64,000 nucleotides of DNA. Origin: Dehalococcoidia bacterium. Lineage in GTDB: Bacteria > Chloroflexota > Dehalococcoidia > Lucifugimonadales > JADFKI01. A program made the translations under genes and the position numbers. Positions 1 to 64,000 of the stretch are shown one piece after another. The stretch spans positions 568,944-632,943 of the forward strand of contig OZ245324.1 of assembly GCA_965225795.1 (NCBI GenBank), in the 5' to 3' direction. The notes under the pieces are model-generated. The model did not search any database and had not been told where the DNA came from. It saw only the letters and a program-made list of their open reading frames with translations. Within the stretch, counting starts at the first letter, position 1; each line of letters starts with the position of its first letter.

Positions 1-1
1 G

Positions 2-1042
2 AAGTTCCGCATAAAGCCTGCAGACCGCATGGCAGCGGCAAGGGAACTCCTGCGCCGAGGCTTCGGAGACTTCGGCTCAAGGCGCAAACTCTCAGACACC
101 AACGACGAAGCAGACGCCTACGACACCCTGCACACCGACCTCGCAAAGCGAATGCGCGAGTACAGCGAGCGCGGCACAGACACCATTCGCTTCCTGCTCG
201 AATTGATGTCTGATCCCGACCCTGACAAAGAGTTCACCGTGCATCACCGTGTGTATGCAGCGCAGGAACTTCTGCGCCGTGGCTGGGACACCAACTACGA
301 CGCAGTCAAGCCTGAGCACCTGCAAGACTACTGGCAAGACAAGGAAAGCACGCGCCTCTCCGTAGGCCAGAAGAAGACCCTAGCCGGTCTCCCCACCTCC
401 ATCGACGACTACGACCAGTACGACGACACAGACTACGAAGCCATCTCCAAAGAGATGAGAGAAGAAGAAGACCACGAAGCCGCCGCTGCCCCAAAGTCCC
501 TTCCCCCTCGACGGGAGAAGAGCCTGCCCCCAGCGAAAGCGGGGGTTAGGATGGGGGTGAATATTCCTGCACATAGCGCGTTGAATGAAGACAACTCCAG
601 CGCCATCCGTCATTCCCGCGCAGGCGGGAATCCAGAGGGGTGGGGCGAGGGCACGAAGAGCGCAGAACCATTCGTTCCGAGCCAACCGAACGAGCCTGCC
701 CCTGCGAAAGCGGAGGCCGAAGCCATCAGAAAGTCCAACAACACAGAAGACAAAAACCTCTACGACTACGGCTCCAACGACCACGACCCGACCGCTGACT
801 ACTACTTCGAACCCCTGAATCCCGATGACCAGGCAATCTTCGACTACCAGGTTCTCATCGAAACCGGGGGATTTTCCAAAGGCGAAGTCCCAAAAGAGCC
901 AACAAATCCGCCACCTTCTGCCTATGCGGAATACTCCGACGCACTCAAGCGAATAAACGAAGCCGCAGCTAGGGAAGGTGTACCCGTCCTACCGAACCCG
1001 CTCGCGGGCACCCTTCGCAAGCCAACCATCCGCAGCCCCTAG
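2..1042 (+). CDS. Hypothetical acidic protein, probably 5'-truncated by the window edge. It has two copies of a ~40-aa helical motif (..DPD..R..AA.ELLRRG(F/W)..).
   Basis: The frame is open from nt 2 (KFRIKPADR precedes the first M). Motif copies are RMAAARELLRRGFG and TIRFLLELMSDPDPDKEFTVHHRVYAAQELLRRGWD. It is paralogous to ORFs 51821-52156 and 52150-52545. The central part reads through repeat DNA. Confidence 0.5.
   Translation, partial: KFRIKPADRMAAARELLRRGFGDFGSRRKLSDTNDEADAYDTLHTDLAKRMREYSERGTDTIRFLLELMSDPDPDKEFTVHHRVYAAQELLRRGWDTNYDAVKPEHLQDYWQDKESTRLSVGQKKTLAGLPTSIDDYDQYDDTDYEAISKEMREEEDHEAAAAPKSLPPRREKSLPPAKAGVRMGVNIPAHSALNEDNSSAIRHSRAGGNPEGWGEGTKSAEPFVPSQPNEPAPAKAEAEAIRKSNNTEDKNLYDYGSNDHDPTADYYFEPLNPDDQAIFDYQVLIETGGFSKGEVPKEPTNPPPSAYAEYSDALKRINEAAAREGVPVLPNPLAGTLRKPTIRSP
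496..714. repeat. Mosaic of GC-rich repeat modules embedded in-frame in the first CDS, bounded by an imperfect 23-nt direct repeat.
   Basis: Nt 496-560 is the reverse complement of the CACCCCCATCCTA..CCTTCCCCC..GGGGGAAGG element seen at 56951, 57879 and 60961. Nt 609-632 is the hairpin module GTCATTCCCGCGCAGGCGGGAATCC. GAGCCTGCCCCCAGCGAAAGCGG (520-543) recurs as GAGCCTGCCCCTGCGAAAGCGG (692-713). Confidence 0.6.
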
Positions 1043-1494
1043 CCCACCTCCCGAAGTTTCTGTAACTCATGCGGTGAGTACCAATTTCGGTTGAGAGCAG
1101 TTTTGATTCGACCGGACACGCCGGTGCAGATCAGGTGCGTCAACAGCCCGGCTCGTTATAGTTGCCGCAGCACATGCTGAGCGTCCTGATCTTGCGCCAG
1201 TTGTTCGTAGCCACGAGGATCAGAACTTTTTGCCACGGCAATCCGCTGCCGGGTATGTTCGTAAATGGCGACCACGGATGGCTTTCGTCATCTGTGCCGT
1301 TGTCATGCTTATGCTGACACATACTTATACAACACCGTGCTCCCGAAAGTATGGATGCTGAAGCAATGGAAGCCTAGCAGTCCCAAGTCTAGCCGATTCC
1401 GGTGGATGCTACCAACCCTTGCCGCTCGTGTTAAGATGTTCTGCAAACAAGGATCAATGGCTCAGACAATTCAGGTTCAGACAAGGAGAGCTTC

Positions 1495-1896
1495 ATGGTA
1501 CTCGCAGACCCATCGGTTAGGCTGACCGCAGTCAACCACCTCACCTACAACGTCATAGACAAGGTGCGCGCGACACGCTTTTGGGTGGACGTTCTCGGCG
1601 TCAAGGAGATTCCCAAGGCAGTTGACGGCGAGCACATCATCTGGCTCCAGCTCCCCAGCGGCACTATGGTGCATCTCATCGAGAACGCCGGCGGCATCTC
1701 CGAGCCGTCCCACCACGGCGCATTTGAAGTAGATGACATCGACGCAGCATACGAGATGCTCAAGGAGAAGGGCGTCAAAATAGAAAGCCCTGAGATTGGG
1801 ATCCGCAACGACGGCCAGCGCGTCTTCTTCATCTCCGACACCGAAGGCAACCGCATCGAAATCTGCACCAAGTCCGGTTTCGGCGTTCTCGTCTAG
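1495..1896 (+). CDS. VOC (glyoxalase/bleomycin-resistance/dioxygenase) family protein.
   Basis: 133 aa. VNHLTYNV..RATRFWVDVLG..HHGAFEVDDIDAAYEMLKEKGV..DTEGNRIEI is the typical VOC fold signature. Confidence 0.8.
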   Translation: MVLADPSVRLTAVNHLTYNVIDKVRATRFWVDVLGVKEIPKAVDGEHIIWLQLPSGTMVHLIENAGGISEPSHHGAFEVDDIDAAYEMLKEKGVKIESPEIGIRNDGQRVFFISDTEGNRIEICTKSGFGVLV

Positions 1897-1946
1897 CTAA
1901 ATCCAGTCCCCACACTATTGAGGTGCGAGGGCTGATGTAAGGCGAC

Positions 1947-1982
1947 GAAAAAGCCCTCCCCCATCGAGGGGGAGGGCTTTTA
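1947..1982. terminator. Bidirectional rho-independent terminator between convergent genes.
   Basis: AAAAA-GCCCTCCCCC-ATCGA-GGGGGAGGGC-TTTT forms a perfect 10-bp GC stem flanked by an A-run and a T-run. Confidence 0.8.
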
Positions 1983-1994
1983 TGGAGTGTTGGA

Positions 1995-3044
1995 TTAAGC
2001 GAAAGTCAAAATCTTCGCCGGATTGCCCACCGTAATCGCCTCGACTACATCATCCGAGAATCCTCGCCGCCGCATCCGGGGAACGATATTCGCCAGGATG
2101 TGCCCATACCCGTGCCCCCCATAGCGCACAAGCCGGTGGTTCGTGCAGATATCCTGCGCGACGACCACTTTGTTCGCATAGCCCGCGTCTGTCACGCCCT
2201 TGATGAGATCAAGCCGTTGCGCGTCGCTCGGCATATCTAGGTCCGCCAGCGGATAGTACGACCCCTCGTTCCCGAACAGGTCCCATTCAAGGTAGCAACC
2301 TGAAGATGCGATAGTCAGCAGGCTGTCCAAGTCGAATACCGTCCTGTCCAGATGCCCCATAATCACCCGTGATATGTCCGCTCCGCCGTCTGCCAGCACC
2401 TCCAGAATCTCCGCGGGCGCATCAGGATGCCGCCCCGGATGTATGAGCACCCCGGCGCCTGTCTCCTGCTGCGCCGCCGCCGCCGCCCTAAGGGACATGC
2501 GCTCGTTATCGGTAAGCGGCCAGGTGCAACCCACCTCGCCGATGATGCCGGCCTTGATGCCGGTGCCGTCCACACCATTCCTGATGTCATCGACAATTCG
2601 CTGCGCAACCACATCCACGTTTCGCAAGTGCATGTCGTGAGGATGCACTGCGTCCACATAGAACCCCGCGCCCATCACCACATGCACGCCCGTTTCCATC
2701 GAGATCCGCTCCAACGCCTTTGCGTTGCGCCCAATGCCGATCGTTGTGGCATCAACGATCGCGCCTCCGCCCGCAGCCTTGTACAGTGCCACCTCCGCCA
2801 CGGCCGCATCCAGATCCATCAGTTGCAGGTTTGCGTGGTTACTGTAGTAGTTGTACCGTACCCATCCCACATTCTCCAGCGTTATGGGGTCATCCGCCAG
2901 GTCTAGCGCCGAATCCTGCGGCGGCCTGTACATGAACGAGAAGTCGATATACAGGTGCTCATGCGTCATTGTGGGCCCCAGCTCCGATGGCTGCACAAGT
3001 CCCAACACCGTTTGAACCATACCTGTCATTTCAGTGGAAGGCAT
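1995..3044 (-). CDS. Phosphotriesterase-related (PHP/aryldialkylphosphatase family) metal-dependent hydrolase.
   Basis: 349 aa. GPTMTHEHLYIDFS (HxH), GVHVVMGAGFY, IIGEVGC, LIHPGRH and VIMGHLD match the amidohydrolase/PTE metal ligand pattern. Confidence 0.85.
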   Translation of the reverse strand: MPSTEMTGMVQTVLGLVQPSELGPTMTHEHLYIDFSFMYRPPQDSALDLADDPITLENVGWVRYNYYSNHANLQLMDLDAAVAEVALYKAAGGGAIVDATTIGIGRNAKALERISMETGVHVVMGAGFYVDAVHPHDMHLRNVDVVAQRIVDDIRNGVDGTGIKAGIIGEVGCTWPLTDNERMSLRAAAAAQQETGAGVLIHPGRHPDAPAEILEVLADGGADISRVIMGHLDRTVFDLDSLLTIASSGCYLEWDLFGNEGSYYPLADLDMPSDAQRLDLIKGVTDAGYANKVVVAQDICTNHRLVRYGGHGYGHILANIVPRMRRRGFSDDVVEAITVGNPAKILTFA

Positions 3045-3095
3045 TGCGTTCCTCCTTTCGAATCGTCGTCAGAAAGAGTAACACGCGTCGCCTAG

Positions 3096-4409
3096 CTACT
3101 CAATCCGCTTGAACGCAGGATACGCGAAGGCAAACGCCAGTGTCAGCAGAGACAACAGTATCCCGCTTATCGTGAGTGAGTTCGCGGTGCCGATGTACTC
3201 TGCTATCGTGCCGAATGGCAGCGCTCCGATCGGCATCAGCCCGAAGGTCATCATCATGATGCTCATCACGCGCCCGCGCATCTCCGGCGTAGCCGAGAGT
3301 TGGGTCAGAGTCATGTTAAGTGACATATATATTGAGCTGACCAATCCGATAATGATCAAAAACGGCACTGCAACCGGAAATATCATCGAGTTTGCGAGTC
3401 CGACTAACGTTATGCCCCAGAACACCCCCAGACCCAGCAGTAAAATACCCCTCCTGTCGAACTTTCGCACAGCAGCAAGCCCAAGTGTTCCGATCAGCGC
3501 GCCCACTCCCATCATCGTCATCAGTATGCCGAGGTCTGACGAGTTTACATTCAGTGCCTCGCGAGCCCAGACCGGCAGCAGCGCGAACAGCGTGAATCCG
3601 AAAAGTGACGGTAGGAAAGCCATCAGGATCAGGCCGCGGAGATGTACGTCACTCCAGACATACCGCAGCCCTTCGAATATGTCCTTGCCGACGCTCTTTT
3701 TCGAGCTCCTTTCCTGGACCGAGTTCGTCTTTACCATCAGCAGCGACAACGCCGACAGCACATATATCGCTGAAATGAGATAGAACACACCAGAGGTGTC
3801 AATGAAGACTATCAGGAAGCCCGCAATTGCCGGCCCAATGATGCGTGTCAGATTCATCGCCGAATTGTTCAGCGCAACGGCGTTCATCAGCTTGGACTCT
3901 GGAACTATGTCCGAAATAATTGCCTGACGGCTCGGCATGTTGATCGCCATCATCGAACCGTTGATGACGCCGATAATCATAACCGCTCCGAACCATATCT
4001 CACCACTGGCATCCAGCATTGCAAGACCGAATGTCATGACCGCGTTCCCACTCTGACTCACAATTATCAGATTCTTCTTTGGAAATCGATCGGCTAGTGC
4101 TCCGCCTACAAGCGACACTACCGTCATTGGCGCCGCGAAGGACACCATGACCAGCACCAGTGCGAGTGGCGAGTCGTTCTCCAGCCGCAGCACGAGCCAG
4201 CCCCGCGTGATCATCTGCATATTCATCGCCATGAAGGAGATGAACGATCCAATCCATATCCAGCGAAAGTCGCGTATATGTAGCGTTTCAAATATCGGCG
4301 ATGCGAGGATGGAGTCAGTGCGCCGCCGCCTTACGGCAACCGGCACCTCGGCAGTTGTGGATGAAGATTGTGCCGTTGCTGGTGGAGCCCTTAACGCTTC
4401 CTGAGCCAA
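3096..4409 (-). CDS. MFS transporter.
   Basis: 437 aa with about 12 hydrophobic segments. RDFRWIWIGSFISF and GGALADRFPKK are typical MFS_3/EntS-like motifs. Confidence 0.8.
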   Translation of the reverse strand: MAQEALRAPPATAQSSSTTAEVPVAVRRRRTDSILASPIFETLHIRDFRWIWIGSFISFMAMNMQMITRGWLVLRLENDSPLALVLVMVSFAAPMTVVSLVGGALADRFPKKNLIIVSQSGNAVMTFGLAMLDASGEIWFGAVMIIGVINGSMMAINMPSRQAIISDIVPESKLMNAVALNNSAMNLTRIIGPAIAGFLIVFIDTSGVFYLISAIYVLSALSLLMVKTNSVQERSSKKSVGKDIFEGLRYVWSDVHLRGLILMAFLPSLFGFTLFALLPVWAREALNVNSSDLGILMTMMGVGALIGTLGLAAVRKFDRRGILLLGLGVFWGITLVGLANSMIFPVAVPFLIIIGLVSSIYMSLNMTLTQLSATPEMRGRVMSIMMMTFGLMPIGALPFGTIAEYIGTANSLTISGILLSLLTLAFAFAYPAFKRIE

Positions 4410-4482
4410 GTTCTTCTATCCTTCTGCGCGCATGTATTGACACATGATCGTGGCGATGTACGAGGGGTCTGTGATGCGGTCC

Positions 4483-4510
4483 TTGACAACAAGGGGGTTC
4501 GCGCTATACT
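4483..4510 (+). promoter_or_regulatory. Candidate sigma70-type promoter (TTGACA-N16-TATACT).
   Basis: Near-consensus -35 and -10 hexamers lie about 245 nt upstream of the kinase ATG at 4755. Confidence 0.4.
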
Positions 4511-4754
4511 AGAACAAATGATTATACAATTTACAGCGCAGACAATTAGAGAAATCTGTTCGCAGTCTTCGTCCAGAGTTGCCGTTACCGTAGCACGGCA
4601 GCCCACTCACTCTAATATATGCAATATAATTCAGGTATTCTAGTGCAGTATAGAGACCTACTTCGCTCACTTACAAGCAATATTGCATGATTATTAATAT
4701 CATATGAGGTAATGGCAAGGCTTGCGAACTCCAATACTACCTTTGGATGTTAGG

Positions 4755-5738
4755 ATGAAAAAGTTTTTAACCTTTGGCGAAACAATGGGACAATACAACG
4801 CCAACTTTACTGGCGTCTATGGCGCTGAAGGCTCGTATATGCTGGATTGCGCTGGCGCTGAGTCAAATGTAGCCGTTGGCTTGCGAAAACTCTGCGGTTC
4901 GGCCATCGAAGCCGTATGGATCAGCAGGCTGGGTGACGACGAAGCAGGTCAGTTCGTACTCGACGAACTGGAGGGTCGCATATCTGTGAAGGCAAACAAA
5001 TTCGCAGGGGAAAACACAGGCATTTCATACCTCAACCATCACGCGGACGGCGCCCACTACAAGACCTACTTTCGGAGAGACAGTGCCGCCAGCCGCCTCT
5101 CATTCACCGATCTCTGTCCACATTTTCAGGAAGCCGATGTACTACACGTCACTGGTATCACGCCTGCACTCAGCAGCGCCTGCCATGACACGGTAATGGA
5201 GTCTCTCGATTATGCGAGGAAGAGCGGCATACCAATTAGCTTCGATCTTAATTACCGTGAACAACTCTGGTCGCCTTCGGACGCAGCCAAAGTTTTTGAG
5301 CGGATGGCGGCATACGCCAATTTCTTTAAAATTGGTCACGACGAGGCAGAAACTATTTGGGGATGGGGATGGAGTGCGGAAGACTATGCCAGTCACTTCC
5401 AGCAAACTAACGGCGGCATAGTCGTTGTAACCCGAGGAATGGAAGGCGCAGTGGCGTTTGACGGTGTCAATCTTTTGGCGCACGACGGCTACAAAGTAGA
5501 TATTGTTGATCCCGTGGGCGCGGGCGACGCATTTGTTGCCGGATTTCTCGGTACAATTCTTGAAAACACCGATCTGAGGACGTTCATCGCCATGGAACCC
5601 GAAGGGCGCATACCCCTACTCACTCACGCCCTCAGAGTCGCGAATGTATGCGGCGCACTAACCTGCACGCGCAATGGCGACACTGCCGCGATGCCCTCAA
5701 TGGCTGAGGTGAACCGCTTCTTATCCAAATACGCCTGA
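4755..5738 (+). CDS. PfkB-family sugar kinase (2-dehydro-3-deoxygluconokinase-like).
   Basis: It carries the C-terminal DPVGAGDAFVAGFL PfkB signature and an N-terminal FGETMG motif. The start was moved from the track TTG (4722) to ATG 4755 (MKKFLTFGE). Confidence 0.8.
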   Translation: MKKFLTFGETMGQYNANFTGVYGAEGSYMLDCAGAESNVAVGLRKLCGSAIEAVWISRLGDDEAGQFVLDELEGRISVKANKFAGENTGISYLNHHADGAHYKTYFRRDSAASRLSFTDLCPHFQEADVLHVTGITPALSSACHDTVMESLDYARKSGIPISFDLNYREQLWSPSDAAKVFERMAAYANFFKIGHDEAETIWGWGWSAEDYASHFQQTNGGIVVVTRGMEGAVAFDGVNLLAHDGYKVDIVDPVGAGDAFVAGFLGTILENTDLRTFIAMEPEGRIPLLTHALRVANVCGALTCTRNGDTAAMPSMAEVNRFLSKYA

Positions 5739-5811
5739 TTCAGGTTCCAGCTCAGACTCGCAGCGAGTCGGACCACAGCCTTGAAGATTTGCTAGTTGAT
5801 TGTAATACCCG

Positions 5812-6348
5812 TTAGCTAACCAATTGACTTAGCGTTTGCGGCAGAGCCTCTTCCGCACGTGCCATCACCTCTTCTTCGTTCAGGCTGCCCATCGGATGAC
5901 CTATGACTGCGTACTCGTATCCTGGCATAGCCAGCAAGTTAGTCATTGCTCGCGCTTGAGTATTGAATGGCTTTGTGACTAGGACTGAACAAGGAATGCC
6001 GAGCCTCTCCAGAGCGGCTGCGTCCTGCATACAGCAGGATGTGCAACTCCCTCACTCTGCTGTCGCAGCAATAACAACATCGCACTGCTCGGCCATCTCT
6101 GCAATCATCTCAGCAGGCGCTGGAATGCGGTGCGATCTCTTATTTGCCTCCACAACATTCTTGACTGCATACTGCTTCTTAACTAGGTTCGCAACGTCGC
6201 GCAGCAGCAATTCAGAATTCGGCTTGTTATTAGACAGCAGTCCGACTACCAGTCCGTCAAGGGTGCGCGGGCGCTGTGCTATGCCGGTGTTCTCGTGCAT
6301 GCTCCCGCCGCGCGGATCAAGTGTAATCAGTTCGTTCTCTTGAGTCAT
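5812..6348 (-). CDS. UGSC-type selenoprotein (U-G-S-C-T-S-C, a UxxCxxC motif) with in-frame TGA at 6052-6054.
   Basis: Track ORFs 6052-6357 and 5812-6030 are in one frame, separated only by TGA: ..VVIAATAE-U-GSCTSCCMQDAAALERLGIP.. The GAGGTG RBS lies 6 nt before ATG 6348. A hairpin follows the TGA. Confidence 0.75.
6023..6039 (-). promoter_or_regulatory. Candidate bacterial SECIS hairpin for the UGSC gene.
   Basis: The mRNA UCCUGC-UGUAU-GCAGGA starts 13 nt after the UGA, and its loop contains GU. Confidence 0.4.
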
Positions 6349-6388
6349 AGCATTCACCTCTAAGTCTGAATCTGCTTCTTGAAATCCG

Positions 6389-7408
6389 CTATGTGCGGAT
6401 TTCCTTGGTAATTGAAATCACATCTCCCCACGCACCGATCAGCATTGCAAAGGGTCCCGCATCGCCCCCCGCTCCCACAACCGTTATCTCTTCCGTACTT
6501 GCTACCACGGGAATCCGCCTATCCAAGTCGTGCCCGGTGTACAGAGTGATGCGTCGGTGCATTTCGTTCAGTTCACGCCCCGTTCTTGTACCCCGTTCCA
6601 GCATGAATTCCTTGATTCGCTGTTTCGTCCACCCCGCAGTGCGTATGTAATTCATCAGCTCGGGGCTAAGTGCAAGCACAAATTCGGAGTGACGTTCTCC
6701 CAGTACGATTGATGCGTCAGCCGCAATGCTTAGAAAGTCTTCCGGCGCGCTCTCATTCTGAGTGTTCACTTGCACAGGCGAGTTCGCTGCGAACACTGTA
6801 ACAGTGCTATCGGACTCTTTGAACCCCTTCTCTACTCGCAAAGGCTCCCAAGGTATGACGTCGTCGTTCTCCGCGAAGCAGAACGAATACTTGCCCGGAT
6901 GCCCGAAGGTGCTCTTATCCATCCCGTGCGGCACAGAACCGTACACATTTATCTTGATAAGCCCCATCGCGCGCCCGATGGTTGCGTTCGCGCGGAAACC
7001 ATGCCCCATTGCCACCGTGCTTGAGTTGATGCCAATCTGCTTGGCAATGTCGCCGCTGACAATAACCAGTACGCTCACTCCGTTGGTCGATGTGCTGTTG
7101 GCATGAAAATTGAACGCACGCTCCGACACCGCCTGCACTGCCGCCACGATTACCGGCATGTATTCCGGCTTGCACCCTGCCAAAACCGCGTTGATTGCGA
7201 CTTTCTCAGCGGTGAACTCAACGCCGCGCACGCACTCTTCCGCAATGATGTCTGAAGGCGCAAGCCCGGCGTAGTCGAGCATCGCCTGCACCATGGATTC
7301 CGTCGGTGGCACGACAGGCAACCCGTCGCCCATCCCATCAGACATGTAATAGTCTTGAGCGTCTTCATAGCTCGAGTGACGGACCCTTGATGAAGTAAGG
7401 CCGTTCAT
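6389..7408 (-). CDS. Conserved hypothetical protein (GDGLPVVPPT motif), co-oriented partner of the UGSC selenoprotein.
   Basis: 339-aa ORF lying 31 nt upstream of the UGSC gene and 21 nt downstream of the esterase gene. I recognise no family. Confidence 0.6.
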   Translation of the reverse strand: MNGLTSSRVRHSSYEDAQDYYMSDGMGDGLPVVPPTESMVQAMLDYAGLAPSDIIAEECVRGVEFTAEKVAINAVLAGCKPEYMPVIVAAVQAVSERAFNFHANSTSTNGVSVLVIVSGDIAKQIGINSSTVAMGHGFRANATIGRAMGLIKINVYGSVPHGMDKSTFGHPGKYSFCFAENDDVIPWEPLRVEKGFKESDSTVTVFAANSPVQVNTQNESAPEDFLSIAADASIVLGERHSEFVLALSPELMNYIRTAGWTKQRIKEFMLERGTRTGRELNEMHRRITLYTGHDLDRRIPVVASTEEITVVGAGGDAGPFAMLIGAWGDVISITKEIRT

Positions 7409-7429
7409 TTGAATTCCAATCCTCTTCTC

Positions 7430-8344
7430 TTATGCTAGGCTAACTGCAACGCCGATTTGTTCCTTTATGAAGTCGCCCATGCGATCTACTGCCTGCTGAC
7501 CTTCCGGCAGAAATGGCGCGAACCACGGCCAGACATGTACCATGTCGTCCCAGACCTCCAGCGTGCTGTCCACCCCTGCGGCTTCCGCCTTTTCGTGTAG
7601 TCTCACGGCGTCGTCCATCAATACTTCAGCTGTGCCTACGATGATGAGCAGAGGCGGCAACCCTGCTAGGTCTGCATAGAGCGGTGCAGCCAGCGGATCT
7701 CGAGTATCCTCCCCGCCGAGGAATTTTTCCGCCATTTCCAGCAGCCCTTGCTGTGAAACCATTGGGTCTATGCCGGCCTTGGAAGTCATGGAATCGCCGA
7801 TGCCCTCCATATCGACCCACGGCGATACGCAGACACCTGCTGCAGGAATCGGGTCGCCCGCGTCTCGCGCCGAAAGGAGAGTTGCGACCGCAAGTCCGCC
7901 GCCCGCTGAATCTCCTGCAACCACTATTGATGAGGAATCAATGTCATTGTTCAGCAGCCAGCGGTAAGTCGCATGCGCGTCCTCAACTTGGGCAGGATGC
8001 TTGTGTTCGGGCGCAAGTCTGTAATCTACAGTGAGCACGCGGCAACCACTCGCCCGAGACAGGTTCGCAGCCATGCCTCTGTGGCTTTTCACGGAGCCTG
8101 TTACATATCCGCCCCCGTGCAGGTAAAGGATTGCGCCGTTGCCCGCACCTTCCGCTAATACCCACTCTGCTGGCACGCCGTCCGCATTGACTGCTTCTGT
8201 GGTGACTCCATCAAGATTCTGAAACCTTGCACCCATCAGCTCGCTTCCAGCGCGCCTCTCTTCTAATGTCGGCGTTCTTTCAGCGTTCGCGATCGCACGT
8301 TCCGCGAACATTTCCAGTAGGTCCTGCAACTCTGCGCTTGCCAT
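7430..8344 (-). CDS. Alpha/beta hydrolase, hormone-sensitive-lipase-type carboxylesterase.
   Basis: HGGGY oxyanion motif and GDSAGG nucleophile elbow; 304 aa. Confidence 0.85.
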   Translation of the reverse strand: MASAELQDLLEMFAERAIANAERTPTLEERRAGSELMGARFQNLDGVTTEAVNADGVPAEWVLAEGAGNGAILYLHGGGYVTGSVKSHRGMAANLSRASGCRVLTVDYRLAPEHKHPAQVEDAHATYRWLLNNDIDSSSIVVAGDSAGGGLAVATLLSARDAGDPIPAAGVCVSPWVDMEGIGDSMTSKAGIDPMVSQQGLLEMAEKFLGGEDTRDPLAAPLYADLAGLPPLLIIVGTAEVLMDDAVRLHEKAEAAGVDSTLEVWDDMVHVWPWFAPFLPEGQQAVDRMGDFIKEQIGVAVSLA

Positions 8345-8539
8345 CTGATGCTCCTTTTCCGTCCAAGGTGGGTCTCACATTTGTGTGTGGAGGTATCGGC
8401 GATTTTCACGATTATATCGCCACAGACGCCAAGTGCCAAGTTGCTCCGCGGAATCCTATACCACTTGTGGGAATATGATATGATTGGCACGCTTCCCGCA
8501 GTTCAGATTCGCCTCTACGCCAAAACGGGGGACAGCAGA

Positions 8540-9574
8540 ATGGCTCGCCGCAACTTCTCTATGATTGAGTATTTCAATCGCCGTGCCAAGAACTGGACGC
8601 CGCGGCTTGCATTTCGAGGCGAGACAAAGGCAGACTGGGAAGCTTGGCGTGGTACTGCACTGGCAAAATTGATAGATGTTCTAGGGGAATTCCCCGAAAC
8701 AGTTGACCCTGCACCCGAAGTCGTCTATTCGGTTGAAGACAACGGACTTGTGCGCGAGCGTGTTGTTTTTGATTCGGAAGAGTACATGTCGGTGCCATGC
8801 GTAATCCTCAAACCTGCTGATATGCCCAACGACGGAAGTTCACCGGCGATCCTGTGCAGCCACGGGCACGGTCCTTTCGGCAAGGAGCCTGTTGCAGGCA
8901 ACGCCTCATCCGAGGCAATGCGGGCTAATATGGCAAGGCACAACTACAATTACGCTGAGCAGATGGCTCGCAGGGGTTTCCTGACGATAAGCCCGGACCT
9001 TAGGTGCTTCGGTGAACGTTCCGATGGGCCGGACCCATATCCGGGCCGCGACCGGTGCAATGTTCATTTCGTACGTGGCGCGGTTATGGGAATATATACT
9101 CTCACACTGAACATCTGGGACATGATGCGCTGCATAGACTACCTGCAAAACCGACCTGAAGTTGATCCTGAGAGAATCGGGATGATGGGGTTGTCGCAGG
9201 GTGGAACTATGACCACCTTCACTGCGGCAATCGAGCCTAGAATCAAAGCCGCCGACATCATCGGATATCTCAACCCCTGGGCCGAATTCGGCATTCAGAA
9301 TGCCAATTTCTGCGGCTCCCAAATTGTGCCTGAAGTGTACCGATACCTGGACACTCACGACATCGCCGGGCTGGTAGCACCTCGTCCTCTGCTTGTTGAG
9401 ATGGGTGTACACGACACCACATTTCCCATCGAGGACATGCTTAGCGGATATGAAGGAGTAAAGCGAATTTACGCCGCCGCTGAAGCGTCCGCACATCTAT
9501 GGGCGGATGTTCATCCGGGAGAGCACGCCTTCGCGGCAAACAAAGCGTTCGATTTCTTCGAGCGGTACTTGTGA
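8540..9574 (+). CDS. Alpha/beta hydrolase (acetyl-xylan-esterase/dienelactone-hydrolase-like).
   Basis: GLSQGG nucleophile elbow and C-terminal HD/H residues. The track start at 8348 would abut the divergent gene. ATG 8540 is preceded by GGGGGA. Confidence 0.7.
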   Translation: MARRNFSMIEYFNRRAKNWTPRLAFRGETKADWEAWRGTALAKLIDVLGEFPETVDPAPEVVYSVEDNGLVRERVVFDSEEYMSVPCVILKPADMPNDGSSPAILCSHGHGPFGKEPVAGNASSEAMRANMARHNYNYAEQMARRGFLTISPDLRCFGERSDGPDPYPGRDRCNVHFVRGAVMGIYTLTLNIWDMMRCIDYLQNRPEVDPERIGMMGLSQGGTMTTFTAAIEPRIKAADIIGYLNPWAEFGIQNANFCGSQIVPEVYRYLDTHDIAGLVAPRPLLVEMGVHDTTFPIEDMLSGYEGVKRIYAAAEASAHLWADVHPGEHAFAANKAFDFFERYL

Positions 9575-9652
9575 CAGAAGAATCCCAACACCTGATCTCT
9601 GCTACACCAACGATTACTGCAACAAGCCACATGACACGCAGGTTCTGGAGGA

Positions 9653-10525
9653 ATGATAATGGACTTGGAACTCAGCGGTAAGAAGGCACTCATAACCGGC
9701 GGCAGTCGCGGTATCGGTAAGGCGATAGCCCTGGAACTTGCCAGAGAGGGCGTTGATATTGCCATAGCAGCCCGCGACTTGGACGCTCTCGACGAAGCAG
9801 CTCGCGATATAGCGCCCGCAATGGGACAGGAAAGGGTCAACTCGACTGCTTTCGGTTCGGGATTTCGCGCGCGCCGGTACAATTTGTCAGGCGTTGGTAG
9901 GAAGTTGGTCGCGGTTCGCGCAGACACAACCAAGGACGATGAAGTGCAGACTCTTGTTGACATCGCGGCAGACGAACTTGGTGGCATAGACATTCTGGTG
10001 AACAACGCCGCCGCACCAGGCGGTTTGGTCGGAGGTGGTCTGGCTCACGCGAACACGGATGACCTGTTGGCGGACATCAATACCAAAGTCGTGGGGTATT
10101 TGCGCTGCTCGAAGGCTGCTGCGCCGCACATGCAGCGCAACGGCTGGGGGCGAATTATTATCATTGGTGGGCTGGCTGCGCGAAACTCTGGCACTTACAG
10201 CGGTCTGCGTAATCTTTCCCTGGTCCATATGACAAAAACCATGTCATCAGAACTAGGTCAATACGGGATTACAGTCAACACCATCCATCCGGGCACCACT
10301 ATCACCGAACGCTCCGGCCCAATGTATGAGGCTCAGGCGCAGCAACAAGGCGTCACGCGCGAGGAAATTGAAGCGCAGGTGGCATCGGGGATCGCGGTCG
10401 GGCGTATTATTGACGCATCCGAAGTCGCATATGTCGTGGCATTTATAGCATCGCCCAAGGCTGGCTCAATCACCGGCGAGGCAATCGCCACCGGTGGCGG
10501 TGTAGGCAGTGCAGTTCACCAATAA
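9653..10525 (+). CDS. SDR-family oxidoreductase.
   Basis: TGGSRGIGKAIA Rossmann motif, NNAA, and Y..SK (YLRCSK) catalytic motif. It has a long loop after beta2. Confidence 0.85.
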   Translation: MIMDLELSGKKALITGGSRGIGKAIALELAREGVDIAIAARDLDALDEAARDIAPAMGQERVNSTAFGSGFRARRYNLSGVGRKLVAVRADTTKDDEVQTLVDIAADELGGIDILVNNAAAPGGLVGGGLAHANTDDLLADINTKVVGYLRCSKAAAPHMQRNGWGRIIIIGGLAARNSGTYSGLRNLSLVHMTKTMSSELGQYGITVNTIHPGTTITERSGPMYEAQAQQQGVTREEIEAQVASGIAVGRIIDASEVAYVVAFIASPKAGSITGEAIATGGGVGSAVHQ

Positions 10526-10580
10526 GGCACCTGTTAGGCGCCTGCGAGCGCTCAGATCAAGAGCTTCGACTGCCCTTTTG

Positions 10581-10610
10581 TTGGCAGCGATCACCAATGC
10601 CTTGTATAAT
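10581..10610 (+). promoter_or_regulatory. Candidate sigma70 promoter for groEL (TTGGCA-N18-TATAAT).
   Basis: The hexamers lie 115 nt upstream of the groEL ATG. No CIRCE inverted repeat was seen. Confidence 0.4.
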
Positions 10611-10724
10611 GAAAGGTGGCGCGGCGAGTTCTCGCTTCGTCACTCAAAAGTTAGCAGGGCTGAAATCGTAAGATTCTTCTAACCGTCTTATGGATTCAGC
10701 TATACCAAGTAAGAGGTGTTGTAG

Positions 10725-12326
10725 ATGGCAAAGCAATTCCGAAACCGGGAAGAAGCGTGGGGCCAACTCATGGATGGCATAGACACGCTGGCAAAGGCTG
10801 TAGGCGCTACACTGGGTCCGAGCGGACGCAATGTTGTGCTGGACAAAGAGTTTGGACCGCCGCAGATCTGCAGCGACGGCGTTACGATCGCCAAGGAAAT
10901 TGAGCTTGCAGAGCCGTTCGAGAATATGGGAGCCCAGCTCGTAAAAGTGGCGGCAAGCAGGACCAACGATGTAGTCGGCGATGGGACTACCACATCAACC
11001 ATACTTGCACAGAGCATCATTCAACAGGGTTTTAAGAATATGGCAGCCGGCGCGAATCCGATGGCGCTGAAGAAGGGCATCGAGCTTGCAGTCGACGCCA
11101 TGAAGGACGAGATTATCGCTATGTCAGTCCCCGTTGCCGGGCGCGAACAGGTTGCCCAGATTGCCGTTCTCGCCGCTCACGAGGACGAAATGGGCAATCT
11201 GATAGCCGACGTTTTGGAAAAGGTTGGCGCGCAGGGCACCATCACCGTTGAGGAGTCCAGAACTCTTGGCTATGAGACGGAATATGTTGAAGGTATGGAA
11301 ATCGACCGTGGCTACCTCTCGCCCTACTTCGTGACCGATCAGGCGAAGATGGTTACGGAGATTGATGACCCATACATCCTTCTAACATCCGAGAAGATTT
11401 CATCGATTTCAGATGTCCTTCCCCTGCTTGAGCAGCTTAACGCGGTGAGCCGAAACATAGTCATCATCGCAGAAGATGTCGAAGGCGAAGCGCTAGCGAC
11501 TTTGGTTGTTAACAAACTGCGAGGCAATCTTAATGTTCTTGCAGTAAAGGCGCCGGGCTTCGGCGAGCGCCGCAAGGCAATCCTCGATGATATGGCAGTC
11601 CTATTCGGTGCCAATGTCATCAGTACCGACATCGGTCGCAATCTCGACTCAGCCACTTTGGAAGACTTAGGTCGCTGTCGCAGGGTGATTGCTACTAAAG
11701 ATGACACCGCATTCGTTGAGGGTAACGGCAACCCACAGGACATCGAAGCTCGCATACACCAGATTCGCCAGCAGGCGGAGGATACGGCATCTGACTATGA
11801 CCGCGAGAAGCTGGAAGAGCGTGCTGCCAAGTTGGCTGGCGGTGTTGCTATTTTGAAAGTTGGTGCAGCGACCGAGATTGAGCTTCGCGAAAAACGCGAC
11901 CGGCTCGAGGACGCACTCGCAGCGACGCGCGCCGCCATGGAAGAGGGAATTGTGCCTGGCGGCGGGACGACTCTCCTGCGCGCAGCACAGGCGACCCGGG
12001 CGGCGATTCAATGCACAGGCGACGAGCGCACAGGCGCCGAAGTAACATTCTCCGCCGCAGATGCTCCTCTCACGTTGATTTCAGACAATGCAGGCTACAG
12101 CGGAGTTGTCGTGCTTGACGCCGTCCGCAGCGGAGAAGGAGACTATGGATTTGACGCCGAAAAAGGCGAATTCGGCAGCATGTTCGAGATGGGCATAGTT
12201 GATCCTACCAAGGTCGTCAGGTCTGCGCTTGAGAATGCAGCAAGTGTTGCCGGCATGATTCTCACAAGCGAAGCGCTTATCACGGAGCTGAATCCGCCAA
12301 AGCTCCCCGCTCCTTACGACGATTAG
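10725..12326 (+). CDS. groEL: Chaperonin GroEL (Cpn60) paralogue.
   Basis: 533 aa. Motifs are AVGATLGPSGRNVVL, DGVTIAKEIEL, VVGDGTTTSTILAQ and IVPGGGTTLLRA. No groES lies upstream and the protein has no C-terminal GGM tail. Confidence 0.9.
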   Translation: MAKQFRNREEAWGQLMDGIDTLAKAVGATLGPSGRNVVLDKEFGPPQICSDGVTIAKEIELAEPFENMGAQLVKVAASRTNDVVGDGTTTSTILAQSIIQQGFKNMAAGANPMALKKGIELAVDAMKDEIIAMSVPVAGREQVAQIAVLAAHEDEMGNLIADVLEKVGAQGTITVEESRTLGYETEYVEGMEIDRGYLSPYFVTDQAKMVTEIDDPYILLTSEKISSISDVLPLLEQLNAVSRNIVIIAEDVEGEALATLVVNKLRGNLNVLAVKAPGFGERRKAILDDMAVLFGANVISTDIGRNLDSATLEDLGRCRRVIATKDDTAFVEGNGNPQDIEARIHQIRQQAEDTASDYDREKLEERAAKLAGGVAILKVGAATEIELREKRDRLEDALAATRAAMEEGIVPGGGTTLLRAAQATRAAIQCTGDERTGAEVTFSAADAPLTLISDNAGYSGVVVLDAVRSGEGDYGFDAEKGEFGSMFEMGIVDPTKVVRSALENAASVAGMILTSEALITELNPPKLPAPYDD

Positions 12327-12351
12327 ACTAATAAAGCAGTAGAGCAATGTC

Positions 12352-12382
12352 AGGGGCAGGTCTTGGGTCTGCCCCTTTCGTT
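12352..12382 (+). terminator. Rho-independent terminator after groEL.
   Basis: AGGGGCAG-N9-CTGCCCCT is followed by TTCGTT. Confidence 0.6.
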
Positions 12383-12482
12383 CGCATCAATTAATTTTGT
12401 TATAATTCCTATTAAATACGCCTACGGATAGATGCCGACCGAACTGTTGCGGTCGGCGTGAGTATTTTGGAGGCATCACTCT

Positions 12483-13499
12483 ATGGCAACTGCCGAGCGG
12501 ACAAATCAGACCACTTCCGGTGCAACCTCTGCTGACGTAAGCATTGAGGTCAATGGTGTCTCGAAATTCTTTGGCGAACTTGCGGCAGTGAACGATCTGA
12601 CCTTTAGCGTCAAGAAGGGCGAAGTTGTCGGATTCCTTGGGCCCAACGGTTCCGGCAAGACGACCACAATGAGAATGCTCACATCCTTTTACACCCCTGA
12701 TGTGGGAGGGATCAACATAGACGGCCTCGACACGAAGGAGCACGATATCGCCACGCGGGAGCGCATCGGATACCTGCCGGAGAACAATCCTGTCTATGCC
12801 GACCTCCTCGTGAGTGAGTATCTTGACTTCGTCGCTGACCTGCGTGGCTTGACTAAGTCCGGAAGACGCGAAGACATCGCTCAGACTGTGGAAGAGACGG
12901 GACTGCAGGATGTCTATTCGCGCCCCATCGGACAGCTTTCTAAGGGATATAAGCAGCGGGTTGGCTTGGCGCAGGCAATTGTTCATCGCCCGTCAATACT
13001 CATTTTGGACGAGCCCACAGAGGGGTTGGATCCAAACCAGCGACTAACCATTCGAGACCTCATTCGTTCTCTAGGACAGGAGAGAACGGTTATGCTCAGT
13101 ACCCACGTAATGCAAGAGGTTGAGAATACCTGCGAGCGCATTTTGTTGATAAGCCGCGGCAAGCTAGTCGCCGACAGCCCAGTGAAGGACCTATTGCAGC
13201 GAGCGCAAGGAATTCGCACCGTACACATCGAGCTTAAAGGCAACGAAGTGGAAAAGTCTCTTGCGGCGCTGCCAGGCGTTGGCGAAATCGAGCGCGAAGA
13301 TTCCTTTGACGGCAGAAAGCGATACGTGATCACTTCCGACGGCGACAATGCCGACTTGCGCCCCGAGATATTCCGCCTTGCGACAAAGCGAGACTGGGTG
13401 CTCTGGGAATTGAGGGAAGATCGAGCGCGAATGGAGGATGTGTTTTATTCGCTAACTTCGCCTGGTCATCAACCTGAAAGCTCGGAGGGTGAAGACTAG
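12483..13499 (+). CDS. ABC transporter ATP-binding protein (ABC-2/GldA-like).
   Basis: Walker A GPNGSGKTT, signature LSKGYKQRV and Walker B LILDEPTEGLD. Confidence 0.9.
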   Translation: MATAERTNQTTSGATSADVSIEVNGVSKFFGELAAVNDLTFSVKKGEVVGFLGPNGSGKTTTMRMLTSFYTPDVGGINIDGLDTKEHDIATRERIGYLPENNPVYADLLVSEYLDFVADLRGLTKSGRREDIAQTVEETGLQDVYSRPIGQLSKGYKQRVGLAQAIVHRPSILILDEPTEGLDPNQRLTIRDLIRSLGQERTVMLSTHVMQEVENTCERILLISRGKLVADSPVKDLLQRAQGIRTVHIELKGNEVEKSLAALPGVGEIEREDSFDGRKRYVITSDGDNADLRPEIFRLATKRDWVLWELREDRARMEDVFYSLTSPGHQPESSEGED

Positions 13500-13502
13500 C
13501 AA

Positions 13503-15887
13503 ATGCGATCGTTTCGCGCGCTAATCCGCAAAGACCTTAAGGGCTACTTCGACCAGCCTACGGGTTACATCCTCATAGTCGTCTTCCTGGCGTTGTTGTC
13601 GTGGTCCTTCTTCCGATCGGCATTCCTAACTTCAGAGGCGTCATTGCGCCCTCTGTTTACAGTGGATTTCGCGGTGGAGAGCCCGTCCATACCTTGGCTC
13701 CTCGCGCTTCTGGTTCCTGCCGCCACAATGCGACTTCTCGCCGAAGAGCAGCGCGATGGCACGCTTGAAATCCTTCTTACGCAGCCCATACGAGGCTGGG
13801 TGATCCTGCTAGCCAAGTTCACGGCAGGGCTTGTCTTCGTCACAATCGCCATCGTCTCAACGGTCGGCATACCTATTTCGCTGATGACTGCTGGTAGTCT
13901 CGACTGGGGGGCAATCGCCGCTCAGTACATCGGCAGCGTGTTTCTCGCGGCCTCTCTGGTCTCGATCGGACTGTTCACTTCAAGCCTGACACGCAATCAG
14001 ATAGTCGCCTTCATTTTGGGCCTTTTCCTGACTCTCGTATTAATGCTTCTCGGGTTGGATGCGGTGAGCGTAACACTTCCTGGGCAGTTCGCTGCACTGT
14101 TGCAGTCATTGAGCCCTGTAACACACTTTTCAAGCATCGCTCGCGGCGTTATCGATCTGCGTGACGTTTTATACTTCGTTGCCCTTGTATCGACATTTCT
14201 AAGTGCAACGTTCCTGAGCGTGCGCGGAAGGACACTGAGCCACCGTACGATTCAGTATCGCAACCTTCAGCTCGGTACGGCCGCCCTCATCGTGTTGAGC
14301 CTCCTCATAGGGTGGTTCGGGACATCGGTAAAGGGCCGGCTAGATTTGACCGCAGACAAAGTGTTCACTCTTAGTGACGGTACAGAACAAATTCTGTCCG
14401 GCCTTGATGATCTGCTTACTATTGAACTCTACGAGTCAAAGGAACCGCCCGTGCAAGTTGATCTTGTGGCTCGCGATATCAACGATTTCCTCGAAGACCT
14501 TGCCGGAAGCTCTAGAGGACAGGTGAAGGTTGTGCGAAGGTTCCTGGACTTTCAGGCGCTGGACGAAGCGCAGAGAGCGCTTGAAAGGGCTCAGGATGCC
14601 ATACTAAGTGCTGAAGACGAGGCGACCGCGCGCAGTGCGGAAGCGGCCTTGAATGACGCCACAAATGCTTACAGAGAGGCTCAGGACACTGCGCGAAAGG
14701 CGCAGTTAGCCGGTATTGAACCACAGCAGTTCAATGTACAGACGCCCAACGGGTTGGAAATCAAGAACGGGTTCCTAGGCCTGACGATGACTTACACTGA
14801 CAGGCGTGAAGTCATTCCGTTTGTTCGCTCGCTCGACGGTTTTGAGTATCGTGTGGCAACACTGGCATACAACATGATCCAGCAGGATGTAGAGCGCAAG
14901 ACTATCGCATTTCTGACCGGACACGGTGAGAAGCTGCTTCAAGAAAACTTCAATGAGCTGGGAAGGCTTCTTTCTCAGCAATACAATATCGTGGAACTGT
15001 CGTCTAGCGATGAAATGCCCTTAGATCTCACTGGCATCGATGTTTTGGTGGTTGCCGGACCTACGCAGCGAATGACGACGCAAGAGTATGAGGCTTTAAG
15101 CAACTTTTTGCTGAACGGTGGCAAAATGATGGCACTTGTGGACCCGGTTTTCATAGATCCACAGCAGATGGCAGCATTTCCCAATCAGTTTCATTTCGGC
15201 GATTTCTTAGAGCCTTATGGCATCTTGGTAGAGGATAACCTCGTATTTGACTTAAGGTCCAACGAGACGATTACCCTTGGAAGTGTGAGGCTGCCTTATC
15301 CGTATTGGCCTCGCGTGCCCACTGTTGATCGCAAAGTAGCGGGCGACGTGGAGTCGGTGCTTATGCCTTGGTCAAGCTCGCTCGGCATTACCGATTCCCA
15401 AGTCGGTAGTGTCGAAGTGATACCTTTGATGCGTACTTCGCAGTTTGCCTCAGTTGACTACTCGTATGGAGATGTCACGCCGGACTCACCCCAACTGGAT
15501 GTGACCGACCGCCAACTCTTTGAGAGCGACATCGGTGTCGCTATTGAGGCAAGCGAGATTCAGTCGAATGGTGGCAGCGTAGAACCCTTCAGAATTGTTG
15601 CTGTGGGAGACTCCGACTGGCTGACAGACCCATTCGTCAGCCAGGCGCAAGAGAATCTTGCTTTGGGGCTAAATCTAATTGACTGGCTGGCACAGGAAGA
15701 AAACCTAGCGGAAATCCGGTCGAAGGTAATTACTACCCGCAAACTTACATTCAGCTCGCCCTCCCATCGTAATCTTGTTCAGTTGGCGAACGTTGCGGGA
15801 ATCCCGATCATTTTCATTGTACTCGGCATAATTCGTTATGTGACAAGACGCAGCAAAGGACTGAGGACATACGCACGTGGGGAGTAA
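13503..15887 (+). CDS. Fused ABC-2 permease (GldF-like) and GldG-like auxiliary domain protein.
   Basis: 794 aa. The N-terminal ~240 aa are polytopic membrane. They are followed by a large extracytoplasmic domain and a C-terminal TM anchor. The gene starts 4 nt after the ATPase stop. Confidence 0.7.
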   Translation: MRSFRALIRKDLKGYFDQPTGYILIVVFLALLSWSFFRSAFLTSEASLRPLFTVDFAVESPSIPWLLALLVPAATMRLLAEEQRDGTLEILLTQPIRGWVILLAKFTAGLVFVTIAIVSTVGIPISLMTAGSLDWGAIAAQYIGSVFLAASLVSIGLFTSSLTRNQIVAFILGLFLTLVLMLLGLDAVSVTLPGQFAALLQSLSPVTHFSSIARGVIDLRDVLYFVALVSTFLSATFLSVRGRTLSHRTIQYRNLQLGTAALIVLSLLIGWFGTSVKGRLDLTADKVFTLSDGTEQILSGLDDLLTIELYESKEPPVQVDLVARDINDFLEDLAGSSRGQVKVVRRFLDFQALDEAQRALERAQDAILSAEDEATARSAEAALNDATNAYREAQDTARKAQLAGIEPQQFNVQTPNGLEIKNGFLGLTMTYTDRREVIPFVRSLDGFEYRVATLAYNMIQQDVERKTIAFLTGHGEKLLQENFNELGRLLSQQYNIVELSSSDEMPLDLTGIDVLVVAGPTQRMTTQEYEALSNFLLNGGKMMALVDPVFIDPQQMAAFPNQFHFGDFLEPYGILVEDNLVFDLRSNETITLGSVRLPYPYWPRVPTVDRKVAGDVESVLMPWSSSLGITDSQVGSVEVIPLMRTSQFASVDYSYGDVTPDSPQLDVTDRQLFESDIGVAIEASEIQSNGGSVEPFRIVAVGDSDWLTDPFVSQAQENLALGLNLIDWLAQEENLAEIRSKVITTRKLTFSSPSHRNLVQLANVAGIPIIFIVLGIIRYVTRRSKGLRTYARGE

Positions 15888-16809
15888 ACAGGTCGGATAT
15901 GTGCTCATTGCTCTAATCGTAATCGGCGTCGCCGGACTGGTGTTACGCCTGATTGCTGCTGGGTCAAGTGAATTGACCCTTGAGGGCATTCTGCCAGTTT
16001 CGCCCGATGTTATTGATCGCGTTACGATTACCACCCCGGTCGGAAGCGAGGCGAGGCTCGAGAAGATTAACGACATCTGGCAGATTGAGCGTGAAGACGC
16101 CTTTGTCCCGAAATTGAACCAGCTTTGGACTGCGTCAACTGACATTGACGGCGCTCAACTGATCGCTAGGAACCCGGCCAATCATGACCGAATGGGTGTT
16201 CAGGAAGGACAGGGGATCAACGTCGCATTCTGGCTTGGCGAATTCAAGCAGGAAGAGTTTATAGTGGGTAAGTGGACCCAGGATGTACGCTTGTGCTACC
16301 TTCGTAAACCTGCTCGTGACGAAGTTTACGCAATACCCTGTCCGTTCGGCAATATCTTTGACTCGAACGCTGACGGGTGGCGCGACCCGATTATCGCGAG
16401 CATTCCCCGCGATGCCATTGAATCGATTGAGTTTGAATATCCTGAGCAAGAATTCGTTTTGCGTCGTGTGGAGAGGGGCTGGGTTGCGGAAACTGCCGAC
16501 ATATCAGAACCCGCGAATGTGTTTGCCGTCGATGCAGTCCTCGGTACACTTGAAGGATTTATCGCCGGCGGATTCGCTCCGGAGAGCGAGACGGAAGGAT
16601 TGGACTTCATCGGACCTGGCGGCATCTCGATCAGGATAATAACCACAGAAGACTCGGGCTTCCTGACAACGCGCGTCAGACTGCTGCCTAGGGATGAAAT
16701 CTCCCTTTACGCCACGACGCCGAGGCGACCCAATGTGTTCCTTGTTGATGCCCCCACGGCAGGCAGATTACTACTTTCGCTTGAAGACTTCACTTCTGCA
16801 CCGAACTAG
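15877..16809 (+). CDS. DUF4340-like protein, the usual fourth member of GldA/F/G-type clusters.
   Basis: 310 aa with an N-terminal TM helix. It overlaps the preceding gene by 11 nt. The family assignment is from gene context and general resemblance only. Confidence 0.55.
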   Translation: MGSKQVGYVLIALIVIGVAGLVLRLIAAGSSELTLEGILPVSPDVIDRVTITTPVGSEARLEKINDIWQIEREDAFVPKLNQLWTASTDIDGAQLIARNPANHDRMGVQEGQGINVAFWLGEFKQEEFIVGKWTQDVRLCYLRKPARDEVYAIPCPFGNIFDSNADGWRDPIIASIPRDAIESIEFEYPEQEFVLRRVERGWVAETADISEPANVFAVDAVLGTLEGFIAGGFAPESETEGLDFIGPGGISIRIITTEDSGFLTTRVRLLPRDEISLYATTPRRPNVFLVDAPTAGRLLLSLEDFTSAPN

Positions 16810-16897
16810 TTCGCTGCAACCTGCCTTCAAGCAGCGCGGCTTGCATCAAAAACTTGTAGCAGACTATTACCAGTGTTATCATAAATCTTGTCCACGC

Positions 16898-16972
16898 TCC
16901 GCAGTAGCTCAGTGGTAGAGCAATCGGCTGTTAACCGATCGGCCGTAGGTTCGAATCCTACCTGCGGAGCCA
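16898..16972 (+). tRNA. tRNA-Asn (anticodon GTT), with encoded CCA.
   Basis: The cloverleaf was folded by hand. Acceptor TCCGCAG/CTGCGGA, D arm GCTC-AGTGGTA-GAGC, anticodon arm ATCGG-CTGTTAA-CCGAT, T arm GTAGG-TTCGAAT-CCTAC, discriminator G, then CCA. Confidence 0.95.
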
Positions 16973-17065
16973 GATTCCTCAGCAAGATCCCGCACTGGGA
17001 GTAAGCTCGCTATTCCCCTTCGAAGTCGCATAAACAGCCCTGAGATTGTAACCAGCGCATCGCGC

Positions 17066-18181
17066 TTGAAGGCAATTGTGACTTCGGCAATGAAACATCC
17101 TCGTGTTGCTTTGGACCTTGAGTCCAACGGTTTCCATCGTTACCCGGAGCGCGTATGTCTCATACAGCTAGTCGTGGCAGACGAGATCTACCTCATGGAC
17201 CCACTTGCTATTGAAGACATGGCTCCCTTGGGTGTCCTGCTAAGCGCCCCTTCCGTTGTGAAGATCTTCCATTCTGCGGACTATGACATTAGAAGCCTTG
17301 ACCGCGACTGGGGTTTCCGGGTTTCACCGCTGTTTGATACCAGTATCGGCGCAGCATTCATAGGGCATACTAGGCTCGGGTTAGCAGCACTCATAAAAGA
17401 TTGGTTCGATGTCGAAATTCCGAAAACGAAGAGGCTTCAACGCGCAGATTGGACTGTTCGACCGCTTTCTGCCGAACTGCGGGAATATGCGGCGACAGAT
17501 GTCATTTACCTAGCCCGTCTCGCCGAGCTATTGAACGACAGGCTTAGCGTGCTTGGAAGAACCGAATGGGTTAGGGAGGAATGCGAACGGCTTACTGATG
17601 TCAGGTATGCAGCACCTGATTGCAAATCCTCTTTTCTTTCGGTGAAAGGCAGTCGAAAGTTGAATGGGCAGGGTCTAGCTGTCCTGCGCGCGCTCTATTT
17701 CTTCCGCGATAGGGAAGCGTTGAGACGCGACTGCCCTCCCTTCAAAGTGTTCTCCAACACTGCAATGCTGGCTCTTTCTGAAAGCCCGAAAGCCGACCTG
17801 TCCACTGTGAAGGGACTCGGACGGTACTCATACGGCAGGGGAGCGACGGGCGTCCACGAATCTCTCCTGGAGGGGATGGATGCTGATCCTGTCATACGCC
17901 CTAGTGCCAATGTGGGTGAGCGCCCTCGGGTCAAAGCAGAAGAGCGAAGCGCCATTCGCAAGAGACTGCAATTGCTAAAGCAGTGGAGGCTTGAACACGC
18001 GCGCCATCTGGATTTGGACGCGGGACTCTTGTGGCCGGCAGCTAGCCTGGAACGCCTGTCGGCAAACCCTTCGATATTGGAGGATGAATTCGAGAGTCGT
18101 GAAGTGAGGCGATGGCAACGTGGGGAGTTTGCCGCTTCACTGTCTGCGTTTCTGTCGCGCTGTAATAACCTGCCGGAATAG
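17066..18181 (+). CDS. rnd: Ribonuclease D (DEDD 3'-5' exonuclease plus HRDC domain).
   Basis: Exo motifs are ALDLESN, HSADYDIRSL and YAATDVIYL, with an HRDC-like region (LRALYFFRDREALRRD). The start codon is uncertain (TTG 17066 or ATG 17090). Confidence 0.8.
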   Translation: MKAIVTSAMKHPRVALDLESNGFHRYPERVCLIQLVVADEIYLMDPLAIEDMAPLGVLLSAPSVVKIFHSADYDIRSLDRDWGFRVSPLFDTSIGAAFIGHTRLGLAALIKDWFDVEIPKTKRLQRADWTVRPLSAELREYAATDVIYLARLAELLNDRLSVLGRTEWVREECERLTDVRYAAPDCKSSFLSVKGSRKLNGQGLAVLRALYFFRDREALRRDCPPFKVFSNTAMLALSESPKADLSTVKGLGRYSYGRGATGVHESLLEGMDADPVIRPSANVGERPRVKAEERSAIRKRLQLLKQWRLEHARHLDLDAGLLWPAASLERLSANPSILEDEFESREVRRWQRGEFAASLSAFLSRCNNLPE

Positions 18182-18351
18182 CGTAGCATGGGATTCTACC
18201 CAGATTTCGCTTTAGCACTGTACTTCTGAATCCACTCCTTGATTTCCCCAAGGCGGTGTTTATAATCCGTGATTATTATCTGGTGTCTGATATAGTTACG
18301 GAATTGCAATTATTTGATATCTTATAAACTTCCGATATCTGCTTGGATTTT

Positions 18352-20721
18352 ATGAAGCGCCTGAACTACATACATCTCGCCGCTTTCGTTGTTGTGGCAA
18401 CGTACTTCATTGCGGCGTGTTCGAATGATGCGCCTACGCCCGAGGTTCTCCCATCTCCTAGTAGCTCCGTTGCAGGTGAAAAATCTCTAATTCACACTCC
18501 GACTCCCTTAATTGGGGAACAATATGCAGCGGCCGATGTGACTCCATCAGAGCAATCTGATTGCAGTGTGGGATTAGTACTCAGGCTGCATGAGAGTTGC
18601 ACATATCCCGGCACTTCCGACGAGTTCTGGATCGACGCTTCTGGGTTCGGGCATTTTCTTTTCCTTACGGCAAGTGCATCAATCAATGCGCAGAACGCGA
18701 ATATCAACAATCATCCGTATGACTTCGCCGCAAGAAAGCAAAACGACGGCACCTGGATAATTGAAGTGGCGAGTGTCCCATCCGACTCTGTGAAAGTGTC
18801 GGACATTATCGTCGCTGTCCAGAATGCGCCGACACCAGTGGATACGCCTTCCGAAGCTAAATCCCAAATAACTTTGGCAACTCCGGAGCCGGCCGTCATT
18901 TTAGCCACACCCGCCCCAACGCAGGCGCCCTTAGTTCTTATGCGGCCAAAACCGCCTATAAATGCGTCTGTTGTTACTCCCATCGCAACTCCAGAGGCCA
19001 CACATTCGTCTCCTACTTCTGTTCCCACGGTTGTTCCCACAGCCATGCAGGCAATTGTGCCTTCGCCAACGCCAACGGTCAGAAGTACCATTGCAGCCCG
19101 TCCTCCAATTGTCTCAACATCAGTTTCTACACCATTGTCTGTTATGGCGATACCGGGTATGAACAATCCACCTCGAGTCGCAATTGGCGTTGGGGATCAA
19201 ATCGTTCCGGTGCGTGAAACCCTTGTGATGGATGTTTCAAGTGCCTTCACGGATCCAGATGGTGAAAAAGTCGAACGGTATAGTGTCATCCTCAGCAACA
19301 CTACAGTTGCTCACGGAAGAGTTAATTCGGTTACAGGAGAACTGGAGCTCACGGGTCAAAAGGTAGGTTCGTCTTGGGTTACACTCAGGGCTTGCGACGC
19401 CTTAACCTGTACTAGATTGGGTGACTTAATCTTCACCCTGACTGTCGCTCCGCCGCCAAACCGTCCGCCTCAGGCGGTAAGGATCATCGGAGAACGGTCA
19501 GTGAGCGTAGGCGAAACGATTTCCGTTGCTGTTTCTCCTGCATTCTGGGATTTAGAGGACGATCACATTGTCAGCTACGATTTCAGCCTTGATGACCCAG
19601 CATTGGCGACTGGAACTGTGGACGTATCGAGAGGTAGCATTTTATTTCAGGGTACACAGGTCGGCACGACTTCAGTGTCAGTTAGTGCATGTGATAGTGA
19701 AGGATGCAGTGGCAATGATCTGGGTCTGCAATTCGCACTCACTGTCTTGCCGCCGCCTAACCGTCCACCTGAAGTCATTGGCGATATTCCTGACCAAGCA
19801 ATTCATAAAGGTGAGACTATCGCTCTGGATATTTCTTCCTTGTTCAGCGACCCTGATGGAGACCTAATTCAAGATTACGGGTTTTTGCAAACAGATAGGA
19901 GCGTGGCCGCCGGCGCTATCGAGTCAACGACCGGCAGAATGACGCTTAGGGGCGCAAAAGAGGGTACAACTCTTGTTGGCGTAAACGCGAGCGACGGCAG
20001 ACTTACCAGCATGGGCACGAATGTCACATTCCGAGTGACTGTTACCGAACCGCCAAGAAATCCCCCTCAAGTGGTAAGTGCGATTTCCGACCAAATTGTG
20101 GACCTTGACGACTCACTCGATGTGTTTGTCGCGGACGCATTCAATTCACCAAGCCCATATCGCATAATACGATACGATTTTCTCCTAAGAGATCCAGAAG
20201 TGGGAGCTGAAAGCGAAATTTCCAGGGATGGAATACTGACGCTGTCTGGCTCTGAGGAGGGCAAGAGTTGGGTTTCTGTGAGGGCCTGTAGTTACCTGGG
20301 CTGCAGTAACTTTGCCGACCTATCCTTTGTTCTAATTGTCACCGACTCAGACAAAGAGCCTAATCACATTCCTGAGGTTGTGGGTGCGCTTCTCGACCGC
20401 AGCGTGAGCGTCGGGCAAACGGTCACAATGGATGTGTCCAAGGCGTTTGATGACCCGGATGACGAACCAATAGTGGATTACAAATATAAACTTAGCAATC
20501 CTTACATGGCGATTGGAAGCAGCATCACTGATACAGGCATATTAACATTGCGAGGCACGAACATGGGTACGACTACAGTTTCCATAAGTGCCTGCGACGA
20601 TGAAAATGAGTGTAGTGACCCAGACGATATGAACTTCACCTTGACAGTCGAAGCTGCCCTGAGCCGGAATCAAGGGACTGCAGAAAGTGAGACGAACCCA
20701 AGGCCGCTGGCCGTCAACTGA
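18352..20721 (+). CDS. Large secreted lipoprotein with five ~100-aa cadherin-like/Ig-like repeats.
   Basis: It has a lipobox (FIAAC) and a P/T/S-rich linker. Five repeats are each bounded by PPPNRPP-type linkers and contain F.DPDGD..Y and AC....C motifs. The start was moved to ATG 18352. Confidence 0.75.
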   Translation: MKRLNYIHLAAFVVVATYFIAACSNDAPTPEVLPSPSSSVAGEKSLIHTPTPLIGEQYAAADVTPSEQSDCSVGLVLRLHESCTYPGTSDEFWIDASGFGHFLFLTASASINAQNANINNHPYDFAARKQNDGTWIIEVASVPSDSVKVSDIIVAVQNAPTPVDTPSEAKSQITLATPEPAVILATPAPTQAPLVLMRPKPPINASVVTPIATPEATHSSPTSVPTVVPTAMQAIVPSPTPTVRSTIAARPPIVSTSVSTPLSVMAIPGMNNPPRVAIGVGDQIVPVRETLVMDVSSAFTDPDGEKVERYSVILSNTTVAHGRVNSVTGELELTGQKVGSSWVTLRACDALTCTRLGDLIFTLTVAPPPNRPPQAVRIIGERSVSVGETISVAVSPAFWDLEDDHIVSYDFSLDDPALATGTVDVSRGSILFQGTQVGTTSVSVSACDSEGCSGNDLGLQFALTVLPPPNRPPEVIGDIPDQAIHKGETIALDISSLFSDPDGDLIQDYGFLQTDRSVAAGAIESTTGRMTLRGAKEGTTLVGVNASDGRLTSMGTNVTFRVTVTEPPRNPPQVVSAISDQIVDLDDSLDVFVADAFNSPSPYRIIRYDFLLRDPEVGAESEISRDGILTLSGSEEGKSWVSVRACSYLGCSNFADLSFVLIVTDSDKEPNHIPEVVGALLDRSVSVGQTVTMDVSKAFDDPDDEPIVDYKYKLSNPYMAIGSSITDTGILTLRGTNMGTTTVSISACDDENECSDPDDMNFTLTVEAALSRNQGTAESETNPRPLAVN

Positions 20722-20758
20722 AGTGCTCTGCCTGTCTTATCCGGGTCCCGCGCAATCA

Positions 20759-23700
20759 TTACAGAATGTTTGACGAAAGCCAACGCTCTACATCTTTGGT
20801 TGGCATATTCTTTCTCCGTGCGTAGTCCTCCACTTGATCGCGGCCTATACGTCCTACACCGAAATAGAGAGAGCCCGGATGTGCGAAATACAGACCCGCG
20901 GTGGATGCGGTGGGCCATATTGCGAAGTTCTCTGTGAGCTTCACGCCAATTGTGCGCTCGGCATCCAGTAGGCCCCAGAGCGTTGCGTTCTCTGTGTGGT
21001 CGGGGCATGCGGGATAGCCGAAAGCGGGGCGTATTCCCTGGTACTCCTCTTTCAGAAGGCGCTCGCTATTCAGATCCTCGTCAGGGGCATATGCCCAGAA
21101 CTCCTTGCGAACCCGTTCGTGCAGGCGTTCACTAAATGCCTCTGCTAGCCGATCAGCAAGGGCCCTTGACAGTATCGCGTTATAGTCGTCATTCTCGGAT
21201 TCAAGCGCAGTGGCATACGCGTCACCTCCTATGCCAGCCGTTACGACAAAAGCTCCGATGTAGTCGGCAACTCCCGATTCCTTGGTTGCTATGAAGTCTG
21301 CAAGGCAAAAGTCCTGCTGAGGGAGATTCGCGCGCTGACGTGACTTGTCCCATTGCTGACGAAGGAAATGCAAGGTCGCCTTTACCTGATTACGGCTGTC
21401 ATCAGTGTATATCTCCACATCATCGCCAACCGAGTTTGCCGGGAAAAAGCCGATGGTTGCCTTTGCCGTAAGTGCCTTCTCGTCGATCATCTTGCGGAGC
21501 AGGTGCTGCGCGTCACTGAACAGTCGCTTTGCCTCTTCGCCATAAGTCGGGCTGTTGAGAATGGCCGGAAATGCGCCACGAAGTTCCCATGCACCAAAGA
21601 ATGGCGTCCAACTGATGTATTCGACGAGTTCATCTAACGGGTAGTCGTCAAACACCTTTACATCGATGAATGACGGAGATTGACCGACAGCCGAAGCCCA
21701 ATCGAAGTTCATTCGGCGTAGTCGTGCCTCATTGAGAGGGAGCAGTTGCGACTGCGCATTGCGTGAAGCTCGGTCTGCACGAATCCTGTCATAGCGGTCG
21801 TGAGTTTGCGCGATAAGCTGGCGGCGCGTATGCTCATCCACCAACTCATTCATTGTTGTGACTGATCGAGATGCGTCCCGTACATGTATTACGCCGTGCG
21901 GGTATTCGGGGGCAATCCTCACAGCGGTGTGCGCCGCGGATGTTGCTGCGCCGCCGATGAGGAGTGGAATGTCAAAGCCTTGTCTATTCATCTCACGCGC
22001 CACGGTCGTCATCTCGTCGAGAGAAGGTGTTATCAGACCACTCAGGCCGATGACATCCGCATTCACATCTCGCGCGGCGTTCAGAATGTTCTGAAAGGGA
22101 GTCATCACGCCTAGGTCTATCACCTCGTAATTGTTGCAGCCCAGTACAACACCCACTATATTCTTGCCAATGTCATGGACGTCGCCCTTGACCGTCGCTA
22201 TAACAAGTTTGCCGTTTGAGCGCTGCGTGTCCCCCTCCTGGTGCTCGGCATCGATGTGGGGAACCAACACAGCCACAGCCTTTTTCATCACCCGCGCGCT
22301 CTTGACGACCTGCGGCAAGAACATGCGGCCAGAGCCGAACAGGTCTCCAACGGTGTTCATCCCATCCATCAGGGGGCCTTCAATGACGTGAAGAGCGCGT
22401 TCCGATTGCAGGCGAGCCTCTTCCGCATCGGCTTCGATATAGGAATCTATTCCGTTCACCAAAGCATGGCGAATGCGCTCACCGACTGATAACGCTCTCC
22501 ATGCTTCCTCGCTTTGCTCGGAGTTCTTAGACGAATCTATGCTGCTTCTGTCACTTACGTCCCTTGCAAGTTCCAGCAACCGCTCCGTCGCATCATCACG
22601 CCTGTCGAGAATTAAATCCTCTGAGGCACGTCGCAAACCTGGAGAAATCTCCTCGTAGACTTCCAGTTGACCTGCGTTGACTATGCCCATGTCCATGCCG
22701 GCTTGCACCGCGTGGTAGAGAAATACCGAATGCAGCGCCTCCCTTACTGGATCGTTTCCCCTGAATGAGAAAGACACATTGCTGACGCCGCCACTTACAT
22801 GACACTGCGGGAAGCGGAGCTTCAACTCTCTTGCGGTTTCAATGAATGCGACAGCATATCGATTGTGTTCTTCAATGCCAGTTCCCACCGCGAAGATGTT
22901 CGGGTCGAAAATGATGTCCCGTGGGGGGAATCCAACTTTCTGCGTCAGAATGTCATAAGAGCGAGAGCAGATGGCGACTTTACGCGCAACTGTATCCGCC
23001 TGCCCCTGCTCGTCAAACGCCATGGCTACGACAGCAGCGCCGTATCTCCTCACTATCTGTGCTTGTCTGACGAATTCCTCTTCACCTTCCTTGAGCGAAA
23101 TCGAGTTGACAATTCCCTTCCCTTGAATGCACTTAAGTCCTGCCTCGATGACGCTAAAATTGGAACTGTCCACCATAATAGGGACGCGCGATATGTCCGG
23201 TTCGGACGCCAGGAGTTTCAAGTAGCGGTCCATAGCAGCTTCTGAGTCAAGAAGACCCTCGTCCATATTGATGTCCAGAATCTGCGCGCCGTCTTCCACC
23301 TGCTGCCTGGCGACTGTGACCGCCTCTTCGTAATTTCCTCTTCGTATAAGCCTCCTAAAGCGCGCAGACCCGGTTATGTTCGCCCGCTCTCCAATGTTAA
23401 TAAAATTCGATTCTGGTCTTATCTCTAGTAACTCAAGGCCACTCAGTATTGTGTTTGCAGCTGCTGAGTGCGGCTTGCGAGGTGTGACACCATCGAGAGC
23501 CTCCGCAATCGCTCGAGTGTGTTCGGGAGTTGAGCCGCAGCAGCTTCCCACGATGTTGGCGAGTCCGCTTTCAGCGAACTCAAGCAGATTGGCGGCCATG
23601 TAGGCAGTTGATTCGTCATATTCGCCAAACTCGTTTGGAAGTCCTGCGTTCGGATGACACGACACAAAGTGAGATGACACATCAGCGAGTTCCGTAAGGA

Positions 23701-24499
23701 ATGGTCGAATCTGTTCACTGCCCAGCGAGCAGTTAATTCCCACACTTAGCAGAGGGATGTGTGACACCGAAGCGTAAAATGCCTCCACGGTTTGTCCTGA
23801 TAAATTACGCCCGCTCATGTCAACTGCTGTGAAGGAGGCCATTACCGGCACGCGCGCGCCAATGTCATCGAACACTCTGTCTATGGCAAATAGCGCGGCT
23901 TTGGCGTTAAGCGTGTCGAAAACCGTCTCCACCAAGAGGATGTCGACTCCACCATCGAGCAAGCCTCTCACAGCTTCCGAATACGCCTCGACAATTTCGT
24001 CAAAACTGATATCGCGGTATCCTGGGTCATCCACAGCAGGAGACAGAGAGAGGGTCTTATTGGTTGGGCCGATACTGCCTGCCACGAACCGAGGTTTCTC
24101 CTGGTTGCGCAGTGTGTATTCGTCAGCGATTACTCGGGCGAGTCGAGCGCCTTCACGATTTATGTCGTGGACAGAGTTTTCAAGGCCGAATTCCGATAGC
24201 CCGAAGCGTGTTGCCGTGAATGTGTTAGTTGTGAGGATGTCCGCTCCAGCGTCTAAGTATTGTCGCTGGATGTTGCGAATGAGATCGGGCTGCGTAAGCG
24301 AAAGCACATCAGCACAGCCTCTGAGGTCGCTCTCGTGAGCGGCGAAACGCTCACCTCTGAACTCGCTTTCAGGCAGTTGTAGCGTCTGAATCATTACGCC
24401 CCATGCGCCGTCCAAGACCATCACTCGGCGCTTGAGAATGCGCTCGATCTCGGCGGTGCGATCAATAATGGGGGGTGCATGGGAGGTAGAGTTGGTCAT
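20759..24499 (-). CDS. metH: Cobalamin-dependent methionine synthase, full length.
   Basis: 1246 aa with Hcy-binding, pterin-binding, B12-binding ([11 protein letters not shown]) and AdoMet-activation modules, all recognisable. Confidence 0.95.
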
Positions 24500-24622
24500 A
24501 CGTGTATCCGTTTCAATCTGTCAATTGTCATAGCGCAGTTGAAAATACAGCGTTTCCTCTCTGTTGAAGAAGGAAACGCTGTTGATTCAAGAGGGCAGCT
24601 TAAAATTGGTAATTGAATGTAT

Positions 24623-25465
24623 CTAAATGATGAGAGGCGTGCCCTCGCGGTTCGCCCACTCGCCCATGGAACCGTCGTAGTTTCGCGCGCGGTCATAGCC
24701 AAGAAGCTTAAGTACGAAAACTCCGTGCGCCGCACGGATGCCACCCTGTCAATAAGTTATGATTTCCTTATCCGGCGTCGCTCCCACTTCTTCGAGCATC
24801 GCCCTAAGTTCATCAGCCGGCTTGATGGTCTGATGGCTGTCGTCGGTGATGAAATTCAGCCATTCGAGGTGTACCGCTCCCGGTATGCGTCCCGCCCGCG
24901 CGTTGCCTCGAGAATTGCTGCCGTCCCATTCGCCATCGGAGCGCACATCTAGGAACACGACGTCATCATTACCCACGTTGGCGACGCCGTGGTCAAGAGT
25001 ACATACCAGGTCAGGGTTCGGCTGAGGTGTAAATGTAACTTCTGAAGTGGTCGTCGTACTAATGGAAGTGGGGCGTCCTTCGTCGTACCATTTCTTCCAA
25101 CCGCCGTTGAGCACCTTGACATTGGTATGACCATGGTAGTTCAGCACCCACCAGAGGCGCGTTGACCACAGTGCGCCGTTGCTGTCATACGCTACGACTA
25201 GGTGGTCGTCGCCAATGCCCATTCGCTCCATCACTTCCTTCATAGTGTCGGGTGGAGCGACTAATGGATAGCCACGAGGATCGTCATCATAACCCGGCTC
25301 TTTGATGTAGTGATGAACCGGTATGCCGACGGCATTCCTGATATGCGCACGTCCGTAGGCGTCATACGGGTCACAATCAACTATTCGAATCGTCGGGTCG
25401 TCAAGCCTGGCTTCGAGCCAGTCTGCTGCGACCAGAATATCCGGATTTGCGTATCCCTGATTCAT
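24623..25465 (-). CDS. Two-domain rhodanese (thiosulfate/3-mercaptopyruvate sulfurtransferase-like) with selenocysteine at the catalytic position; in-frame TGA at 24749-24751.
   Basis: Track ORF 24749-25465 stops at TGA. The same frame continues as QGGIRAAHGVFVLKLLGYDRARNYDGSMGEWANREGTPLII to TAG 24623-24625. This completes the active-site loop (U-Q-G-G-I-R) and the canonical rhodanese C-terminus. Confidence 0.75.
24722..24738 (-). promoter_or_regulatory. Candidate bacterial SECIS hairpin for the rhodanese gene.
   Basis: The mRNA UCCGUGC-GGC-GCACGGA starts 11 nt after the UGA. Confidence 0.4.
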
Positions 25466-25549
25466 TGCTTCCTTCCCCTTGCAATTGAAATGGTTGGCTT
25501 TGTATCCATAGTCTCACCCTACACCAGACTTGCACTACGGGCAAGAGCA

Positions 25550-26845
25550 TCAGTCTTCAGGATAGCGGTATTCCCGGATACCACGCACCATCATCCACAC
25601 TATCAGAACTACGACTATTCCGACTGCGCCTCCTAGGATTAGTGTGTTGTTCGCTCCGATGGCTTCTGACATAAAACCCACTTCAAAGGTGCCTAGATTG
25701 TTGGCGGTCATTGCGGAAACCGATGAGAAACTAACGGCTCGTCCACGCATGTTGTCTGAAGTTGTTAGTTGCACGGTGGTTTGACGGATGGCCATACCAA
25801 CCGCGTCCGAGGCGCCCAGCCCGGCAAGTATGATGGCGCCAAGCCACAGCGCTGTAGTGAAGCCGAAGGCAATCAACAGCATCGCGTAAATGAGAGTGGC
25901 GTAAACTACCATCATCCCTTTGGCGCGGAATTTAGTGAGGAACAGCACTGAAAACGTGCCCATTATACCGCCTGCCGAATTTGCCGCGTTCAATATCCCC
26001 ACAGTGGCGGCGCCACCTCTGAAAAGCTTGTCAGCAAACAGAGGAAGTATTTGACGGTAGTGGCTAACAATAGTAACCCCAAGATCCATCGCATATAGAC
26101 CCGGCAGTATCGGATGGGTCCTCACGTACAGGAATCCGTCCCACATCCGACTTAACATCGAGCCACCCTGCTGCCTATCCGCCGGCACACCGGATACGCC
26201 GATAAGCAAAGGTAACCATACACTTGGCAGTGCTACCAAGGTCGTTATCCCGAAAATGTATACATACTCACCTTGGAACGCTTTGATCGCCAAGGCAAAT
26301 GCCAGGGGAGCGGCAACCGCGCCGACCTGAAAGGTGGCAGTGTTGAGGGCGACGGCGTGCATAAGATGTGATCGCGGAACCACATTAGCGGTAAGAGCGG
26401 AGCGCGAAGGGCTGCCTAGCGTGCTCGCCACGCTCAGGATCGCAGTTACTCCATAGATGTGCCAAGGACGAAGGCTGTCTGTTGCAGCGAGCACCGTCAT
26501 TGCACCGAGGAGCGCAAAACTGACCAGCTGAGTATATCCCATCAACTTTTTGCGGTCGATCTGGTCGGCGAGCGCGCCGCCATACAGAATTGCCGGTAGT
26601 TGCATGACGAGTTGCACGACGCCAAGCAGTCCCAGTTGCACGCCGGAGCCTGTGATTTCATAGAGCCAGACGCCGCTCACAAGCATTCGCATCTGCATGG
26701 TGACCATCTGGGCGACGCCAGAAAACCAGAGTATGCGATAGTCGCGGAAGGCTAGAGCCGACCACGGTCTCAGGCTGCGGCTGTTAGCGGACGGCTCGCC
26801 TCGGCTAGATGGGTCTGTTTGACTCCCGCGCCTGCCTAATGCCAA
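25550..26845 (-). CDS. MFS transporter.
   Basis: 431 aa, polytopic. RDYRILWFSG and GGALADQIDRKK motifs resemble those of the MFS at 3096-4409. Confidence 0.8.
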   Translation of the reverse strand: MALGRRGSQTDPSSRGEPSANSRSLRPWSALAFRDYRILWFSGVAQMVTMQMRMLVSGVWLYEITGSGVQLGLLGVVQLVMQLPAILYGGALADQIDRKKLMGYTQLVSFALLGAMTVLAATDSLRPWHIYGVTAILSVASTLGSPSRSALTANVVPRSHLMHAVALNTATFQVGAVAAPLAFALAIKAFQGEYVYIFGITTLVALPSVWLPLLIGVSGVPADRQQGGSMLSRMWDGFLYVRTHPILPGLYAMDLGVTIVSHYRQILPLFADKLFRGGAATVGILNAANSAGGIMGTFSVLFLTKFRAKGMMVVYATLIYAMLLIAFGFTTALWLGAIILAGLGASDAVGMAIRQTTVQLTTSDNMRGRAVSFSSVSAMTANNLGTFEVGFMSEAIGANNTLILGGAVGIVVVLIVWMMVRGIREYRYPED

Positions 26846-27078
26846 CGGTCACTCATGGTAATGGGGTTAATTTGTCTGCTCATTGCGACAAAATTATACT
26901 TTCTCACGCTCAATACTGCAAAAGATTTCAGTAAACAGGGAACATTATCCCATACCTTCCCATGAGCCGTTAACGAGAACTTAATTTGCCACTACACTCC
27001 CGGCTGCATAGAATGAATATATTCCCTCTACCAGTTACCAGATTCAAAATTGGCAGTCCATTATGAGAGGTGCTTCAT

Positions 27079-29817
27079 ATGACCAACTCACTCCAACGGT
27101 TGCAGGCACTTGGGCAGTCCGTGTGGTTCGATAACATTCGCAGAGGCTTTATCAGGTCGGGTGAACTGCAGCGTTTGGTAGATTTGGGAGTGAGTGGTCT
27201 GACTTCCAACCCATCCATATTCGAAAAGGCGATTACCGGGAGCAGCGACTACGACGAGGCACTACTTGACCTTGCGCTCGCTGGCAACAGTGCGACGGAA
27301 ATTTTCGAGAGTCTTGCCATCGAGGATATACGTGATGCAGCAGACCTTCTTCTTCCCGTGTACGAGCGTACCGCAGGTGCGGACGGATTTGCTTCCATAG
27401 AAGTCAGCCCGCACCTCGCCAACGACACCAAGGGCACTGTCGCCGAGGCACAGAGACTCTACGCAACTCTGCAGCGCCCGAATGTGATGATAAAGGTTCC
27501 TGCTACTCCTGCGGGAATACCAGCCATCCGGCAGCTCATCAGTGATGGCATCAACGTCAACGTTACTCTTATATTCTCGCTGGATGCCTATGCTGAGGTG
27601 CGTGAGGCGTATGTCAGCGGGCTGGAAGAACTGGAATTAGCAGGAGGAGATCCGTCTTGTGTGTCGTCGGTAGCGTCGTTTTTCGTGAGTCGTATAGATG
27701 CATCCGTTGAAGGCAAGTTGGACGAGCTTATTGCTTCTGGAAATAGCGAATTGAAAGGACTGATGGGCAAGGCCGCTATCGCCAATGCCAAAATGGCGTA
27801 CCGTGACTTTGTCCAAACCTTCAGCAACGACAGGTTCACGGCGTTGGAAACCGCAGGGGCACGTGTACAGCGCCCGCTGTGGGCGAGTACCAGCACGAAG
27901 AACCCAGAGTATAGCGATGTTTTGTATGTCGATGAACTAATTGGGCCAAACACTGTAAATACCCTACCGGATGTTACGCTCCACGCGTTCCTCGAGCACG
28001 GCAACCCGAGAAGAACAATCGACCGTGACCTTGATGAAGCTGAACGGACCATGCAGGCACTTGAGGATGCCGGCATAAGCATGTCGCAGGTAACCAGCAA
28101 GCTTCTCGAAGATGGCGTTAAGGCATTTGCAGACTCGTATGACGCACTCATTGCCAATATCGAGGACAAACGAGCCCGTCTCGTCGCGCGGCAGTCGGGA
28201 AATAGCACTCGGCTCGGCGATTACGAAGAATCGGTAACTGCAATTCTTGCGGATCTTGAAAGCAGGCAAGTGCCTCGACGGATTTGGGACCTTGACCATA
28301 CCGTCTGGAACGCTAATCCAGCTGAAATTACCGACAGACTTGGCTGGCTTACGGTAGCCCGTGATATGCGCCAGTATGTTGAGGAATTGCAGGCGTTTGC
28401 GGAGGAAGTCAAAAGCGATGGATTCCGGCATGTCGTGCTACTGGGGATGGGCGGCAGCAGCCTCGGCGCATTGGCGCTTGATAATCTCTTTGGAAGCGCT
28501 GACGGCTATCCCGACCTCACTGTGCTCGACACCACCGTGCCCGCCACGATCAGCGCCGTATCCGATTCATTGGACTGCGAAAAGACGCTCTTTATTGTGG
28601 CGTCCAAGTCCGGAACGACGATCGAGCCTAATGTTCTGTACAAGCGCTTCAGGGCACTTGTTGAGCGGGAGGTAGGGGGCGCAGATGCGGGCAATCATTT
28701 CGTTGCGATTTGCGACGCTGGCACATTACTTGAGCGGCTAGCCAGGGAAGACGGCTTTCGTCGAATCTTTACGAATCCGCCCAATTTAGGAGGGCGTTAT
28801 TCTGTGCAGTCGCTTTTCGGCTTGGTGCCTGCAGCTTTTCTTGGGATTGACATTGGCAAATTCCTGGATTCCGTGGAGACCATGAGCTCTGCCTGTGGAG
28901 CAACTGTTCCAGCGAACGATAACCCTGCTGCTCGGCTTGGTGCCTTGATAGCTTCGCTGTCGGAACAAGGGCGCGACAAACTGACAATCGTGACTACCGA
29001 ATCACTCCAGAATTTCGCTCTCTGGGTCGAGCAACTGCTCGCAGAGAGCACCGGTAAAGGGGGAAAGGGGATCATCCCAGTCGCAAACGAACCACATTGC
29101 AGCCCCAGTGACCTCGGTAGGGACAGGCTGTTCGTTTATGTGCGCCTAGACGAGGATGACACAGATGTAACCGATAGATACATCAAAAGTGTGGAGGATG
29201 AGGGTATACCGGTTGTCAGGTTTGATCTCATTGGCGGATACAACATTGGCGCTGAATTCTTCCGGTGGGAATTTGCTACCGCAGTCGCCGGAAGTTTAAT
29301 GGGCATTCATCCGTTCGACCAGCCGAATGTCCAGCAGGCCAAGGACAAGACTTCAGAGTTGCTTGCGGAGTACGAGAGTTCAGGACGATCACCTGCGCTC
29401 AACACCGTGAGTTCGTTTACGGAACTGATGTCACATGTCAAAGAGGGGGACTACTTAGCGATTACGGCCTTTGCTAAACCAACGGCGCAAGTGGAATCGG
29501 CTTTGGCCGATCTGCGGCAAAATGTCACGGGCAAGTGGGGTGTTGCCACAACTCTTGGCTATGGTCCGCGTTACTTGCACTCGACAGGTCAACTTCATAA
29601 AGGTGGAGCGGACTCTGGGCTGTTCTTACAACTTACGCAGATAGAAGATGCCGATGTTACAATACCGGGTGAGAGGTTCACTTTTGGAGTATTGGCAGCG
29701 GCACAGGCTAAAGGCGATCTGGACGCACTAGCCGCTAAAGGACGCAATGTTGCTCGTATTAATCTTGGCGCTGACGCGGTACAGACGGTAAAGACGTTAG
29801 CCAATAGCCTCAAATAA
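27079..29817 (+). CDS. Bifunctional transaldolase / glucose-6-phosphate isomerase.
   Basis: The N-terminal transaldolase part has SVWFDNIRR, LTSNPSIFEKA and MIKVPAT. The C-terminal PGI part has GMGGSSLG and SKSGTTIEP. ATG 27079 follows a GAGAGGTG RBS. Confidence 0.9.
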   Translation: MTNSLQRLQALGQSVWFDNIRRGFIRSGELQRLVDLGVSGLTSNPSIFEKAITGSSDYDEALLDLALAGNSATEIFESLAIEDIRDAADLLLPVYERTAGADGFASIEVSPHLANDTKGTVAEAQRLYATLQRPNVMIKVPATPAGIPAIRQLISDGINVNVTLIFSLDAYAEVREAYVSGLEELELAGGDPSCVSSVASFFVSRIDASVEGKLDELIASGNSELKGLMGKAAIANAKMAYRDFVQTFSNDRFTALETAGARVQRPLWASTSTKNPEYSDVLYVDELIGPNTVNTLPDVTLHAFLEHGNPRRTIDRDLDEAERTMQALEDAGISMSQVTSKLLEDGVKAFADSYDALIANIEDKRARLVARQSGNSTRLGDYEESVTAILADLESRQVPRRIWDLDHTVWNANPAEITDRLGWLTVARDMRQYVEELQAFAEEVKSDGFRHVVLLGMGGSSLGALALDNLFGSADGYPDLTVLDTTVPATISAVSDSLDCEKTLFIVASKSGTTIEPNVLYKRFRALVEREVGGADAGNHFVAICDAGTLLERLAREDGFRRIFTNPPNLGGRYSVQSLFGLVPAAFLGIDIGKFLDSVETMSSACGATVPANDNPAARLGALIASLSEQGRDKLTIVTTESLQNFALWVEQLLAESTGKGGKGIIPVANEPHCSPSDLGRDRLFVYVRLDEDDTDVTDRYIKSVEDEGIPVVRFDLIGGYNIGAEFFRWEFATAVAGSLMGIHPFDQPNVQQAKDKTSELLAEYESSGRSPALNTVSSFTELMSHVKEGDYLAITAFAKPTAQVESALADLRQNVTGKWGVATTLGYGPRYLHSTGQLHKGGADSGLFLQLTQIEDADVTIPGERFTFGVLAAAQAKGDLDALAAKGRNVARINLGADAVQTVKTLANSLK

Positions 29818-29850
29818 TAGCGGCGAATTTCATTGACTGGAGGCGACAAA

Positions 29851-30759
29851 TTGGAACTGGGAATGATTGGCTTGGGCCGAATGGGCGGGAACATGACCCA
29901 GCGTCTCCTCGATGGCGGCCATCATATTGTCGCCTATGATCCCGATGAACAGGCCCGGTTGTCGGTCGTGAACGCCGGCGCAATCGAGGCAAGTTCCATT
30001 CATGAACTTGTTTCGCTCCTGTCGCCTCCTCGCGCGGTTTGGGTGATGGTACCCGCCGGTGATGTTACGGACGAAACAATAAGTACTCTCTCCGCTGAGT
30101 TGTCTGTGGGAGACACCATAATCGACGGCGGCAACTCCAATTATAGAGACACGATTCGCCGTTCAGCTGATGTCGGGGATCGGGGAATCACGATGTTGGA
30201 TGTAGGCACGAGCGGAGGTGTCTGGGGACTGACAGAAGGTTACAGCCTTATGATCGGTGGTGATGCTGAGGCGTATTCACGTCTTGAACCTATATTCCAG
30301 ACACTTGCGCCTGGCGCGAGTATAGGATATGGGCACGTGGGACCGTCTGGCGCGGGGCACTTCGTGAAAATGGTCCATAACGGCATAGAATACGGAATGA
30401 TGCAGGCCTTCGCAGAGGGCTTTGAACTCATGGAAGCCAAGCATGACCTGGAACTCGACCTCGCGCAGATTGCCCACATTTGGCGCTACGGCAGTGTAGT
30501 TCGGTCATGGTTGCTTGATCTAACAGCAGCGGCTCTGGATGAGGATGGCAGTCTGGAAGGTATCCAGGCGTATGTGGAGGACTCTGGCGAGGGACGCTGG
30601 ACAGTAGAAGAATCGATCGATCTGGCTGTTCCGATTCCAGTTATTGTTGCGTCATTGCAAGCGCGATTCCGCTCGAGACAGGACTCCCCCTTCGGAGCAA
30701 AACTGTTGGCAGCAATGCGAAATCAATTCGGCGGGCATAGTGTCAGAAAGTCGGAATGA
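29851..30759 (+). CDS. gnd: 6-phosphogluconate dehydrogenase, decarboxylating (short ~300-aa type).
   Basis: [11 protein letters not shown] Rossmann motif and [12 protein letters not shown]. The TTG start at 29851 lies 6 nt after GGAGG. Confidence 0.85.
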
Positions 30760-32222
30760 TGTCTCTGGAAAGCACAAGCATTGTCATATTTGGCGGCACA
30801 GGTGACCTTGCCCAGCGTAAGCTAGTGCCAGCACTTTTCGAGCTTGCTTACCGTGGGCGTGCCCCTGAAAATCTCCGAATCGTCTGCTTTGCGCGCTCCG
30901 ACTTCACTAGCGAGTCGTACCGCGAATTCATGTGGAATAAGGTAAGTGAGTTCCGCGACCTCGCAGCGCACAAAGATGCCTGGGGGGAATTTGCCCGTCG
31001 CATCCACTACATACGTGGCGATTTGAGCGACCCCGAGGGACTTGGAGTACTAAAGAAGGGGCTTCAAGAGTTGGATGGCGGCGCCGGAGCTCCCTCAAAC
31101 TGGCTTTTCTATCTGTCGATCGCCCCATGGCTCTTTGAGCCTGCTCTTCGCAATATGAACGTTCACGGTCTTGCGGACGAGTCAACAGGATGGCGCCGAG
31201 TAGTTATAGAGAAGCCATTTGGTAGTGATCTCGCGTCTGCTACGGAACTGGACAATCTCGTTGGGCAGGTGTTCGATGAGAGTCAGGTTTATCGTATCGA
31301 TCATTACCTTGGTAAGCATATGGTGCAAAATCTCCTGGTTTTTCGTTTTGCAAACGCCATCTTTGAACCTATATGGAATCGTAACTATATCGACAACGTG
31401 CAGATTACAGTCGCCGAATCCATAGCGGTCGAAGACAGGGGAAGCTATTACAATGAGTCGGGCGTCGTGCGAGACATGGTGCAAAACCACATGCTGCAAC
31501 TGCTCACTCTGGTAGCAATGGAGCCTCCCAACATTGCTGATTCTGAATCGCTTCGGAACAAAAAAGTCGAAGTACTGCAGGCTATTCGCAGGAATGGCGG
31601 CGCTGAAATGGCGCGAAACGCCGTGCGAGGCCAATACAATGGCTATCTGGCGGAGCGAGGCGTACCAGAAGGGTCCATCACACCCACATACGCGGCTTTG
31701 CGGCTCTTCGTGGACAATTGGCGTTGGCGGGATGTGCCATTTTACCTGCGAACCGGCAAAGCAATGGCAGAGAAGGTATCAGAAATTGTAATAGAGTTTC
31801 AGAAGCCGCCACACACGATGTTTCCTATGCCTTCGGGCGAAGCCATTCCGTCTAATCTTCTTCGCCTGAGCCTGCAGCCTGACGAGGGCATCCACCTTGG
31901 TTTTCAGACTAAGAGCCCGGACGTTGATATTGCCTCAATGGAACGGACGAATTTGGAATTCCATTATAGGTCCGCTTTCAGAGACCTCTCGATTCCCGAA
32001 GATTACGAGCGACTGCTCCAAGACGCCCTACTTGGCGACGCCAGCTTATTCATTCGCAATGACCATATTGAAGAAGCCTGGAAGATTGTCGATCCTCTCA
32101 TAGACGCCTGGACCGACCTGGATATTTCTCCTCTGCATATCTACGCCTGCGGCAGTTGGGGTCCTGACGCGTCTGATGCCTTGCTTGCGCAGGATGGACG
32201 CAGATGGCGGCGCTACAACTAG
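30756..32222 (+). CDS. zwf: Glucose-6-phosphate 1-dehydrogenase.
   Basis: [11 protein letters not shown] and the RIDHYLGK active-site motif. It has an ATGA overlap with the gnd stop. Confidence 0.95.
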
Positions 32223-32444
32223 ATTAAGCGTTACCGCATTGAACGTTCCTTCTCGAGGCTGTGAGATTTAGGTTCTTCACCTTCATCGTCGCCTGTGGCG
32301 ATACTAACTCAGGCACCCTTTCGCCCCTGCTCTCATCTAAAGTAGCAGAGGCATCTAGCAGGGTTATCTGTGACACTCTTACTCTAGGTTCCTTCTTATG
32401 CGAATTGAAGTAATTCGCTAGGTCTTGACGGCACAAATAACAAA

Positions 32445-33875
32445 GTGGGGAGTAACTTGCGGCACAGAATTGCACGGACTTGGTTTTTTGCGGCGCTCGC
32501 CGTGATGCTCTTGATGATGGGTTCTTTGGCTGCTGCGTGCGGCGCTAGCGTACCCGGGACGGAGCTCGAACAGGTGGCACCGATTCAGAACCCCGCGGCT
32601 GATCCCGAATCTAGCAATATTCCAAACTCAGAAGTGTCATCACCTACGGTTCCACCTGCTGAGCAATCGGAGGCCTCGCGTGCTGCTGTACCTGCGGCAA
32701 CACATACAGCTAAGTCACTCGTGGCGGCGCAAGTTCCGGCGTTCACAGCAACTCAAAACGTGGATATGAGTGGAGAAAATGGCAGCATCACGCCCGATCG
32801 AGATTACGAAGGGGCCTTGAGCGCAGCAAGACTAAGCACCAGAGGTTGGGATACCGATTTCAGGTTTCACACTGTACCTTACAGCGAGATAAGATCTGTC
32901 ATTCCTCGCGACAACATCCCGTCGATAGACAAACCCTCCTTTATCGCTCCCTCGGAGGCATCGGCGTGGCTGAGTGATGTTGAGCCTGTGGTATCTCTTG
33001 AAATCAGCGGAGATGTCCGCGCGTACCCGCTCCAGATTCTGACCTGGCACGAAATAGTCAACGACACCGTTGGGGATGTTCCTGTGGCAGTAACATTTTG
33101 CCCGTTGTGCAATTCGGCGATTGCGTTCGACCGGCGTCTGGATGGAAAAGAGCTTGAATTTGGAGTGTCGGGGAATCTTCGCAACTCCGACCTGATAATG
33201 TACGACCGGGAGACGCATTCATGGTGGCAGCAATTCACAGGTGAAGGCATAGCAGGGGAGCACGCGGGACGAAGCTTAAACCATCTCCCAGCCTTTATAG
33301 TATCGTTCGCGGATTTTCAGAGAGCTCACCCGAATGGGAAAGTATTGTCGCGAGATACCGGTTACGCACGTCAGTATGGGCGAAATCCATACGCCGGGTA
33401 TGACACGATCGAAGGAAATCCATTCTTGTTCACAGGAGATTTGGATGGCAGGCTCCTTCCCGTCGAGCGTGTCATCGCAGTAACCATTGGGGAAATTGAT
33501 GTGGCATTCCCGCTGAGTATTCTGCAGGAGGAAGGCGTAATAAACTATGAAACTTCCGGGAGCTCGATTACCGTGTTCCACAAGTTTGGAACAACATCCG
33601 CACTTGACGCTGGTTCAATTGCGGACTCTCGAGATGTGGGATCAGCCGGGGTCTTCGATGCCAGTCTAGACGGCCAGGGATTGACATTCAGCATCAAGAA
33701 TGAAGATATCATTGATGACCAGACGGGAAGCAAGTGGGATATCCTGGGCAATGCCGTGGACGGACCGCTTGCAGGAGAGAGGCTCACTCCAATAGTGCAT
33801 GGCAATCATTTCTGGTTTGCCTGGGCTGTGTTTAAGCCCGACACGCTAGTGTATCAGGGCAGGGAAGGCGCATGA
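32445..33875 (+). CDS. Secreted DUF3179-like protein (probable lipoprotein).
   Basis: LAAAC lipobox. IPSIDKPSF, RAYPLQILTWHEIVND and VTFCPLCNSA motifs are typical of DUF3179. Confidence 0.7.
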   Translation: MGSNLRHRIARTWFFAALAVMLLMMGSLAAACGASVPGTELEQVAPIQNPAADPESSNIPNSEVSSPTVPPAEQSEASRAAVPAATHTAKSLVAAQVPAFTATQNVDMSGENGSITPDRDYEGALSAARLSTRGWDTDFRFHTVPYSEIRSVIPRDNIPSIDKPSFIAPSEASAWLSDVEPVVSLEISGDVRAYPLQILTWHEIVNDTVGDVPVAVTFCPLCNSAIAFDRRLDGKELEFGVSGNLRNSDLIMYDRETHSWWQQFTGEGIAGEHAGRSLNHLPAFIVSFADFQRAHPNGKVLSRDTGYARQYGRNPYAGYDTIEGNPFLFTGDLDGRLLPVERVIAVTIGEIDVAFPLSILQEEGVINYETSGSSITVFHKFGTTSALDAGSIADSRDVGSAGVFDASLDGQGLTFSIKNEDIIDDQTGSKWDILGNAVDGPLAGERLTPIVHGNHFWFAWAVFKPDTLVYQGREGA

Positions 33876-33905
33876 ATTCTTAACAATTATGAAAATGAAG
33901 TAAGA

Positions 33906-33944
33906 GGCGCCCGCATTTCATGACATGATGCGCGGACGCCTTTT
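33906..33944 (+). terminator. Rho-independent terminator between convergent genes.
   Basis: An imperfect GC-rich hairpin GGCGCCCGCA..TGCGCGGACGCC is followed by TTTT. Confidence 0.5.
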
Positions 33945-33970
33945 CAAGTCTGAGTCAATTAGCCTCTGGC

Positions 33971-34660
33971 TTAGTTGGCAATGATGTCTTCGAAAAGATC
34001 TGCCCAACTTTCGTAGTCGCCCTTCCCAAAGCCATAGCGGTGCGTAATCGTTCCGTCCCTGCTAATTGCGACTTTAGAAGCCTGGGTATAGATTCTTAGT
34101 GCATCCAGCATGCCTTCGTCCGGATGGGCTACCGGCCAAGGCAATCCCTTGCCTTCCCTGTCGGCCTCCAATTTTTCTAAGCTTTCGGACAGGTCAGTAC
34201 CTACGAGGTAGAATGCGATCTGATCAGTGTAGTTTGCACCGATCTCATCCTGAATGCGCCGCAACTCGACGCGGCAGGTTCCTCACCAGGTAGTGTGGAA
34301 GTAAATGAAGGCAGGCTTGCCTTCATCGAAAATTGCCGCAGATGTGACCCGGCTGCCATCCAGCAGGCTCATGCCGAATTCCGGGACGTGCATTCCAACT
34401 TTGTAGCCGACTTCCACTGGACCGGCTTCTGGCTCGCTCTCTACAGCCTCAATTGCCTTTTGGGGGGCGGAGTCAGCTTGCGCCATTTCCGCGGCCTGTG
34501 TTGGCACCGCCACCAGCTCCGACGCAGGCACAACTTTGGGTGCGGGAGGCACGGAAATGCTCTCAGCGGTCTGAGAGGCGGGTGCCGCGCCGCATCCGAA
34601 CAATATCCCTATCGTCGCTCCAAGTGTCAGCAGAAGGGATAGTGCAAATTTAGTGCTCAT
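33971..34660 (-). CDS. Thioredoxin-fold (TlpA/ResA-like) thiol:disulfide oxidoreductase lipoprotein with a W-U-G-T-C redox motif; in-frame TGA at 34283-34285.
   Basis: Track ORFs 34283-34660 and 33971-34264 share one frame: ..KPAFIYFHTTW-U-GTCRVELRRIQDE.. It has an N-terminal lipobox (LFGCG). Confidence 0.75.
34258..34275 (-). promoter_or_regulatory. Candidate bacterial SECIS hairpin for the thioredoxin-fold gene.
   Basis: The mRNA GCCGC-GUCGAGUU-GCGGC starts 8 nt after the UGA. Confidence 0.35.
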
Positions 34661-34755
34661 TCATACATCTCGCTTGGTGTTGTAGTCCGATTCGGCACAT
34701 TTCCGCTTGTGAGTGGATATGTACTTAGGATACGGCAAGAATTGCTCCAGTACAA

Positions 34756-36117
34756 TCAGCCAACAGTTTGCGGGCGAGCTTCCAGAGTCACTTCAATTTG
34801 GGCGCTATCTCCCCCGTCTCGCACTACGCTCATCGTGACCGTGTCGCCCGGTTTCGTGTTTTCCATCAGGTATATGATCAGGTCGTTCATGCTGACGATA
34901 GCCTGCTCGTCAATGGCCGTTATGACATCGCCTCCGTAACGTATGCTGCCTTCATCTGTCCGCTTGTTCTTGTCGCTGCCGACTAGGCCAGCCTGCTGCG
35001 CGGGGCCTTCTTCTGCAAGAGCAATTACCTGAGCCCCGCGAGTTCCTGCTGGTGCGTTCATCAGCTCTACAGCTTCGGCCCCTATGGTCGTACCGCGGAT
35101 GCCCAGCCATGAGTATGTAAAGGCGCCGTCGCTGATGAGAACGGGTACAATCTGTTTTGCAATGTTAATTGGAATAGCAAAACCGATGCCTGTGTTTGAG
35201 CCAGAGCGCGTGATTATCTGGGCGTCAATTCCGATGACACGCCCTTGCCTGTCCAGCAATGGGCCCCCTGAATTGCCGGGGTTCATTGGTGCATCCGTTT
35301 GTATGACCTTAGGCAATGAGAAGTGGGAATCGCTAGTGCGTATAGTGCGTCCGATGGCGCTGACAATGCCCGTTGTAGTTGAGAATTCCTGCCCAAACGG
35401 GTTGCCAATGGTGATTGCGATCTGCCCGACGCGAATTTCATTGCTGTCCCCAAGAGATACTGGTTTCAGCAACTCCGCGTCGCGTTCAATCTTCAGGACT
35501 GCCAAATCTGAATCTTCGTCCCAACCGATCACCTCGGCCTCAGCGTCACTGCCGTCAGAGAAGACAACCGTTATGCGCTCGGCGTCGACAACGACATGCC
35601 GGTTCGTCACTATGTGCCCCGCGTCGTCCCATACGAATCCTGAGCCCTGTCCGTTTCTGTAGAAGAATTCCTGCTGCGAGCCGCCATCTGGAGGAGACCC
35701 TTGTCCAAATGGAAAAGGAGAAGTGAATCCTGGAATTGAACTGGAGATTTCGACGCGGTTGAGCACGAAGACACTGACGACGGATGGCAGCACATCGTCA
35801 TGTACGTCGCCTATCACGCTTTCATAGGCGGCAACTATTTCGTCGGCGTCTATTTCAAATGCGGGAGGCTGCTTAGGTTCATTCGAAGGTATTCCGTCCA
35901 GCAGCGGCTGCGCGGATGAATTCTCCCCTGCCGGCACCTGCCATGAAGCGCGGGAGGTTTGTACATCTTCAGCGGGGACACTTATGGAATTGGCAGACGA
36001 TGCGCCATAGTTGTCCGTAGATGCCGCGGGCGCACTGCTGCATGCGAGCGTCGCGGCGAGGATTGAAAACAGGCAGGTGAGCGCAGGATACTTCAGACTC
36101 TTTAATCCATGTGTCAT
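34756..36117 (-). CDS. HtrA/DegP-family trypsin-like serine protease with a PDZ domain.
   Basis: TNRHVV (His), DLAVLK (Asp), GNSGGPL (Ser), a C-terminal PDZ domain and an N-terminal signal/lipobox (LAC). Confidence 0.9.
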   Translation of the reverse strand: MTHGLKSLKYPALTCLFSILAATLACSSAPAASTDNYGASSANSISVPAEDVQTSRASWQVPAGENSSAQPLLDGIPSNEPKQPPAFEIDADEIVAAYESVIGDVHDDVLPSVVSVFVLNRVEISSSIPGFTSPFPFGQGSPPDGGSQQEFFYRNGQGSGFVWDDAGHIVTNRHVVVDAERITVVFSDGSDAEAEVIGWDEDSDLAVLKIERDAELLKPVSLGDSNEIRVGQIAITIGNPFGQEFSTTTGIVSAIGRTIRTSDSHFSLPKVIQTDAPMNPGNSGGPLLDRQGRVIGIDAQIITRSGSNTGIGFAIPINIAKQIVPVLISDGAFTYSWLGIRGTTIGAEAVELMNAPAGTRGAQVIALAEEGPAQQAGLVGSDKNKRTDEGSIRYGGDVITAIDEQAIVSMNDLIIYLMENTKPGDTVTMSVVRDGGDSAQIEVTLEARPQTVG

Positions 36118-36301
36118 ATCGCGCCCTTCATGCTATAGGTTTAACTAGTTGGATGCATTTTGAGCAAATTTAGTCGTAGAGTCAGCGTGAGACACAATAC
36201 TAAAAATATAACGTCCAACGCCTGCATTGGATAGTACGAATTTATGCGGTCTTGGCCCTGAAGCTTGCGAAGCTATAGCGATGATGACCACATGGGGTGG
36301 A

Positions 36302-37072
36302 CTAAAGAGATGATTCTGCAACCCAAATCATATTCGCGCTATTTTCGTCAAAGTCCTGGCGCTCGAAGTCGCCGTACAATGCGAGTATGTCGTATCCGCA
36401 AGTTCGAAGCAAGTGGTACATCTCCCAGCGAAAGATGTAGCGCAGCGCAAAGTCTCGATAAATCTTGTCCGACACCCGTCCATAGTAATCAAGATACTCG
36501 ATCGTAGTACGAATGCTCATCACTTGTGTGTAAGCGTCGTAACTTGCCTGATTCCATAGGACTATCTGGTTGCCCGTCGATGGATCCGTAACATCGCGAA
36601 AGTGATATGGAACATCGCCTTCCTGTACCATCATGTTAAGGTCGGGCACAAATATGTCGAAGACGAGCTTGCCACCTGGAGCAAGGTGGCGCTTGATGTT
36701 TGCTAGAACACGGACTTCATCTTCTACTGACAGTACTGATAGCAATCCCCGAAAGGGAATGATTATCAGGTTGAACTTGTCTGGGAGCGAAAAGTTTCGC
36801 ATGTCTGCCTGCAAAAGGCTCAGCCCGGTTGCCCCAGCGCTCTCAGCCTTCTGCTGAGCGCGTTCTAGCATCGCAGTCGATGAGTCCAGCCCGACTAATT
36901 CGATGCCGCCGAGTGCGATTGGTATCGAAACCCGCCCAGTGCCACATCCCAGTTCAAGTACTGGGCCGCCTGACCGCTTCGCTTCGTACAGGTAAAACGG
37001 GATATCATCAATGACGTAGGAAAACACCGAGTCGTAGATGTCCGCCCAGGCGTCGTAAGGTGAAATGTCCAT
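36302..37072 (-). CDS. Class I SAM-dependent methyltransferase.
   Basis: VLELGCGTGR motif I; 256 aa. Confidence 0.8.
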   Translation of the reverse strand: MDISPYDAWADIYDSVFSYVIDDIPFYLYEAKRSGGPVLELGCGTGRVSIPIALGGIELVGLDSSTAMLERAQQKAESAGATGLSLLQADMRNFSLPDKFNLIIIPFRGLLSVLSVEDEVRVLANIKRHLAPGGKLVFDIFVPDLNMMVQEGDVPYHFRDVTDPSTGNQIVLWNQASYDAYTQVMSIRTTIEYLDYYGRVSDKIYRDFALRYIFRWEMYHLLRTCGYDILALYGDFERQDFDENSANMIWVAESSL

Positions 37073-37080
37073 AACCCTTG

Positions 37081-37662
37081 TTAGCCTGCAAGTTGCTGGA
37101 GCGCCATTCGCACCTTGTCTTCGGTAGCGGAATTGCCGTCCTCTGGCAGTGCGGACAGTGCCTCACGCGCTTCAACCGGCGAGTAGCCGAGCGCGGTCAG
37201 AGCATCCAGAGCGTCCGAGTCAAGTTTTGAGACGCTTCCGGTATTCCAGTCCAGTTCCAGCTTGCCCTTGAGTTCTAGCAGAATGCGACTTGCGGTCCTG
37301 CTACCTACGCCCGGCACGATTGTGAAGCTTTTGACATCCCCGGAGTCAACAGCGGCTGCGAGGGCTTCAGGCCTGAATGTGGAAAGGATGCTTAATGCAA
37401 CGCGAGGGCCTATTCCGCTAATTCCAATAAGAGTTTCAAACGTCTGACGTGCCTCGGGTGTATCGAAGCCGTAGAGGCTCAGGCTATCCGCTCTCACTTG
37501 TAGCGAGGTGAACAGACTTACGGGGCTGCCAATTTGCCCAAGAGCTTCGACCGACGGAGCAGGGGCGCTCACACGCAACGTAACGCCACCGATGGCGACA
37601 TCGGCCCAGTCAGGTCCAGTACCCTCCAATGTGCCCCGTACAGAAGAAATTAGGGAAGACAT
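37081..37662 (-). CDS. ruvA: Holliday junction DNA helicase subunit RuvA.
   Basis: 193 aa with LIGISGIGPRVALSIL and VPGVGSRTASRILLELK helix-hairpin-helix motifs. Confidence 0.9.
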   Translation of the reverse strand: MSSLISSVRGTLEGTGPDWADVAIGGVTLRVSAPAPSVEALGQIGSPVSLFTSLQVRADSLSLYGFDTPEARQTFETLIGISGIGPRVALSILSTFRPEALAAAVDSGDVKSFTIVPGVGSRTASRILLELKGKLELDWNTGSVSKLDSDALDALTALGYSPVEAREALSALPEDGNSATEDKVRMALQQLAG

Positions 37663-37665
37663 ACT

Positions 37666-38166
37666 CTAAATTCGATCGTCAGGAATGAGTGATTGCACTC
37701 GCCTTGCGTTAATGTGGCATATCGCTATTGCTAACGCGTCTGAAGCATCGAGTGACATAGGAGTGCTATTAAGGTCTAGTGCAAGCATTGCCATCTCCTG
37801 CACCTGCTCCTTAGAACTGTCCCCGAAACCAGTTACTGCGAGCTTGACCTCACGAGGTGCAAATAAGTGTACGCTTATGCCCGACGCCTGCGCAGCGATC
37901 ATCGCCACCGCCTGCGCTTGGCCAACTGCTATGGCCGATCGCGCATTACGTGCTACAAACGGCTCTTCTATTGCAATTTCATCAGGCTTGTGCCGTGCGA
38001 TGTAACTGAGCAACTCCGTGTACAGGCGGTGAAGCCGCTCTGCTCGAGGGGCGCCGCGCCGAACTTTCAATACATCGGCGTGCAGAAATGTAAGGCTGTC
38101 GCCTTCAGCGTTGACTAATCCAACGCCCATGTTGTAGGTTCCTGGGTCGATTCCGAGAACGAGCAC
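37666..38166 (-). CDS. ruvC: Crossover junction endodeoxyribonuclease RuvC.
   Basis: LGIDPG N-terminus, IEEPF and DASDALAIAICH motifs. Confidence 0.9.
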   Translation of the reverse strand: MLVLGIDPGTYNMGVGLVNAEGDSLTFLHADVLKVRRGAPRAERLHRLYTELLSYIARHKPDEIAIEEPFVARNARSAIAVGQAQAVAMIAAQASGISVHLFAPREVKLAVTGFGDSSKEQVQEMAMLALDLNSTPMSLDASDALAIAICHINARRVQSLIPDDRI

Positions 38167-38171
38167 AGCGC

Positions 38172-38927
38172 CTATTCGTCGCGATACTGTTCCAGGACAT
38201 CGTCCGGGAAGTCTGCGTTGGAATAGACCTTTTGGACATCGTCCAGTTCCTCGAGCTGGTCAAGCAGGCGTAATGTCTGCGATGCCGTCTTAAAGTCAAG
38301 CACAACTGTGTTATTGGGGATCATGGACAGTTCGGAAGACACAATTGGCGCATCGGTGTCAGTTAGAGTCTGCCGGACATCTTCCAGCCTGTCCACAGGC
38401 GAGAAAACCTGAAGTGTGGAATCGAAGGTCTCGAAGTCGTCGGCGCCGGCATCGATGGCAACCAGTGCAAACTCTTCGGCATCTTCCTCCTCTGCGTTCA
38501 CGACTACTATGCCTTTCTGCTCGAATTGCCACGCTACCGCACCGGACTGCGCTAAGTTGCCGCCTGCCTTAGTGAGGGTGGAGCGAATGTCGGAGACGGT
38601 GCGGTTGCGGTTGTCACTGAGCGTTTGCAGCATAATCGCCACCCCGCCGGGGCCATATCCTTCGTAAGTGAATTCAACCATCTGGTCCTGTTCGCCTGAC
38701 TCTCCCGTCCCCCTCTTGATGGCGCGCTCAACGTTGTCATTGGGCATGTTGGCGTCTCTCGCCTTCTGAAGAGCCATCCTAAGCCGGATGTTCATAGTGG
38801 GGTCTCCTCCACCTTGCCGCGCCGCGATTATTATCTCTCGCGTGATTTTGGTGAATAGCTTGCCCCTCTTTGCGTCCGTGGCTGCCTTAGCATGCTTTAT
38901 TGTTGACCATTTAGAGTGACCAGACAT
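38172..38927 (-). CDS. yebC: YebC/PmpR-family transcriptional regulator.
   Basis: MSGHSKWSTIKH.KA..DA.RGK is the canonical N-terminus. Confidence 0.9.
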   Translation of the reverse strand: MSGHSKWSTIKHAKAATDAKRGKLFTKITREIIIAARQGGGDPTMNIRLRMALQKARDANMPNDNVERAIKRGTGESGEQDQMVEFTYEGYGPGGVAIMLQTLSDNRNRTVSDIRSTLTKAGGNLAQSGAVAWQFEQKGIVVVNAEEEDAEEFALVAIDAGADDFETFDSTLQVFSPVDRLEDVRQTLTDTDAPIVSSELSMIPNNTVVLDFKTASQTLRLLDQLEELDDVQKVYSNADFPDDVLEQYRDE

Positions 38928-39035
38928 AAGCCAACCCCTACTAACTATTTGATTTCGATGTGCCTAATTTTAGCACGCGCTATTTGGTTGGTCAAAACGC
39001 GTGGAGCATGTCATATCCATCCACTTGCAGGACTT

Positions 39036-39914
39036 TTAGAGTCCGATTCGGGACAAATACTCTGGCTTGCCACTTATGCCTAGGTTCAGCCTGTACAGAC
39101 ACCCCGCTCCGGGCCCCTCGCCAATTTTATCTTGGCCGCCCGCGGTTGTAACATACATGTCTGTGTAGTCCTCACCTCCAAAAATGACACTGGACACCTT
39201 ACGTGCTGGGAACCATATTCGTTGCACTTGCTCACCCTCTGGGGAGTATCGTACTAGTGACGAGCCATCCCAGCGCGCAGACCAAACATTGCCCTCCGCG
39301 TCGACGGTCATGCCATCGGGAATGCCGTCGTTGTCTCCCGTATTGACGAAGACTCGCCTATTGGAGAGTTCGCCGGTCTCTATCTCATAATCGAATAAGT
39401 AGATGTTGTGTGTCGGTGAGTCGGTAAAGTACATCTGCTTTGTGTCAGGTGTGAAGCCCATTCCGTTCGAAATACCGACGCCGCTCAGGACTTGTGTGAT
39501 CGAGCCGTCCGTGTCCAAGCGGTAAAGGCTGCCTACGTGGTCGGGAGCCGGCATGGTGCCGCAAAACACTCGCCCGGCTGGGTCTGCTATCACATCATTG
39601 AACCGAGTCTCTCGCTCAGCTTCGATCTCGCGGATGTGATATTCCAGATTTCCGTTTCGAAGTGAAGCAATTGCGCCGCGGTCCATAAATAGTAGCAGAG
39701 TGCCGTCCGCCTGAACGGTAAATCCGCCAACCTCACCGCCTTCGAAAATCTGACTGTGCTCGCCGCTTACAGGATCGTAACGAAAGATTCTTCCCTGGAG
39801 GATATCGGCCCAATAGACCTTGCGGTCAATTGGGTGCCACATCGGACCTTCCCCAACAGTACAATTGTAATCGGCAATAAGTTCAATATTCACGATAAAA
39901 TCCCCCGACAGCAA
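39036..39914 (-). CDS. SMP-30/gluconolactonase/LRE-family beta-propeller protein.
   Basis: GEGPMWH, DG.L.F.D and PDGMTVD motifs. The start may be GTG 39893, which is preceded by GGGGGA. Confidence 0.8.
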   Translation of the reverse strand: MLSGDFIVNIELIADYNCTVGEGPMWHPIDRKVYWADILQGRIFRYDPVSGEHSQIFEGGEVGGFTVQADGTLLLFMDRGAIASLRNGNLEYHIREIEAERETRFNDVIADPAGRVFCGTMPAPDHVGSLYRLDTDGSITQVLSGVGISNGMGFTPDTKQMYFTDSPTHNIYLFDYEIETGELSNRRVFVNTGDNDGIPDGMTVDAEGNVWSARWDGSSLVRYSPEGEQVQRIWFPARKVSSVIFGGEDYTDMYVTTAGGQDKIGEGPGAGCLYRLNLGISGKPEYLSRIGL

Positions 39915-40149
39915 ATTTAATCTATGGCTTTACAATGACTTATCGTTTGGGATATATTCATTTCATCAAAAACTGAGGCACTGGTTCTAGCTCTGTAGCA
40001 CACTACAGAGTTGAGTTTTCGCTAGTTGCCTGATAACAATTAGCTTGGACAGTTTGTTGAGTGGTACTACGGAGAGGCTGGATCAGTTGTTTGGGATCAC
40101 GGTCATTATCTAGAATGACTGATGTAATGACAAGGGAGGTAGGGCGTAT

Positions 40150-40443
40150 ATGGCAACTCGTAGGAAGAGTGAAATGGCAGATAGGGTAGCCGATAGGTTG
40201 GGCTGCACCAAAGCACAGGGAGAAGCTGCGCTCAATGCGGTTTTGAGAAGCATTCAGGATGAATTATCCAAAGGAAACAGAGTCGTGCTCACCGGTTTTG
40301 GCACCTTTGAGTTGCGAGATGTTAAGGCGCGCAAGGTGAGGCCAATTAGGGGCAGCAAGGCGGGGGATCTCATCGAAGTCCCAGCACACAAACGAGTGGG
40401 CTTCTCCGCGGGAGCTGAGTTGAGCAAGGCCGCTCAAAGCTGA
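40150..40443 (+). CDS. HU/IHF-family DNA-binding protein.
   Basis: VVLTGFGTFELRDVKARKVRPIRGS...VPAHKRVGFSAG is the beta-arm signature. AAGGGAGG RBS. Confidence 0.9.
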   Translation: MATRRKSEMADRVADRLGCTKAQGEAALNAVLRSIQDELSKGNRVVLTGFGTFELRDVKARKVRPIRGSKAGDLIEVPAHKRVGFSAGAELSKAAQS

Positions 40444-40473
40444 CAACTCTCCAGAATTTGGTTGTCTTTCTGA

Positions 40474-40506
40474 AGGTGGACTGGTTAATCCGGTCCACCT
40501 TTTTTG
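40474..40506 (+). terminator. Rho-independent terminator after the HU gene.
   Basis: An 11-bp stem AGGTGGACTGG / CCGGTCCACCT has a 5-nt loop and is followed by TTTTT. Confidence 0.85.
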
Positions 40507-40590
40507 TGTCCGCTGTCTTTGTCGACGAACACGAGTTTGGAATATATTATCGAAATATGACGTAATTACGCTTGACGGGAAAAGCACGAG

Positions 40591-40615
40591 TGTTCTAGCA
40601 TCCTCGTATAGAACA
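40591..40615. promoter_or_regulatory. Inverted repeat TGTTCTA-N11-TAGAACA (possible operator) overlapping a candidate promoter.
   Basis: A perfect 7-bp inverted repeat lies 23 nt upstream of the small zinc-ribbon gene. TTGACG at 40572-40577 is a possible -35. Confidence 0.3.
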
Positions 40616-40637
40616 TATTGGGAGCCAGGAGGACTTA

Positions 40638-40835
40638 GTGAAATCTCATCAAGCGATGCAGGGCAGAAACATATACCTTAAGCAGTGCCCTCGGTGCGCC
40701 GGTGATCTCAGCACCGGCAGCGACCATTATGGCAGGTACATCCATTGCCTGCAGTGCGGCTATATGGCAGATATCGAGTACTCAAACCAGAGAGAGGTAA
40801 TCTCAGTGTTTGTGGGGAAAGGCAAAGTAGCATAA
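40638..40835 (+). CDS. Small zinc-ribbon protein (CPRC...CLQC), function unknown.
   Basis: 65 aa, GTG start preceded by a strong AGGAGG RBS, with two CxxC pairs. Confidence 0.5.
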   Translation: MKSHQAMQGRNIYLKQCPRCAGDLSTGSDHYGRYIHCLQCGYMADIEYSNQREVISVFVGKGKVA

Positions 40836-40929
40836 TCCTGCTAGACAGGAACGCCTAACGGGCGGAGCCTGCGCTCTGCCCGTATTGGTTTAGTGGGCTC
40901 GCAGACTCTGAGCCTGAAACCAAGCAGTT

Positions 40930-42171
40930 TCATTGGCCCTTGTGAGACTTGAACACACTACTTGCCGCTCCGACACCTGCCCCTGTCGCTACTTCAAACC
41001 CTGCTTCTGGCAAAACGCTTTCCAAAGCGGATAGAAGAGCCAGCACATATTCGGCCTTGCTGGATTCGCCCATCAGCCCTATGCGCCACACATTGCCTGC
41101 AAGTTCGCCCAGCCCACCGCCGATCTCGATGCCGTAGCCCCGTAGCAAGCGTTGTCTCACCTGCATATCGTCAATGCCATCCGGTATTTTCACGACAGTT
41201 ATCTGTGCGAGGCGATACTCAGAGGGCACCACGCATTCAAGGCCGAGTCCTTCTAGTCCGGCGCACAGAGCTTGGGCGTTGAATGTGTGGCGGGTAAAAC
41301 GCTCGGTCAGCCCTTCCGTCAACACCTGACGTAAACCCTGTCGGAGCGCAAGAATCATGCTTACCGGAGCGGTATGGTGATATACGCGCTGGCCTTCCCA
41401 GCCCCAGTAGTTGCCGAGCAAGGCCAAGTCAAGATACCAAGACATAGGCGCTTGCTTGCGTTGTCGCATCGTCTCAAGCGCACGGTCGCTTACGGCAACT
41501 GGCGAAAGTCCCGGCGGACAGCCGAGGCACTTCTGGGTTGCCGAATATGCGTAGTCCGCGTTCCACTCATCAAAGGCTACCTCGTTTCCGCCAAGCGAGG
41601 TTACTGTATCTACCATGAATAAGGCGTCATTCTCTTTGGCAATTCGGGCCAACCCAGCAATCGGTTGGCGCACTCCGGTGGATGTCTCCGCGTGTATTGC
41701 GGTCACCATCTTTACGTTGCTTTGCCTGGCGAGTTCCGCCTCAAGCATCTCTTCGGGGAAGGGACGTCCCCACTCTGCTCGGAGCGGCACTACATTAGCT
41801 CCGACACGGTTCGCCATTTCCACCATACGTTCGCAGAAGAAGCCATATATGCACATCACAACAGTGTCGCCCGGCTCCAGAAGACTGCTTAAGCCTGCTT
41901 CCATGCCAGCCGAACCTGTGCCCGATATAGCCAGAGTATTCGCCGTATCAGTCTGATACACACGTTTCAGGAGTTCCCTGACCTCGTCCATAATCAGCAT
42001 GAAGTCCGGGTCCATGTAGCCTATCATCGGCTGCATCATTGCCTGTAACACACTGGGGCTTACGTTGCTCGGACCCGGACCCAACAATATTCGAGAGGGG
42101 ACTGCCGGCATTGCGGATTCGGGTAATGTGGTTGGCGTCATTCTTTCACCTTGGACACTGGCGCTTGACAT
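40930..42171 (-). CDS. Class V PLP-dependent aminotransferase (serine-pyruvate/alanine-glyoxylate type).
   Basis: 413 aa. LLGPGPSNV N-terminal motif, and SATQKCLG containing the PLP lysine. Confidence 0.85.
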   Translation of the reverse strand: MSSASVQGERMTPTTLPESAMPAVPSRILLGPGPSNVSPSVLQAMMQPMIGYMDPDFMLIMDEVRELLKRVYQTDTANTLAISGTGSAGMEAGLSSLLEPGDTVVMCIYGFFCERMVEMANRVGANVVPLRAEWGRPFPEEMLEAELARQSNVKMVTAIHAETSTGVRQPIAGLARIAKENDALFMVDTVTSLGGNEVAFDEWNADYAYSATQKCLGCPPGLSPVAVSDRALETMRQRKQAPMSWYLDLALLGNYWGWEGQRVYHHTAPVSMILALRQGLRQVLTEGLTERFTRHTFNAQALCAGLEGLGLECVVPSEYRLAQITVVKIPDGIDDMQVRQRLLRGYGIEIGGGLGELAGNVWRIGLMGESSKAEYVLALLSALESVLPEAGFEVATGAGVGAASSVFKSHKGQ

Positions 42172-42309
42172 CTGGAAATGCCCCGACCGTTGCTTGGTTG
42201 TCTATGCGCTAGGATACCATAAGGAATCGCTGATAGCGCTGGAACTCGGCTGTGGTTTAGGAGTGATACGGGCGATGTAGGGGGCTCATAAGTCAATTGT
42301 GGTGTTTCT

Positions 42310-43785
42310 TCAGTTGTGGATGTGTCGGTCATAGCGATCTTCAAATCGCACGATATCGTCCTCTTTGAGGTAGCTCCCGGTCTGAACTTCGACCACCTCA
42401 AGCGGCACGGTGCCTGGATTTTCTAGTCTGTGGCTGACTCCTACGGGAACGTATGCTGACTGGTTCTCTGTCAACAAGAACACTTCGTCTCCCCGCGTAA
42501 CTTTTGCTGTTCCTCTCACCACGACCCAATGTTCTGCCCGGTGGTGGTGCATCTGCAAGGAGAGTGCCTCCCCGGGCGTAATAGTAAGTCGCTTCACCTG
42601 GAACCGCTGTCCTACATCTATGGTTTCGAATGAACCCCAGGGGCGATTGATCTTCAGATGGTTCTCGTGCTCCGGGCGTCCATGGCTCTTGAGCTGCTCT
42701 ACAAGTTCCTTGACGTCCTGAACTCGGTCCCTGTGCGCGGCGAGCACAGCGTCTGCCGTCTCGATAAGAATTATGTCCTCTAATCCGACGGCGGCTACGA
42801 GGCGGCGCTGACTGATGATGAGCGAGTTAGACATAGAGTGCGCATAAACATCTCCCTGGATGACATTGCCACCCGCATCTTGTTCAAGCTCCTCCCAGAG
42901 GGAAGACCAAGCTCCCAGGTCCGTCCATCCAATCTCCATTGGCAGCACTATGGACTCTGCGCCATTGTCATGTGGTGATCCTTCACTCATGTGCTCCATC
43001 ACAGCATAGTCGATTGATTCGCTTGGACAGGCTGCGAATTCGGTAGCGCCTGGCCTGTAGAAGTCGCCGTCCCGACTTAGGGCTGCATGCGCATCAGAGC
43101 AGGCGTCGACGATATCGGGCCGCAATCGGCGCAGTTCCCCCATCCATACCGATGCGCGCATCATGAACATGCCGCTGTTCCACAAGTATGCTTCAGATTT
43201 AATCATCTTCTTCGCCGCGTCGAGATCCGGTTTCTCGACGAATTCTGCTACCTGGAAGAAATTGGATCCTCCATCGCTCGGGATGCGATTGCCCATTCTG
43301 ATGTATCCATAGCCGGTCTTGGGAGAGTCCGGAAGGATGCCAAATGTAATGATGGTGTTGCCTTGCGCGAGTTCAATACCTTGCCGCACCAGCTTCTGGA
43401 ATGTTTTGATGTCACGCACGACATGGTCTGAAGGAAGTACGAGCATCACCGGGTCGCCGTCCGAGAATGCGGACTCATTGTCAAGCAGCATCATCGCGGC
43501 TAGGGTCAACGCTGGAGCCGTGTTGCGCCCCACCGGCTCTAAAGTAATAGCTAGAGCATTTTTTTCAAGTTGCCTCATGTGCTCGGCAACCAGAAAGCGG
43601 TGTTCTTCGTTGCAAAGAATAAGCGGAGCCGCGACCTCTGCCAACCCGTCCAAGCGTAGAACGGTATCCTGAAACAGAGAATGCTCACCCATTAACGGTA
43701 GGAATTGCTTAGGGTGAGCCTCTCGGGATAGAGGCCACATGCGGGTGCCGGACCCACCGGCTAGTATGACAGGATGCAGGGTCAT
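42310..43785 (-). CDS. manC: Mannose-1-phosphate guanylyltransferase / mannose-6-phosphate isomerase (type II PMI).
   Basis: ILAGGSGTRMWPLSR N-terminus and a C-terminal cupin with RPWG.F...G..F.VKR and HHHRAEHW. Confidence 0.9.
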   Translation of the reverse strand: MTLHPVILAGGSGTRMWPLSREAHPKQFLPLMGEHSLFQDTVLRLDGLAEVAAPLILCNEEHRFLVAEHMRQLEKNALAITLEPVGRNTAPALTLAAMMLLDNESAFSDGDPVMLVLPSDHVVRDIKTFQKLVRQGIELAQGNTIITFGILPDSPKTGYGYIRMGNRIPSDGGSNFFQVAEFVEKPDLDAAKKMIKSEAYLWNSGMFMMRASVWMGELRRLRPDIVDACSDAHAALSRDGDFYRPGATEFAACPSESIDYAVMEHMSEGSPHDNGAESIVLPMEIGWTDLGAWSSLWEELEQDAGGNVIQGDVYAHSMSNSLIISQRRLVAAVGLEDIILIETADAVLAAHRDRVQDVKELVEQLKSHGRPEHENHLKINRPWGSFETIDVGQRFQVKRLTITPGEALSLQMHHHRAEHWVVVRGTAKVTRGDEVFLLTENQSAYVPVGVSHRLENPGTVPLEVVEVQTGSYLKEDDIVRFEDRYDRHIHN

Positions 43786-43967
43786 TTCCAGCCTCCTGAT
43801 AGTAATGCTAAGTTAGAAGATGATTCCCGCTATTATATGAGCGGAAAATTAAACGGGTCAATGAAGCCTTGGACATCGCATTTGTTTTTAGGGCTTTGCT
43901 GCAAAGCAATTGGCATATTTGCTCTTGACATATTGCTCAGTCTGCCTTACCTTACACGAAATATCAT

Positions 43968-43982
43968 TTAGAATCATTCTAA
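43968..43982. promoter_or_regulatory. Perfect 7-1-7 Fur-family box TTAGAAT-C-ATTCTAA.
   Basis: A 15-bp perfect palindrome with the architecture of Fur/PerR boxes (TGATAAT-N-ATTATCA / TTATAAT-N-ATTATAA). It lies 22-25 nt upstream of the Fur-like ORF. Confidence 0.6.
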
Positions 43983-44004
43983 TTATTAGGTTTTCGTAGG
44001 TTGG

Positions 44005-44523
44005 TTGATGCTTCAACAGGCTTTTCGAGAGTCCTCAGAAGGCATGATGCAGGTAGTAAACCTTGACAAGCGCCTGGCGGAGATGAAAGTTGCACTCCGG
44101 GAAAAGGGTGTTGCCATTACTCGCAAGCGCGCCAAGTTACTTGAGGTACTGCTAGCAAGCGATCGCCACCCCTCGGCAAGCGAAATTCACCAGGGAGTCC
44201 AGGCCACCTATCCTGGGACTAGCCTCGCCACCATTTACAATACCATTGAAATTCTTAAAGATACTGGTCAGGTACTAGAGATTGAGTTCAGTGGCTCGGC
44301 AAACAGGTATGACGGCAGACTGACTACGCCCCATCCACATCTTGTATGTTTACAATGCGAGAAGGTGGAAGACGTGGAGATCGCGGCGCCGCTCGATCCG
44401 CTTGATCGGGTGTCAGATCTGACAGGATACGAGATCGTGCGCCTGCGTACGGACTACTACGGAACGTGCCCGGACTGCCTTAACTCATCCCCTTCGACCG
44501 TGGGGGGAAAGGGGGGCTTATAG
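44005..44523 (+). CDS. Fur-family metalloregulator (Fur/PerR/Zur-like).
   Basis: Winged-helix region RKRAKLLEVLL..HPSASEI, HPH motif, and CLQC...CPDC structural Zn site. The exact start is uncertain because there are several in-frame ATGs. Confidence 0.85.
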   Translation: MMLQQAFRESSEGMMQVVNLDKRLAEMKVALREKGVAITRKRAKLLEVLLASDRHPSASEIHQGVQATYPGTSLATIYNTIEILKDTGQVLEIEFSGSANRYDGRLTTPHPHLVCLQCEKVEDVEIAAPLDPLDRVSDLTGYEIVRLRTDYYGTCPDCLNSSPSTVGGKGGL

Positions 44524-44592
44524 TTCTTACGTCACACAATCACTCGCGAACGACACGAACGAAATGGCTTCAGCATCGAAAGGAGGAAGCGA

Positions 44593-45999
44593 ATGTCTAA
44601 CATGGAAGATATCGCTCTGCTGTCTCATCTGATGAGACGCGCCGGATTCGGCGCAACCCGAGACGAACTCGAGGTGTTGGCGGAGCAGAGTTATGAGACT
44701 ACGGTTGAGCAGCTGATTGACTATGAGAGCCAACCCCCGGTTGATGAGTATACCTTGTACAGGTATCATCCAATCACTGAGGTCCCCGGTGGTGCGGCCG
44801 CACCCGGACAGGCGAATTGGCTCTACTTCATGGTCAACACACAGAGGCCGCTTAACGAGAAGATGGCACTCTTTTGGCATCAGGTATTCGCTACAGGCAA
44901 CTCGAAAGTGGACAACTGCAATCATCTCCTTGATCAGATTCAGATGTTCCGCGAAGTCGGGATGGACAACTACCGAGACCTCCTTCTTCGCCTTGCCAGC
45001 GACCCCGCGATGATCTATTGGCTTGACAACAATGAGAATCACAAGGTAGCCCCGAATGAGAATTGGGGCCGCGAGCTTCTGGAACTCTTCACGCTCGGAG
45101 TCGGCAATTACACCGAGACGGACGTTTACGAATGCTCAAGGGCGTTCACAGGCTGGACTATTTCCGCAAAGATGCCGCGCTATCCGTATGGCAGGCACCC
45201 CTGGCAATTCGAATATCGCGCAGAAGACCACGATGAGACCGACAAGTCATTCCTTGGCAATACCGGAAACTTCAATGGCGAAGACATTATCGACATTATT
45301 CTGAAGCAGCCCGCATGCCCAAGGTTCATAGCGCGCCATCTTTACAACTTCTTCGTAGAAGACGAGCCACAGGTTCCGGCTTGGAACATTGAGGAGCCTC
45401 GCAATCCAGAGGCCGTCCGAATGCTGGCGGAGGCTCTCGTAGAAAACAACTACGACGTTAAGCCGGTGCTGCGAGCATTGTTTAACTCCGATTTTTTCAA
45501 AGATGCGATGTACAAGAAAGTCAAGAACCCCACAGAAGTCGTTGTAAGCACTCTTAAGCTTACAGGTGACTTGCAGGGACCGGACCCGCGCCTTGAAGCC
45601 GTTGCTAGAGAGCCGGGCTACATGGGGCAAGATATTCTCGATCCTCCTAGCGTAGAAGGCTGGCACACGGGCCACGAGTGGATAAATAGTGGATCTCTCG
45701 TTAAGCGTGTTAACTTCGTCGCCGACAGAATCAGTGATACGAATCTGCCCGGAGTAAAGCGCATAGTCGAGCGCATCGCTTCGTCGAACGGCCCCACAAT
45801 GAGTCCTGATGAGTTTGTGGAGAGCTGCCTGGACCAGATGGGCCCGCTGCCGGTATCTGACCAGACCCGCAATGAACTGGTCATGCAGGCAGAGAGCGAA
45901 GGCGCGGTTAACTGGGAAGACGGCTACGATGACTCTGCGAGGCGTACAGGCGAGATGCTGGCCCTCATCGGGGCAACCAGAGAGTATCAGTTCGGCTAG
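44593..45999 (+). CDS. DUF1800-family protein.
   Basis: 468 aa. LLSHLMRRAGFGAT, MALFWHQVFATG, NENWGRELLELFTLG and PPSVEGW are motifs typical of DUF1800. Confidence 0.75.
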   Translation: MSNMEDIALLSHLMRRAGFGATRDELEVLAEQSYETTVEQLIDYESQPPVDEYTLYRYHPITEVPGGAAAPGQANWLYFMVNTQRPLNEKMALFWHQVFATGNSKVDNCNHLLDQIQMFREVGMDNYRDLLLRLASDPAMIYWLDNNENHKVAPNENWGRELLELFTLGVGNYTETDVYECSRAFTGWTISAKMPRYPYGRHPWQFEYRAEDHDETDKSFLGNTGNFNGEDIIDIILKQPACPRFIARHLYNFFVEDEPQVPAWNIEEPRNPEAVRMLAEALVENNYDVKPVLRALFNSDFFKDAMYKKVKNPTEVVVSTLKLTGDLQGPDPRLEAVAREPGYMGQDILDPPSVEGWHTGHEWINSGSLVKRVNFVADRISDTNLPGVKRIVERIASSNGPTMSPDEFVESCLDQMGPLPVSDQTRNELVMQAESEGAVNWEDGYDDSARRTGEMLALIGATREYQFG

Positions 46000-46046
46000 G
46001 CCAAAGAATTTTAACGAGCATATTGCAAAATTCCTGGGAGGAAATA

Positions 46047-47195
46047 ATGGCAAACTCAAACAAGCCGCCAGTTCTGGTTGTGTTGCAGCTCACGGGTGGC
46101 AATGACTACTTCAACACGGTAATTCCGTACACGGATGGCAACTACTATGACAGCCGGCGCTCGCTTGGAATCTCCGAGAACCGCGTGCTGAAGCTTAACG
46201 ACCAGTTGGGTCTGCACCCTGCAATGGCGCCGATGAAGGATATCTTCGACAGTGGCGACATGGCCGTGATCCATGGCATAGGCTACGCGAACTCACCGCG
46301 CTCACACTTCCGCTCTATGGACATCTGGCATACGTGCGAGCCGGATAAGGTGGGTACAGAGGGTTGGCTTGGGCGTGCTATGAAGCAGATCGATCCTGGA
46401 TCGGAAAACCCCGTAACCGGTGTCAATGTCGGCCAGGCACTCCCGCGCGCCTTGGTTGCGCCGGGCGTATCCGTCGCATCCGTCGCAGATGTTTCAAACT
46501 ACGGACTGCTAACGAACATTGAGCAGAAGCAGCAGCGCCTACAGGTGCTTGAGCGCTTCGCTAATATGTATGGACCTGCCGTAGGAACGGGACAGGTGAT
46601 GGAATACCTTGGGCAGACCGGCTTAGACGCACTGAAAGGCGCAGACATTCTTAAGATTGCGCCGGAGCAATACGAATCCAGCGTGGAGTATGGCTCAAGT
46701 CCTATAGCTCACAAGCTCCGGGACATCGCCATGATGCATACCGCGGATGTGGGGACCCGTGTCTTCTACACGGATCACGGCAGCTTTGACACACACGCGG
46801 CGCAGGCAACGATGCATGCGCAGTTGTGGACAGATGTGTCCGAGGCAATCGCTGACTTCTGGGATGACTTGCGTGAACATGATGCCGATGACAACGTCAC
46901 CATGTTCCTGTTCTCTGAGTTTGGTCGCAGAGTGCGAGACAACGGTTCAGGTACAGACCATGGCGCGGCGGGGGTTGCCTTCGCTATTGGTCCTAATGTC
47001 AATGGTGGATTCTACAGTGAGTATCCGGAAACGCGGGCAGGGGCGCTTCAGCAGGGCGACCTCGTTCCTAACCAGGACTTCCGTGGGGTCTATTCCACCA
47101 TTCTCGAAGACTGGATGAAGTTGGACGCTCCGAGTGTCGTCAATGGCACCTTTGAGCGACCTGCGTTCATTCACACCAACGGCAACGGTCACTAA
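46047..47195 (+). CDS. DUF1501-family protein (sulfatase/alkaline-phosphatase-like superfamily), no Tat/Sec signal.
   Basis: VVLQLTGGNDYFNT, SHFRSMDIW, FDTHA and SEFGRRVRDNGSGTDHG motifs. ATG 46047 follows a GGGAGGA RBS. Confidence 0.75.
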   Translation: MANSNKPPVLVVLQLTGGNDYFNTVIPYTDGNYYDSRRSLGISENRVLKLNDQLGLHPAMAPMKDIFDSGDMAVIHGIGYANSPRSHFRSMDIWHTCEPDKVGTEGWLGRAMKQIDPGSENPVTGVNVGQALPRALVAPGVSVASVADVSNYGLLTNIEQKQQRLQVLERFANMYGPAVGTGQVMEYLGQTGLDALKGADILKIAPEQYESSVEYGSSPIAHKLRDIAMMHTADVGTRVFYTDHGSFDTHAAQATMHAQLWTDVSEAIADFWDDLREHDADDNVTMFLFSEFGRRVRDNGSGTDHGAAGVAFAIGPNVNGGFYSEYPETRAGALQQGDLVPNQDFRGVYSTILEDWMKLDAPSVVNGTFERPAFIHTNGNGH

Positions 47196-47304
47196 ACCGT
47201 AGCTCTAATGCTGATTCGCGACAATTCGCTTCCCCACAGTTCGTAACAAATTCGGACTGTGGGAGGCGGTCAATGCGGACCAGAGCAAATCGGAAGGTGA
47301 AAAA

Positions 47305-48300
47305 ATGCTAACTACAACTGTATCAGGCCGTACGTGGAACTTCAGCCACGCCATAGGGCGCAACGCGGCAGCCGGAAACGGCTTTACACAGCCAATGGAT
47401 GTGGCGGTCGCGCCAGGCGGCGTAATCTATGTACTCAGCAGAGGACAGGAGGGCGCGGGTGGTGTACAGGCACCCAATAAGAGAATTGGGAAGGTAACCA
47501 TCAACGAGGAATTCGTCGGGGATTTCGCGCGCGAAGAACTCGTATGGCCCATGGGAATCTCTGTTGACAGCAATGGCAATATCTATTGCGCTGACGAATT
47601 TGAAAAGCAGATCAAGATTTACGACGCTGACGGGCAACGCGTAGGTGAGTGGGACGGTGAAGGCAGGCTCGGCGGTCCGTCCGGAGTTGCCTGCGATGCT
47701 GACGACAATGTCTATGTGACGGACGCTGCAAGTAGCGAAGTTTTGAAGTTCACGAGCGACGGTAAATTCTTGGCTGCATTCGGAGGCGCGGGTAGTGGGC
47801 CAGGCCAGCTAAATAGGCCGTGGGGTTTGACCGTCGGAGCCGATGGAAGCGTTTATGTCGCGGACTGGGGCAACAACCGTGCCCAGAAGTTCTCTGCCGA
47901 TGGTGAACATCTCGTGATCTATGGCGAGGAGTCCAGTGGTGCAGGCGGCACGCTCAACCACCCGTCTGGCGTCGCGGTCGATAGCGAAGGCGATGTGTAT
48001 GTGTCTGACTGGGGCAACAAACTCGTTAAAATATACGAGAACGATGGATCAGTTTTGACTCAGCTTGAAGGCGACGCAGTCGAATTCTCGAAGTGGGCGA
48101 AAGAGGTCGTCGAATCCAACCCCGACGTGGTAAAGGCTTACCGAAGGGTCAAGGATACCAGGCCGCTTGGTCTGTTCAACCGCCCTGTTGGCATCGCTGT
48201 CGATGAGGAAGACCGCATCATCATCACGGACAGCACGCGCGGTCGCTTGCAGGTTTACGCAAAAGAGAAGAACTATATGGACCCGCAGTTCAACCTGTAG
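47305..48300 (+). CDS. NHL-repeat six-bladed beta-propeller protein.
   Basis: It has repeated P.G(I/V)AVD..G..YV.D......(I/V).(K/V)(F/Y) units. Confidence 0.8.
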   Translation: MLTTTVSGRTWNFSHAIGRNAAAGNGFTQPMDVAVAPGGVIYVLSRGQEGAGGVQAPNKRIGKVTINEEFVGDFAREELVWPMGISVDSNGNIYCADEFEKQIKIYDADGQRVGEWDGEGRLGGPSGVACDADDNVYVTDAASSEVLKFTSDGKFLAAFGGAGSGPGQLNRPWGLTVGADGSVYVADWGNNRAQKFSADGEHLVIYGEESSGAGGTLNHPSGVAVDSEGDVYVSDWGNKLVKIYENDGSVLTQLEGDAVEFSKWAKEVVESNPDVVKAYRRVKDTRPLGLFNRPVGIAVDEEDRIIITDSTRGRLQVYAKEKNYMDPQFNL

Positions 48301-48327
48301 TTCTTTACCATAGTTTCTAGCGGATTG

Positions 48328-48357
48328 GGGCGCATTGTACAATGATGCGCCCTTTTC
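48328..48357 (+). terminator. Rho-independent terminator between convergent genes.
   Basis: GGGCGCAT-N9-ATGCGCCC is followed by TTTT. Confidence 0.65.
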
Positions 48358-48376
48358 TCATGTGCGCGGCAGGTAA

Positions 48377-50827
48377 TCAAGTCAGTATTACGGGATCAAT
48401 GTCCACAGTCCATCCCCTGGGAATATCAACCTTGTCCAACAAGGTACGCGGATTTGCCCCTCGCAGAATGATGTGCCATCTGTAGCGGCCGCGCAATCGC
48501 GAGGGAAACGCTGGCACGGGCCCCAGTGTTTCCGCATCGGTGATGCCCCACTCAGTCTGCTGCACGCGCATTAGCTCTGCGAGCCTTACGGCTTCGGTCT
48601 CACATTTTGCCTGGTTAGTGTGGGTGTAAAGCAGGCGAATAAGACTGCTGTAAGGAGGGTTGTCTTGTTGCCTGCGATATGCCATTTCACGCAGGTAGAA
48701 TGCCTGGTAGTCCTGTTCCGCTGCCGATTGTATTGCGTAGTTCTCGGGTTGGAATGTCTGGATGATGACTTTACCGTCGCTGCTGCCCCGACCAGCGCGA
48801 CCCGCTACTTGATGCAGCAGTTGGAACGCGCGCTCGCCTGCCCGGTAGTCGGGTACGGTGAGACCAACATCGGCTGAGACTACGCCTACTAGAGAGACTG
48901 ACGGGAAGTGCAGCCCTTTGGCTATCATCTGGGTACCGACGAGTACCTGGGCTTCGCCGGAGCGAAAGCGCATCAGCAACTCCTCGTGTGCTTTGGGACT
49001 GGTGGCGATATCGCGGTCCCAACGCAGGACGCCGGCATCCGGATAACGCTTTGCGACCTCGGCTGCAACCAATTCGGTCCCGATGCCGTAGTAGCGGAGG
49101 CGATGTCTGAGACACTGCGGGCACATAGTGGGCGGCTTGCGACGCGCGCCGCAGTAATGGCAGATGAAGCGCTGCGAGGCTGCGTGATATGTGACACTGA
49201 CATCGCAGCTACGGCAGCGCAGGCTGTATCCACAGCTGAAGCAGCGCAGGTGGGAGGATGTGCCGCGGCGATTGATGAACAGCATTGCCTGCTCGCCTAA
49301 TTCGAGGCATTCGGACAGAGATTCACTTAGTGATCCGCTGAACATGTCGGTGTTGCCCTGCAGCAACTCCTCGCGCATGTCAACGACGCTCACCGAAGGG
49401 AGTGCGCTGGGCCGGTTTGCTTGACCATCGCCGGTATCGGCGAACCGCTTCGTGAGCCTATGCAGTCGATGGCTACCGCGCATAGCCGCGTAGTATGAGC
49501 CTACATCAGGCGAGGCACTGCCGAGGACTACTAAAGACTGCGTCAGTTCGGATAGGCGCAGGCTAACCTGCCGCGCATGGTATCGTGGCGAAGTATCGTG
49601 CTGCTTATATGTCCATTCGTGTTCTTCGTCGACGACAATCAGACCTAAGTCGGGTACGGGCGCGAATATGGCGCTTCGCGAACCGATGACGATGCTGTAG
49701 TGCCCGCGCTTAATCTTCCACCACTGGTCGAAGCGCTCGCCCTCCGAGAGGCCGCTGTGGAGAACGGCGACGTTATCGGGGAAGCGAGACGCGAAGCGCT
49801 CGATTGTCTGGTAAGTGAGGGCGATTTCGGGGACTAGTACGATTGCCTGCTTACCCACTTGGGTGCAGCAATCAACGGCGTCGAGATAGACTTCGGTCTT
49901 GCCACTGCCCGTTACGCCCTCGATGAGGAAGGTATTCCCGAGCGCAGATGGATCTTCGAATGCGCCGTGTATGGCTGTTGCCGCTTCAGATTGCTCGACG
50001 GTGAGGCGAAGTGGCTCGCTGTACGGGAACGCCCTGCCGTCGAGGGGATCCCGGTCGATAGCTACGGCTTTGGTGGAAAGCCAACCTTTGTCCATGATGG
50101 TCTTGACTATGCTCCCGCCGAACTCACGGCGAGCTTCCGTAATGTCGAGCGGCTCGCCCACTTCGCGCAGATGCTCGACAAATGCCGCCTGTTTTCGGGC
50201 TTTGGTTTTGGCGAGCCATTCGTTGATGTCCGATGCGGTGTCGGGTGAGAGGCTGATGTGCGTGCGATACCTATGCTTGACGGTAGGGTCGGGCAGGGAG
50301 TAGTCGCGGATCAGGATGTTGCGCCGAACGAGGCTTGCCGCCGATGATGCGGCGCTTTCCCCGAACGCCTTTATGAGGCTGTCCTGCGTCGCCAGTCCGC
50401 GCTTGGCAATGTATTCGACGATACGCTGCTGCAGGGGTGTGAGTGTCTCACTGTCTGTGTGCTGGTCGGCAAGCGTGAGGTGCGTGCGTGCGCGGACTCG
50501 GCCACCGGGCGGCAACATAGGTGCGGATGCCTCGAAGAGGGAGCAGATGTAGTATTCGCTAATCCACGCTGCGAGTTGGAGGTGCACATCGTCCAACAGC
50601 GGCTCTTCAAAGACTAAATCGGCAATTGGCTTCGTCTCCGGCACTTGGGGATGAGCCGCGAGTGAAAATACAATGCCTTGCAGGGTTCGAGCGCCGAATG
50701 GGACGCGCACCAAGCATCCGGGGGATACTTTCATCCCATAAGGTATGCTGTAGCTGAAGGTTCGCGCGGGTTCGGTCGGAATATCCACGGCGACTTCGGC
50801 GAATGCTATGCAGCCAGAATTGAGCAT
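48377..50827 (-). CDS. priA: Primosomal protein N' (replication restart helicase PriA).
   Basis: 816 aa. Walker A GVTGSGKT, DEEH box (VVDEEHE) and a Cys-rich zinc-binding insert (CFSCGY..CRSC..CHYCG..CPQC). Confidence 0.95.
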   Translation of the reverse strand: MLNSGCIAFAEVAVDIPTEPARTFSYSIPYGMKVSPGCLVRVPFGARTLQGIVFSLAAHPQVPETKPIADLVFEEPLLDDVHLQLAAWISEYYICSLFEASAPMLPPGGRVRARTHLTLADQHTDSETLTPLQQRIVEYIAKRGLATQDSLIKAFGESAASSAASLVRRNILIRDYSLPDPTVKHRYRTHISLSPDTASDINEWLAKTKARKQAAFVEHLREVGEPLDITEARREFGGSIVKTIMDKGWLSTKAVAIDRDPLDGRAFPYSEPLRLTVEQSEAATAIHGAFEDPSALGNTFLIEGVTGSGKTEVYLDAVDCCTQVGKQAIVLVPEIALTYQTIERFASRFPDNVAVLHSGLSEGERFDQWWKIKRGHYSIVIGSRSAIFAPVPDLGLIVVDEEHEWTYKQHDTSPRYHARQVSLRLSELTQSLVVLGSASPDVGSYYAAMRGSHRLHRLTKRFADTGDGQANRPSALPSVSVVDMREELLQGNTDMFSGSLSESLSECLELGEQAMLFINRRGTSSHLRCFSCGYSLRCRSCDVSVTYHAASQRFICHYCGARRKPPTMCPQCLRHRLRYYGIGTELVAAEVAKRYPDAGVLRWDRDIATSPKAHEELLMRFRSGEAQVLVGTQMIAKGLHFPSVSLVGVVSADVGLTVPDYRAGERAFQLLHQVAGRAGRGSSDGKVIIQTFQPENYAIQSAAEQDYQAFYLREMAYRRQQDNPPYSSLIRLLYTHTNQAKCETEAVRLAELMRVQQTEWGITDAETLGPVPAFPSRLRGRYRWHIILRGANPRTLLDKVDIPRGWTVDIDPVILT

Positions 50828-50951
50828 GTTGTCCTCTACATAATCGCTCTGACTAACATTTTAGCACACCTGTGTTCCATATGCAGCAAATGGGGCAGGC
50901 TTGCAAAAGCCTGCCCCGCATGAATGCCGTGACATGTGCCGAAGGGCGTTC

Positions 50952-51290
50952 TTAGCGACGTTCTTTTATGCGGGCGGCGCGTCCTGACAGGCCGCGCAGG
51001 TAGTATAGGCGGGAACGGCGCACTTTGCCACGGCGCGTTACCTTCACGGATTCCACATTGGGAGAATGCATGAGGAAAGTGCGCTCGACGCCGATTTCGT
51101 AGCTTACGCGACGCACGGTAAAGGAGGCACCAGGGCCTCCGCCGCGCTTGCGTATGACGACGCCCTGAAACGCCTGCAAGCGAGTTCGTTCGCCTTCGGT
51201 TACCCTGATTTCGACGCGCACGGTGTCACCGGGCTGAAACTCTTCGATATTGGGGTTAGGCTCCAATTGGATGAGCTGATATGCTTCCAT
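50952..51290 (-). CDS. rplS: 50S ribosomal protein L19.
   Basis: 112 aa. FQPGDTVRV...EG.R.R.Q.F.GVVI..RG.G....FTVR is the canonical L19 pattern. Confidence 0.95.
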
Positions 51291-51432
51291 AAGAAGATCC
51301 CTGACGCAGGTTGTGTTTATTCAAATCGTACATGACATTGTATCGCCAAGTCAGTAAAGTACGCAAGGTTTTGACCGAGCTCAGGTGTCAGCTACCAGCT
51401 TTCAAGGAACAGAGGGTCATAAACTATGTTGC

Positions 51433-51663
51433 GTGGACAATTGGCATTTGGCCCCTGTCATTCTGAGTGAAGCGAGAGATCTTAAGTTTGTGAATGGCGC
51501 ATGTGCAACGAGTTTAGATTCTTCACTCCGCTGCGCTGCGTTCAGAATGACAGAGGGTGAAGGCGCTGCGTTCAGAATGACAGGGGCTGAAAGCACTGCG
51601 TTCAGAACGACGGAATAAGCCTACTTTTCAGGTCCAAAACGCTCTGTGTATCAAATGTCAACA
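51433..51663 (+). repeat. MITE-like repeat element, copy 1 (three internal ~31-nt tandem units).
   Basis: Shares with copies 2 and 3 the ends GTGGACA... / ...ATGTCAACA. It also shares the long hairpin core GTCATTCTGAGTGAAGCGAGAGATCT..AGATTCTTCACTCCGCTGCGCTGCGTTCAGAATGAC and the tail GGTCCAAAACGCTCTGTGTATCA. Confidence 0.85.
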
Positions 51664-51820
51664 GAACCTAACAAGACGGCTGACTATCAACCCCCACCGC
51701 TGTTTTTGCAATGGCTGGCTCTAGCATTCCTCTAAGGAGTGGCAAGGTACTATGAGTTAGGGGCTTCGGTTGCGGTTGCGTTCGCGCTTGAGGCGGCGCT
51801 CTTCTCTTTCGAGTCGCCTG

Positions 51821-52156
51821 TCATCCTGCGCATCGGGCGAATAGGTCTGCTCTTGCCTTGCGCTCCGCTGTCTCCGCCGCTCGCTCCAGTATCTCCTGCT
51901 CCCTTGCCCACGCCTCGCGCTGCTCCTCCGTGGGTGGCGTGTGGCTCTGAATGACGTCCGGATGGTCTTCATCCAGGTCCTTGCAGACGCAGAGGCAGTC
52001 GGGGTGACAGGGGGCGTAGAACATCATGAAGTCAGGGTCGGGCTGCGCTGGGTTGCCAAATCCCCAATGAAGCAGGACTTTAGCCGCTTCTATCCTGTCG
52101 CGAGTCCTTGCGTCAGGGTCGTTTCCTTCCAGAATCTCCAGCAGGACTCTTACCAT
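51821..52156 (-). CDS. Hypothetical protein, member of the DPD..R..AA..LL..GFG motif family; Cys-rich middle segment.
   Basis: MVRVLLEILEGNDPDARTRDRIEAAKVLLHWGFG matches the motif in ORFs 2-1042 and 52150-52545. The start overlaps the upstream stop (ATGGTAA). Confidence 0.5.
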   Translation of the reverse strand: MVRVLLEILEGNDPDARTRDRIEAAKVLLHWGFGNPAQPDPDFMMFYAPCHPDCLCVCKDLDEDHPDVIQSHTPPTEEQREAWAREQEILERAAETAERKARADLFARCAG

Positions 52157-52545
52157 ACTCGCTCCGCCCTCTGAGTCAACGCGGATGCGTGCGACGAGGG
52201 TTTCTTGTTCACCTTCTCGTGTTCAGGGCTGAGTGGCTGCTGTGCGGGCTGTGAGCCATCCTGCGCTTCATCGTCATACTGCGAGGCAGCATTGCGCTGA
52301 TGTCCTGAGCTGCCCAGGGCTTCTCTGGCTTCTTCGAAGCCGAGCCTGAGCAGGATGCGCGCCGACTGGAGGCGGTGAGAGGGCTTGCCGTCGGGGTCCT
52401 CGCCGTTCATGATGGAGACGAGGTTGCGGATGATGGTTCTGCCACCTTGCGTCTCTTCGAGGACGATGCGCTGTATGCGCTGAAGGGTGTCTATGGGGAT
52501 GTGCTGCGAATCTACATCCCGTTGCTGATGGATGGGCTCAATCAT
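52150..52545 (-). CDS. Hypothetical protein, member of the DPD..R..AA..LL..GF motif family.
   Basis: GRTIIRNLVSIMNGEDPDGKPSHRLQSARILLRLGFEE carries the motif; 131 aa. Confidence 0.5.
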   Translation of the reverse strand: MIEPIHQQRDVDSQHIPIDTLQRIQRIVLEETQGGRTIIRNLVSIMNGEDPDGKPSHRLQSARILLRLGFEEAREALGSSGHQRNAASQYDDEAQDGSQPAQQPLSPEHEKVNKKPSSHASALTQRAERVW

Positions 52546-52619
52546 GTGTTCTGATTATAGGGACAAGTGTTTGTGTTGTCAAGGGGGAGATTAGCAGTCA
52601 GCGGTCAGTTAGCTAGGTT

Positions 52620-52861
52620 GTGGTGACATTTTGAGGTTGTCTTTCATTACTTCTGTCATTTCAAGTGAAGCGAGAAATCTGAAATCGGAGACTGGTGGGT
52701 GCGCGGCGACTTTAGATTCTTCACTCCGCTGCGCTGCGTTCAGAATGACAAGGGATGAAGGCGCTGGGTTCAGAATGACAGGGGATGAAAGCGCTGGGTT
52801 CAGAATGACAGAGTAAACATACATTTCGGGTCTAAAACGCTTTGTGTATCACATGTCAACA
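52620..52861 (+). repeat. MITE-like repeat element, copy 2 (three internal tandem units).
   Basis: Same ends, hairpin core and tail as copies 1 and 3, in the same orientation. Confidence 0.85.
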
Positions 52862-52991
52862 CGTCCTAGTGTGCTTTGGCAGGCTCAGACCGAATATTTA
52901 GGTTTACATGGATGAAAGGGCAAGGATGGGAATGAGCTGGCTAGTGGAGTGATATACTGTGTGCGGATTTTCCATTTCTAGGCGGTGGGAA

Positions 52992-53693
52992 TTGATTGAG
53001 GCTATAGTATTCGATTTTGATGGCTTGATTCTGGATACGGAGACTCCTGAGTTCGACACTTGGCAGGAGGTTTTCGAATCCCACGGCGTAAGGTTGGAGC
53101 GGGGGACATGGGATTTGTCGATTGGGCGGCACAGCAAGGACTTTGATATATATAAGCATCTTGCAGACTTGACGGGCCAGCACATAGAGCAGGAAGCTGT
53201 CAGGCCGAAGATGCGCCGCCGCTATCTTGAGCGCATAGATGAAAATCCTGTTCTGCCGGGCGTGGGGGATTACCTTGCATCGGCGAAAGACATGGGGTTG
53301 AGGCTTGCGGTTGCTTCAAGTTCGTCACCCGGTTGGGCCGTGGGACATCTGGAGCAAAGGAGTTTGCTACATTACTTTGAATTCGTGCTGAGTCATGGCG
53401 ACGTTACGAATGGCAAGCCTGATCCAGAGTTGTACACAATGTCCTTAACACGCCTTGGGGTACGGCCTCAAAACGCTTTTGCGATTGAGGATTCCGTCAA
53501 CGGACTCACTGCCGCGAAGGCTGCGGGGCTTCAGTGTGTGGTCGTGCCGAACCCAATGACGCGAGGTATGGATTTTGGATTGGCTGACATTTGCCTGGAC
53601 GCGCTTTCCGACCTGCCTCTTAAGTGCCTGCTTGAAGAGCTAGAATATCAGGCGCCTAGCGGGAATGATGACTTATCAAAAGCGAAAGTTTGA
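52992..53693 (+). CDS. HAD-superfamily hydrolase (beta-phosphoglucomutase/phosphatase-like).
   Basis: FDFDGLILDTE motif I, VASSS motif II, and GKPDPE / EDSVNG motifs III-IV. The probable TTG start at 52992 follows GGTGGGA; the track start is 52959. Confidence 0.85.
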   Translation: MIEAIVFDFDGLILDTETPEFDTWQEVFESHGVRLERGTWDLSIGRHSKDFDIYKHLADLTGQHIEQEAVRPKMRRRYLERIDENPVLPGVGDYLASAKDMGLRLAVASSSSPGWAVGHLEQRSLLHYFEFVLSHGDVTNGKPDPELYTMSLTRLGVRPQNAFAIEDSVNGLTAAKAAGLQCVVVPNPMTRGMDFGLADICLDALSDLPLKCLLEELEYQAPSGNDDLSKAKV

Positions 53694-53786
53694 GTTATTA
53701 TCTGTAAGTGTTGCTGCTATGGCTTGCTTTGCGGAACAGTGCCAGACGTTACACTCGGAATCGATAGTAAGTGGCAGGAGGTAGTC

Positions 53787-54260
53787 ATGCCAAAGGTAAG
53801 CGGACTAGGACATGTGGGAATATATGTGAACGACCTTATGGGGCAGCGAGACTTTTACTCGCGTGTGATGGGCCTGGAGATCACGGATGAGGACCTGGAG
53901 CAGCGCAGAATGGTGTTCCTGAGCGCGAACCCTGATGTGGAGCATCACGAGTTCGTACTGATGGAGGGACGCGATGTGCCATCGGACGCGAAGCTAGTGC
54001 AGCAGATTTCCTTCACCGTGGAGACGATAGCGGAGCTGAAGGACTTCTATCGCACTTTTAGCGACGAGGGCGTCAAAATCCAACGCATCGTGAGCCATGG
54101 CAATGCCTTCGGGATGTATGCGGACGACCCGGAGGGCAATACACTTGAGGTCTATTACAAGACGGGGCTGGATGTGCCGCAGCCGCACGGCGACCACATC
54201 GAGTTGGACATGTCGGATGAAGAACTGATGTCGATCGCTGAGGCGGCGGTGCCTAACTAG
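53787..54260 (+). CDS. VOC-family protein (glyoxalase/extradiol-dioxygenase-like).
   Basis: LGHVGIYVNDL..FYSRVMGLEITD, HHEF and DPEGNTLEVY motifs. ATG 53787 follows an AGGAGG RBS. Confidence 0.85.
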   Translation: MPKVSGLGHVGIYVNDLMGQRDFYSRVMGLEITDEDLEQRRMVFLSANPDVEHHEFVLMEGRDVPSDAKLVQQISFTVETIAELKDFYRTFSDEGVKIQRIVSHGNAFGMYADDPEGNTLEVYYKTGLDVPQPHGDHIELDMSDEELMSIAEAAVPN

Positions 54261-54278
54261 AAACGAATTCTTCAGACA

Positions 54279-54312
54279 GGCGACGCTGCGGGATTACCAG
54301 TGCAGCGTCGCC
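54279..54312 (+). terminator. Hairpin terminator after the VOC gene.
   Basis: The 11-bp stem GGCGACGCTGC / GCAGCGTCGCC has a 12-nt loop. The downstream tract is only weakly T-rich. Confidence 0.5.
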
Positions 54313-54409
54313 ATATTAATGGCATGAGCCATGGCATGAGCCAATTCCGCGCGAACGCGTTGGACAAGCTCCGACCTTCTTTTATAAAGAGTTTGGATAC
54401 TAGGTCGTG

Positions 54410-54588
54410 TGGACATTTTGAAGTTGCGTTTCATTACTTCTGTCATTTCGAGTGAAGCGAGAAATCTGAAATCGGAGAATGGTTTATGTACAACGATTTT
54501 AGATTCTTCACTCCGCTGCGCTGCGTTCAGAATGACAGAATGGATCTACTCTTCAGGTCTAAAACGCTCTGTGTATCAGATGTCAACA
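54410..54588 (+). repeat. MITE-like repeat element, copy 3 (one internal unit).
   Basis: Same ends, hairpin core and tail as copies 1 and 2. It is shorter because only a single GTTCAGAATGACA unit is present. Confidence 0.85.
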
Positions 54589-54612
54589 TGTACTGGGTGG
54601 ACGAGTTAACAC

Positions 54613-54954
54613 ATGCCGGAAATAGCGAATACGGAAGGTGTTAGGTTGGAGTCTCGCTTGAACGATATGCGGATATTGGGAATGCCCGTGCAATTTGTCG
54701 CTGTCGTCACCATTAGCCTTGCGCTAACGATTTACTTCGGCGCTTGGGCTGCCGATGCGCGCGTGAGTGAGCGGGTGGCGCAATCCACGACGCAAAGTGT
54801 GCAGCAGTTCGACTTTTCGTCGGCTGCGGGTACGTCTTTCGGCTCCGGACAATCCGGCGGGCTAGGGCAGGACGTAGGCGCCCTGCAATACGGAAGCGCA
54901 GCGGAAGGGCAGGGATGGGAGAGGTTCTTCCTGGTCGCATGCCCGCTGCATTAA
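54613..54954 (+). CDS. Hypothetical small membrane-anchored protein.
   Basis: 113-aa ORF with one predicted TM helix (VQFVAVVTISLALTIYFGAW) and a G/S/Q-rich tail. It ends 18 nt before the MFS gene. No family was recognised. Confidence 0.35.
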   Translation: MPEIANTEGVRLESRLNDMRILGMPVQFVAVVTISLALTIYFGAWAADARVSERVAQSTTQSVQQFDFSSAAGTSFGSGQSGGLGQDVGALQYGSAAEGQGWERFFLVACPLH

Positions 54955-54972
54955 GGACTTTAAAACCAACCA

Positions 54973-56307
54973 ATGGCACGACAGCCTGAGCCATCCACAA
55001 GCCGCCCGCAGTCGAACTACGGGCGGGCCATTTATCCTCACTATGTCTGGGTGATTGTCGGTGTCATTGCGGTGATGCAGATGGTGGGCACGTCCATTCG
55101 CATGGCGTTCGGAGTGTTCATCGATCCACTGGAGCAGGAATTCCAGTGGAGCCAAGGGAGCATCACGCTGGCATACGCCATATCGAGCGTGGTGACCGCC
55201 TTGGCTTCTCCGTTTGCGGGCTGGTTCGGCGACCGATTTGGTGCGCGGCGGGCGATGGTGGTGGGCACAGCGATGTTCCTCGCGGGCATGCTGCTCACCG
55301 GACAGATAAGCACCATCTGGGAGCTATACCTGTACTTTGGAGTGCTGCTCGGAACCGCACAGGCGATATTCCTCGTTCCCCTGATACCTTCGGCGATGTA
55401 CTGGTTTCGGCGGCATCTGGGCATAGGCATGGGTCTGATAATGGCGTCGTGGGGGCTTGGGCCCGCGCTTGCAGCCATTGTCGTGAGCCTGCTGCTCGAA
55501 GGAATGGGCTGGCAGAACGGCTTTATGGCGCTCGGGGTGGGTTCGGCGGCGATCATGTTCGTGCTTATTGGGCTGTTCAGGGACAGACCGGAAGACAGGG
55601 GGATTCAGCCTTACGGGCACAGGCCGGGAGATCCGGAGATACAGAAGAGGGGGGCAAACCCGGCGAGGACGAAGCTGTTCAATGGGTACATGCGGAAGAC
55701 CGCCGCCTTCTGGAATATGAGCTCCATCCACTTCCTAGGTTGCGCGGGGCACGCCATTATATTGGTGTACATCGTGCCTTTGGCGGTGAACGAAGGGCTG
55801 ACGCTGGTGCAGGCGGCTGGCGTCCTCACTGTTCTGTCGGCGGTTAGCGTCATATCGCGCGTCTTCGTGCCGATAATGTGCGACAACATCGGCACTCGGA
55901 CGGTTATGTTCATCTTTTTCGCGGCGCAGGGCATCCTGGTGGTTATGCTGTTCTGGACGCACGACCTGTGGATGTTCTACATGTTCGCGGTGATATTCGG
56001 CATTGGGTATGGCGGCGAGACAGGCGGGTTCCCTATGCTAAACAGGCGTTATTACGGGCACGCGCCCACAGGCTCACCTTACGGCGTGCAGATGCTGGGC
56101 GCAGGCCTAGGCATGGCGCTGGGCGGCTGGATCGGCGGGCCCATCTTCGACATGTTCGGCAGCTACAATGTCGCGCTGTGGATTTCGATTGCGACAAGCC
56201 TGGCGGGCGCGCTGAACATACTGCTGCTGGAGCCCACGGACAAGCTGCTGATACCGGACTGGGAGGCAGTAGAAGAGCCGACGGCCAGGGCTGCTGCGGG
56301 GGATTGA
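54973..56307 (+). CDS. MFS transporter (oxalate/formate-antiporter-like).
   Basis: 444 aa with about 12 TM segments and a GWFGDRFGARR motif. Confidence 0.8.
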   Translation: MARQPEPSTSRPQSNYGRAIYPHYVWVIVGVIAVMQMVGTSIRMAFGVFIDPLEQEFQWSQGSITLAYAISSVVTALASPFAGWFGDRFGARRAMVVGTAMFLAGMLLTGQISTIWELYLYFGVLLGTAQAIFLVPLIPSAMYWFRRHLGIGMGLIMASWGLGPALAAIVVSLLLEGMGWQNGFMALGVGSAAIMFVLIGLFRDRPEDRGIQPYGHRPGDPEIQKRGANPARTKLFNGYMRKTAAFWNMSSIHFLGCAGHAIILVYIVPLAVNEGLTLVQAAGVLTVLSAVSVISRVFVPIMCDNIGTRTVMFIFFAAQGILVVMLFWTHDLWMFYMFAVIFGIGYGGETGGFPMLNRRYYGHAPTGSPYGVQMLGAGLGMALGGWIGGPIFDMFGSYNVALWISIATSLAGALNILLLEPTDKLLIPDWEAVEEPTARAAAGD

Positions 56308-56323
56308 ATCTGAAACTGTCTGC

Positions 56324-56887
56324 CTAAGCCTTGGCCTTTGCATTCATGAGCCAGTGCTGGTTTCTGGCGGGGCTGTCGAGCCATGTTTCTACGTTCTCCT
56401 GACGCTCTTCGGGCACTTCGACGCCAAGACCGTCTGCGAGGCGGGTCATGAAGTTGAAGTTGCAGGTGATCAGGACAACGGAGAGGATCTGCTCGTCTGT
56501 CAGGCCGTGCTTACGGAGGGCTGTAACGTCCGATTCCTGCATCCTGGTGGGTTCGCGCGTGAGCTTGGTGGCGTAGTCGAGCATCGCGCGGGTCTGCGTG
56601 TCGAGGTCGGCGTTGCGGTAGTCGTGCATGACATGGCTTGCCAGTTCCGGGTCGTTGGAGGCGTAACGGAGAAACTCTCCGTGAGCCATTGTTCAAAAGC
56701 GGCATTGGTTCTGAACTGAGACTGCGGTGGCGATCGCCTCCTCCTGCGTGCGGGTGAGTGCGGACGAGCCGAAGGTGATGGCGTTGTTCAGGTCATTGAC
56801 CGCCTTCATTGCGGAGGGGTTGATGGACATCACATTGATGACATTCGCCGAGTGCAGAGGTTCGTCGGCTTCACGAATCCAGGACAT
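56324..56887 (-). CDS. AhpD-like / carboxymuconolactone-decarboxylase-family peroxidase-related protein with a C-R-F-U redox motif; in-frame TGA at 56693-56695.
   Basis: Track ORFs 56693-56941 and 56324-56689 share one frame: ..EAIATAVSVQNQCRF-U-TMAHGEFLR.. The likely start is ATG 56887 (MSWIRE), which follows an AAGGAAAC RBS. Confidence 0.75.
56666..56682 (-). promoter_or_regulatory. Candidate bacterial SECIS hairpin for the AhpD-like gene.
   Basis: The mRNA ACGGAGA-GUU-UCUCCGU starts 11 nt after the UGA. Confidence 0.4.
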
Positions 56888-56950
56888 TTTCTGTTTCCTT
56901 TCAGATAGGTTTGTAAGTAAGTCGGTATGTTGGTGGGGCATTCACTGAGA

Positions 56951-57066
56951 CACCCCCATCCTAGCCTTCCCCCGTCGAGGGGGAAGGGACTTCGGGCCTG
57001 CATTTATGGACACTTTTGCCATTTACCTACCCCTATCAGCCCGTGAAGGGGGAAGAGGCATTTTTC
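56951..57066 (+). repeat. GC-rich hairpin repeat element (CACCCCCATCCTAGCCTTCCCCC-GTCGA-GGGGGAAGG plus a degenerate second module).
   Basis: Same consensus as 57879-57960, 60961-61006 and, inverted, 496-560. Confidence 0.7.
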
Positions 57067-57073
57067 TGGACGG

Positions 57074-57823
57074 TTAGTAAGTCGCCCTGCCGCCGCTGAT
57101 GTCGAAGACGCCGCCGGTGCTGAATGAGCACTCCTCGGATGCGAGCCAAGCGACGAGTGCGGCGATCTCGGAGATTTCGCCGGTGCGACCTATAGGTATG
57201 CGATCAACCATGTACTGCACCTGTTCAGGCGTCAGCTCGTCGAGGATGCGGGTGTGGACGACGGCGGGGGTGACGCAGTTGACGCGGATGCCAGACTTTG
57301 CAAGCTCTTTGCCGACGGATTTGGTGAGACCTATGACGGCAGCTTTTGTGGCGGAGTAGGGCACCATACGCGGGTTGCCTTCCTTGCCGGCGATGGAGGC
57401 GATGTTGACGATGCGCCCGTAGTCTCGGTCAAGCATGCTGGGAATGACGGCGTGGCAGAATGCGAAGACACCGCGCAGGTTTATGCGGTAGACGCGATCC
57501 ATCTCTTCCAGCGAGATCTCCCAGATGTTACCGTCGATGCCGGTGATGCCCGCGTTGTTAACGAGGATGTCGATGCGTCCCCAAGCGTCCAGAGCGGCTT
57601 CGACTGCGGCCTCAGCGGTGGACTGGTCGGAGACGTCTCCGACTACGAGGCGCGTCTCAGTGCCGCGCGCTGAGAGTTCGCTGGCGGATTGCTCGCCGAG
57701 TTCGCCGTCGATGTCCACCATGACGAGGCGTGCGCCATCGGACGCTAGGCGGCGAGCAATGCCATAGCCTATTCCGGTGGCTGCGCCCGTTACTATTGCT
57801 ACCTGTTCTTGGAATCGAGTCAT
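57074..57823 (-). CDS. SDR-family oxidoreductase (FabG/3-hydroxyacyl dehydrogenase-like).
   Basis: TGAATGIGYGIA, NNAG and YSATKAA motifs. The start was moved to ATG 57823 (GGAG RBS). The 36-aa extension in the track translates the repeat element. Confidence 0.85.
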   Translation of the reverse strand: MTRFQEQVAIVTGAATGIGYGIARRLASDGARLVMVDIDGELGEQSASELSARGTETRLVVGDVSDQSTAEAAVEAALDAWGRIDILVNNAGITGIDGNIWEISLEEMDRVYRINLRGVFAFCHAVIPSMLDRDYGRIVNIASIAGKEGNPRMVPYSATKAAVIGLTKSVGKELAKSGIRVNCVTPAVVHTRILDELTPEQVQYMVDRIPIGRTGEISEIAALVAWLASEECSFSTGGVFDISGGRATY

Positions 57824-57878
57824 AGCTTCTCCTAGATGTGCAGACCGAACCGGACCGGGGCGCTCGTCATCTTCACTA

Positions 57879-57960
57879 TCACCCCCACCCCAGCCTTCCC
57901 CCATCAAGGGGGAAGGGGTTTTTGCCCTCACCCTAACCCTCTCCCAGGGGGAGAGGGGAT
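57879..57960 (+). repeat. GC-rich hairpin repeat element, two tandem modules.
   Basis: CCTTCCCCC-ATCAA-GGGGGAAGG is followed by CCCTCTCCC-AGG-GGGAGAGGG. Both are preceded by TCACCC(C/T)A(C/A)CCC leaders. Confidence 0.7.
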
Positions 57961-57981
57961 ACGCGGTTTCACATAGGCTCG

Positions 57982-59316
57982 TTACAGTTCGCCCTCGTCG
58001 CGGAGATCTTTGAGGGATTGCGAGAAGGCTGCTGTGGTGCGGTCAATCACCGCTTCGTCGTGGGCGGATGACACAATGAATGCGCGTCCTCCCATCATGT
58101 CCACGCCGTTGACGAGCATTGCACGTCGCAAGGCGCGGGTCTTATCTGCGGGCATGGTGTCGTAAATCTGCTGGTAGGGCATGTTGCAGATATCCCGGTC
58201 GCAGCTGCAGTCGGCGCCGAGGTTCACATGGATTATCGAGGAGATGCCGTGCGCGTGGCCAGTAACCTCGTTCTGAATGAACGCTTCGTTGAGACCTTCT
58301 TTGAGGCGCTGCGACATTGCGTCTGCCCTAGCGTTGATGCCTTCATTTGCGATTGCATCCAGAGCGGCGATTCCTGCTGCTGCCGTTACGGGCTGGGCGT
58401 TGTAAGTCCCACCCTGCGCGACTCTGCCCATGTTGTCCCACTCCGGATCTTCGCGGAAAGCCATGAGTTCCATGATGTCGGCCCTGCCGCCAACGGCTGC
58501 GCCGGGTTGACCGCCTGCGATTATTTTCGCCATCGTGGTGAGATCAGGCTCAAGTCCCCAACGAACTTGCGCACCGCCGGGGGACAAGCGGAATCCAGTG
58601 ATCACTTCGTCCATGATGAAGATGACGCCATGCCGCCTGGTTAGATCCTGCAAGTCCTGGAGGAACTGGGGATTCTGCAAGGGGAATGTGCCGTAGTGCG
58701 CTCCGTTGCACTCAACGATGACGGCGGCGATGTCATTGTCCTGAGAGAGGATGGTGTCAACCACGGCGATGTCAGCCGGAGCGACTATCACGGTGTCCAG
58801 GACTTCTTGAGGGACGCCGCCGAGAGCCTGCCCGGACTCGGGAGTAACATAGTCGTGCCAGCCATGGAAGTGCTCGTGGAACTTTACGATTTTCGTCTTG
58901 CCGGTGTATGCGCGGGCGAGCCTTAGCGCGAGGTAAGTGGATTCCGTGCCTGACGCAGTAAAGCGAACGCGCTCCAGCGAGGGAACGAGACGCTTGACTG
59001 CTTCGGCGTAGCGCACTTCGTGGGTGGAGGCTCCGCCTACGTGAGTTCCTCTGCCAACCTGCTCCCTTACCGCTTCGACTATCTCGGGCTTGCTGTGTCC
59101 CATCAGCAGACTGCCGTTGCCCATCACGTAGTCGATAATCTGATTGTCATCAACGTCGTACTTGTAGGGGCCCTCGGCGTAGTCTATGTAAGCGGGAAAA
59201 GGCGATGTGAAGCGCGTCTGGTGTGTGATGCCGCCCGCGAATAGTGAACGGCCTCTTTCATACCAGTCCACGGACTTGCCGAACATCTCACGGTAGCGTT
59301 CTTCGATGGTGACCAT
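57982..59316 (-). CDS. Class III PLP-dependent aminotransferase (glutamate-1-semialdehyde aminomutase-like).
   Basis: 444 aa. SGTESTYLALRLARAYTGK, IMDEVITGFR and TMAKIIAGG (PLP lysine) motifs. Confidence 0.85.
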   Translation of the reverse strand: MVTIEERYREMFGKSVDWYERGRSLFAGGITHQTRFTSPFPAYIDYAEGPYKYDVDDNQIIDYVMGNGSLLMGHSKPEIVEAVREQVGRGTHVGGASTHEVRYAEAVKRLVPSLERVRFTASGTESTYLALRLARAYTGKTKIVKFHEHFHGWHDYVTPESGQALGGVPQEVLDTVIVAPADIAVVDTILSQDNDIAAVIVECNGAHYGTFPLQNPQFLQDLQDLTRRHGVIFIMDEVITGFRLSPGGAQVRWGLEPDLTTMAKIIAGGQPGAAVGGRADIMELMAFREDPEWDNMGRVAQGGTYNAQPVTAAAGIAALDAIANEGINARADAMSQRLKEGLNEAFIQNEVTGHAHGISSIIHVNLGADCSCDRDICNMPYQQIYDTMPADKTRALRRAMLVNGVDMMGGRAFIVSSAHDEAVIDRTTAAFSQSLKDLRDEGEL

Positions 59317-59543
59317 AGTTGAACTCCCTTCGTTGGTGCGGGTCGGCGCGTTGCGTCGCGTCGATATTTATATGATTGTAATTGCGCGATTGCAATTGCC
59401 AGTATTATATTCTCACAGCGGGCGTGGTCAAGGTGGTTGCCTGCCGTTCTTGTATCTGATGGGTGTGGCTGTTACTATCTTGGAAGCCGTGGGTACTCGG
59501 CGCTGTTGAAAGTAAAGACACACGATAAACGGAGGAAAACAAC

Positions 59544-60500
59544 ATGGTATTGCTTGGTTCGGGCGAATGGGTCTATGAAGTGTCGGGCGAGGACTGGGGA
59601 AATCTGCCGGAGGGCGCGACCTATAAAGAGGCAACGGCTGTAGATATTGACGAAAATGATAATGTGTATGTCTTCAACCGCGGTACGCATCCGATGATCG
59701 TATTCGACACCGAGGGGAATGTGCAGCGCACCTGGGGGCACGGCATATTCAGAAACCCGCATGGCGTTACGGTGGGACCGGACGGCAGCCTGTGGTGCGT
59801 GGACAATGGAGACCACACGGTGAGGCAGATGTCGCCGGACGGTAAGGTACTGATGACCATCGGCACGCCTGGGCAGCCTTCGGCGCCGATGAGCGGCAAG
59901 CCGTTCAATGCGCCGTCGCATGTGGCTTTCGACCCGCGCAACGGCGATTTCTATGTGGGTGACGGATACACGAACGCTGCAGTTCACAAGTATTCACCTG
60001 ACGGCAAGCACCAGTTCTCTTGGGGCGAGTCTGGGAACGACCCGGGGCAGTTCAATATCGTCCACTATGTCGGAGTGGACAAGGACGGCTGGGTGTATAT
60101 CGCGGACCGCGAGAACCACCGCGTACAGATCTTCAGTCCGGAAGGGAAGTTCGAGGCGCAGTGGACAAACATGTCGCGCACTGCCTGTCTGTATCTGGAT
60201 ACGAAGGGTGATCAAGAGCTAATCTACGTGGGCGAATATTTCTCCGGCATCAATCCGAACAGGATGGGCACGCAACTGGGGCCACGAGTGAGCATCTACG
60301 ACACGAAGGGCAATCGGCTGGCGCGGCTGGGTACACAGACTTATGGCGACGAGCCGGGGCGGTTCTACTCGCCGCACGGAATCGCGGTTGACTCGAAGGG
60401 CGACATCTATGTTGCCGAAGTGTCATACGCAGACTATGGCAGCAAGATGGATCCGCCGCAGGAGCTGCGTTCGATGCAGAAGCTGATTAAGCAAGGGTAG
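59544..60500 (+). CDS. NHL-repeat beta-propeller protein (peptidyl-alpha-hydroxyglycine lyase-like).
   Basis: It has repeated PHG(V/I)(A/T)VD..G..(W/Y)(V/C).D..NH.V..(F/M)SP.GK units. Confidence 0.8.
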   Translation: MVLLGSGEWVYEVSGEDWGNLPEGATYKEATAVDIDENDNVYVFNRGTHPMIVFDTEGNVQRTWGHGIFRNPHGVTVGPDGSLWCVDNGDHTVRQMSPDGKVLMTIGTPGQPSAPMSGKPFNAPSHVAFDPRNGDFYVGDGYTNAAVHKYSPDGKHQFSWGESGNDPGQFNIVHYVGVDKDGWVYIADRENHRVQIFSPEGKFEAQWTNMSRTACLYLDTKGDQELIYVGEYFSGINPNRMGTQLGPRVSIYDTKGNRLARLGTQTYGDEPGRFYSPHGIAVDSKGDIYVAEVSYADYGSKMDPPQELRSMQKLIKQG

Positions 60501-60620
60501 CAGGCTTCAGCTTTCAGCGGTCAGGCGTGATGTGTGATGGGCAATGGATTGTATTCGACAGGCTCATCGCAAACGATAATAAAGTAATTGAGCAAGAGTC
60601 CTCAACGAAAGGTAATCGGA

Positions 60621-60935
60621 ATGGCGACGGAATTGGGTGTTGATAGGGTGGACTTGTCTGCTGACGGGATTGCCATCCAATGGAGGGACGGGCACTCCAG
60701 CTTCTATGAAGGAAAGTACCTGCGGATCAATTGCGGGTGTGCGGAGTGCGTGGAAGAGTGGACCAACCGGAAGATCCTGGATCCAGCGATGATTGACGCC
60801 AATATCCGGGCGGAGGACTACCTGCCAATTGGAAAGTATGCGCTGCAGTTTCTGTGGAGCGACGCGCACTATACGGGGATATACCCGTTTACGATACTGA
60901 GGATGTTATGCCAGTGCGGGGAGTGTGGGGAGTAG
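60621..60935 (+). CDS. DUF971-family protein (gamma-butyrobetaine-hydroxylase N-terminal-like).
   Basis: IQWRDGHSSFYEGKYLRINCGCAEC....GKYALQFLWSDAHYTGIYPF. The track start is 60588; ATG 60621 is preferred. Confidence 0.75.
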   Translation: MATELGVDRVDLSADGIAIQWRDGHSSFYEGKYLRINCGCAECVEEWTNRKILDPAMIDANIRAEDYLPIGKYALQFLWSDAHYTGIYPFTILRMLCQCGECGE

Positions 60936-60960
60936 TTTCTGGGCATTGCTAATTTGAGCT

Positions 60961-61006
60961 TCACCCCCATCCTAACCTTCCCCCTTTACGGGGGAAGGGA
61001 TTTTTT
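60961..61006 (+). terminator. GC-rich hairpin repeat element acting as a plus-strand terminator.
   Basis: TCACCCCCATCCTAA-CCTTCCCCC-TTTAC-GGGGGAAGG-GA-TTTTTT. Confidence 0.65.
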
Positions 61007-61023
61007 CACAGAGGGGCAAAGAG

Positions 61024-61062
61024 AAAAAAAGAGGGCTGGTAATTGATCACTGCCAGCCCTCT
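61024..61062 (-). terminator. Rho-independent terminator for the minus-strand thiolase/DUF35 operon.
   Basis: On the minus strand, AGAGGGCTGG-N13-CCAGCCCTCT is followed by TTTTTTT. Confidence 0.7.
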
Positions 61063-61089
61063 CTGCTTGTTCGCTATATGGACACTGCC

Positions 61090-61506
61090 CTAGGCGGGCT
61101 TGAACTTGGGCAGAGTGATGTCGTCCGTCACGTCCTCGAAGACCACTTCGAGGGGCATGCCGACGACGAGGTTCTCGGGCGTGGGGTTGTCTATGACTAT
61201 GTTGGTCGGCATTATGGGGCCCTCGTCAAGCTCCACAAGCGCGGTAACGAAAGGCACATCACCAACGAATCCCGGATGCGGGGCGCGCTCGACGATGGCA
61301 TAGGTGTAAAGAGTAGCGTTTCCGCTTGCCTGCACCCATTCAGTATCGCGGGAGAAGCAGCAGGGAGAGATGTCCCTAGGGTAGAAGTAGGCGTTGCCGC
61401 AGGAGTTGCAGCTCCTTAGCCAGAGTTCGTGTTCCTTTGCCTTCTGCCAGTACACATCGGATTCGACCTGCGGTGTCGGCAGCGGCTTGTTGTATGCTTG
61501 TGTCAT
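61090..61506 (-). CDS. Zn-ribbon/OB-fold protein (DUF35 family).
   Basis: 138 aa with CNSCGNAYFYPRDISPCC rubredoxin-like knuckles followed by an OB-fold segment. This is the typical partner of a thiolase-like gene. Confidence 0.8.
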   Translation of the reverse strand: MTQAYNKPLPTPQVESDVYWQKAKEHELWLRSCNSCGNAYFYPRDISPCCFSRDTEWVQASGNATLYTYAIVERAPHPGFVGDVPFVTALVELDEGPIMPTNIVIDNPTPENLVVGMPLEVVFEDVTDDITLPKFKPA

Positions 61507-61591
61507 TCACATTCTCCTGAAGATGAACTGTGTCTTATCGGCGGGCGGTGCGACATTGGCATTGCTTATCGCCGCCCGCATGCGCTGTTAT

Positions 61592-62746
61592 CTAGTCTAT
61601 GCCAAGCACCACTGTGCCCGTTGAGGACAGGGAGCCGCCCGTGCCGTTGATGAGGCAGAGCCTGGGATCGTCGAGCTGACGTTCACCGGTCTCGCCGCGA
61701 AGCTGCCTGACGGCCTCCAGAACGAGGAACATGCCGTACATGCCGGAATGGGTGTAGGACAGGCCACCGCCGCTGGTGTTCATTGCGAAGTTGCCGCCGG
61801 GAGCGGTGCGCTGGTTCGCCACGAAGTCGGGACCTTCGCCGGGCTCGCAGTAGCCGAGGCTTTCGAGCGTGGCAAGGACCGTGTAGGTGAACGAGTCGTA
61901 AATCATGGAGAGGTCGATGTCGTCGTGTGTTACGCCAGCCATCTGGAGCGCGGCAGGACCGGAGTAGCGCGCCCAAGTGCGGGTGAGGTTCTTCATCTGG
62001 CTGAGAACGCCGTGGTCATGTCCCTCGGCTGCGCCCAGGACATAGACCGGCTTCTTGGGCAGGTCGCGCGCCCTTTCAGGCGTAGTTACGATATACGCGC
62101 CGCCAGCGTCCGTTACCAAACAGCAGTCGGGCAGGTGGAATGGCCATGCAATCCAGCGCGAGTTGTGGTAGTCGTCGAAGGACATCGGAGTGTCATTGAA
62201 GTACGCCTTGGGGTTCAGGTTTGCCCACTTTCGGGTTGCGACTGCAACCTCAGCCATGCCCTGCCGCACCCTGCGCTCGCCGTACATGTGCATGTAACGG
62301 CGGGCAGCCATTGCGTAGTTGATGGGCGCGCCGATGAAGCCGTAAGGGGACTCATACTGCGGGCCTGCGTCTGAACCGTTTGCGCCTGCACGAGAGCGGG
62401 CACTTCTGCCAGCCTCGCCGTGCGTCACCAGCACGGTGTCGCAGTAGCCGGCGTTGATCGCCGCGACGGCATGCGCGATGTGAATGATGAACGATGAACC
62501 GCCAACGGCGGTCGTGTCCGTGTATGTGGGGTTGATGCCCAAATACTCGCCCAAGTTAATTGTCGAAGTGCCCGCGGTCATCAAGCCGTTGACGTCCTTC
62601 ATGGACAATCCGGCGTCTTCAAGCGCGTTGTAGGCGGCTTCAGCATGGAGCTGAAGGTTGGACTTTGCGACTCTTCCTATCTCATCGGATTCTGCCACCC
62701 CAACAATGGCAACCGTCTTTCTCAGATCGGCCATTTTATATGGCAC
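61592..62746 (-). CDS. Thiolase-domain protein (SCP-x/nonspecific lipid-transfer-type thiolase).
   Basis: 384 aa. TTAVGGSSF, the GGLSYTHSGMYGM C-terminal motif, and its pairing with DUF35. Confidence 0.8.
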   Translation of the reverse strand: MPYKMADLRKTVAIVGVAESDEIGRVAKSNLQLHAEAAYNALEDAGLSMKDVNGLMTAGTSTINLGEYLGINPTYTDTTAVGGSSFIIHIAHAVAAINAGYCDTVLVTHGEAGRSARSRAGANGSDAGPQYESPYGFIGAPINYAMAARRYMHMYGERRVRQGMAEVAVATRKWANLNPKAYFNDTPMSFDDYHNSRWIAWPFHLPDCCLVTDAGGAYIVTTPERARDLPKKPVYVLGAAEGHDHGVLSQMKNLTRTWARYSGPAALQMAGVTHDDIDLSMIYDSFTYTVLATLESLGYCEPGEGPDFVANQRTAPGGNFAMNTSGGGLSYTHSGMYGMFLVLEAVRQLRGETGERQLDDPRLCLINGTGGSLSSTGTVVLGID

Positions 62747-62918
62747 CTCCCGTGTTGTTTCTGCGGTAATGCAGTCTGTATTGAGGGCGGGCGCGATGCG
62801 CCAATGCCGCCAAACAGGATATACCTTGCGGGGCTTAAAGGCAAGTTAATGGGTCGATAGTGCGGGGACAGAGACGATGGATATCGACGAGTTCCAAGGC
62901 GCTGAAACTTCGGAGCGG

Positions 62919-63551
62919 TTACTCGGATCTGCCGAAGGCTGCGACTATTGCTGCGACTATTCCGGCGAAGATGCCGACGCCGAAAAACATGAGGGCTACC
63001 GCGGTGAATTTACCGACAACCGTTACAGGGTAATGGTCACCGTAACCGACGGTGGAGACGGTAACAAGCGACCAGTAGAGGGCGTCGGGGAAGGACCGAA
63101 TGTTTGCGCCGTCGGCGTTCTGCTCCACGGTTGTTACGATGGTGGCGGCGAGCAGGACGATTCCTATGCCGTATGCAAGCAGGGTTTCAAAGGTTACAAG
63201 ATGTCTCCACCGGGAGACGTCGCGCACGACGAACAGAATGGCTGCGACGATTCTCAGCGGGCGAAGGACCGGAATGAGTACCAACATTGCTTCGGGCCAG
63301 TTGCGGCGCAGATAGGCCAATTTGCTTGGGGCTAGCGCGAGCTTAACGATGAAGGAGAAGGCGAAGAGCGCCCAAATTGCGATTTGGAGTGCGGTGTAAA
63401 TGCTCTCCTCAGCAGGGCTTAGGTTCCAGAAGTAAGGGCCCGTGATGATGGGCATCAGGGCGAAGGATGCCAGCATCAGCGGCATTTCGGTGATGCGTTC
63501 GAATCTTTCGAGACGGTCAGGGGATTTTGGGGCGAGTTTCATGGTGGGCAT
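62919..63551 (-). CDS. Potassium channel protein (TVGYGD selectivity filter) with an S4-like Arg-rich helix.
   Basis: STVGYGD filter, LRPLRIVAAILFVVRDVSRWR helix; 210 aa. Confidence 0.8.
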   Translation of the reverse strand: MPTMKLAPKSPDRLERFERITEMPLMLASFALMPIITGPYFWNLSPAEESIYTALQIAIWALFAFSFIVKLALAPSKLAYLRRNWPEAMLVLIPVLRPLRIVAAILFVVRDVSRWRHLVTFETLLAYGIGIVLLAATIVTTVEQNADGANIRSFPDALYWSLVTVSTVGYGDHYPVTVVGKFTAVALMFFGVGIFAGIVAAIVAAFGRSE

Positions 63552-63600
63552 CCGCGCAGGATTCGCTTATCCCCCGACCATCCTAGAATGTTAAGCCGGT

Positions 63601-63927
63601 CTATTGTAGCGGGGAGTAGTCGGTAGGGACTAGGGTCGTGTTGAAGACGCGGCGGACGATGAGGCCGTCGGCTTCGGATTCGGCGCGCACCTTTGCCCAT
63701 TCGGGGTCGTTGCGGAATGCTGCCCAAGCGCGCTCGCGGTGTGCGGCGTCCTCGAAGCCGATGATGTAAATCAGGCGGTCGCTGTAATCGCCGACATCTG
63801 CGGTGAAGTAGCCGATGTTCTTGATGCCGTGCTTCTCGAATATTTTCATGGTGTGGTCTCGGAAGCGGGCGTTGATGTTGGGCAGCCTACCCGGTAGCGT
63901 CTCATATACTCGGTATTCGTAGATCAT
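63601..63927 (-). CDS. NIPSNAP-family protein.
   Basis: 108 aa. MIYEYRVYE..PG......RF......F.KHG, with a dimeric alpha-beta-barrel-like pattern. Confidence 0.7.
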   Translation of the reverse strand: MIYEYRVYETLPGRLPNINARFRDHTMKIFEKHGIKNIGYFTADVGDYSDRLIYIIGFEDAAHRERAWAAFRNDPEWAKVRAESEADGLIVRRVFNTTLVPTDYSPLQ

Positions 63928-64000
63928 GTTGCCTCCTTTTTCTCTATCGCGTGTCTCATATAACGCGGTTGTGTTAGATTGCTGTCACGCCGTTGGTCAG

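What the first reader, a model, noticed from the sequence alone, without database searches (positions are those of the whole stretch)
24623..25465. Rhodanese with selenocysteine in place of the catalytic cysteine, next to metH
The track ORF ends ..PDKEIITY at TGA 24749-24751. The same frame then continues QGGIRAAHGVFVLKLLGYDRARNYDGSMGEWANREGTPLII to a TAG. This supplies exactly the missing rhodanese active-site loop (C-x-x-G-x-R becomes U-Q-G-G-I-R) and the conserved C-terminal ..LGY..V..YDGS..EW.. segment. A 7-bp hairpin (UCCGUGC-GGC-GCACGGA) begins 11 nt after the UGA. A Sec at the persulfide-carrying position would form a selenosulfide or perselenide intermediate. The gene lies 123 nt upstream of metH on the same strand. 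The 82-aa track ORF 24496-24744 is an out-of-frame artefact over this C-terminus.
Basis: partly seen in the sequence, partly recalled or inferred. Interest (0 to 1): 0.8.

Follow-up and report, generated by a model that had tools for sequence, protein, structure and literature searches.

The report
Selenocysteine rhodanese gene, misread as truncated
This gene encodes a two-domain rhodanese-type sulfurtransferase whose catalytic cysteine is replaced by a UGA-encoded selenocysteine; the reading is correct, but this predicted selenoprotein family has been catalogued since 2005 and is still untested biochemically.

Summary
ORF 24749..25465 (-) stops at TGA exactly at the catalytic-Cys column of two-domain rhodaneses. 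The same frame continues for 41 codons (QGGIRAAHG…GSMGEWANR…) to a TAG at 24623.

This is not a pseudogene. All 80 best genome relatives (58-96% identity, several phyla), seven more distant relatives and 119 of 120 metagenome motif matches carry TGA there, followed by an open, conserved frame.

The hairpin UCCGUGC-GGC-GCACGGA (24722..24738) is not thermodynamically unusual on its own. Across 80 sequences, however, synonymous variation collapses to about 0 bits only at its six codons. One stem pair shows a compensatory C-G to A-U change. One Cys relative lacks the hairpin, and two others keep it as a "fossil".

A second gene in the window (33971..34660, thioredoxin-fold W-U-G-T-C) shows the same UGA signature. 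Fourteen other ORFs end normally at TGA.

The metH adjacency occurs only in the nine closest relatives, and a strong hairpin lies between the two genes.

Sec-containing "rhodanese-related sulfurtransferase (COG2897/cd01449, UxxG)" was reported from the Sargasso Sea (2005), Olavius symbionts (2007) and GOS (2008). It is listed in 2022 and 2026 reviews as predicted only. Sec machinery could not be checked, because none lies in the window.

The parts
24623..25465 (-). Complete coding sequence of the selenoprotein: 280 codons (Sec at codon 239) plus the TAG stop. It is a two-domain rhodanese-type sulfurtransferase.
   Evidence: Translation. Pfam PF00581 with two stretches, E 7.6e-37. PDB 1uar_A E 2e-45, aligned over residues 4-278.
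25082..25426 (-). N-terminal, non-catalytic rhodanese domain (residues ~14-128). Asp94 (..VVAYDSNG..) occupies the column where a catalytic Cys would be.
   Evidence: Best Pfam stretch covers residues 14-128. Alignments; D94 is invariant in 23 sequences.
24632..25006 (-). C-terminal catalytic rhodanese domain (residues ~154-278). It spans the UGA.
   Evidence: PDB alignments run through the UGA column to residue 278.
24749..24751 (-). In-frame UGA (codon 239), read as selenocysteine at the catalytic-Cys position.
   Evidence: Aligned to the catalytic Cys of 1uar, 3hwi and 3aax. TGA in 80/80 genome loci, in 7 loci from more divergent clusters and in 119/120 metagenome motif matches. Cys (TGC/TGT) in P0114, P0121 and L108.
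24734..24751 (-). Active-site loop U-Q-G-G-I-R, the six-residue C-x-x-x-x-R cradle of rhodaneses.
   Evidence: Invariant UQGGIR in the 80 loci. It aligns with CRIAER/CRIGER of solved enzymes.
24722..24738 (-). SECIS-like hairpin: 7-bp stem UCCGUGC/GCACGGA with apical loop GGC. It is embedded in codons I-R-A-A-H-G. The loop starts 17 nt after the UGA.
   Evidence: Hairpin found. Third-position entropy is 0-0.64 bits at these six codons, against ~1-1.9 bits at other 4-fold-degenerate codons. 96% of cells are paired, with a compensatory C-G to A-U change in three sequences. The hairpin is lost in Cys form P0121.
25468..25480 (-). Purine-rich Shine-Dalgarno-like stretch AAGGGGAAGGAAG, 2 nt upstream of the ATG.
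   Evidence: Read directly from the sequence. Inference only.
24542..24582 (-). Strong intergenic hairpin (12+3 bp) followed by AUUUU, between the rhodanese stop and the metH start. Candidate intrinsic terminator or metH leader element.
   Evidence: strand folding gives -30.6 kcal/mol for the 111-nt stretch, z = -5.19, 0 of 200 shuffles as stable. The consensus terminator scan did not flag it.
24496..24744 (-). 82-aa ORF in another frame over the true C-terminus and the intergenic spacer. Not a gene.
   Evidence: The frame is open for at least 42 codons in 18/81 relatives, median 14 codons. The rhodanese frame is open for 40-46 codons in 81/81.

Best explanation
The gene at 24623..25465 (-) encodes a 280-residue, two-domain rhodanese-type sulfurtransferase. 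Codon 239, a UGA, is translated as selenocysteine at the position that carries the persulfide in Cys enzymes.

Recoding is directed in the bacterial manner. A small stem-loop (UCCGUGC-GGC-GCACGGA, G-containing apical loop) lies 10 nt after the UGA, inside the coding sequence for I-R-A-A-H-G. It would recruit SelB-GTP-Sec-tRNA(Sec) to the ribosome. Ordinary gene callers stop at the UGA and report a 238-aa fragment.

Shown here:
- the position of the UGA;
- conservation of the TGA and of the downstream frame;
- nucleotide-level constraint on the hairpin;
- a second UGA gene of the same kind in the window.

Inferred:
- that Sec rather than another residue is inserted;
- that the enzyme works like a rhodanese. 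The selenolate would attack a sulfane-sulfur donor such as thiosulfate or 3-mercaptopyruvate, form an enzyme-Se-S(-) intermediate held by the Q-G-G-I-R cradle, and pass the sulfur to a thiophilic acceptor.

The gene is a member of the already catalogued, biochemically uncharacterised selenoprotein family 'rhodanese-related sulfurtransferase (COG2897/cd01449, UxxG)'. The host is a Dehalococcoidia (Chloroflexota) genome.
For: 1. UGA at the catalytic column. PDB alignments place the TGA on the catalytic Cys and run on to residue 278. Pfam finds two PF00581 stretches.

2. Truncation at the same spot in relatives. 118 of the best 120 protein clusters are 236-243 aa (one is 328 aa with an N-terminal extension), cover 84-85% of the query, and those aligned end in ..TY.

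3. TGA and frame are conserved. All 80 genome loci have TGA followed by 40-46 in-frame codons encoding QGGIRAAHG...GSMGEWANR..TPL. The stop is never TAA or TAG. Their record titles name Dehalococcoidia/SAR202, Entotheonella, Binatia, Thermodesulfobacteriota, Gemmatimonadetes and 'Deltaproteobacteria'. 12 of the best 150 50%-identity representatives are truncated likewise. The 7 with DNA all have TGA plus the frame. Of 120 metagenome contigs matching the motif with TGA, TGC or TGT allowed, 119 have TGA.

4. The hairpin is constrained at the RNA level. Third-position entropy is 0-0.3 bits at ATC, CGT, GCG, GCG and CAC, and 0.64 bits at GGA. Other 4-fold codons in the same gene show ~1-1.9 bits. 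96.2% of cells are paired. The C-G pair becomes A-U in Entotheonella (L017, L020) and L084, at the cost of a Gly-to-Val change. In L088, where His becomes Asn and breaks the stem, a different 7-bp hairpin follows 7 nt downstream.

5. Cys forms as controls. P0121 (TGT) has GCA GCC CTA GTA and no hairpin. P0114 and L108 (TGC) keep the exact hairpin as a fossil.

6. TGA is an ordinary stop in 14 other long ORFs of the window.

7. A second gene (33971..34660) has TGA at the first Cys of a thioredoxin-fold WCxxC motif. All 27 homologue clusters are N-terminal fragments of 125-136 aa. The downstream frame and hairpin are conserved in relatives at 51-57% identity.

8. The family is published as a predicted selenoprotein: PMC1088965, PMC1976440, PMC2398784 and PMC13188914.
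Against: No tRNA-Sec, SelA, SelB or SelD was found in the 64-kb window, and no tRNA-Sec was found in the 60 related loci scanned. The rest of the genome could not be read.

The hairpin's stability in the single sequence is no better than shuffled controls.

Covariation is thin. Four of 7 pairs never vary and only one pair shows a two-sided change. Part of the nucleotide conservation could reflect relatedness.

No selenium incorporation or enzyme activity has been measured for any member of this family. The reviews list it as 'predicted'.

The best curated equivalog (3-mercaptopyruvate sulfurtransferase, NF008557) scores 115.7 against a cut-off of 250. The substrate is therefore unknown.
Confidence: 0.88

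Rival explanations
1. The UGA is read through by a standard amino acid (Cys, Trp or Gly). This would happen by near-cognate or hairpin-stimulated read-through, or by Cys loaded through the Sec pathway. The full-length protein would then be an ordinary Cys (or inactive) rhodanese, not a selenoenzyme.
For: The Sec machinery was not seen in the window or in the flanks of relatives. The conserved frame and hairpin prove recoding of some kind. They do not prove which residue is inserted.
Against: The UGA sits exactly at a catalytic Cys. It has a small G-containing stem-loop immediately 3', which is the bacterial Sec signature. A second gene in the window has UGA at the first Cys of a CxxC motif with its own hairpin. 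The carriers span several phyla, and 14 other genes in this window use TGA as a stop. The family was classified as a selenoprotein by independent pipelines.
Confidence: 0.06
2. The gene is a pseudogene, or a truly truncated inactive rhodanese ending at the TGA. The downstream similarity would be decaying remnant sequence.
For: Gene callers report a 238-aa product. Public records carry it as a 239-aa 'hypothetical protein'.
Against: TGA is present in 80/80 loci down to 58% identity and in 119/120 metagenome hits. It is never TAA or TAG. The downstream frame stays open for 40-48 codons. Amino acids are conserved there while synonymous sites vary freely outside the hairpin, which indicates purifying selection on the protein.
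Confidence: 0.02
3. The hairpin after the TGA is an intrinsic terminator or attenuator, not a recoding signal.
For: The consensus scan lists it as terminator-like: a 7-bp stem followed by GTTTTCGTAC.
Against: The 'U-tract' is the Val-Phe codons, and it varies (GUG UUC, GUA UUC, GUC UUC, CUC UUC) in relatives. Conserved coding sequence continues through and beyond it. One terminator-like match is what shuffled sequence also gives (mean 1.0).
Confidence: 0.01

Closest known systems
[quoted passage not shown]
   Same: Same fold and domain class: two-domain COG2897-type, PF00581. Sec replaces the catalytic Cys. The motif is U-x-x-G (here U-Q-G-G). A bacterial SECIS-like stem-loop with a G in a small apical loop lies directly after the UGA. 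The origin is marine or symbiont metagenomes, and Cys homologues greatly outnumber Sec forms.
   Different: No difference was demonstrated. The published example sequences (AACY01016424, MCY3690685.1) could not be retrieved for a direct comparison. The papers counted 3 (Sargasso), 3 (Olavius) and 8+1 (GOS) sequences. Here more than 80 genome loci and more than 120 metagenome contigs were found, dominated by Dehalococcoidia/SAR202, Binatia and Entotheonella.
Cys-containing two-domain thiosulfate/3-mercaptopyruvate sulfurtransferases (T. thermophilus rhodanese 1uar; M. tuberculosis 3hwi/3aax/3hzu; A. vinelandii RhdA 1e0c; E. coli SseA 1urh; bovine rhodanese 1rhd)
   Same: Full-length alignment with E 2e-45 to 2e-25. 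The N-terminal domain is inactive. The catalytic domain has a six-residue loop starting at the nucleophile and ending in Arg. The double-displacement mechanism through an enzyme-bound sulfane sulfur is established for these enzymes (PMC9369223).
   Different: The nucleophile is Sec, not Cys. The loop is QGGIR rather than RIAER, RIGER, RKGVT or GSGVT. The score for the 3-MST equivalog model is far below its cut-off. Substrate and acceptor are unknown.
Bacterial SECIS elements (E. coli fdhF/fdnG type, recognised by SelB)
   Same: A stem-loop inside the ORF immediately 3' of the UGA, with a small apical loop containing G. The UGA-to-loop spacing is 17 nt. By my recollection this lies within the 16-37 nt of the bSECISearch consensus; it was not checked against a paper here.
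   Different: The loop is very short (3 nt) and the stem only 7 bp. There is no bulged U as in fdhF. No Rfam family matched at gathering threshold. The element is dual-coded with the enzyme's active-site loop, so its sequence is almost frozen across phyla.
Selenium-charged Cys rhodanese (Ogasawara, Lacourciere and Stadtman 2001, as cited in PMC9369223)
   Same: It links the rhodanese active site to selenium chemistry. The Cys enzyme binds Se 1:1 as a perselenide and can supply Se for selenophosphate synthesis.
   Different: There the selenium is a cargo on a Cys thiol. Here the selenium is built into the polypeptide as Sec.

Membership tests
Two-domain rhodanese-type sulfurtransferase (COG2897 / TST-MST class) | Two tandem rhodanese homology domains (PF00581) | tested here: met
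   Pfam PF00581, two stretches, 126.3 bits against a cut-off of 22.2. End-to-end alignment to 1uar, 3hwi, 1e0c and 1urh.
Two-domain rhodanese-type sulfurtransferase (COG2897 / TST-MST class) | N-terminal domain lacks the catalytic Cys | tested here: met
   ..VVAYDSNG.. with invariant Asp94 at the corresponding column.
Two-domain rhodanese-type sulfurtransferase (COG2897 / TST-MST class) | C-terminal domain with a six-residue active-site loop that begins with the catalytic Cys | tested here: inconclusive
   Loop length and position are met (U-Q-G-G-I-R aligned to C-R-I-A-E-R). The nucleophile codon is UGA, not a Cys codon, so the feature is met only if the UGA is read as Sec or Cys.
Two-domain rhodanese-type sulfurtransferase (COG2897 / TST-MST class) | Thiosulfate or 3-mercaptopyruvate sulfurtransferase activity | not testable with these tools
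The NCBIfam 3-MST equivalog scores 115.7 bits against a cut-off of 250, so the gene is not assignable to SseA/3-MST.
Bacterial selenoprotein gene (SelB/SECIS-dependent UGA recoding) | In-frame UGA aligned with Cys in homologues | tested here: met
   Catalytic Cys in PDB homologues. TGC or TGT in P0114, P0121 and L108.
Bacterial selenoprotein gene (SelB/SECIS-dependent UGA recoding) | Reading frame and protein sequence conserved downstream of the UGA across species | tested here: met
   81/81 sequences are open for 40-46 codons, with conserved residues and free synonymous sites. Also seen in distant clusters and in metagenomes.
Bacterial selenoprotein gene (SelB/SECIS-dependent UGA recoding) | Stem-loop immediately 3' of the UGA with a small G-containing apical loop, conserved as RNA | tested here: met
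   Hairpin at 24722..24738. Synonymous entropy collapses at its codons. 96% paired, with one compensatory pair. Loops are GGC, GUC or UGC. Weak points: the single-sequence energy is not significant and covariation is sparse.
Bacterial selenoprotein gene (SelB/SECIS-dependent UGA recoding) | tRNA-Sec (selC), SelA, SelB and SelD present in the same genome | not testable with these tools
   None lies in the 64-kb window, and no tRNA-Sec lies in the 60 related loci scanned. The rest of the genome is not available. Indirect support: a second UGA gene in the window.
Bacterial selenoprotein gene (SelB/SECIS-dependent UGA recoding) | Selenium incorporated into the protein | not testable with these tools
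   Needs 75Se labelling or mass spectrometry.
Published Sec-rhodanese family (COG2897/cd01449, 'form 4', UxxG) | COG2897/cd01449-type domain with Sec in a UxxG motif at the catalytic site | tested here: met
   Two-domain PF00581 architecture with U-Q-G-G.
Published Sec-rhodanese family (COG2897/cd01449, 'form 4', UxxG) | Sequence similarity to the published examples (AACY01016424; MCY3690685.1) | not tested
   Those sequences are not held in any tool here. A look-up of ten NCBI-derived clusters gave only MCI0438648.1, a 'hypothetical protein'.

The most novel reading that the evidence does not exclude
The Sec-rhodanese may not be merely a faster sulfurtransferase. It could be a dedicated chalcogen carrier or redox enzyme in these marine, sponge-associated and soil lineages. 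For example, it could carry selenium as an enzyme-Se-Se(-) species to SelD. Alternatively it could cycle through a selenenylsulfide with one of the conserved cysteines (Cys31 or Cys155, invariant in a 23-sequence sample).

Its SECIS is dual-coded with the active-site loop (I-R-A-A-H-G). RNA structure and catalytic-loop sequence may therefore have co-evolved and locked each other, which would explain why the loop is invariant in Sec forms but variable in Cys forms.
Probability: 0.15. Interest if true: 0.6.

Novelty: new member of a known kind. Interest (0 to 1): 0.3.

Why it matters
The practical result is an annotation correction. The gene, and hundreds of homologues in public genomes and metagenomes, are recorded as 238-240-aa fragments or "hypothetical proteins". 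An out-of-frame 82-aa ORF is called over the true C-terminus here.

Scientifically, the case shows that this long-listed but little-noticed selenoprotein family is abundant in Dehalococcoidia/SAR202, Binatia and Entotheonella. It also gives a clean example of a SECIS element overlapping the codons of an active-site loop, with fossil copies left in Cys revertants.

No member has been characterised. It remains open whether Sec at a persulfide-carrying position changes the chemistry (Se-S intermediate, selenium trafficking). The sequences collected here make that question directly testable. It is not a new kind of system.

Tried and rejected
1. Folding the hairpin alone. z-scores of -0.01 and -0.40 show that thermodynamics gives no support, so I used comparative evidence instead.

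2. Rfam at gathering threshold over the window found only a tRNA-Asn, and no SECIS or riboswitch family.

3. ARAGORN found no tRNA-Sec in the window or in 60 related loci.

4. Pfam scans of 40 window ORFs found no SelA, SelB or SelD. A class-V aminotransferase at 40930..42171 is not evidence either way.

5. A lower SECIS stem (GGC with GUU, bulged A) suggested by the MFE fold was rejected, because its columns vary without covariation.

6. A conserved TAT codon before the UGA looked like a context signal in the 80 genome loci (80/80). It is TAC, TAT, CAC or CAT in the wider metagenome set, so it is a lineage effect.

7. A functional link to metH was rejected. Adjacency occurs in only 9 of 80 loci, and a strong hairpin lies between the genes. 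No universally conserved neighbour exists. An ASST-like gene follows in 25 loci.

8. NCBIfam has no dedicated model that passes its cut-off.

9. An attempt to tie the family to the review's example accession through a cluster look-up failed.

10. Other TGA-terminated ORFs with open downstream frames (18343..20721, 34756..36117, 51821..52156, 52959..53693) were seen. They were not pursued, because nothing suggested recoding. The last simply runs into the next gene.
Full report
**1. The observation**

On the minus strand an ORF starts at ATG 25465, preceded by AAGGGGAAGGAAG. It runs for 238 codons to TGA at 24749-24751 (…PDKEIITY). The same frame then reads QGGIRAAHGVFVLKLLGYDRARNYDGSMGEWANREGTPLII and ends at TAG 24623-24625.

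The read-through product has two rhodanese domains (PF00581, E 7.6e-37). It aligns end to end with solved two-domain sulfurtransferases. The best match is Thermus thermophilus rhodanese 1uar (E 2e-45), followed by the M. tuberculosis enzymes, A. vinelandii RhdA, bovine rhodanese and E. coli SseA.

In those alignments the TGA falls on the catalytic cysteine. The 41 downstream codons align with the active-site loop and the C-terminal …LGY..V.NYDGS..EW… segment, up to residue 278 of 280.

The hairpin UCCGUGC-GGC-GCACGGA is at 24738..24722 and starts at the 11th nucleotide after the UGA. The metH ATG is 123 nt after the TAG.

**2. Is it more than chance, or a broken gene?**

Protein databases give the first clue. 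A search with the full-length sequence (U replaced by C) gave 1,727 hits at E ≤ 1e-20. Of the best 120 clusters, 118 cover only 84-85% of the query. In a 23-sequence alignment the truncated ones all end in …TY immediately before the catalytic column, down to 63% identity.

DNA settles the matter. A scan of one genome per species found 579 relatives. All 80 best loci (58-96% identity) have TGA at that column, followed by 40-46 in-frame codons encoding QGGIRAAHG…NYDGSMGEWANR..TPL. The stop is never TAA or TAG. These loci come from MAGs labelled Dehalococcoidia, SAR202, Chloroflexota, Candidatus Entotheonella, Candidatus Binatia, Thermodesulfobacteriota, Gemmatimonadetes and "Deltaproteobacteria".

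An exhaustive search of 50%-identity representatives used the Cys-form relative P0114 as query. Twelve of the best 150 clusters were truncated at the same place. For the seven loci whose DNA could be fetched (six clusters), all have TGA plus the conserved frame.

A motif scan of metagenome contigs allowed TGA, TGC or TGT. The frame continued for 40-48 codons wherever enough sequence was present.

A pseudogene or a truly truncated domain cannot explain this pattern.

**3. The hairpin**

In this sequence alone, the hairpin is no more stable than dinucleotide shuffles (z = -0.01 and -0.40). The consensus scanner even lists it as "terminator-like". The evidence that it is functional is comparative.

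*Synonymous-site constraint.* I built a codon alignment of 80 distinct sequences and measured third-position entropy at conserved residues.

| Codons | Third-position entropy |
|---|---|
| 4-fold codons along the gene | ~1.0-1.9 bits |
| 2-fold codons along the gene | 0.4-1.0 bits |
| +4 to +8 (ATC 77/80, CGT 79/80, GCG 80/80, GCG 80/80, CAC 80/80) | 0-0.3 bits |
| +9 (GGA 68/77) | 0.64 bits |
| Gly codons +2 and +3, before the hairpin | 1.64 and 1.15 bits |
| Val codon +10, after the hairpin | 1.85 bits |

*Base pairing.* On 45 distinct sequences, 96.2% of cells pair. Four of the seven pairs never vary. One pair (C14-G28) becomes A-U in Entotheonella (L017, L020) and in a distant marine sequence (L084), at the price of a Gly-to-Val replacement. 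It becomes U-G once, and isolated mismatches occur. Covariation support is real but thin.

*Variants and controls.*
- In L088 a His-to-Asn change destroys the stem, and a different 7-bp hairpin (GGCGAAC-AGUCU-GUUCGCC) sits 7 nt further on.
- The Cys form P0121 (TGT) has GCA GCC CTA GTA at the corresponding codons and no hairpin.
- The Cys forms P0114 and L108 (TGC) retain the exact hairpin. This is best read as a fossil SECIS after a recent Sec-to-Cys reversion.

*Geometry.* The apical loop always contains a G (GGC, GUC or UGC). It starts 17 nt after the UGA. [quoted passage not shown] The 16-37 nt spacing window is my recollection of the bSECISearch consensus and was not checked here.

*Dual coding.* The element lies within the codons of the active-site loop. 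The peptide IRAAHG is invariant in the 80 Sec-form genome loci. The Cys forms and solved structures examined read IAERSS, IGERSS, IRAAQA, IRSSHT or VRAALV.

**4. Does this organism decode UGA as Sec?**

The window has no tRNA-Sec. Pfam scans of 40 ORFs found no SelA, SelB or SelD. No tRNA-Sec lies near the gene in the 60 related loci scanned. The machinery is therefore unverified, which is the main gap.

Two indirect points support Sec decoding.

First, TGA is not reassigned. Of 55 long ORFs, 16 end in TGA, and 14 of them show no sign of continuing.

Second, a separate gene at 33971..34660 (-) shows the same signature.
- It encodes a lipoprotein-like thioredoxin-fold protein (AhpC/TSA, Redoxin).
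- It reads …FIYFHTTW-TGA-GTCRVELRR…, that is W-U-x-x-C.
- All 27 homologue clusters are 125-136-aa N-terminal fragments.
- In relatives at 51-57% identity the TGA, the downstream frame to the stop and a stem-loop (GCGUCG-AGUUG-CGGCGC, with a U-G to U-A change) are all conserved.
- The HtrA / this gene / DUF3179 gene order is also conserved.

**5. Context**

MetH, the upstream MFS_3 transporter and a transaldolase-PGI fusion are 91-97% identical to those of two Dehalococcoidia MAGs (L001, L002). The window therefore comes from a close relative in the Chloroflexota.

The metH adjacency is present in only 9 of 80 loci, all among the ten closest. The MFS gene is upstream in 14.

Between the rhodanese TAG and the metH ATG lies a very stable hairpin (24547..24582) followed by AUUUU (z = -5.19). 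It looks like a terminator or a metH leader.

I find no basis for a functional metH link.

In 25 other loci an arylsulfotransferase-like (ASST, PF05935) gene follows directly on the same strand. This is the only recurrent partner, and it is not in this window's neighbourhood.

The 82-aa ORF over the C-terminus is not conserved.

**6. Mechanism**

*Shown:* the position of the UGA, the conserved frame, the constrained hairpin and the rhodanese architecture. That architecture comprises an inactive N-terminal domain (Asp94 at the pseudo-catalytic column) and a six-residue loop U-Q-G-G-I-R.

*Inferred from established rhodanese chemistry* (double displacement through an enzyme persulfide held by the loop's backbone amides and basic residues; PMC9369223):
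- The selenolate attacks a sulfane-sulfur donor.
- It forms an enzyme-Se-S(-) species.
- It hands the sulfur to an acceptor.

The substrate is unknown, because the 3-MST equivalog model scores well below its cut-off.

A role in selenium trafficking is conceivable. Cys rhodanese binds Se as a perselenide in vitro. This was not tested here.

**7. Comparison with what is known, and verdict**

Sec-containing rhodanese-related sulfurtransferases of the COG2897/cd01449 type have been reported several times.

| Source | Count or listing |
|---|---|
| Sargasso Sea, PMC1088965 | 3 sequences, predicted SECIS shown |
| Olavius symbionts, PMC1976440 | "Sulfurtransferase COG2897", 3 genes |
| GOS, PMC2398784 | 8 Sec against 3,367 Cys for cd01449; 1 against 8 for COG2897 |

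The 2022 review says that most such selenoproteins were predicted by bioinformatics and that their functions are not clear.

The gene here matches every descriptor of that family that I could test. I could not align it to the published example sequences.

The finding is an instance of a known, predicted selenoprotein family, not a new kind of system.

The incremental points are:
- the size and taxonomic spread of the family;
- the near-frozen SECIS dual-coded with the active-site loop;
- the fossil SECIS in Cys revertants;
- systematic mis-annotation in public records, for example MCI0438648.1, a 239-aa "hypothetical protein".

Interest 0.3.

Noticed in passing
window 33971..34660 (-); TGA at 34283-34285: A second likely selenoprotein gene. 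It is lipoprotein-like with a thioredoxin fold (AhpC/TSA, Redoxin) and the motif W-U-G-T-C. It is split by gene callers into pieces of 125 aa and 97 aa. All 27 homologue clusters are N-terminal fragments. The TGA, the downstream frame and a stem-loop (GCGUCG-AGUUG-CGGCGC) are conserved in relatives at 51-57% identity.
   Followed up: yes
window 32445..36117; L091, L092: The gene order HtrA-like protease (34756..36117, -), Sec thioredoxin-fold gene, DUF3179 protein (32445..33875, +) is conserved in two distant relatives. DUF3179 is itself listed as a selenoprotein family (UxxC/T) in the 2026 review. The copy here is an uninterrupted 476-aa ORF.
   Followed up: partly
window 24542..24582 (-): A very stable hairpin (12+3 bp, then AUUUU) lies in the 123-nt spacer between the rhodanese stop and metH. 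The 111-nt stretch folds at -30.6 kcal/mol, z = -5.19. It may be a terminator or a metH leader. No Rfam riboswitch matched at gathering threshold.
   Followed up: partly
L081 (P0114, TGC at locus ~980) and L108: Cys-form relatives retain the exact SECIS hairpin sequence ATCCGTGCGGCGCACGG after TGC. These look like fossil SECIS elements left by recent Sec-to-Cys reversion. Another Cys form (L213, P0121, TGT) has lost the hairpin.
   Followed up: partly
L088 (gene 650..1351, then downstream): A divergent Sec-form in which His becomes Asn and breaks the usual stem. A different 7-bp hairpin, GGCGAAC-AGUCU-GUUCGCC, lies 7 nt further 3'. This may be SECIS replacement.
   Followed up: no
L027-L076 subset (25 loci), e.g. 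L072 6885..8018: In 25 of 80 relatives an arylsulfotransferase-like beta-propeller gene (PF05935/PF14269) follows the Sec-rhodanese directly on the same strand. It is the only recurrent neighbour, and it is absent next to the gene in this window.
   Followed up: partly
window 27070..32222 (+): A pentose-phosphate cluster: a 915-aa transaldolase/phosphoglucose-isomerase fusion, then 6-phosphogluconate dehydrogenase and glucose-6-phosphate dehydrogenase.
   Followed up: no
window 24722..24738 (-): The consensus terminator scan reports the SECIS hairpin as the only 'terminator-like' site in the region. Such scans can mislabel recoding signals.
   Followed up: yes
alignment A1 (window residues Cys31 and Cys155): Two cysteines are invariant in the 23-sequence alignment of 21 Sec-form fragments, the window protein and the Cys form P0114. 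They are VDC31D in domain 1 and C155 in the interdomain region. Among the more divergent sequences, Cys31 is missing in several, for example P0129. Whether either lies near Sec239 could not be measured.
   Followed up: no

What the first reader, a model, noticed from the sequence alone, without database searches (positions are those of the whole stretch)
56324..56887. AhpD-like (carboxymuconolactone decarboxylase family) protein with a CxxU redox motif
..TQEEAIATAVSVQNQCRF-U-TMAHGEFLRYA.. reproduces the V-S-x-x-N-x-C-x-(Y/F)-C-x-x-x-H signature of peroxidase-related AhpD-type proteins, with the second Cys encoded by TGA 56693-56695. A clean 7-bp hairpin (ACGGAGA-GUU-UCUCCGU) starts 11 nt after the UGA. 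The N-terminal 18 codons of the track ORF are probably not translated, because ATG 56887 has an RBS and gives the typical MSWI start.
Basis: partly seen in the sequence, partly recalled or inferred. Interest (0 to 1): 0.7.

Follow-up and report, generated by a model that had tools for sequence, protein, structure and literature searches.

The report
Known AhpD-like selenoprotein gene in SAR202
This is an ordinary member of a long-known family of small bacterial redox enzymes. One active-site cysteine is replaced by selenocysteine, encoded by a UGA "stop" codon that a conserved RNA hairpin just downstream causes to be read through.

Summary

- **Gene:** a 187-codon gene lies on the minus strand at 56887..56324. 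It has one in-frame TGA at 56693-56695, which is codon 65.
- **Family:** with U read as C, the protein scores 128 bits on NCBIfam TIGR01926 (peroxidase-related enzyme; cut-off 81.8).
- **Active site:** the TGA aligns with the second Cys of the CxxC motif in solved structures (3C1L, 2PFX, 2PRR, 6K40) and in Cys-containing homologues.
- **Conservation of the codon:** all 60 TGA-carrying homologues examined have TGA there, never TAA or TAG. They include about 52 SAR202/Dehalococcoidia species genomes and six lineages from other phyla.
- **Hairpin:** the 17-nt hairpin at 56682..56666 meets every criterion of the published bacterial SECIS model. It shows compensatory base changes, and it is the stretch of lowest synonymous variation in the whole gene.
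- **Start codon:** ATG 56887 is the conserved start.
- **Organism:** the same window holds two more candidate selenoprotein genes. Sister genomes are already listed with 46-49 selenoproteins.
- **Prior knowledge:** "AhpD-like protein (COG2128/TIGR01926, CxxU)" has been a catalogued selenoprotein family since the 2005 Sargasso Sea study.

Verdict: correct, well supported and already known. Its main practical value is to show that gene callers still truncate this gene almost everywhere.

The parts
56324..56887 (-). Complete coding sequence of the AhpD-like (TIGR01926, CMD-fold) selenoprotein: 187 codons including Sec65, plus the TAG stop at 56326-56324.
   Evidence: Translation. TIGR01926 128.3 bits against cut-off 81.8. 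Pfam CMD E 2.9e-10. PDB homologues 3C1L, 2PFX, 2PRR and 6K40 at E 5e-26 to 1e-20. Full-length tblastn matches in 50+ SAR202 genomes.
56885..56887 (-). Start codon ATG, giving the M-S-W-I N-terminus.
   Evidence: The N-terminus M-[SPA]-W-I is conserved in all SAR202 homologues, and there is no conservation upstream of it.
56895..56900 (-). Shine-Dalgarno-like AAGGAA, with its GGA 8 nt upstream of the ATG.
   Evidence: Sequence. The equivalent aaagga/ggagg/aggag stretch occurs at the same distance in the homologues.
56888..56941 (-). In-frame upstream extension of the mechanical ORF (18 codons from ATG 56941). It is probably not translated.
   Evidence: ORF list. The stretch is not conserved and is interrupted by in-frame stops in many homologues.
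56693..56695 (-). UGA codon 65, read as selenocysteine. It is the second position of the C62-R-F-U65 redox motif.
   Evidence: TGA in 60 of 60 TGA-carrying homologues, never TAA or TAG. The column aligns with Cys in 8 Cys-homologues and in the PDB structures.
56666..56682 (-). Bacterial SECIS hairpin ACGGAGA-GUU-UCUCCGU: 7-bp stem, 3-nt loop starting with G-U, 10-nt spacer after the UGA. It lies in codons H69-R74.
   Evidence: Folds. RNAalifold independently predicts the 6-bp core. 96.5% of cells are paired against 41-63% when the partners are slid, and 3 pairs change on both sides. It is the lowest synonymous-diversity window of the gene.
56681..56740 (-). Active-site helix-turn-helix segment carrying the AhpD-type proton-relay residues: E50 (56740-56738), C62 (56704-56702), F64, U65 and H69 (56683-56681).
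   Evidence: In the 71-sequence alignment E50 is kept in 71 of 71, C62 in 68 of 71 and H69 in 70 of 71. The relay residues are defined in PMC3141380.

Best explanation
The gene encodes a single 187-residue all-helical thiol/selenol oxidoreductase. It belongs to the AhpD-like / carboxymuconolactone-decarboxylase-fold family (TIGR01926, COG2128). The second residue of its C-x-x-C redox centre is selenocysteine.

**Translation.** During translation, UGA codon 65 is not read as stop. The 17-nt hairpin that starts 11 nt downstream is a bacterial SECIS element. By analogy with characterised bacterial systems, it recruits SelB·GTP·Sec-tRNA(Sec) to the ribosome, so Sec is inserted and translation continues for another 122 codons.

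**Chemistry.** The mature protein carries the AhpD-type proton-relay set: Glu50, Cys62, Phe64 (Tyr in most homologues), Sec65 and His69. It most likely cycles between a selenol/thiol form and a Cys62-Sec65 selenenylsulfide form. In doing so it would either reduce an oxidised peroxiredoxin-type partner or reduce peroxides directly, which would serve antioxidant defence in this SAR202-type Dehalococcoidia bacterium.

**Shown here:**
- the gene structure;
- family membership;
- the Sec/Cys column correspondence;
- conservation and covariation of the hairpin.

**Inferred:**
- SelB-dependent insertion;
- the selenenylsulfide cycle;
- the physiological substrate.
For: **One gene**
- The frame is open and conserved on both sides of the TGA in about 52 SAR202 species genomes and in six other lineages: an unclassified bacterium, Planctomycetota, Chloroflexia, Promineifilaceae, Vicinamibacteria and Acidobacteriota. 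Polyangia also carries the TGA, with a different hairpin.

**The codon**
- The codon is TGA in 60 of 60 TGA-carrying homologues.

**Family**
- TIGR01926 is above its cut-off.
- PDB relatives match at E of about 1e-26, with query C-R-F-[U] facing C-Y-Y-C, C-F-Y-C and C-L-Y-C.
- Cys homologues in Roseomonas/Falsiroseomonas and in an archaeon have C-x-Y-C at the same columns. Oerskovia keeps only the second Cys (S-T-Y-C).
- The relay residues E50, C62 and H69 are essentially invariant (definition in PMC3141380).

**SECIS**
- All four constraints of the published model are met: loop 3 nt, stem 7 bp, G as the first loop base, 17 nt from UGA to loop, and -8.4 kcal/mol.
- The top pair switches A-U, G-C and C-G through coupled changes in codon 71 and in the third position of codon 72. 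Pair 17-27 flips G-C to C-G in the Acidobacteriota.
- Synonymous diversity is 0.21 in codons 69-74 against a gene mean of 0.50, the lowest 6-codon window in the gene.
- In a related clade with Gly (GGC) instead of TGA, the same peptide HGGFLR is encoded without any hairpin.

**The organism uses Sec**
- The same window holds two further TGA-bridged genes, with the TGA at the catalytic Cys position of a Trx/Prx-like protein (W-U-G-T-C) and of a rhodanese (TY-U-QGGIR). Both have downstream hairpins.
- Two sister genomes that carry the orthologue (L023 and L047) are listed in BSepDB with 46 and 49 selenoprotein genes.

**TGA is otherwise a normal stop here**
- About 13 other long ORFs in the window end in TGA.

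**Function of the family**
- The D. radiodurans homologue DR1765 (PDB 6K40) protects against H2O2 in a CxxC-dependent way.
Against: - No selA, selB, selD or tRNA-Sec gene lies in the 64-kb window or in the fetched flanks. The decoding machinery of this particular genome was therefore not seen directly.
- No Rfam family matched the hairpin.
- No ahpC-type partner is adjacent, and the neighbourhood (aminotransferase, SDR, convergent MFS) is conserved only among close relatives. The physiological substrate is therefore open.
- Position 64 is Phe here rather than the Tyr or His of characterised relatives.
- There is no protein-level evidence such as mass spectrometry or 75Se labelling.
Confidence: 0.93

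Rival explanations
1. The UGA is a genuine stop, and the locus makes two products. One is a 64-residue N-terminal peptide. The other is a separate 121-residue protein initiated at ATG 56689, two codons after the UGA, by termination-reinitiation. This is how almost all public gene calls treat it.
For: An ATG lies two codons after the TGA in the window and in most SAR202 homologues (T-M-[AS]-H-G). Nearly all database proteins are 118-121-aa fragments starting at MAHGEF. Some termination at UGA is expected whenever selenium is limiting (general knowledge of Sec decoding).
Against: - The Met is not conserved: the same position reads A-V-A-H, T-L-S-H, T-A-S-H, T-V-S-H, I-R-H-H and L-K-H-H in other TGA-bearing homologues.
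- The split would cut the CxxC...H active site and the CMD domain in two.
- Cys-homologues and the solved structures are single chains across this point.
- The codon is always TGA and never TAA or TAG.
- No Shine-Dalgarno-like sequence precedes ATG 56689.
- The conserved hairpin with covariation has no role in this model.
Confidence: 0.03
2. The UGA is decoded as a standard amino acid (Trp, Gly, Cys or Arg). This would happen through a reassigned genetic code or through near-cognate or suppressor read-through, not as selenocysteine.
For: Three database relatives have a sense codon at this position: TGG (Trp), CGA (Arg) and GGC (Gly). Cys can be inserted by the Sec machinery under some conditions (general knowledge).
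Against: - TGA terminates about 13 other genes in the window at the ends expected from their families, for example PriA and the MFS transporter.
- The TGG and CGA cases are singletons on contigs of about 1 kb. Each is one point change away from TGA and keeps the hairpin intact, so they look like errors or recent mutants.
- The Gly clade has lost the hairpin.
- The column is Cys in true homologues. The site also carries a canonical bSECIS, which is the signature of Sec rather than of a code change.
Confidence: 0.02
3. The gene is a pseudogene, or the TGA is a sequencing or assembly error for TGC/TGT (Cys).
For: A few orthologues in public MAGs are clearly damaged. L047, L072 and L074 are frameshifted. 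One orthologue (L059/L051) is split by a 10-kb insertion.
Against: The same TGA is present in 60 independent genomes from several phyla. Both flanks are under purifying selection at 58-90% amino-acid identity, and the downstream hairpin is conserved.
Confidence: 0.01

Closest known systems
"AhpD-like protein" selenoprotein family (COG2128 / TIGR01926, CxxU motif). First described in the Sargasso Sea selenoproteome (Zhang et al. 2005, PMC1088965). It appears as "AhpD-like 1" in the GOS survey (PMC2398784) and is listed in the 2026 review PMC13188914 and in BSepDB (PMC13326102).
   Same: It has the same model (TIGR01926 above cut-off), the same CxxU motif with Sec at the second position, and the same SECIS type immediately downstream of the UGA. 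Its marine origin also fits. Sister genomes carrying the orthologue are already among the selenoprotein-richest entries of BSepDB.
   Different: Nothing essential differs. Compared with the solved Cys-homologues, this SAR202 subgroup lacks about 20 N-terminal residues. It also carries a conserved tail of about 30 residues (158-187) beyond the end of the TIGR01926 model. Position 64 is Phe rather than the commoner Tyr.
Solved Cys-containing peroxidase-related AhpD-core proteins: Mlr4105 (3C1L), 2PFX, 2PRR, 2OYO and D. radiodurans DR1765 (6K40).
   Same: Homology is clear (E 5e-26 to 1e-20) over residues 14-158. The V-S-x-x-N-x-C-x-Y-C-x-x-A-H-G active-site segment is aligned column for column. 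DR1765 contributes to H2O2 resistance through its CxxC.
   Different: These proteins have Cys where this one has Sec, and they have longer N-termini. Only about 35-40% of residues appear identical in the printed alignments.
Mycobacterium tuberculosis AhpD (the AhpC reductase; active site Cys130-Ser-His-Cys133 with Glu118 and His137).
   Same: It has the same fold family and the same proton-relay layout: Glu at -12, C-x-x-C, His at +4. In this protein those are E50, C62, U65 and H69. The likely chemistry is a dithiol/disulfide (here thiol-selenol/selenenylsulfide) exchange with a peroxiredoxin, or weak direct peroxidase activity.
   Different: The sequence relationship is very distant. No canonical AhpD equivalog model was hit, only the TIGR00778 core domain. 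The motif sits in a different part of the chain. No adjacent ahpC and no lipoamide-system genes are present.
Bacterial SECIS elements (bSECIS consensus model; E. coli fdhF/fdnG type).
   Same: It is a hairpin inside the ORF directly after the UGA, with a small apical loop starting G-U. The loop lies 17 nt from the UGA, within the 16-37 nt range, and the energy is below -7.5 kcal/mol. From memory of the E. coli literature (not checked here), the 17-nt size and the spacer of about 11 nt also match the minimal fdhF element.
   Different: There is no bulged U, and the loop has 3 nt rather than the larger fdhF loop. There is no primary-sequence similarity to the E. coli elements. SelB binding is untested.
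NF041238 AhpD_rel_CFYUT, the alkylhydroperoxidase-related (seleno)protein ("hypothetical protein 1" of the Sargasso Sea).
   Same: It has a CMD/AhpD-type domain, a CxxU motif and a marine distribution.
   Different: It is a different family. The score is 63.9 bits against a cut-off of 175, and only the C-terminal half of a 357-position model is matched.

Membership tests
TIGR01926 peroxidase-related enzyme = 'AhpD-like protein' selenoprotein family (COG2128) | Whole-protein HMM score above the curated cut-off | tested here: met
   128.3 bits against cut-off 81.8, E 2.6e-37, residues 13-158 on profile positions 29-175 of 178, with U written as C.
TIGR01926 peroxidase-related enzyme = 'AhpD-like protein' selenoprotein family (COG2128) | C-x-x-[C/U] redox motif, with Sec at the column of the second Cys | tested here: met
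   The motif is C62-R-F-U65. The column holds TGA 60 times and Cys 8 times in a 71-sequence alignment. It faces the second Cys in 3C1L, 2PFX and 2PRR.
TIGR01926 peroxidase-related enzyme = 'AhpD-like protein' selenoprotein family (COG2128) | AhpD-type proton-relay residues: Glu 12 residues before the first Cys and His 4 residues after the second | tested here: met
   E50 is kept in 71 of 71 and H69 in 70 of 71. The residue set is as defined in PMC3141380.
TIGR01926 peroxidase-related enzyme = 'AhpD-like protein' selenoprotein family (COG2128) | All-helical AhpD/CMD fold | tested here: met
   This rests on sequence homology to five solved structures at E 5e-26 to 1e-20 covering residues 14-158, and on Pfam CMD above its gathering score. 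No structure prediction was run.
TIGR01926 peroxidase-related enzyme = 'AhpD-like protein' selenoprotein family (COG2128) | Peroxidase or peroxiredoxin-reductase activity | not testable with these tools
   Only literature on the homologue DR1765 is available.
Bacterial SECIS element (bSECIS consensus model, PMC13188914 Fig. 2A) | Apical loop of 3-9 nt on an upper stem of 4-16 bp | tested here: met
   The loop is GUU (3 nt) and the stem is 7 bp. RNAalifold predicts the 6-bp core.
Bacterial SECIS element (bSECIS consensus model, PMC13188914 Fig. 2A) | G in one of the first two loop positions, usually followed by G or U | tested here: met
   The loop starts G-U. Column 21 (G) is invariant in 58 of 58 aligned homologues although it is a third-codon position of Glu, Gly and Ala codons.
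Bacterial SECIS element (bSECIS consensus model, PMC13188914 Fig. 2A) | 16-37 nt between the UGA and the apical loop | tested here: met
   17 nt: a 10-nt spacer plus a 7-nt stem arm.
Bacterial SECIS element (bSECIS consensus model, PMC13188914 Fig. 2A) | Minimum free energy of -7.5 kcal/mol or lower | tested here: met
   -8.4 kcal/mol for the 17-mer and -13.5 for the 45 nt downstream. 50 of 60 homologous 17-mers and 59 of 60 45-mers pass.
Bacterial SECIS element (bSECIS consensus model, PMC13188914 Fig. 2A) | Structure conserved through compensatory change (not part of the model, but the evolutionary test) | tested here: met
   96.5% of cells are paired against 41-63% when slid. 3 of 7 pairs change on both sides (29 cells), and 0 of 500 shuffles reach the covariation score. 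Caveat: the sequences are related, and the hairpin lies in coding sequence.
Bacterial SECIS element (bSECIS consensus model, PMC13188914 Fig. 2A) | Binding by SelB and selenium-dependent read-through | not testable with these tools
   This needs a reporter or binding assay.
Sec-decoding trait in the host genome (selA, selB, selC, selD) | Presence of the four machinery genes in the same genome | tested here: inconclusive
   None is in the 64-kb window or in the flanks of the homologous loci. The rest of the genome is not available. Indirect support comes from two more candidate selenoprotein genes in the window. Sister genomes are also listed with 46-49 selenoproteins.
NF041238 AhpD_rel_CFYUT (seleno)protein | Score above the curated cut-off over the full-length 357-position model | tested here: not met
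   63.9 bits against a cut-off of 175, and only profile positions 175-344 are matched. It is not a member.
Canonical AhpD (M. tuberculosis type, AhpC reductase) | Equivalog-level sequence match and genomic pairing with ahpC | tested here: not met
   Only the generic AhpD core-domain model TIGR00778 is hit (38.3 bits against 27.8). The neighbours are an SDR, a class-III aminotransferase and an MFS transporter. The only AhpC/TSA-fold gene in the window is 22 kb away.

The most novel reading that the evidence does not exclude
In SAR202 this selenoprotein may not be an AhpC-coupled adaptor. It could be a stand-alone selenol-based hydroperoxide or disulfide reductase, tied to the lineage's oxidative metabolism and forming part of an unusually large, compactly encoded selenoproteome.

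Three selenoprotein genes within 32 kb all have a G-first apical loop. The AhpD-like and rhodanese genes also share the same minimal SECIS geometry (10-nt spacer, 7-bp stem, 3-nt loop). That shared geometry would imply a SAR202 SelB with a very small, strict recognition element. Such an element could be used to predict the whole selenoproteome.

In at least one genome the same stretch also serves as the attachment site of an integrase-bearing phage-like element.
Probability: 0.15. Interest if true: 0.35.

Novelty: already known. Interest (0 to 1): 0.15.

Why it matters
The biology is established, so the value is mostly practical.

- **Annotation.** Almost every public protein record for this gene is a 118-121-residue fragment starting just after the UGA. 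Standard annotation therefore still misses the active site of an abundant marine redox enzyme. Any functional or abundance estimate for SAR202 that relies on such calls undercounts its selenoproteins.
- **A teaching example.** The locus shows how an RNA element embedded in coding sequence can be demonstrated purely from comparative data. The evidence is synonymous-site freezing, coupled amino-acid and codon changes, and loss of the hairpin when the UGA is lost.
- **Ecology.** It adds to the picture that deep-ocean SAR202 depend on selenium. No open question is resolved.

Tried and rejected
- **Rfam.** The gathering-threshold scan of the whole window found only tRNA-Asn. A permissive scan of 56500-56800 gave only a chance-level CyVA-1 hit at E 2.5. 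No curated RNA family covers this hairpin.
- **tRNA-Sec.** ARAGORN on the window and on 60 homologous loci found none nearby.
- **Sec machinery.** The 48 long ORFs of the window were annotated with Pfam or NCBIfam. No SelA, SelB or SelD was found.
- **Conserved operon partner.** The aminotransferase-SDR-AhpD-like arrangement with convergent MFS and glyoxalase genes is kept in only about 13 close relatives and not across the family. No functional inference was drawn from it.
- **Cys paralogue.** tblastn against the window found none.
- **Full-length database proteins with W, R or G at the Sec column.** I first suspected gene calling with genetic codes 4 or 25. The DNA shows real TGG, CGA and GGC codons. 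I rejected these as evidence for a non-Sec reading: TGG and CGA are singletons one mutation from TGA with the hairpin intact, and the GGC clade has lost the hairpin.
- **NF041238 membership.** Rejected on score.
- **Minimum free energy as a discriminator.** MFE of the downstream 45 nt does not separate Sec from Cys homologues. The high-GC Cys homologues fold just as strongly, so only the specific hairpin and its covariation count.
- **SAR202 literature.** A search for SAR202 together with "seleno" words found nothing specific. The link came instead from the BSepDB organism table.
- **Not run.** Structure prediction was skipped because solved homologues at E of about 1e-26 already fix the fold.
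Full report
**What is in the sequence**

On the minus strand, window 56887..56324 reads as 187 codons plus a TAG stop, with one internal stop. The internal stop is TGA at 56695..56693 and is codon 65. The mechanical ORF list splits the region in two. One ORF of 82 codons runs 56941..56693. The other, of 121 codons, runs 56689..56324 and starts at an ATG two codons after the TGA.

The hairpin ACGGAGA-GUU-UCUCCGU lies at 56682..56666. Its first base is the 11th nucleotide after the UGA. It is the core of the predicted fold of the surrounding 71 nt: -21.5 kcal/mol, z = -2.0, with 5 of 200 shuffles folding as well. The 17-mer alone folds at -8.4 kcal/mol.

**Which family the protein belongs to**

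All family searches were run with the stop written as Cys.

- The protein matches Pfam CMD (PF02627, E 2.9e-10).
- It matches NCBIfam TIGR01926 "peroxidase-related enzyme" at 128.3 bits against a curated cut-off of 81.8.
- It matches the AhpD core-domain model TIGR00778 at 38.3 bits against 27.8.
- It does not reach the cut-off of the other AhpD-related selenoprotein model, NF041238 (63.9 bits against 175).

Five solved structures match at E 5e-26 to 1e-20 over residues 14-158:

- 3C1L (Mlr4105);
- 2PFX;
- 2PRR;
- 2OYO;
- 6K40 (D. radiodurans DR1765).

In the printed alignments, the query segment avsvqnqcrfCtmahg faces AVSSINHCYYCLTAHG and its equivalents. The TGA column is therefore the second Cys of the CxxC centre.

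A scan of one genome per species returned 79 loci. L001-L059 (plus L064, L072 and L074) are SAR202/Dehalococcoidia MAGs at 57-90% identity. This places the window in that lineage; its G+C content is 54%.

Translating the loci shows the same in-frame stop at C-x-[YF]-* in about 52 SAR202 genomes. It also appears in more distant homologues: an unclassified bacterium, Polyangia, Planctomycetota, Chloroflexia, Promineifilaceae, Vicinamibacteria and Acidobacteriota. The codon is TGA in 60 of 60 and never TAA or TAG.

In a 71-sequence MAFFT alignment the residues break down as follows:

| Position | Residues in the column |
|---|---|
| 65 (the TGA column) | TGA 60, Cys 8, and Trp, Arg, Gly once each |
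| 62 (first Cys) | Cys 68, Ser 3 |
| 69 (His at +4) | His 70 of 71 |
| 50 (Glu 12 residues before the first Cys) | Glu 71 of 71 |

The Cys homologues are Roseomonas/Falsiroseomonas, an archaeon and Oerskovia.

Glu, Cys, Cys and His are the residues described as the AhpD proton-relay system: Glu118, Cys130, Cys133 and His137 in M. tuberculosis, and Glu36, Cys48, Cys51 and His55 in PA0269 (PMC3141380). Oerskovia keeps only the second Cys (S-T-Y-C). That fits the second position being the indispensable one.

**The three sense-codon exceptions**

Two are singletons on contigs of about 1 kb, with TGG and CGA. Each is one point change from TGA and still has an intact hairpin, so they are probably errors or very recent mutants.

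The third represents a separate clade at about 50% identity, with GGC (Gly). It encodes the same downstream peptide H-G-G-F-L-R as CACGGGGGATTCTTGCGC, which cannot form the hairpin. This is a useful natural control: where the UGA is absent, the hairpin is absent too, even though the peptide is the same.

**The hairpin as a SECIS element**

The published bacterial SECIS consensus has four constraints (PMC13188914). The window element meets all of them:

| Constraint | Window element |
|---|---|
| Loop of 3-9 nt | GUU, 3 nt |
| Stem of 4-16 bp | 7 bp |
| G in the first two loop positions, usually followed by G or U | Loop starts G-U |
| 16-37 nt from UGA to loop | 17 nt |
| MFE of -7.5 kcal/mol or lower | -8.4 kcal/mol |

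*Consensus fold and pair counts.* I aligned 58 homologous 48-nt stretches that begin at the TGA. RNAalifold independently predicts the same helix at columns 15-20 with 24-29. For the 7-pair helix, the counts are as follows:

- 96.5% of cells form standard pairs, against 41-63% when the 3' partners are slid by 1-3 columns.
- 3 pairs change on both sides, in 29 cells.
- 0 of 500 shuffles reach the observed covariation score.

*Compensatory changes.* The changes are informative because they cross codon boundaries. The top pair is A-U where codons 71-72 read GAG-UUU (24 sequences). It is G-C where they read GGG-UUC (24 sequences) and C-G where they read GCG-UUG (2 sequences). The synonymous choice in the Phe/Leu codon therefore tracks the amino-acid change in the preceding codon. 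In the Vicinamibacteria and Acidobacteriota pair (L067, L068), a G-C pair is inverted to C-G (GCA...CUG).

*Invariant loop G.* The loop G is a third-codon position of Glu, Gly or Ala codons, yet it is invariant in 58 of 58 sequences.

*Synonymous variation.* A scan of synonymous diversity along the whole gene in 53 SAR202 sequences gives a mean of 0.50. The lowest 6-codon window of the gene starts at residue 69 (H-G-E-F-L-R, the hairpin) and scores 0.21.

*Other lineages.* Two distant lineages (Polyangia and Chloroflexia) have different hairpins a little further downstream. This is consistent with the known diversity of bacterial SECIS elements.

*Caveats.* The sequences are phylogenetically related, so the shuffle control overstates significance. 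MFE alone does not separate Sec from Cys homologues, because the high-GC Cys genes fold strongly anyway.

**Start codon**

All SAR202 homologues begin M-[SPA]-W-I. A purine-rich stretch (aaagga, ggagg or aggag) lies 6-10 nt upstream. The 30 codons before that are not conserved, and in many homologues they contain in-frame stops. In the window, AAGGAA sits at 56900-56895.

**Does this organism decode UGA as Sec?**

No selA, selB, selD or tRNA-Sec is present in the window or in the fetched flanks. Direct evidence for the machinery in this genome is therefore lacking. Three indirect lines are strong.

- *TGA is otherwise an ordinary stop.* About 13 long ORFs with full-length family matches end in it.
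- *My scan for TGA-bridged ORFs found two more candidates in the same window.*
  - One is a lipoprotein-like thioredoxin-fold protein at 34660..33971, with F-H-T-T-W-U-G-T-C.
    - It hits Pfam AhpC/TSA at E 1.8e-9.
    - A 62%-identical metagenomic homologue keeps the TGA, and a distant one has W-A-T-W-C-K-P-C.
  - The other is a two-domain rhodanese at 25465..24623 whose TGA replaces the catalytic Cys (I-I-T-Y-U-Q-G-G-I-R).
    - Read-through completes a 3-mercaptopyruvate-sulfurtransferase-like protein, covering 4-277 of 281 model positions.
    - It also adds a second Pfam rhodanese stretch.
  - Both have hairpins downstream. The rhodanese hairpin has the same 10-nt spacer, 7-bp stem and 3-nt G-first loop.
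- *Sister genomes are already catalogued.* The BSepDB paper lists "Dehalococcoidia bacterium UBA1141" and isolate 10f4566d-... among the ten bacteria with the most selenoprotein genes, with 49 and 46 (PMC13326102). These are the genomes of loci L047 and L023.

**Mechanism**

*Shown:*

- It is one gene of the TIGR01926 family.
- Sec is at the second redox position.
- The AhpD relay residues are intact.
- A conserved SECIS-type hairpin is present.

*Inferred from established knowledge of bacterial Sec decoding:* SelB·GTP·Sec-tRNA(Sec) binds the hairpin as the ribosome reaches UGA65 and inserts Sec.

*Inferred from the AhpD family:* Sec65 and Cys62 form a reversible selenenylsulfide. The protein would either reduce an oxidised peroxiredoxin-type partner or reduce peroxides directly. 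The closest experimentally studied relative, DR1765 (6K40), protects D. radiodurans against H2O2 in a CxxC-dependent manner (PMC8945050). PA0269 shows weak peroxidase activity.

The physiological partner here is unknown. No ahpC is adjacent. The gene order of aminotransferase, SDR, AhpD-like, then convergent MFS and glyoxalase is kept only among about 13 close relatives.

**Rivals**

- *Two separate products with reinitiation at ATG 56689.* The Met is not conserved in other TGA-bearing lineages. The active site and domain would be cut in two. The model gives the hairpin no role.
- *A reassigned code or near-cognate read-through.* TGA stops normal genes here, and the column is Cys in homologues.
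- *A pseudogene or sequencing error.* This is excluded by 60 independent genomes.

Together I give these rivals about 6%.

**Comparison with what is known, and novelty**

"AhpD-like protein (COG2128), CxxU" was reported as a new selenoprotein family with 27 sequences in the Sargasso Sea study, with its SECIS drawn (PMC1088965). It was the fourth most abundant selenoprotein family in the GOS survey: "AhpD-like 1", with 299 selenoprotein sequences against 902 Cys homologues (PMC2398784). The 2026 review lists it under TIGR01926 with the CxxU motif. It is also used as the browsing example in BSepDB.

The window gene is therefore a member of an already described family, in a lineage already recorded as selenoprotein-rich. 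Lineage-specific details are minor:

- The N-terminus is about 20 residues shorter than in the solved homologues.
- A conserved tail of about 30 residues lies beyond the model.
- Position 64 is Phe.

**What remains useful**

In the protein database nearly all close relatives are stored as 118-121-residue fragments starting at M-A-H-G. The mis-annotation is systematic.

**Verdict**

Confidence is 0.93 that this is a SECIS-directed AhpD-like selenoprotein. It is already known, and interest is low (0.15).

Noticed in passing
window 33971-34660 (minus strand); TGA at 34283-34285: A second candidate selenoprotein. It is a 229-codon lipoprotein-like thioredoxin-fold protein with an F-H-T-T-W-U-G-T-C (UxxC) motif. 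With U read as C it hits Pfam AhpC/TSA at E 1.8e-9. A hairpin lies roughly 10 nt after the UGA. A 62%-identical metagenomic homologue (L083/L084) keeps the TGA, and a distant one (L085) has W-A-T-W-C-K-P-C.
   Followed up: partly
window 24623-25465 (minus strand); TGA at 24749-24751: A third candidate selenoprotein: a two-domain rhodanese resembling 3-mercaptopyruvate sulfurtransferase. Its TGA sits at the catalytic Cys position (I-I-T-Y-U-Q-G-G-I-R). Read-through adds 41 codons. That completes the NF008557 model (4-277 of 281 positions) and adds a second Pfam rhodanese stretch. The hairpin UCCGUGC-GGC-GCACGGA has the same 10-nt spacer, 7-bp stem and 3-nt loop as the AhpD-like SECIS. No comparative check was done.
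   Followed up: partly
L059:3001-3240 and L051:2850-3348 (MAG OZ244863.1): The orthologous gene is split by about 10.3 kb of inserted DNA, exactly inside the SECIS hairpin. The left junction reads ...CACGGGGAGTTCC|GGCG and the right junction ...GCTGAGTTCC|TCCGTCACGCC, with a shared core GAGTTCC. The insert starts with a tyrosine integrase (Phage_integrase E 1e-20 plus an Arm DNA-binding domain) and ends with a portal protein and an S78 prohead protease. It is a small prophage-like element that appears to use the most conserved nucleotide stretch of the gene as its attachment site. The middle 4.3 kb was not fetched.
   Followed up: partly
L082:1001-1564 (protein P0060; also P0062): A sister clade at about 50% identity has Gly (GGC) at the Sec/Cys position (C-R-Y-G-A-L-T-H) and no hairpin, although it encodes the same H-G-G-F-L-R peptide. 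A Sec/Cys-to-Gly replacement in a redox centre is unusual. A separate 101-residue CMD-domain gene lies immediately upstream at L082:608-913.
   Followed up: partly
L080:501-1052 and L081:173-727: Two metagenomic singletons carry TGG (Trp) and CGA (Arg) at the Sec codon while keeping the SECIS hairpin intact. They are probably sequencing errors or very recent mutants.
   Followed up: yes
window 56965-56987; also 499-521, 1954-1976, 57894-57916 and 60976-60998: A REP-like palindromic repeat, CCTTCCCCCTCGACGGGGGAAGG, occurs 5 times in the window where 0 are expected by chance. One copy lies 78 nt upstream of the AhpD-like start. Another lies inside the annotated 5' end of the SDR ORF, which suggests that ORF's GTG start at 57931 is called too far upstream. 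The same element, translating as ..PLDGGRLGWG.., appears in the equivalent intergenic spacer of L001-L003.
   Followed up: partly
L047, L072 and L074: The orthologues in these three MAGs, including UBA1141, are frameshifted in the assemblies. They are either pseudogenes or indel errors.
   Followed up: no
window 56324-56416 (residues 158-187): A C-terminal tail of about 30 residues (...E-R-Q-x-x-V-E-x-W-L-x-x-P-A-x-x-Q-x-W-L-M...) is conserved across the SAR202 homologues. It lies beyond the end of the TIGR01926 model and of the solved homologues. The N-terminus is also about 20 residues shorter than in those structures.
   Followed up: no
public protein database: Of the 120 best database relatives, almost all are 118-121-residue fragments starting at the Met two codons after the UGA. 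Automated gene calling systematically truncates this selenoprotein.
   Followed up: yes
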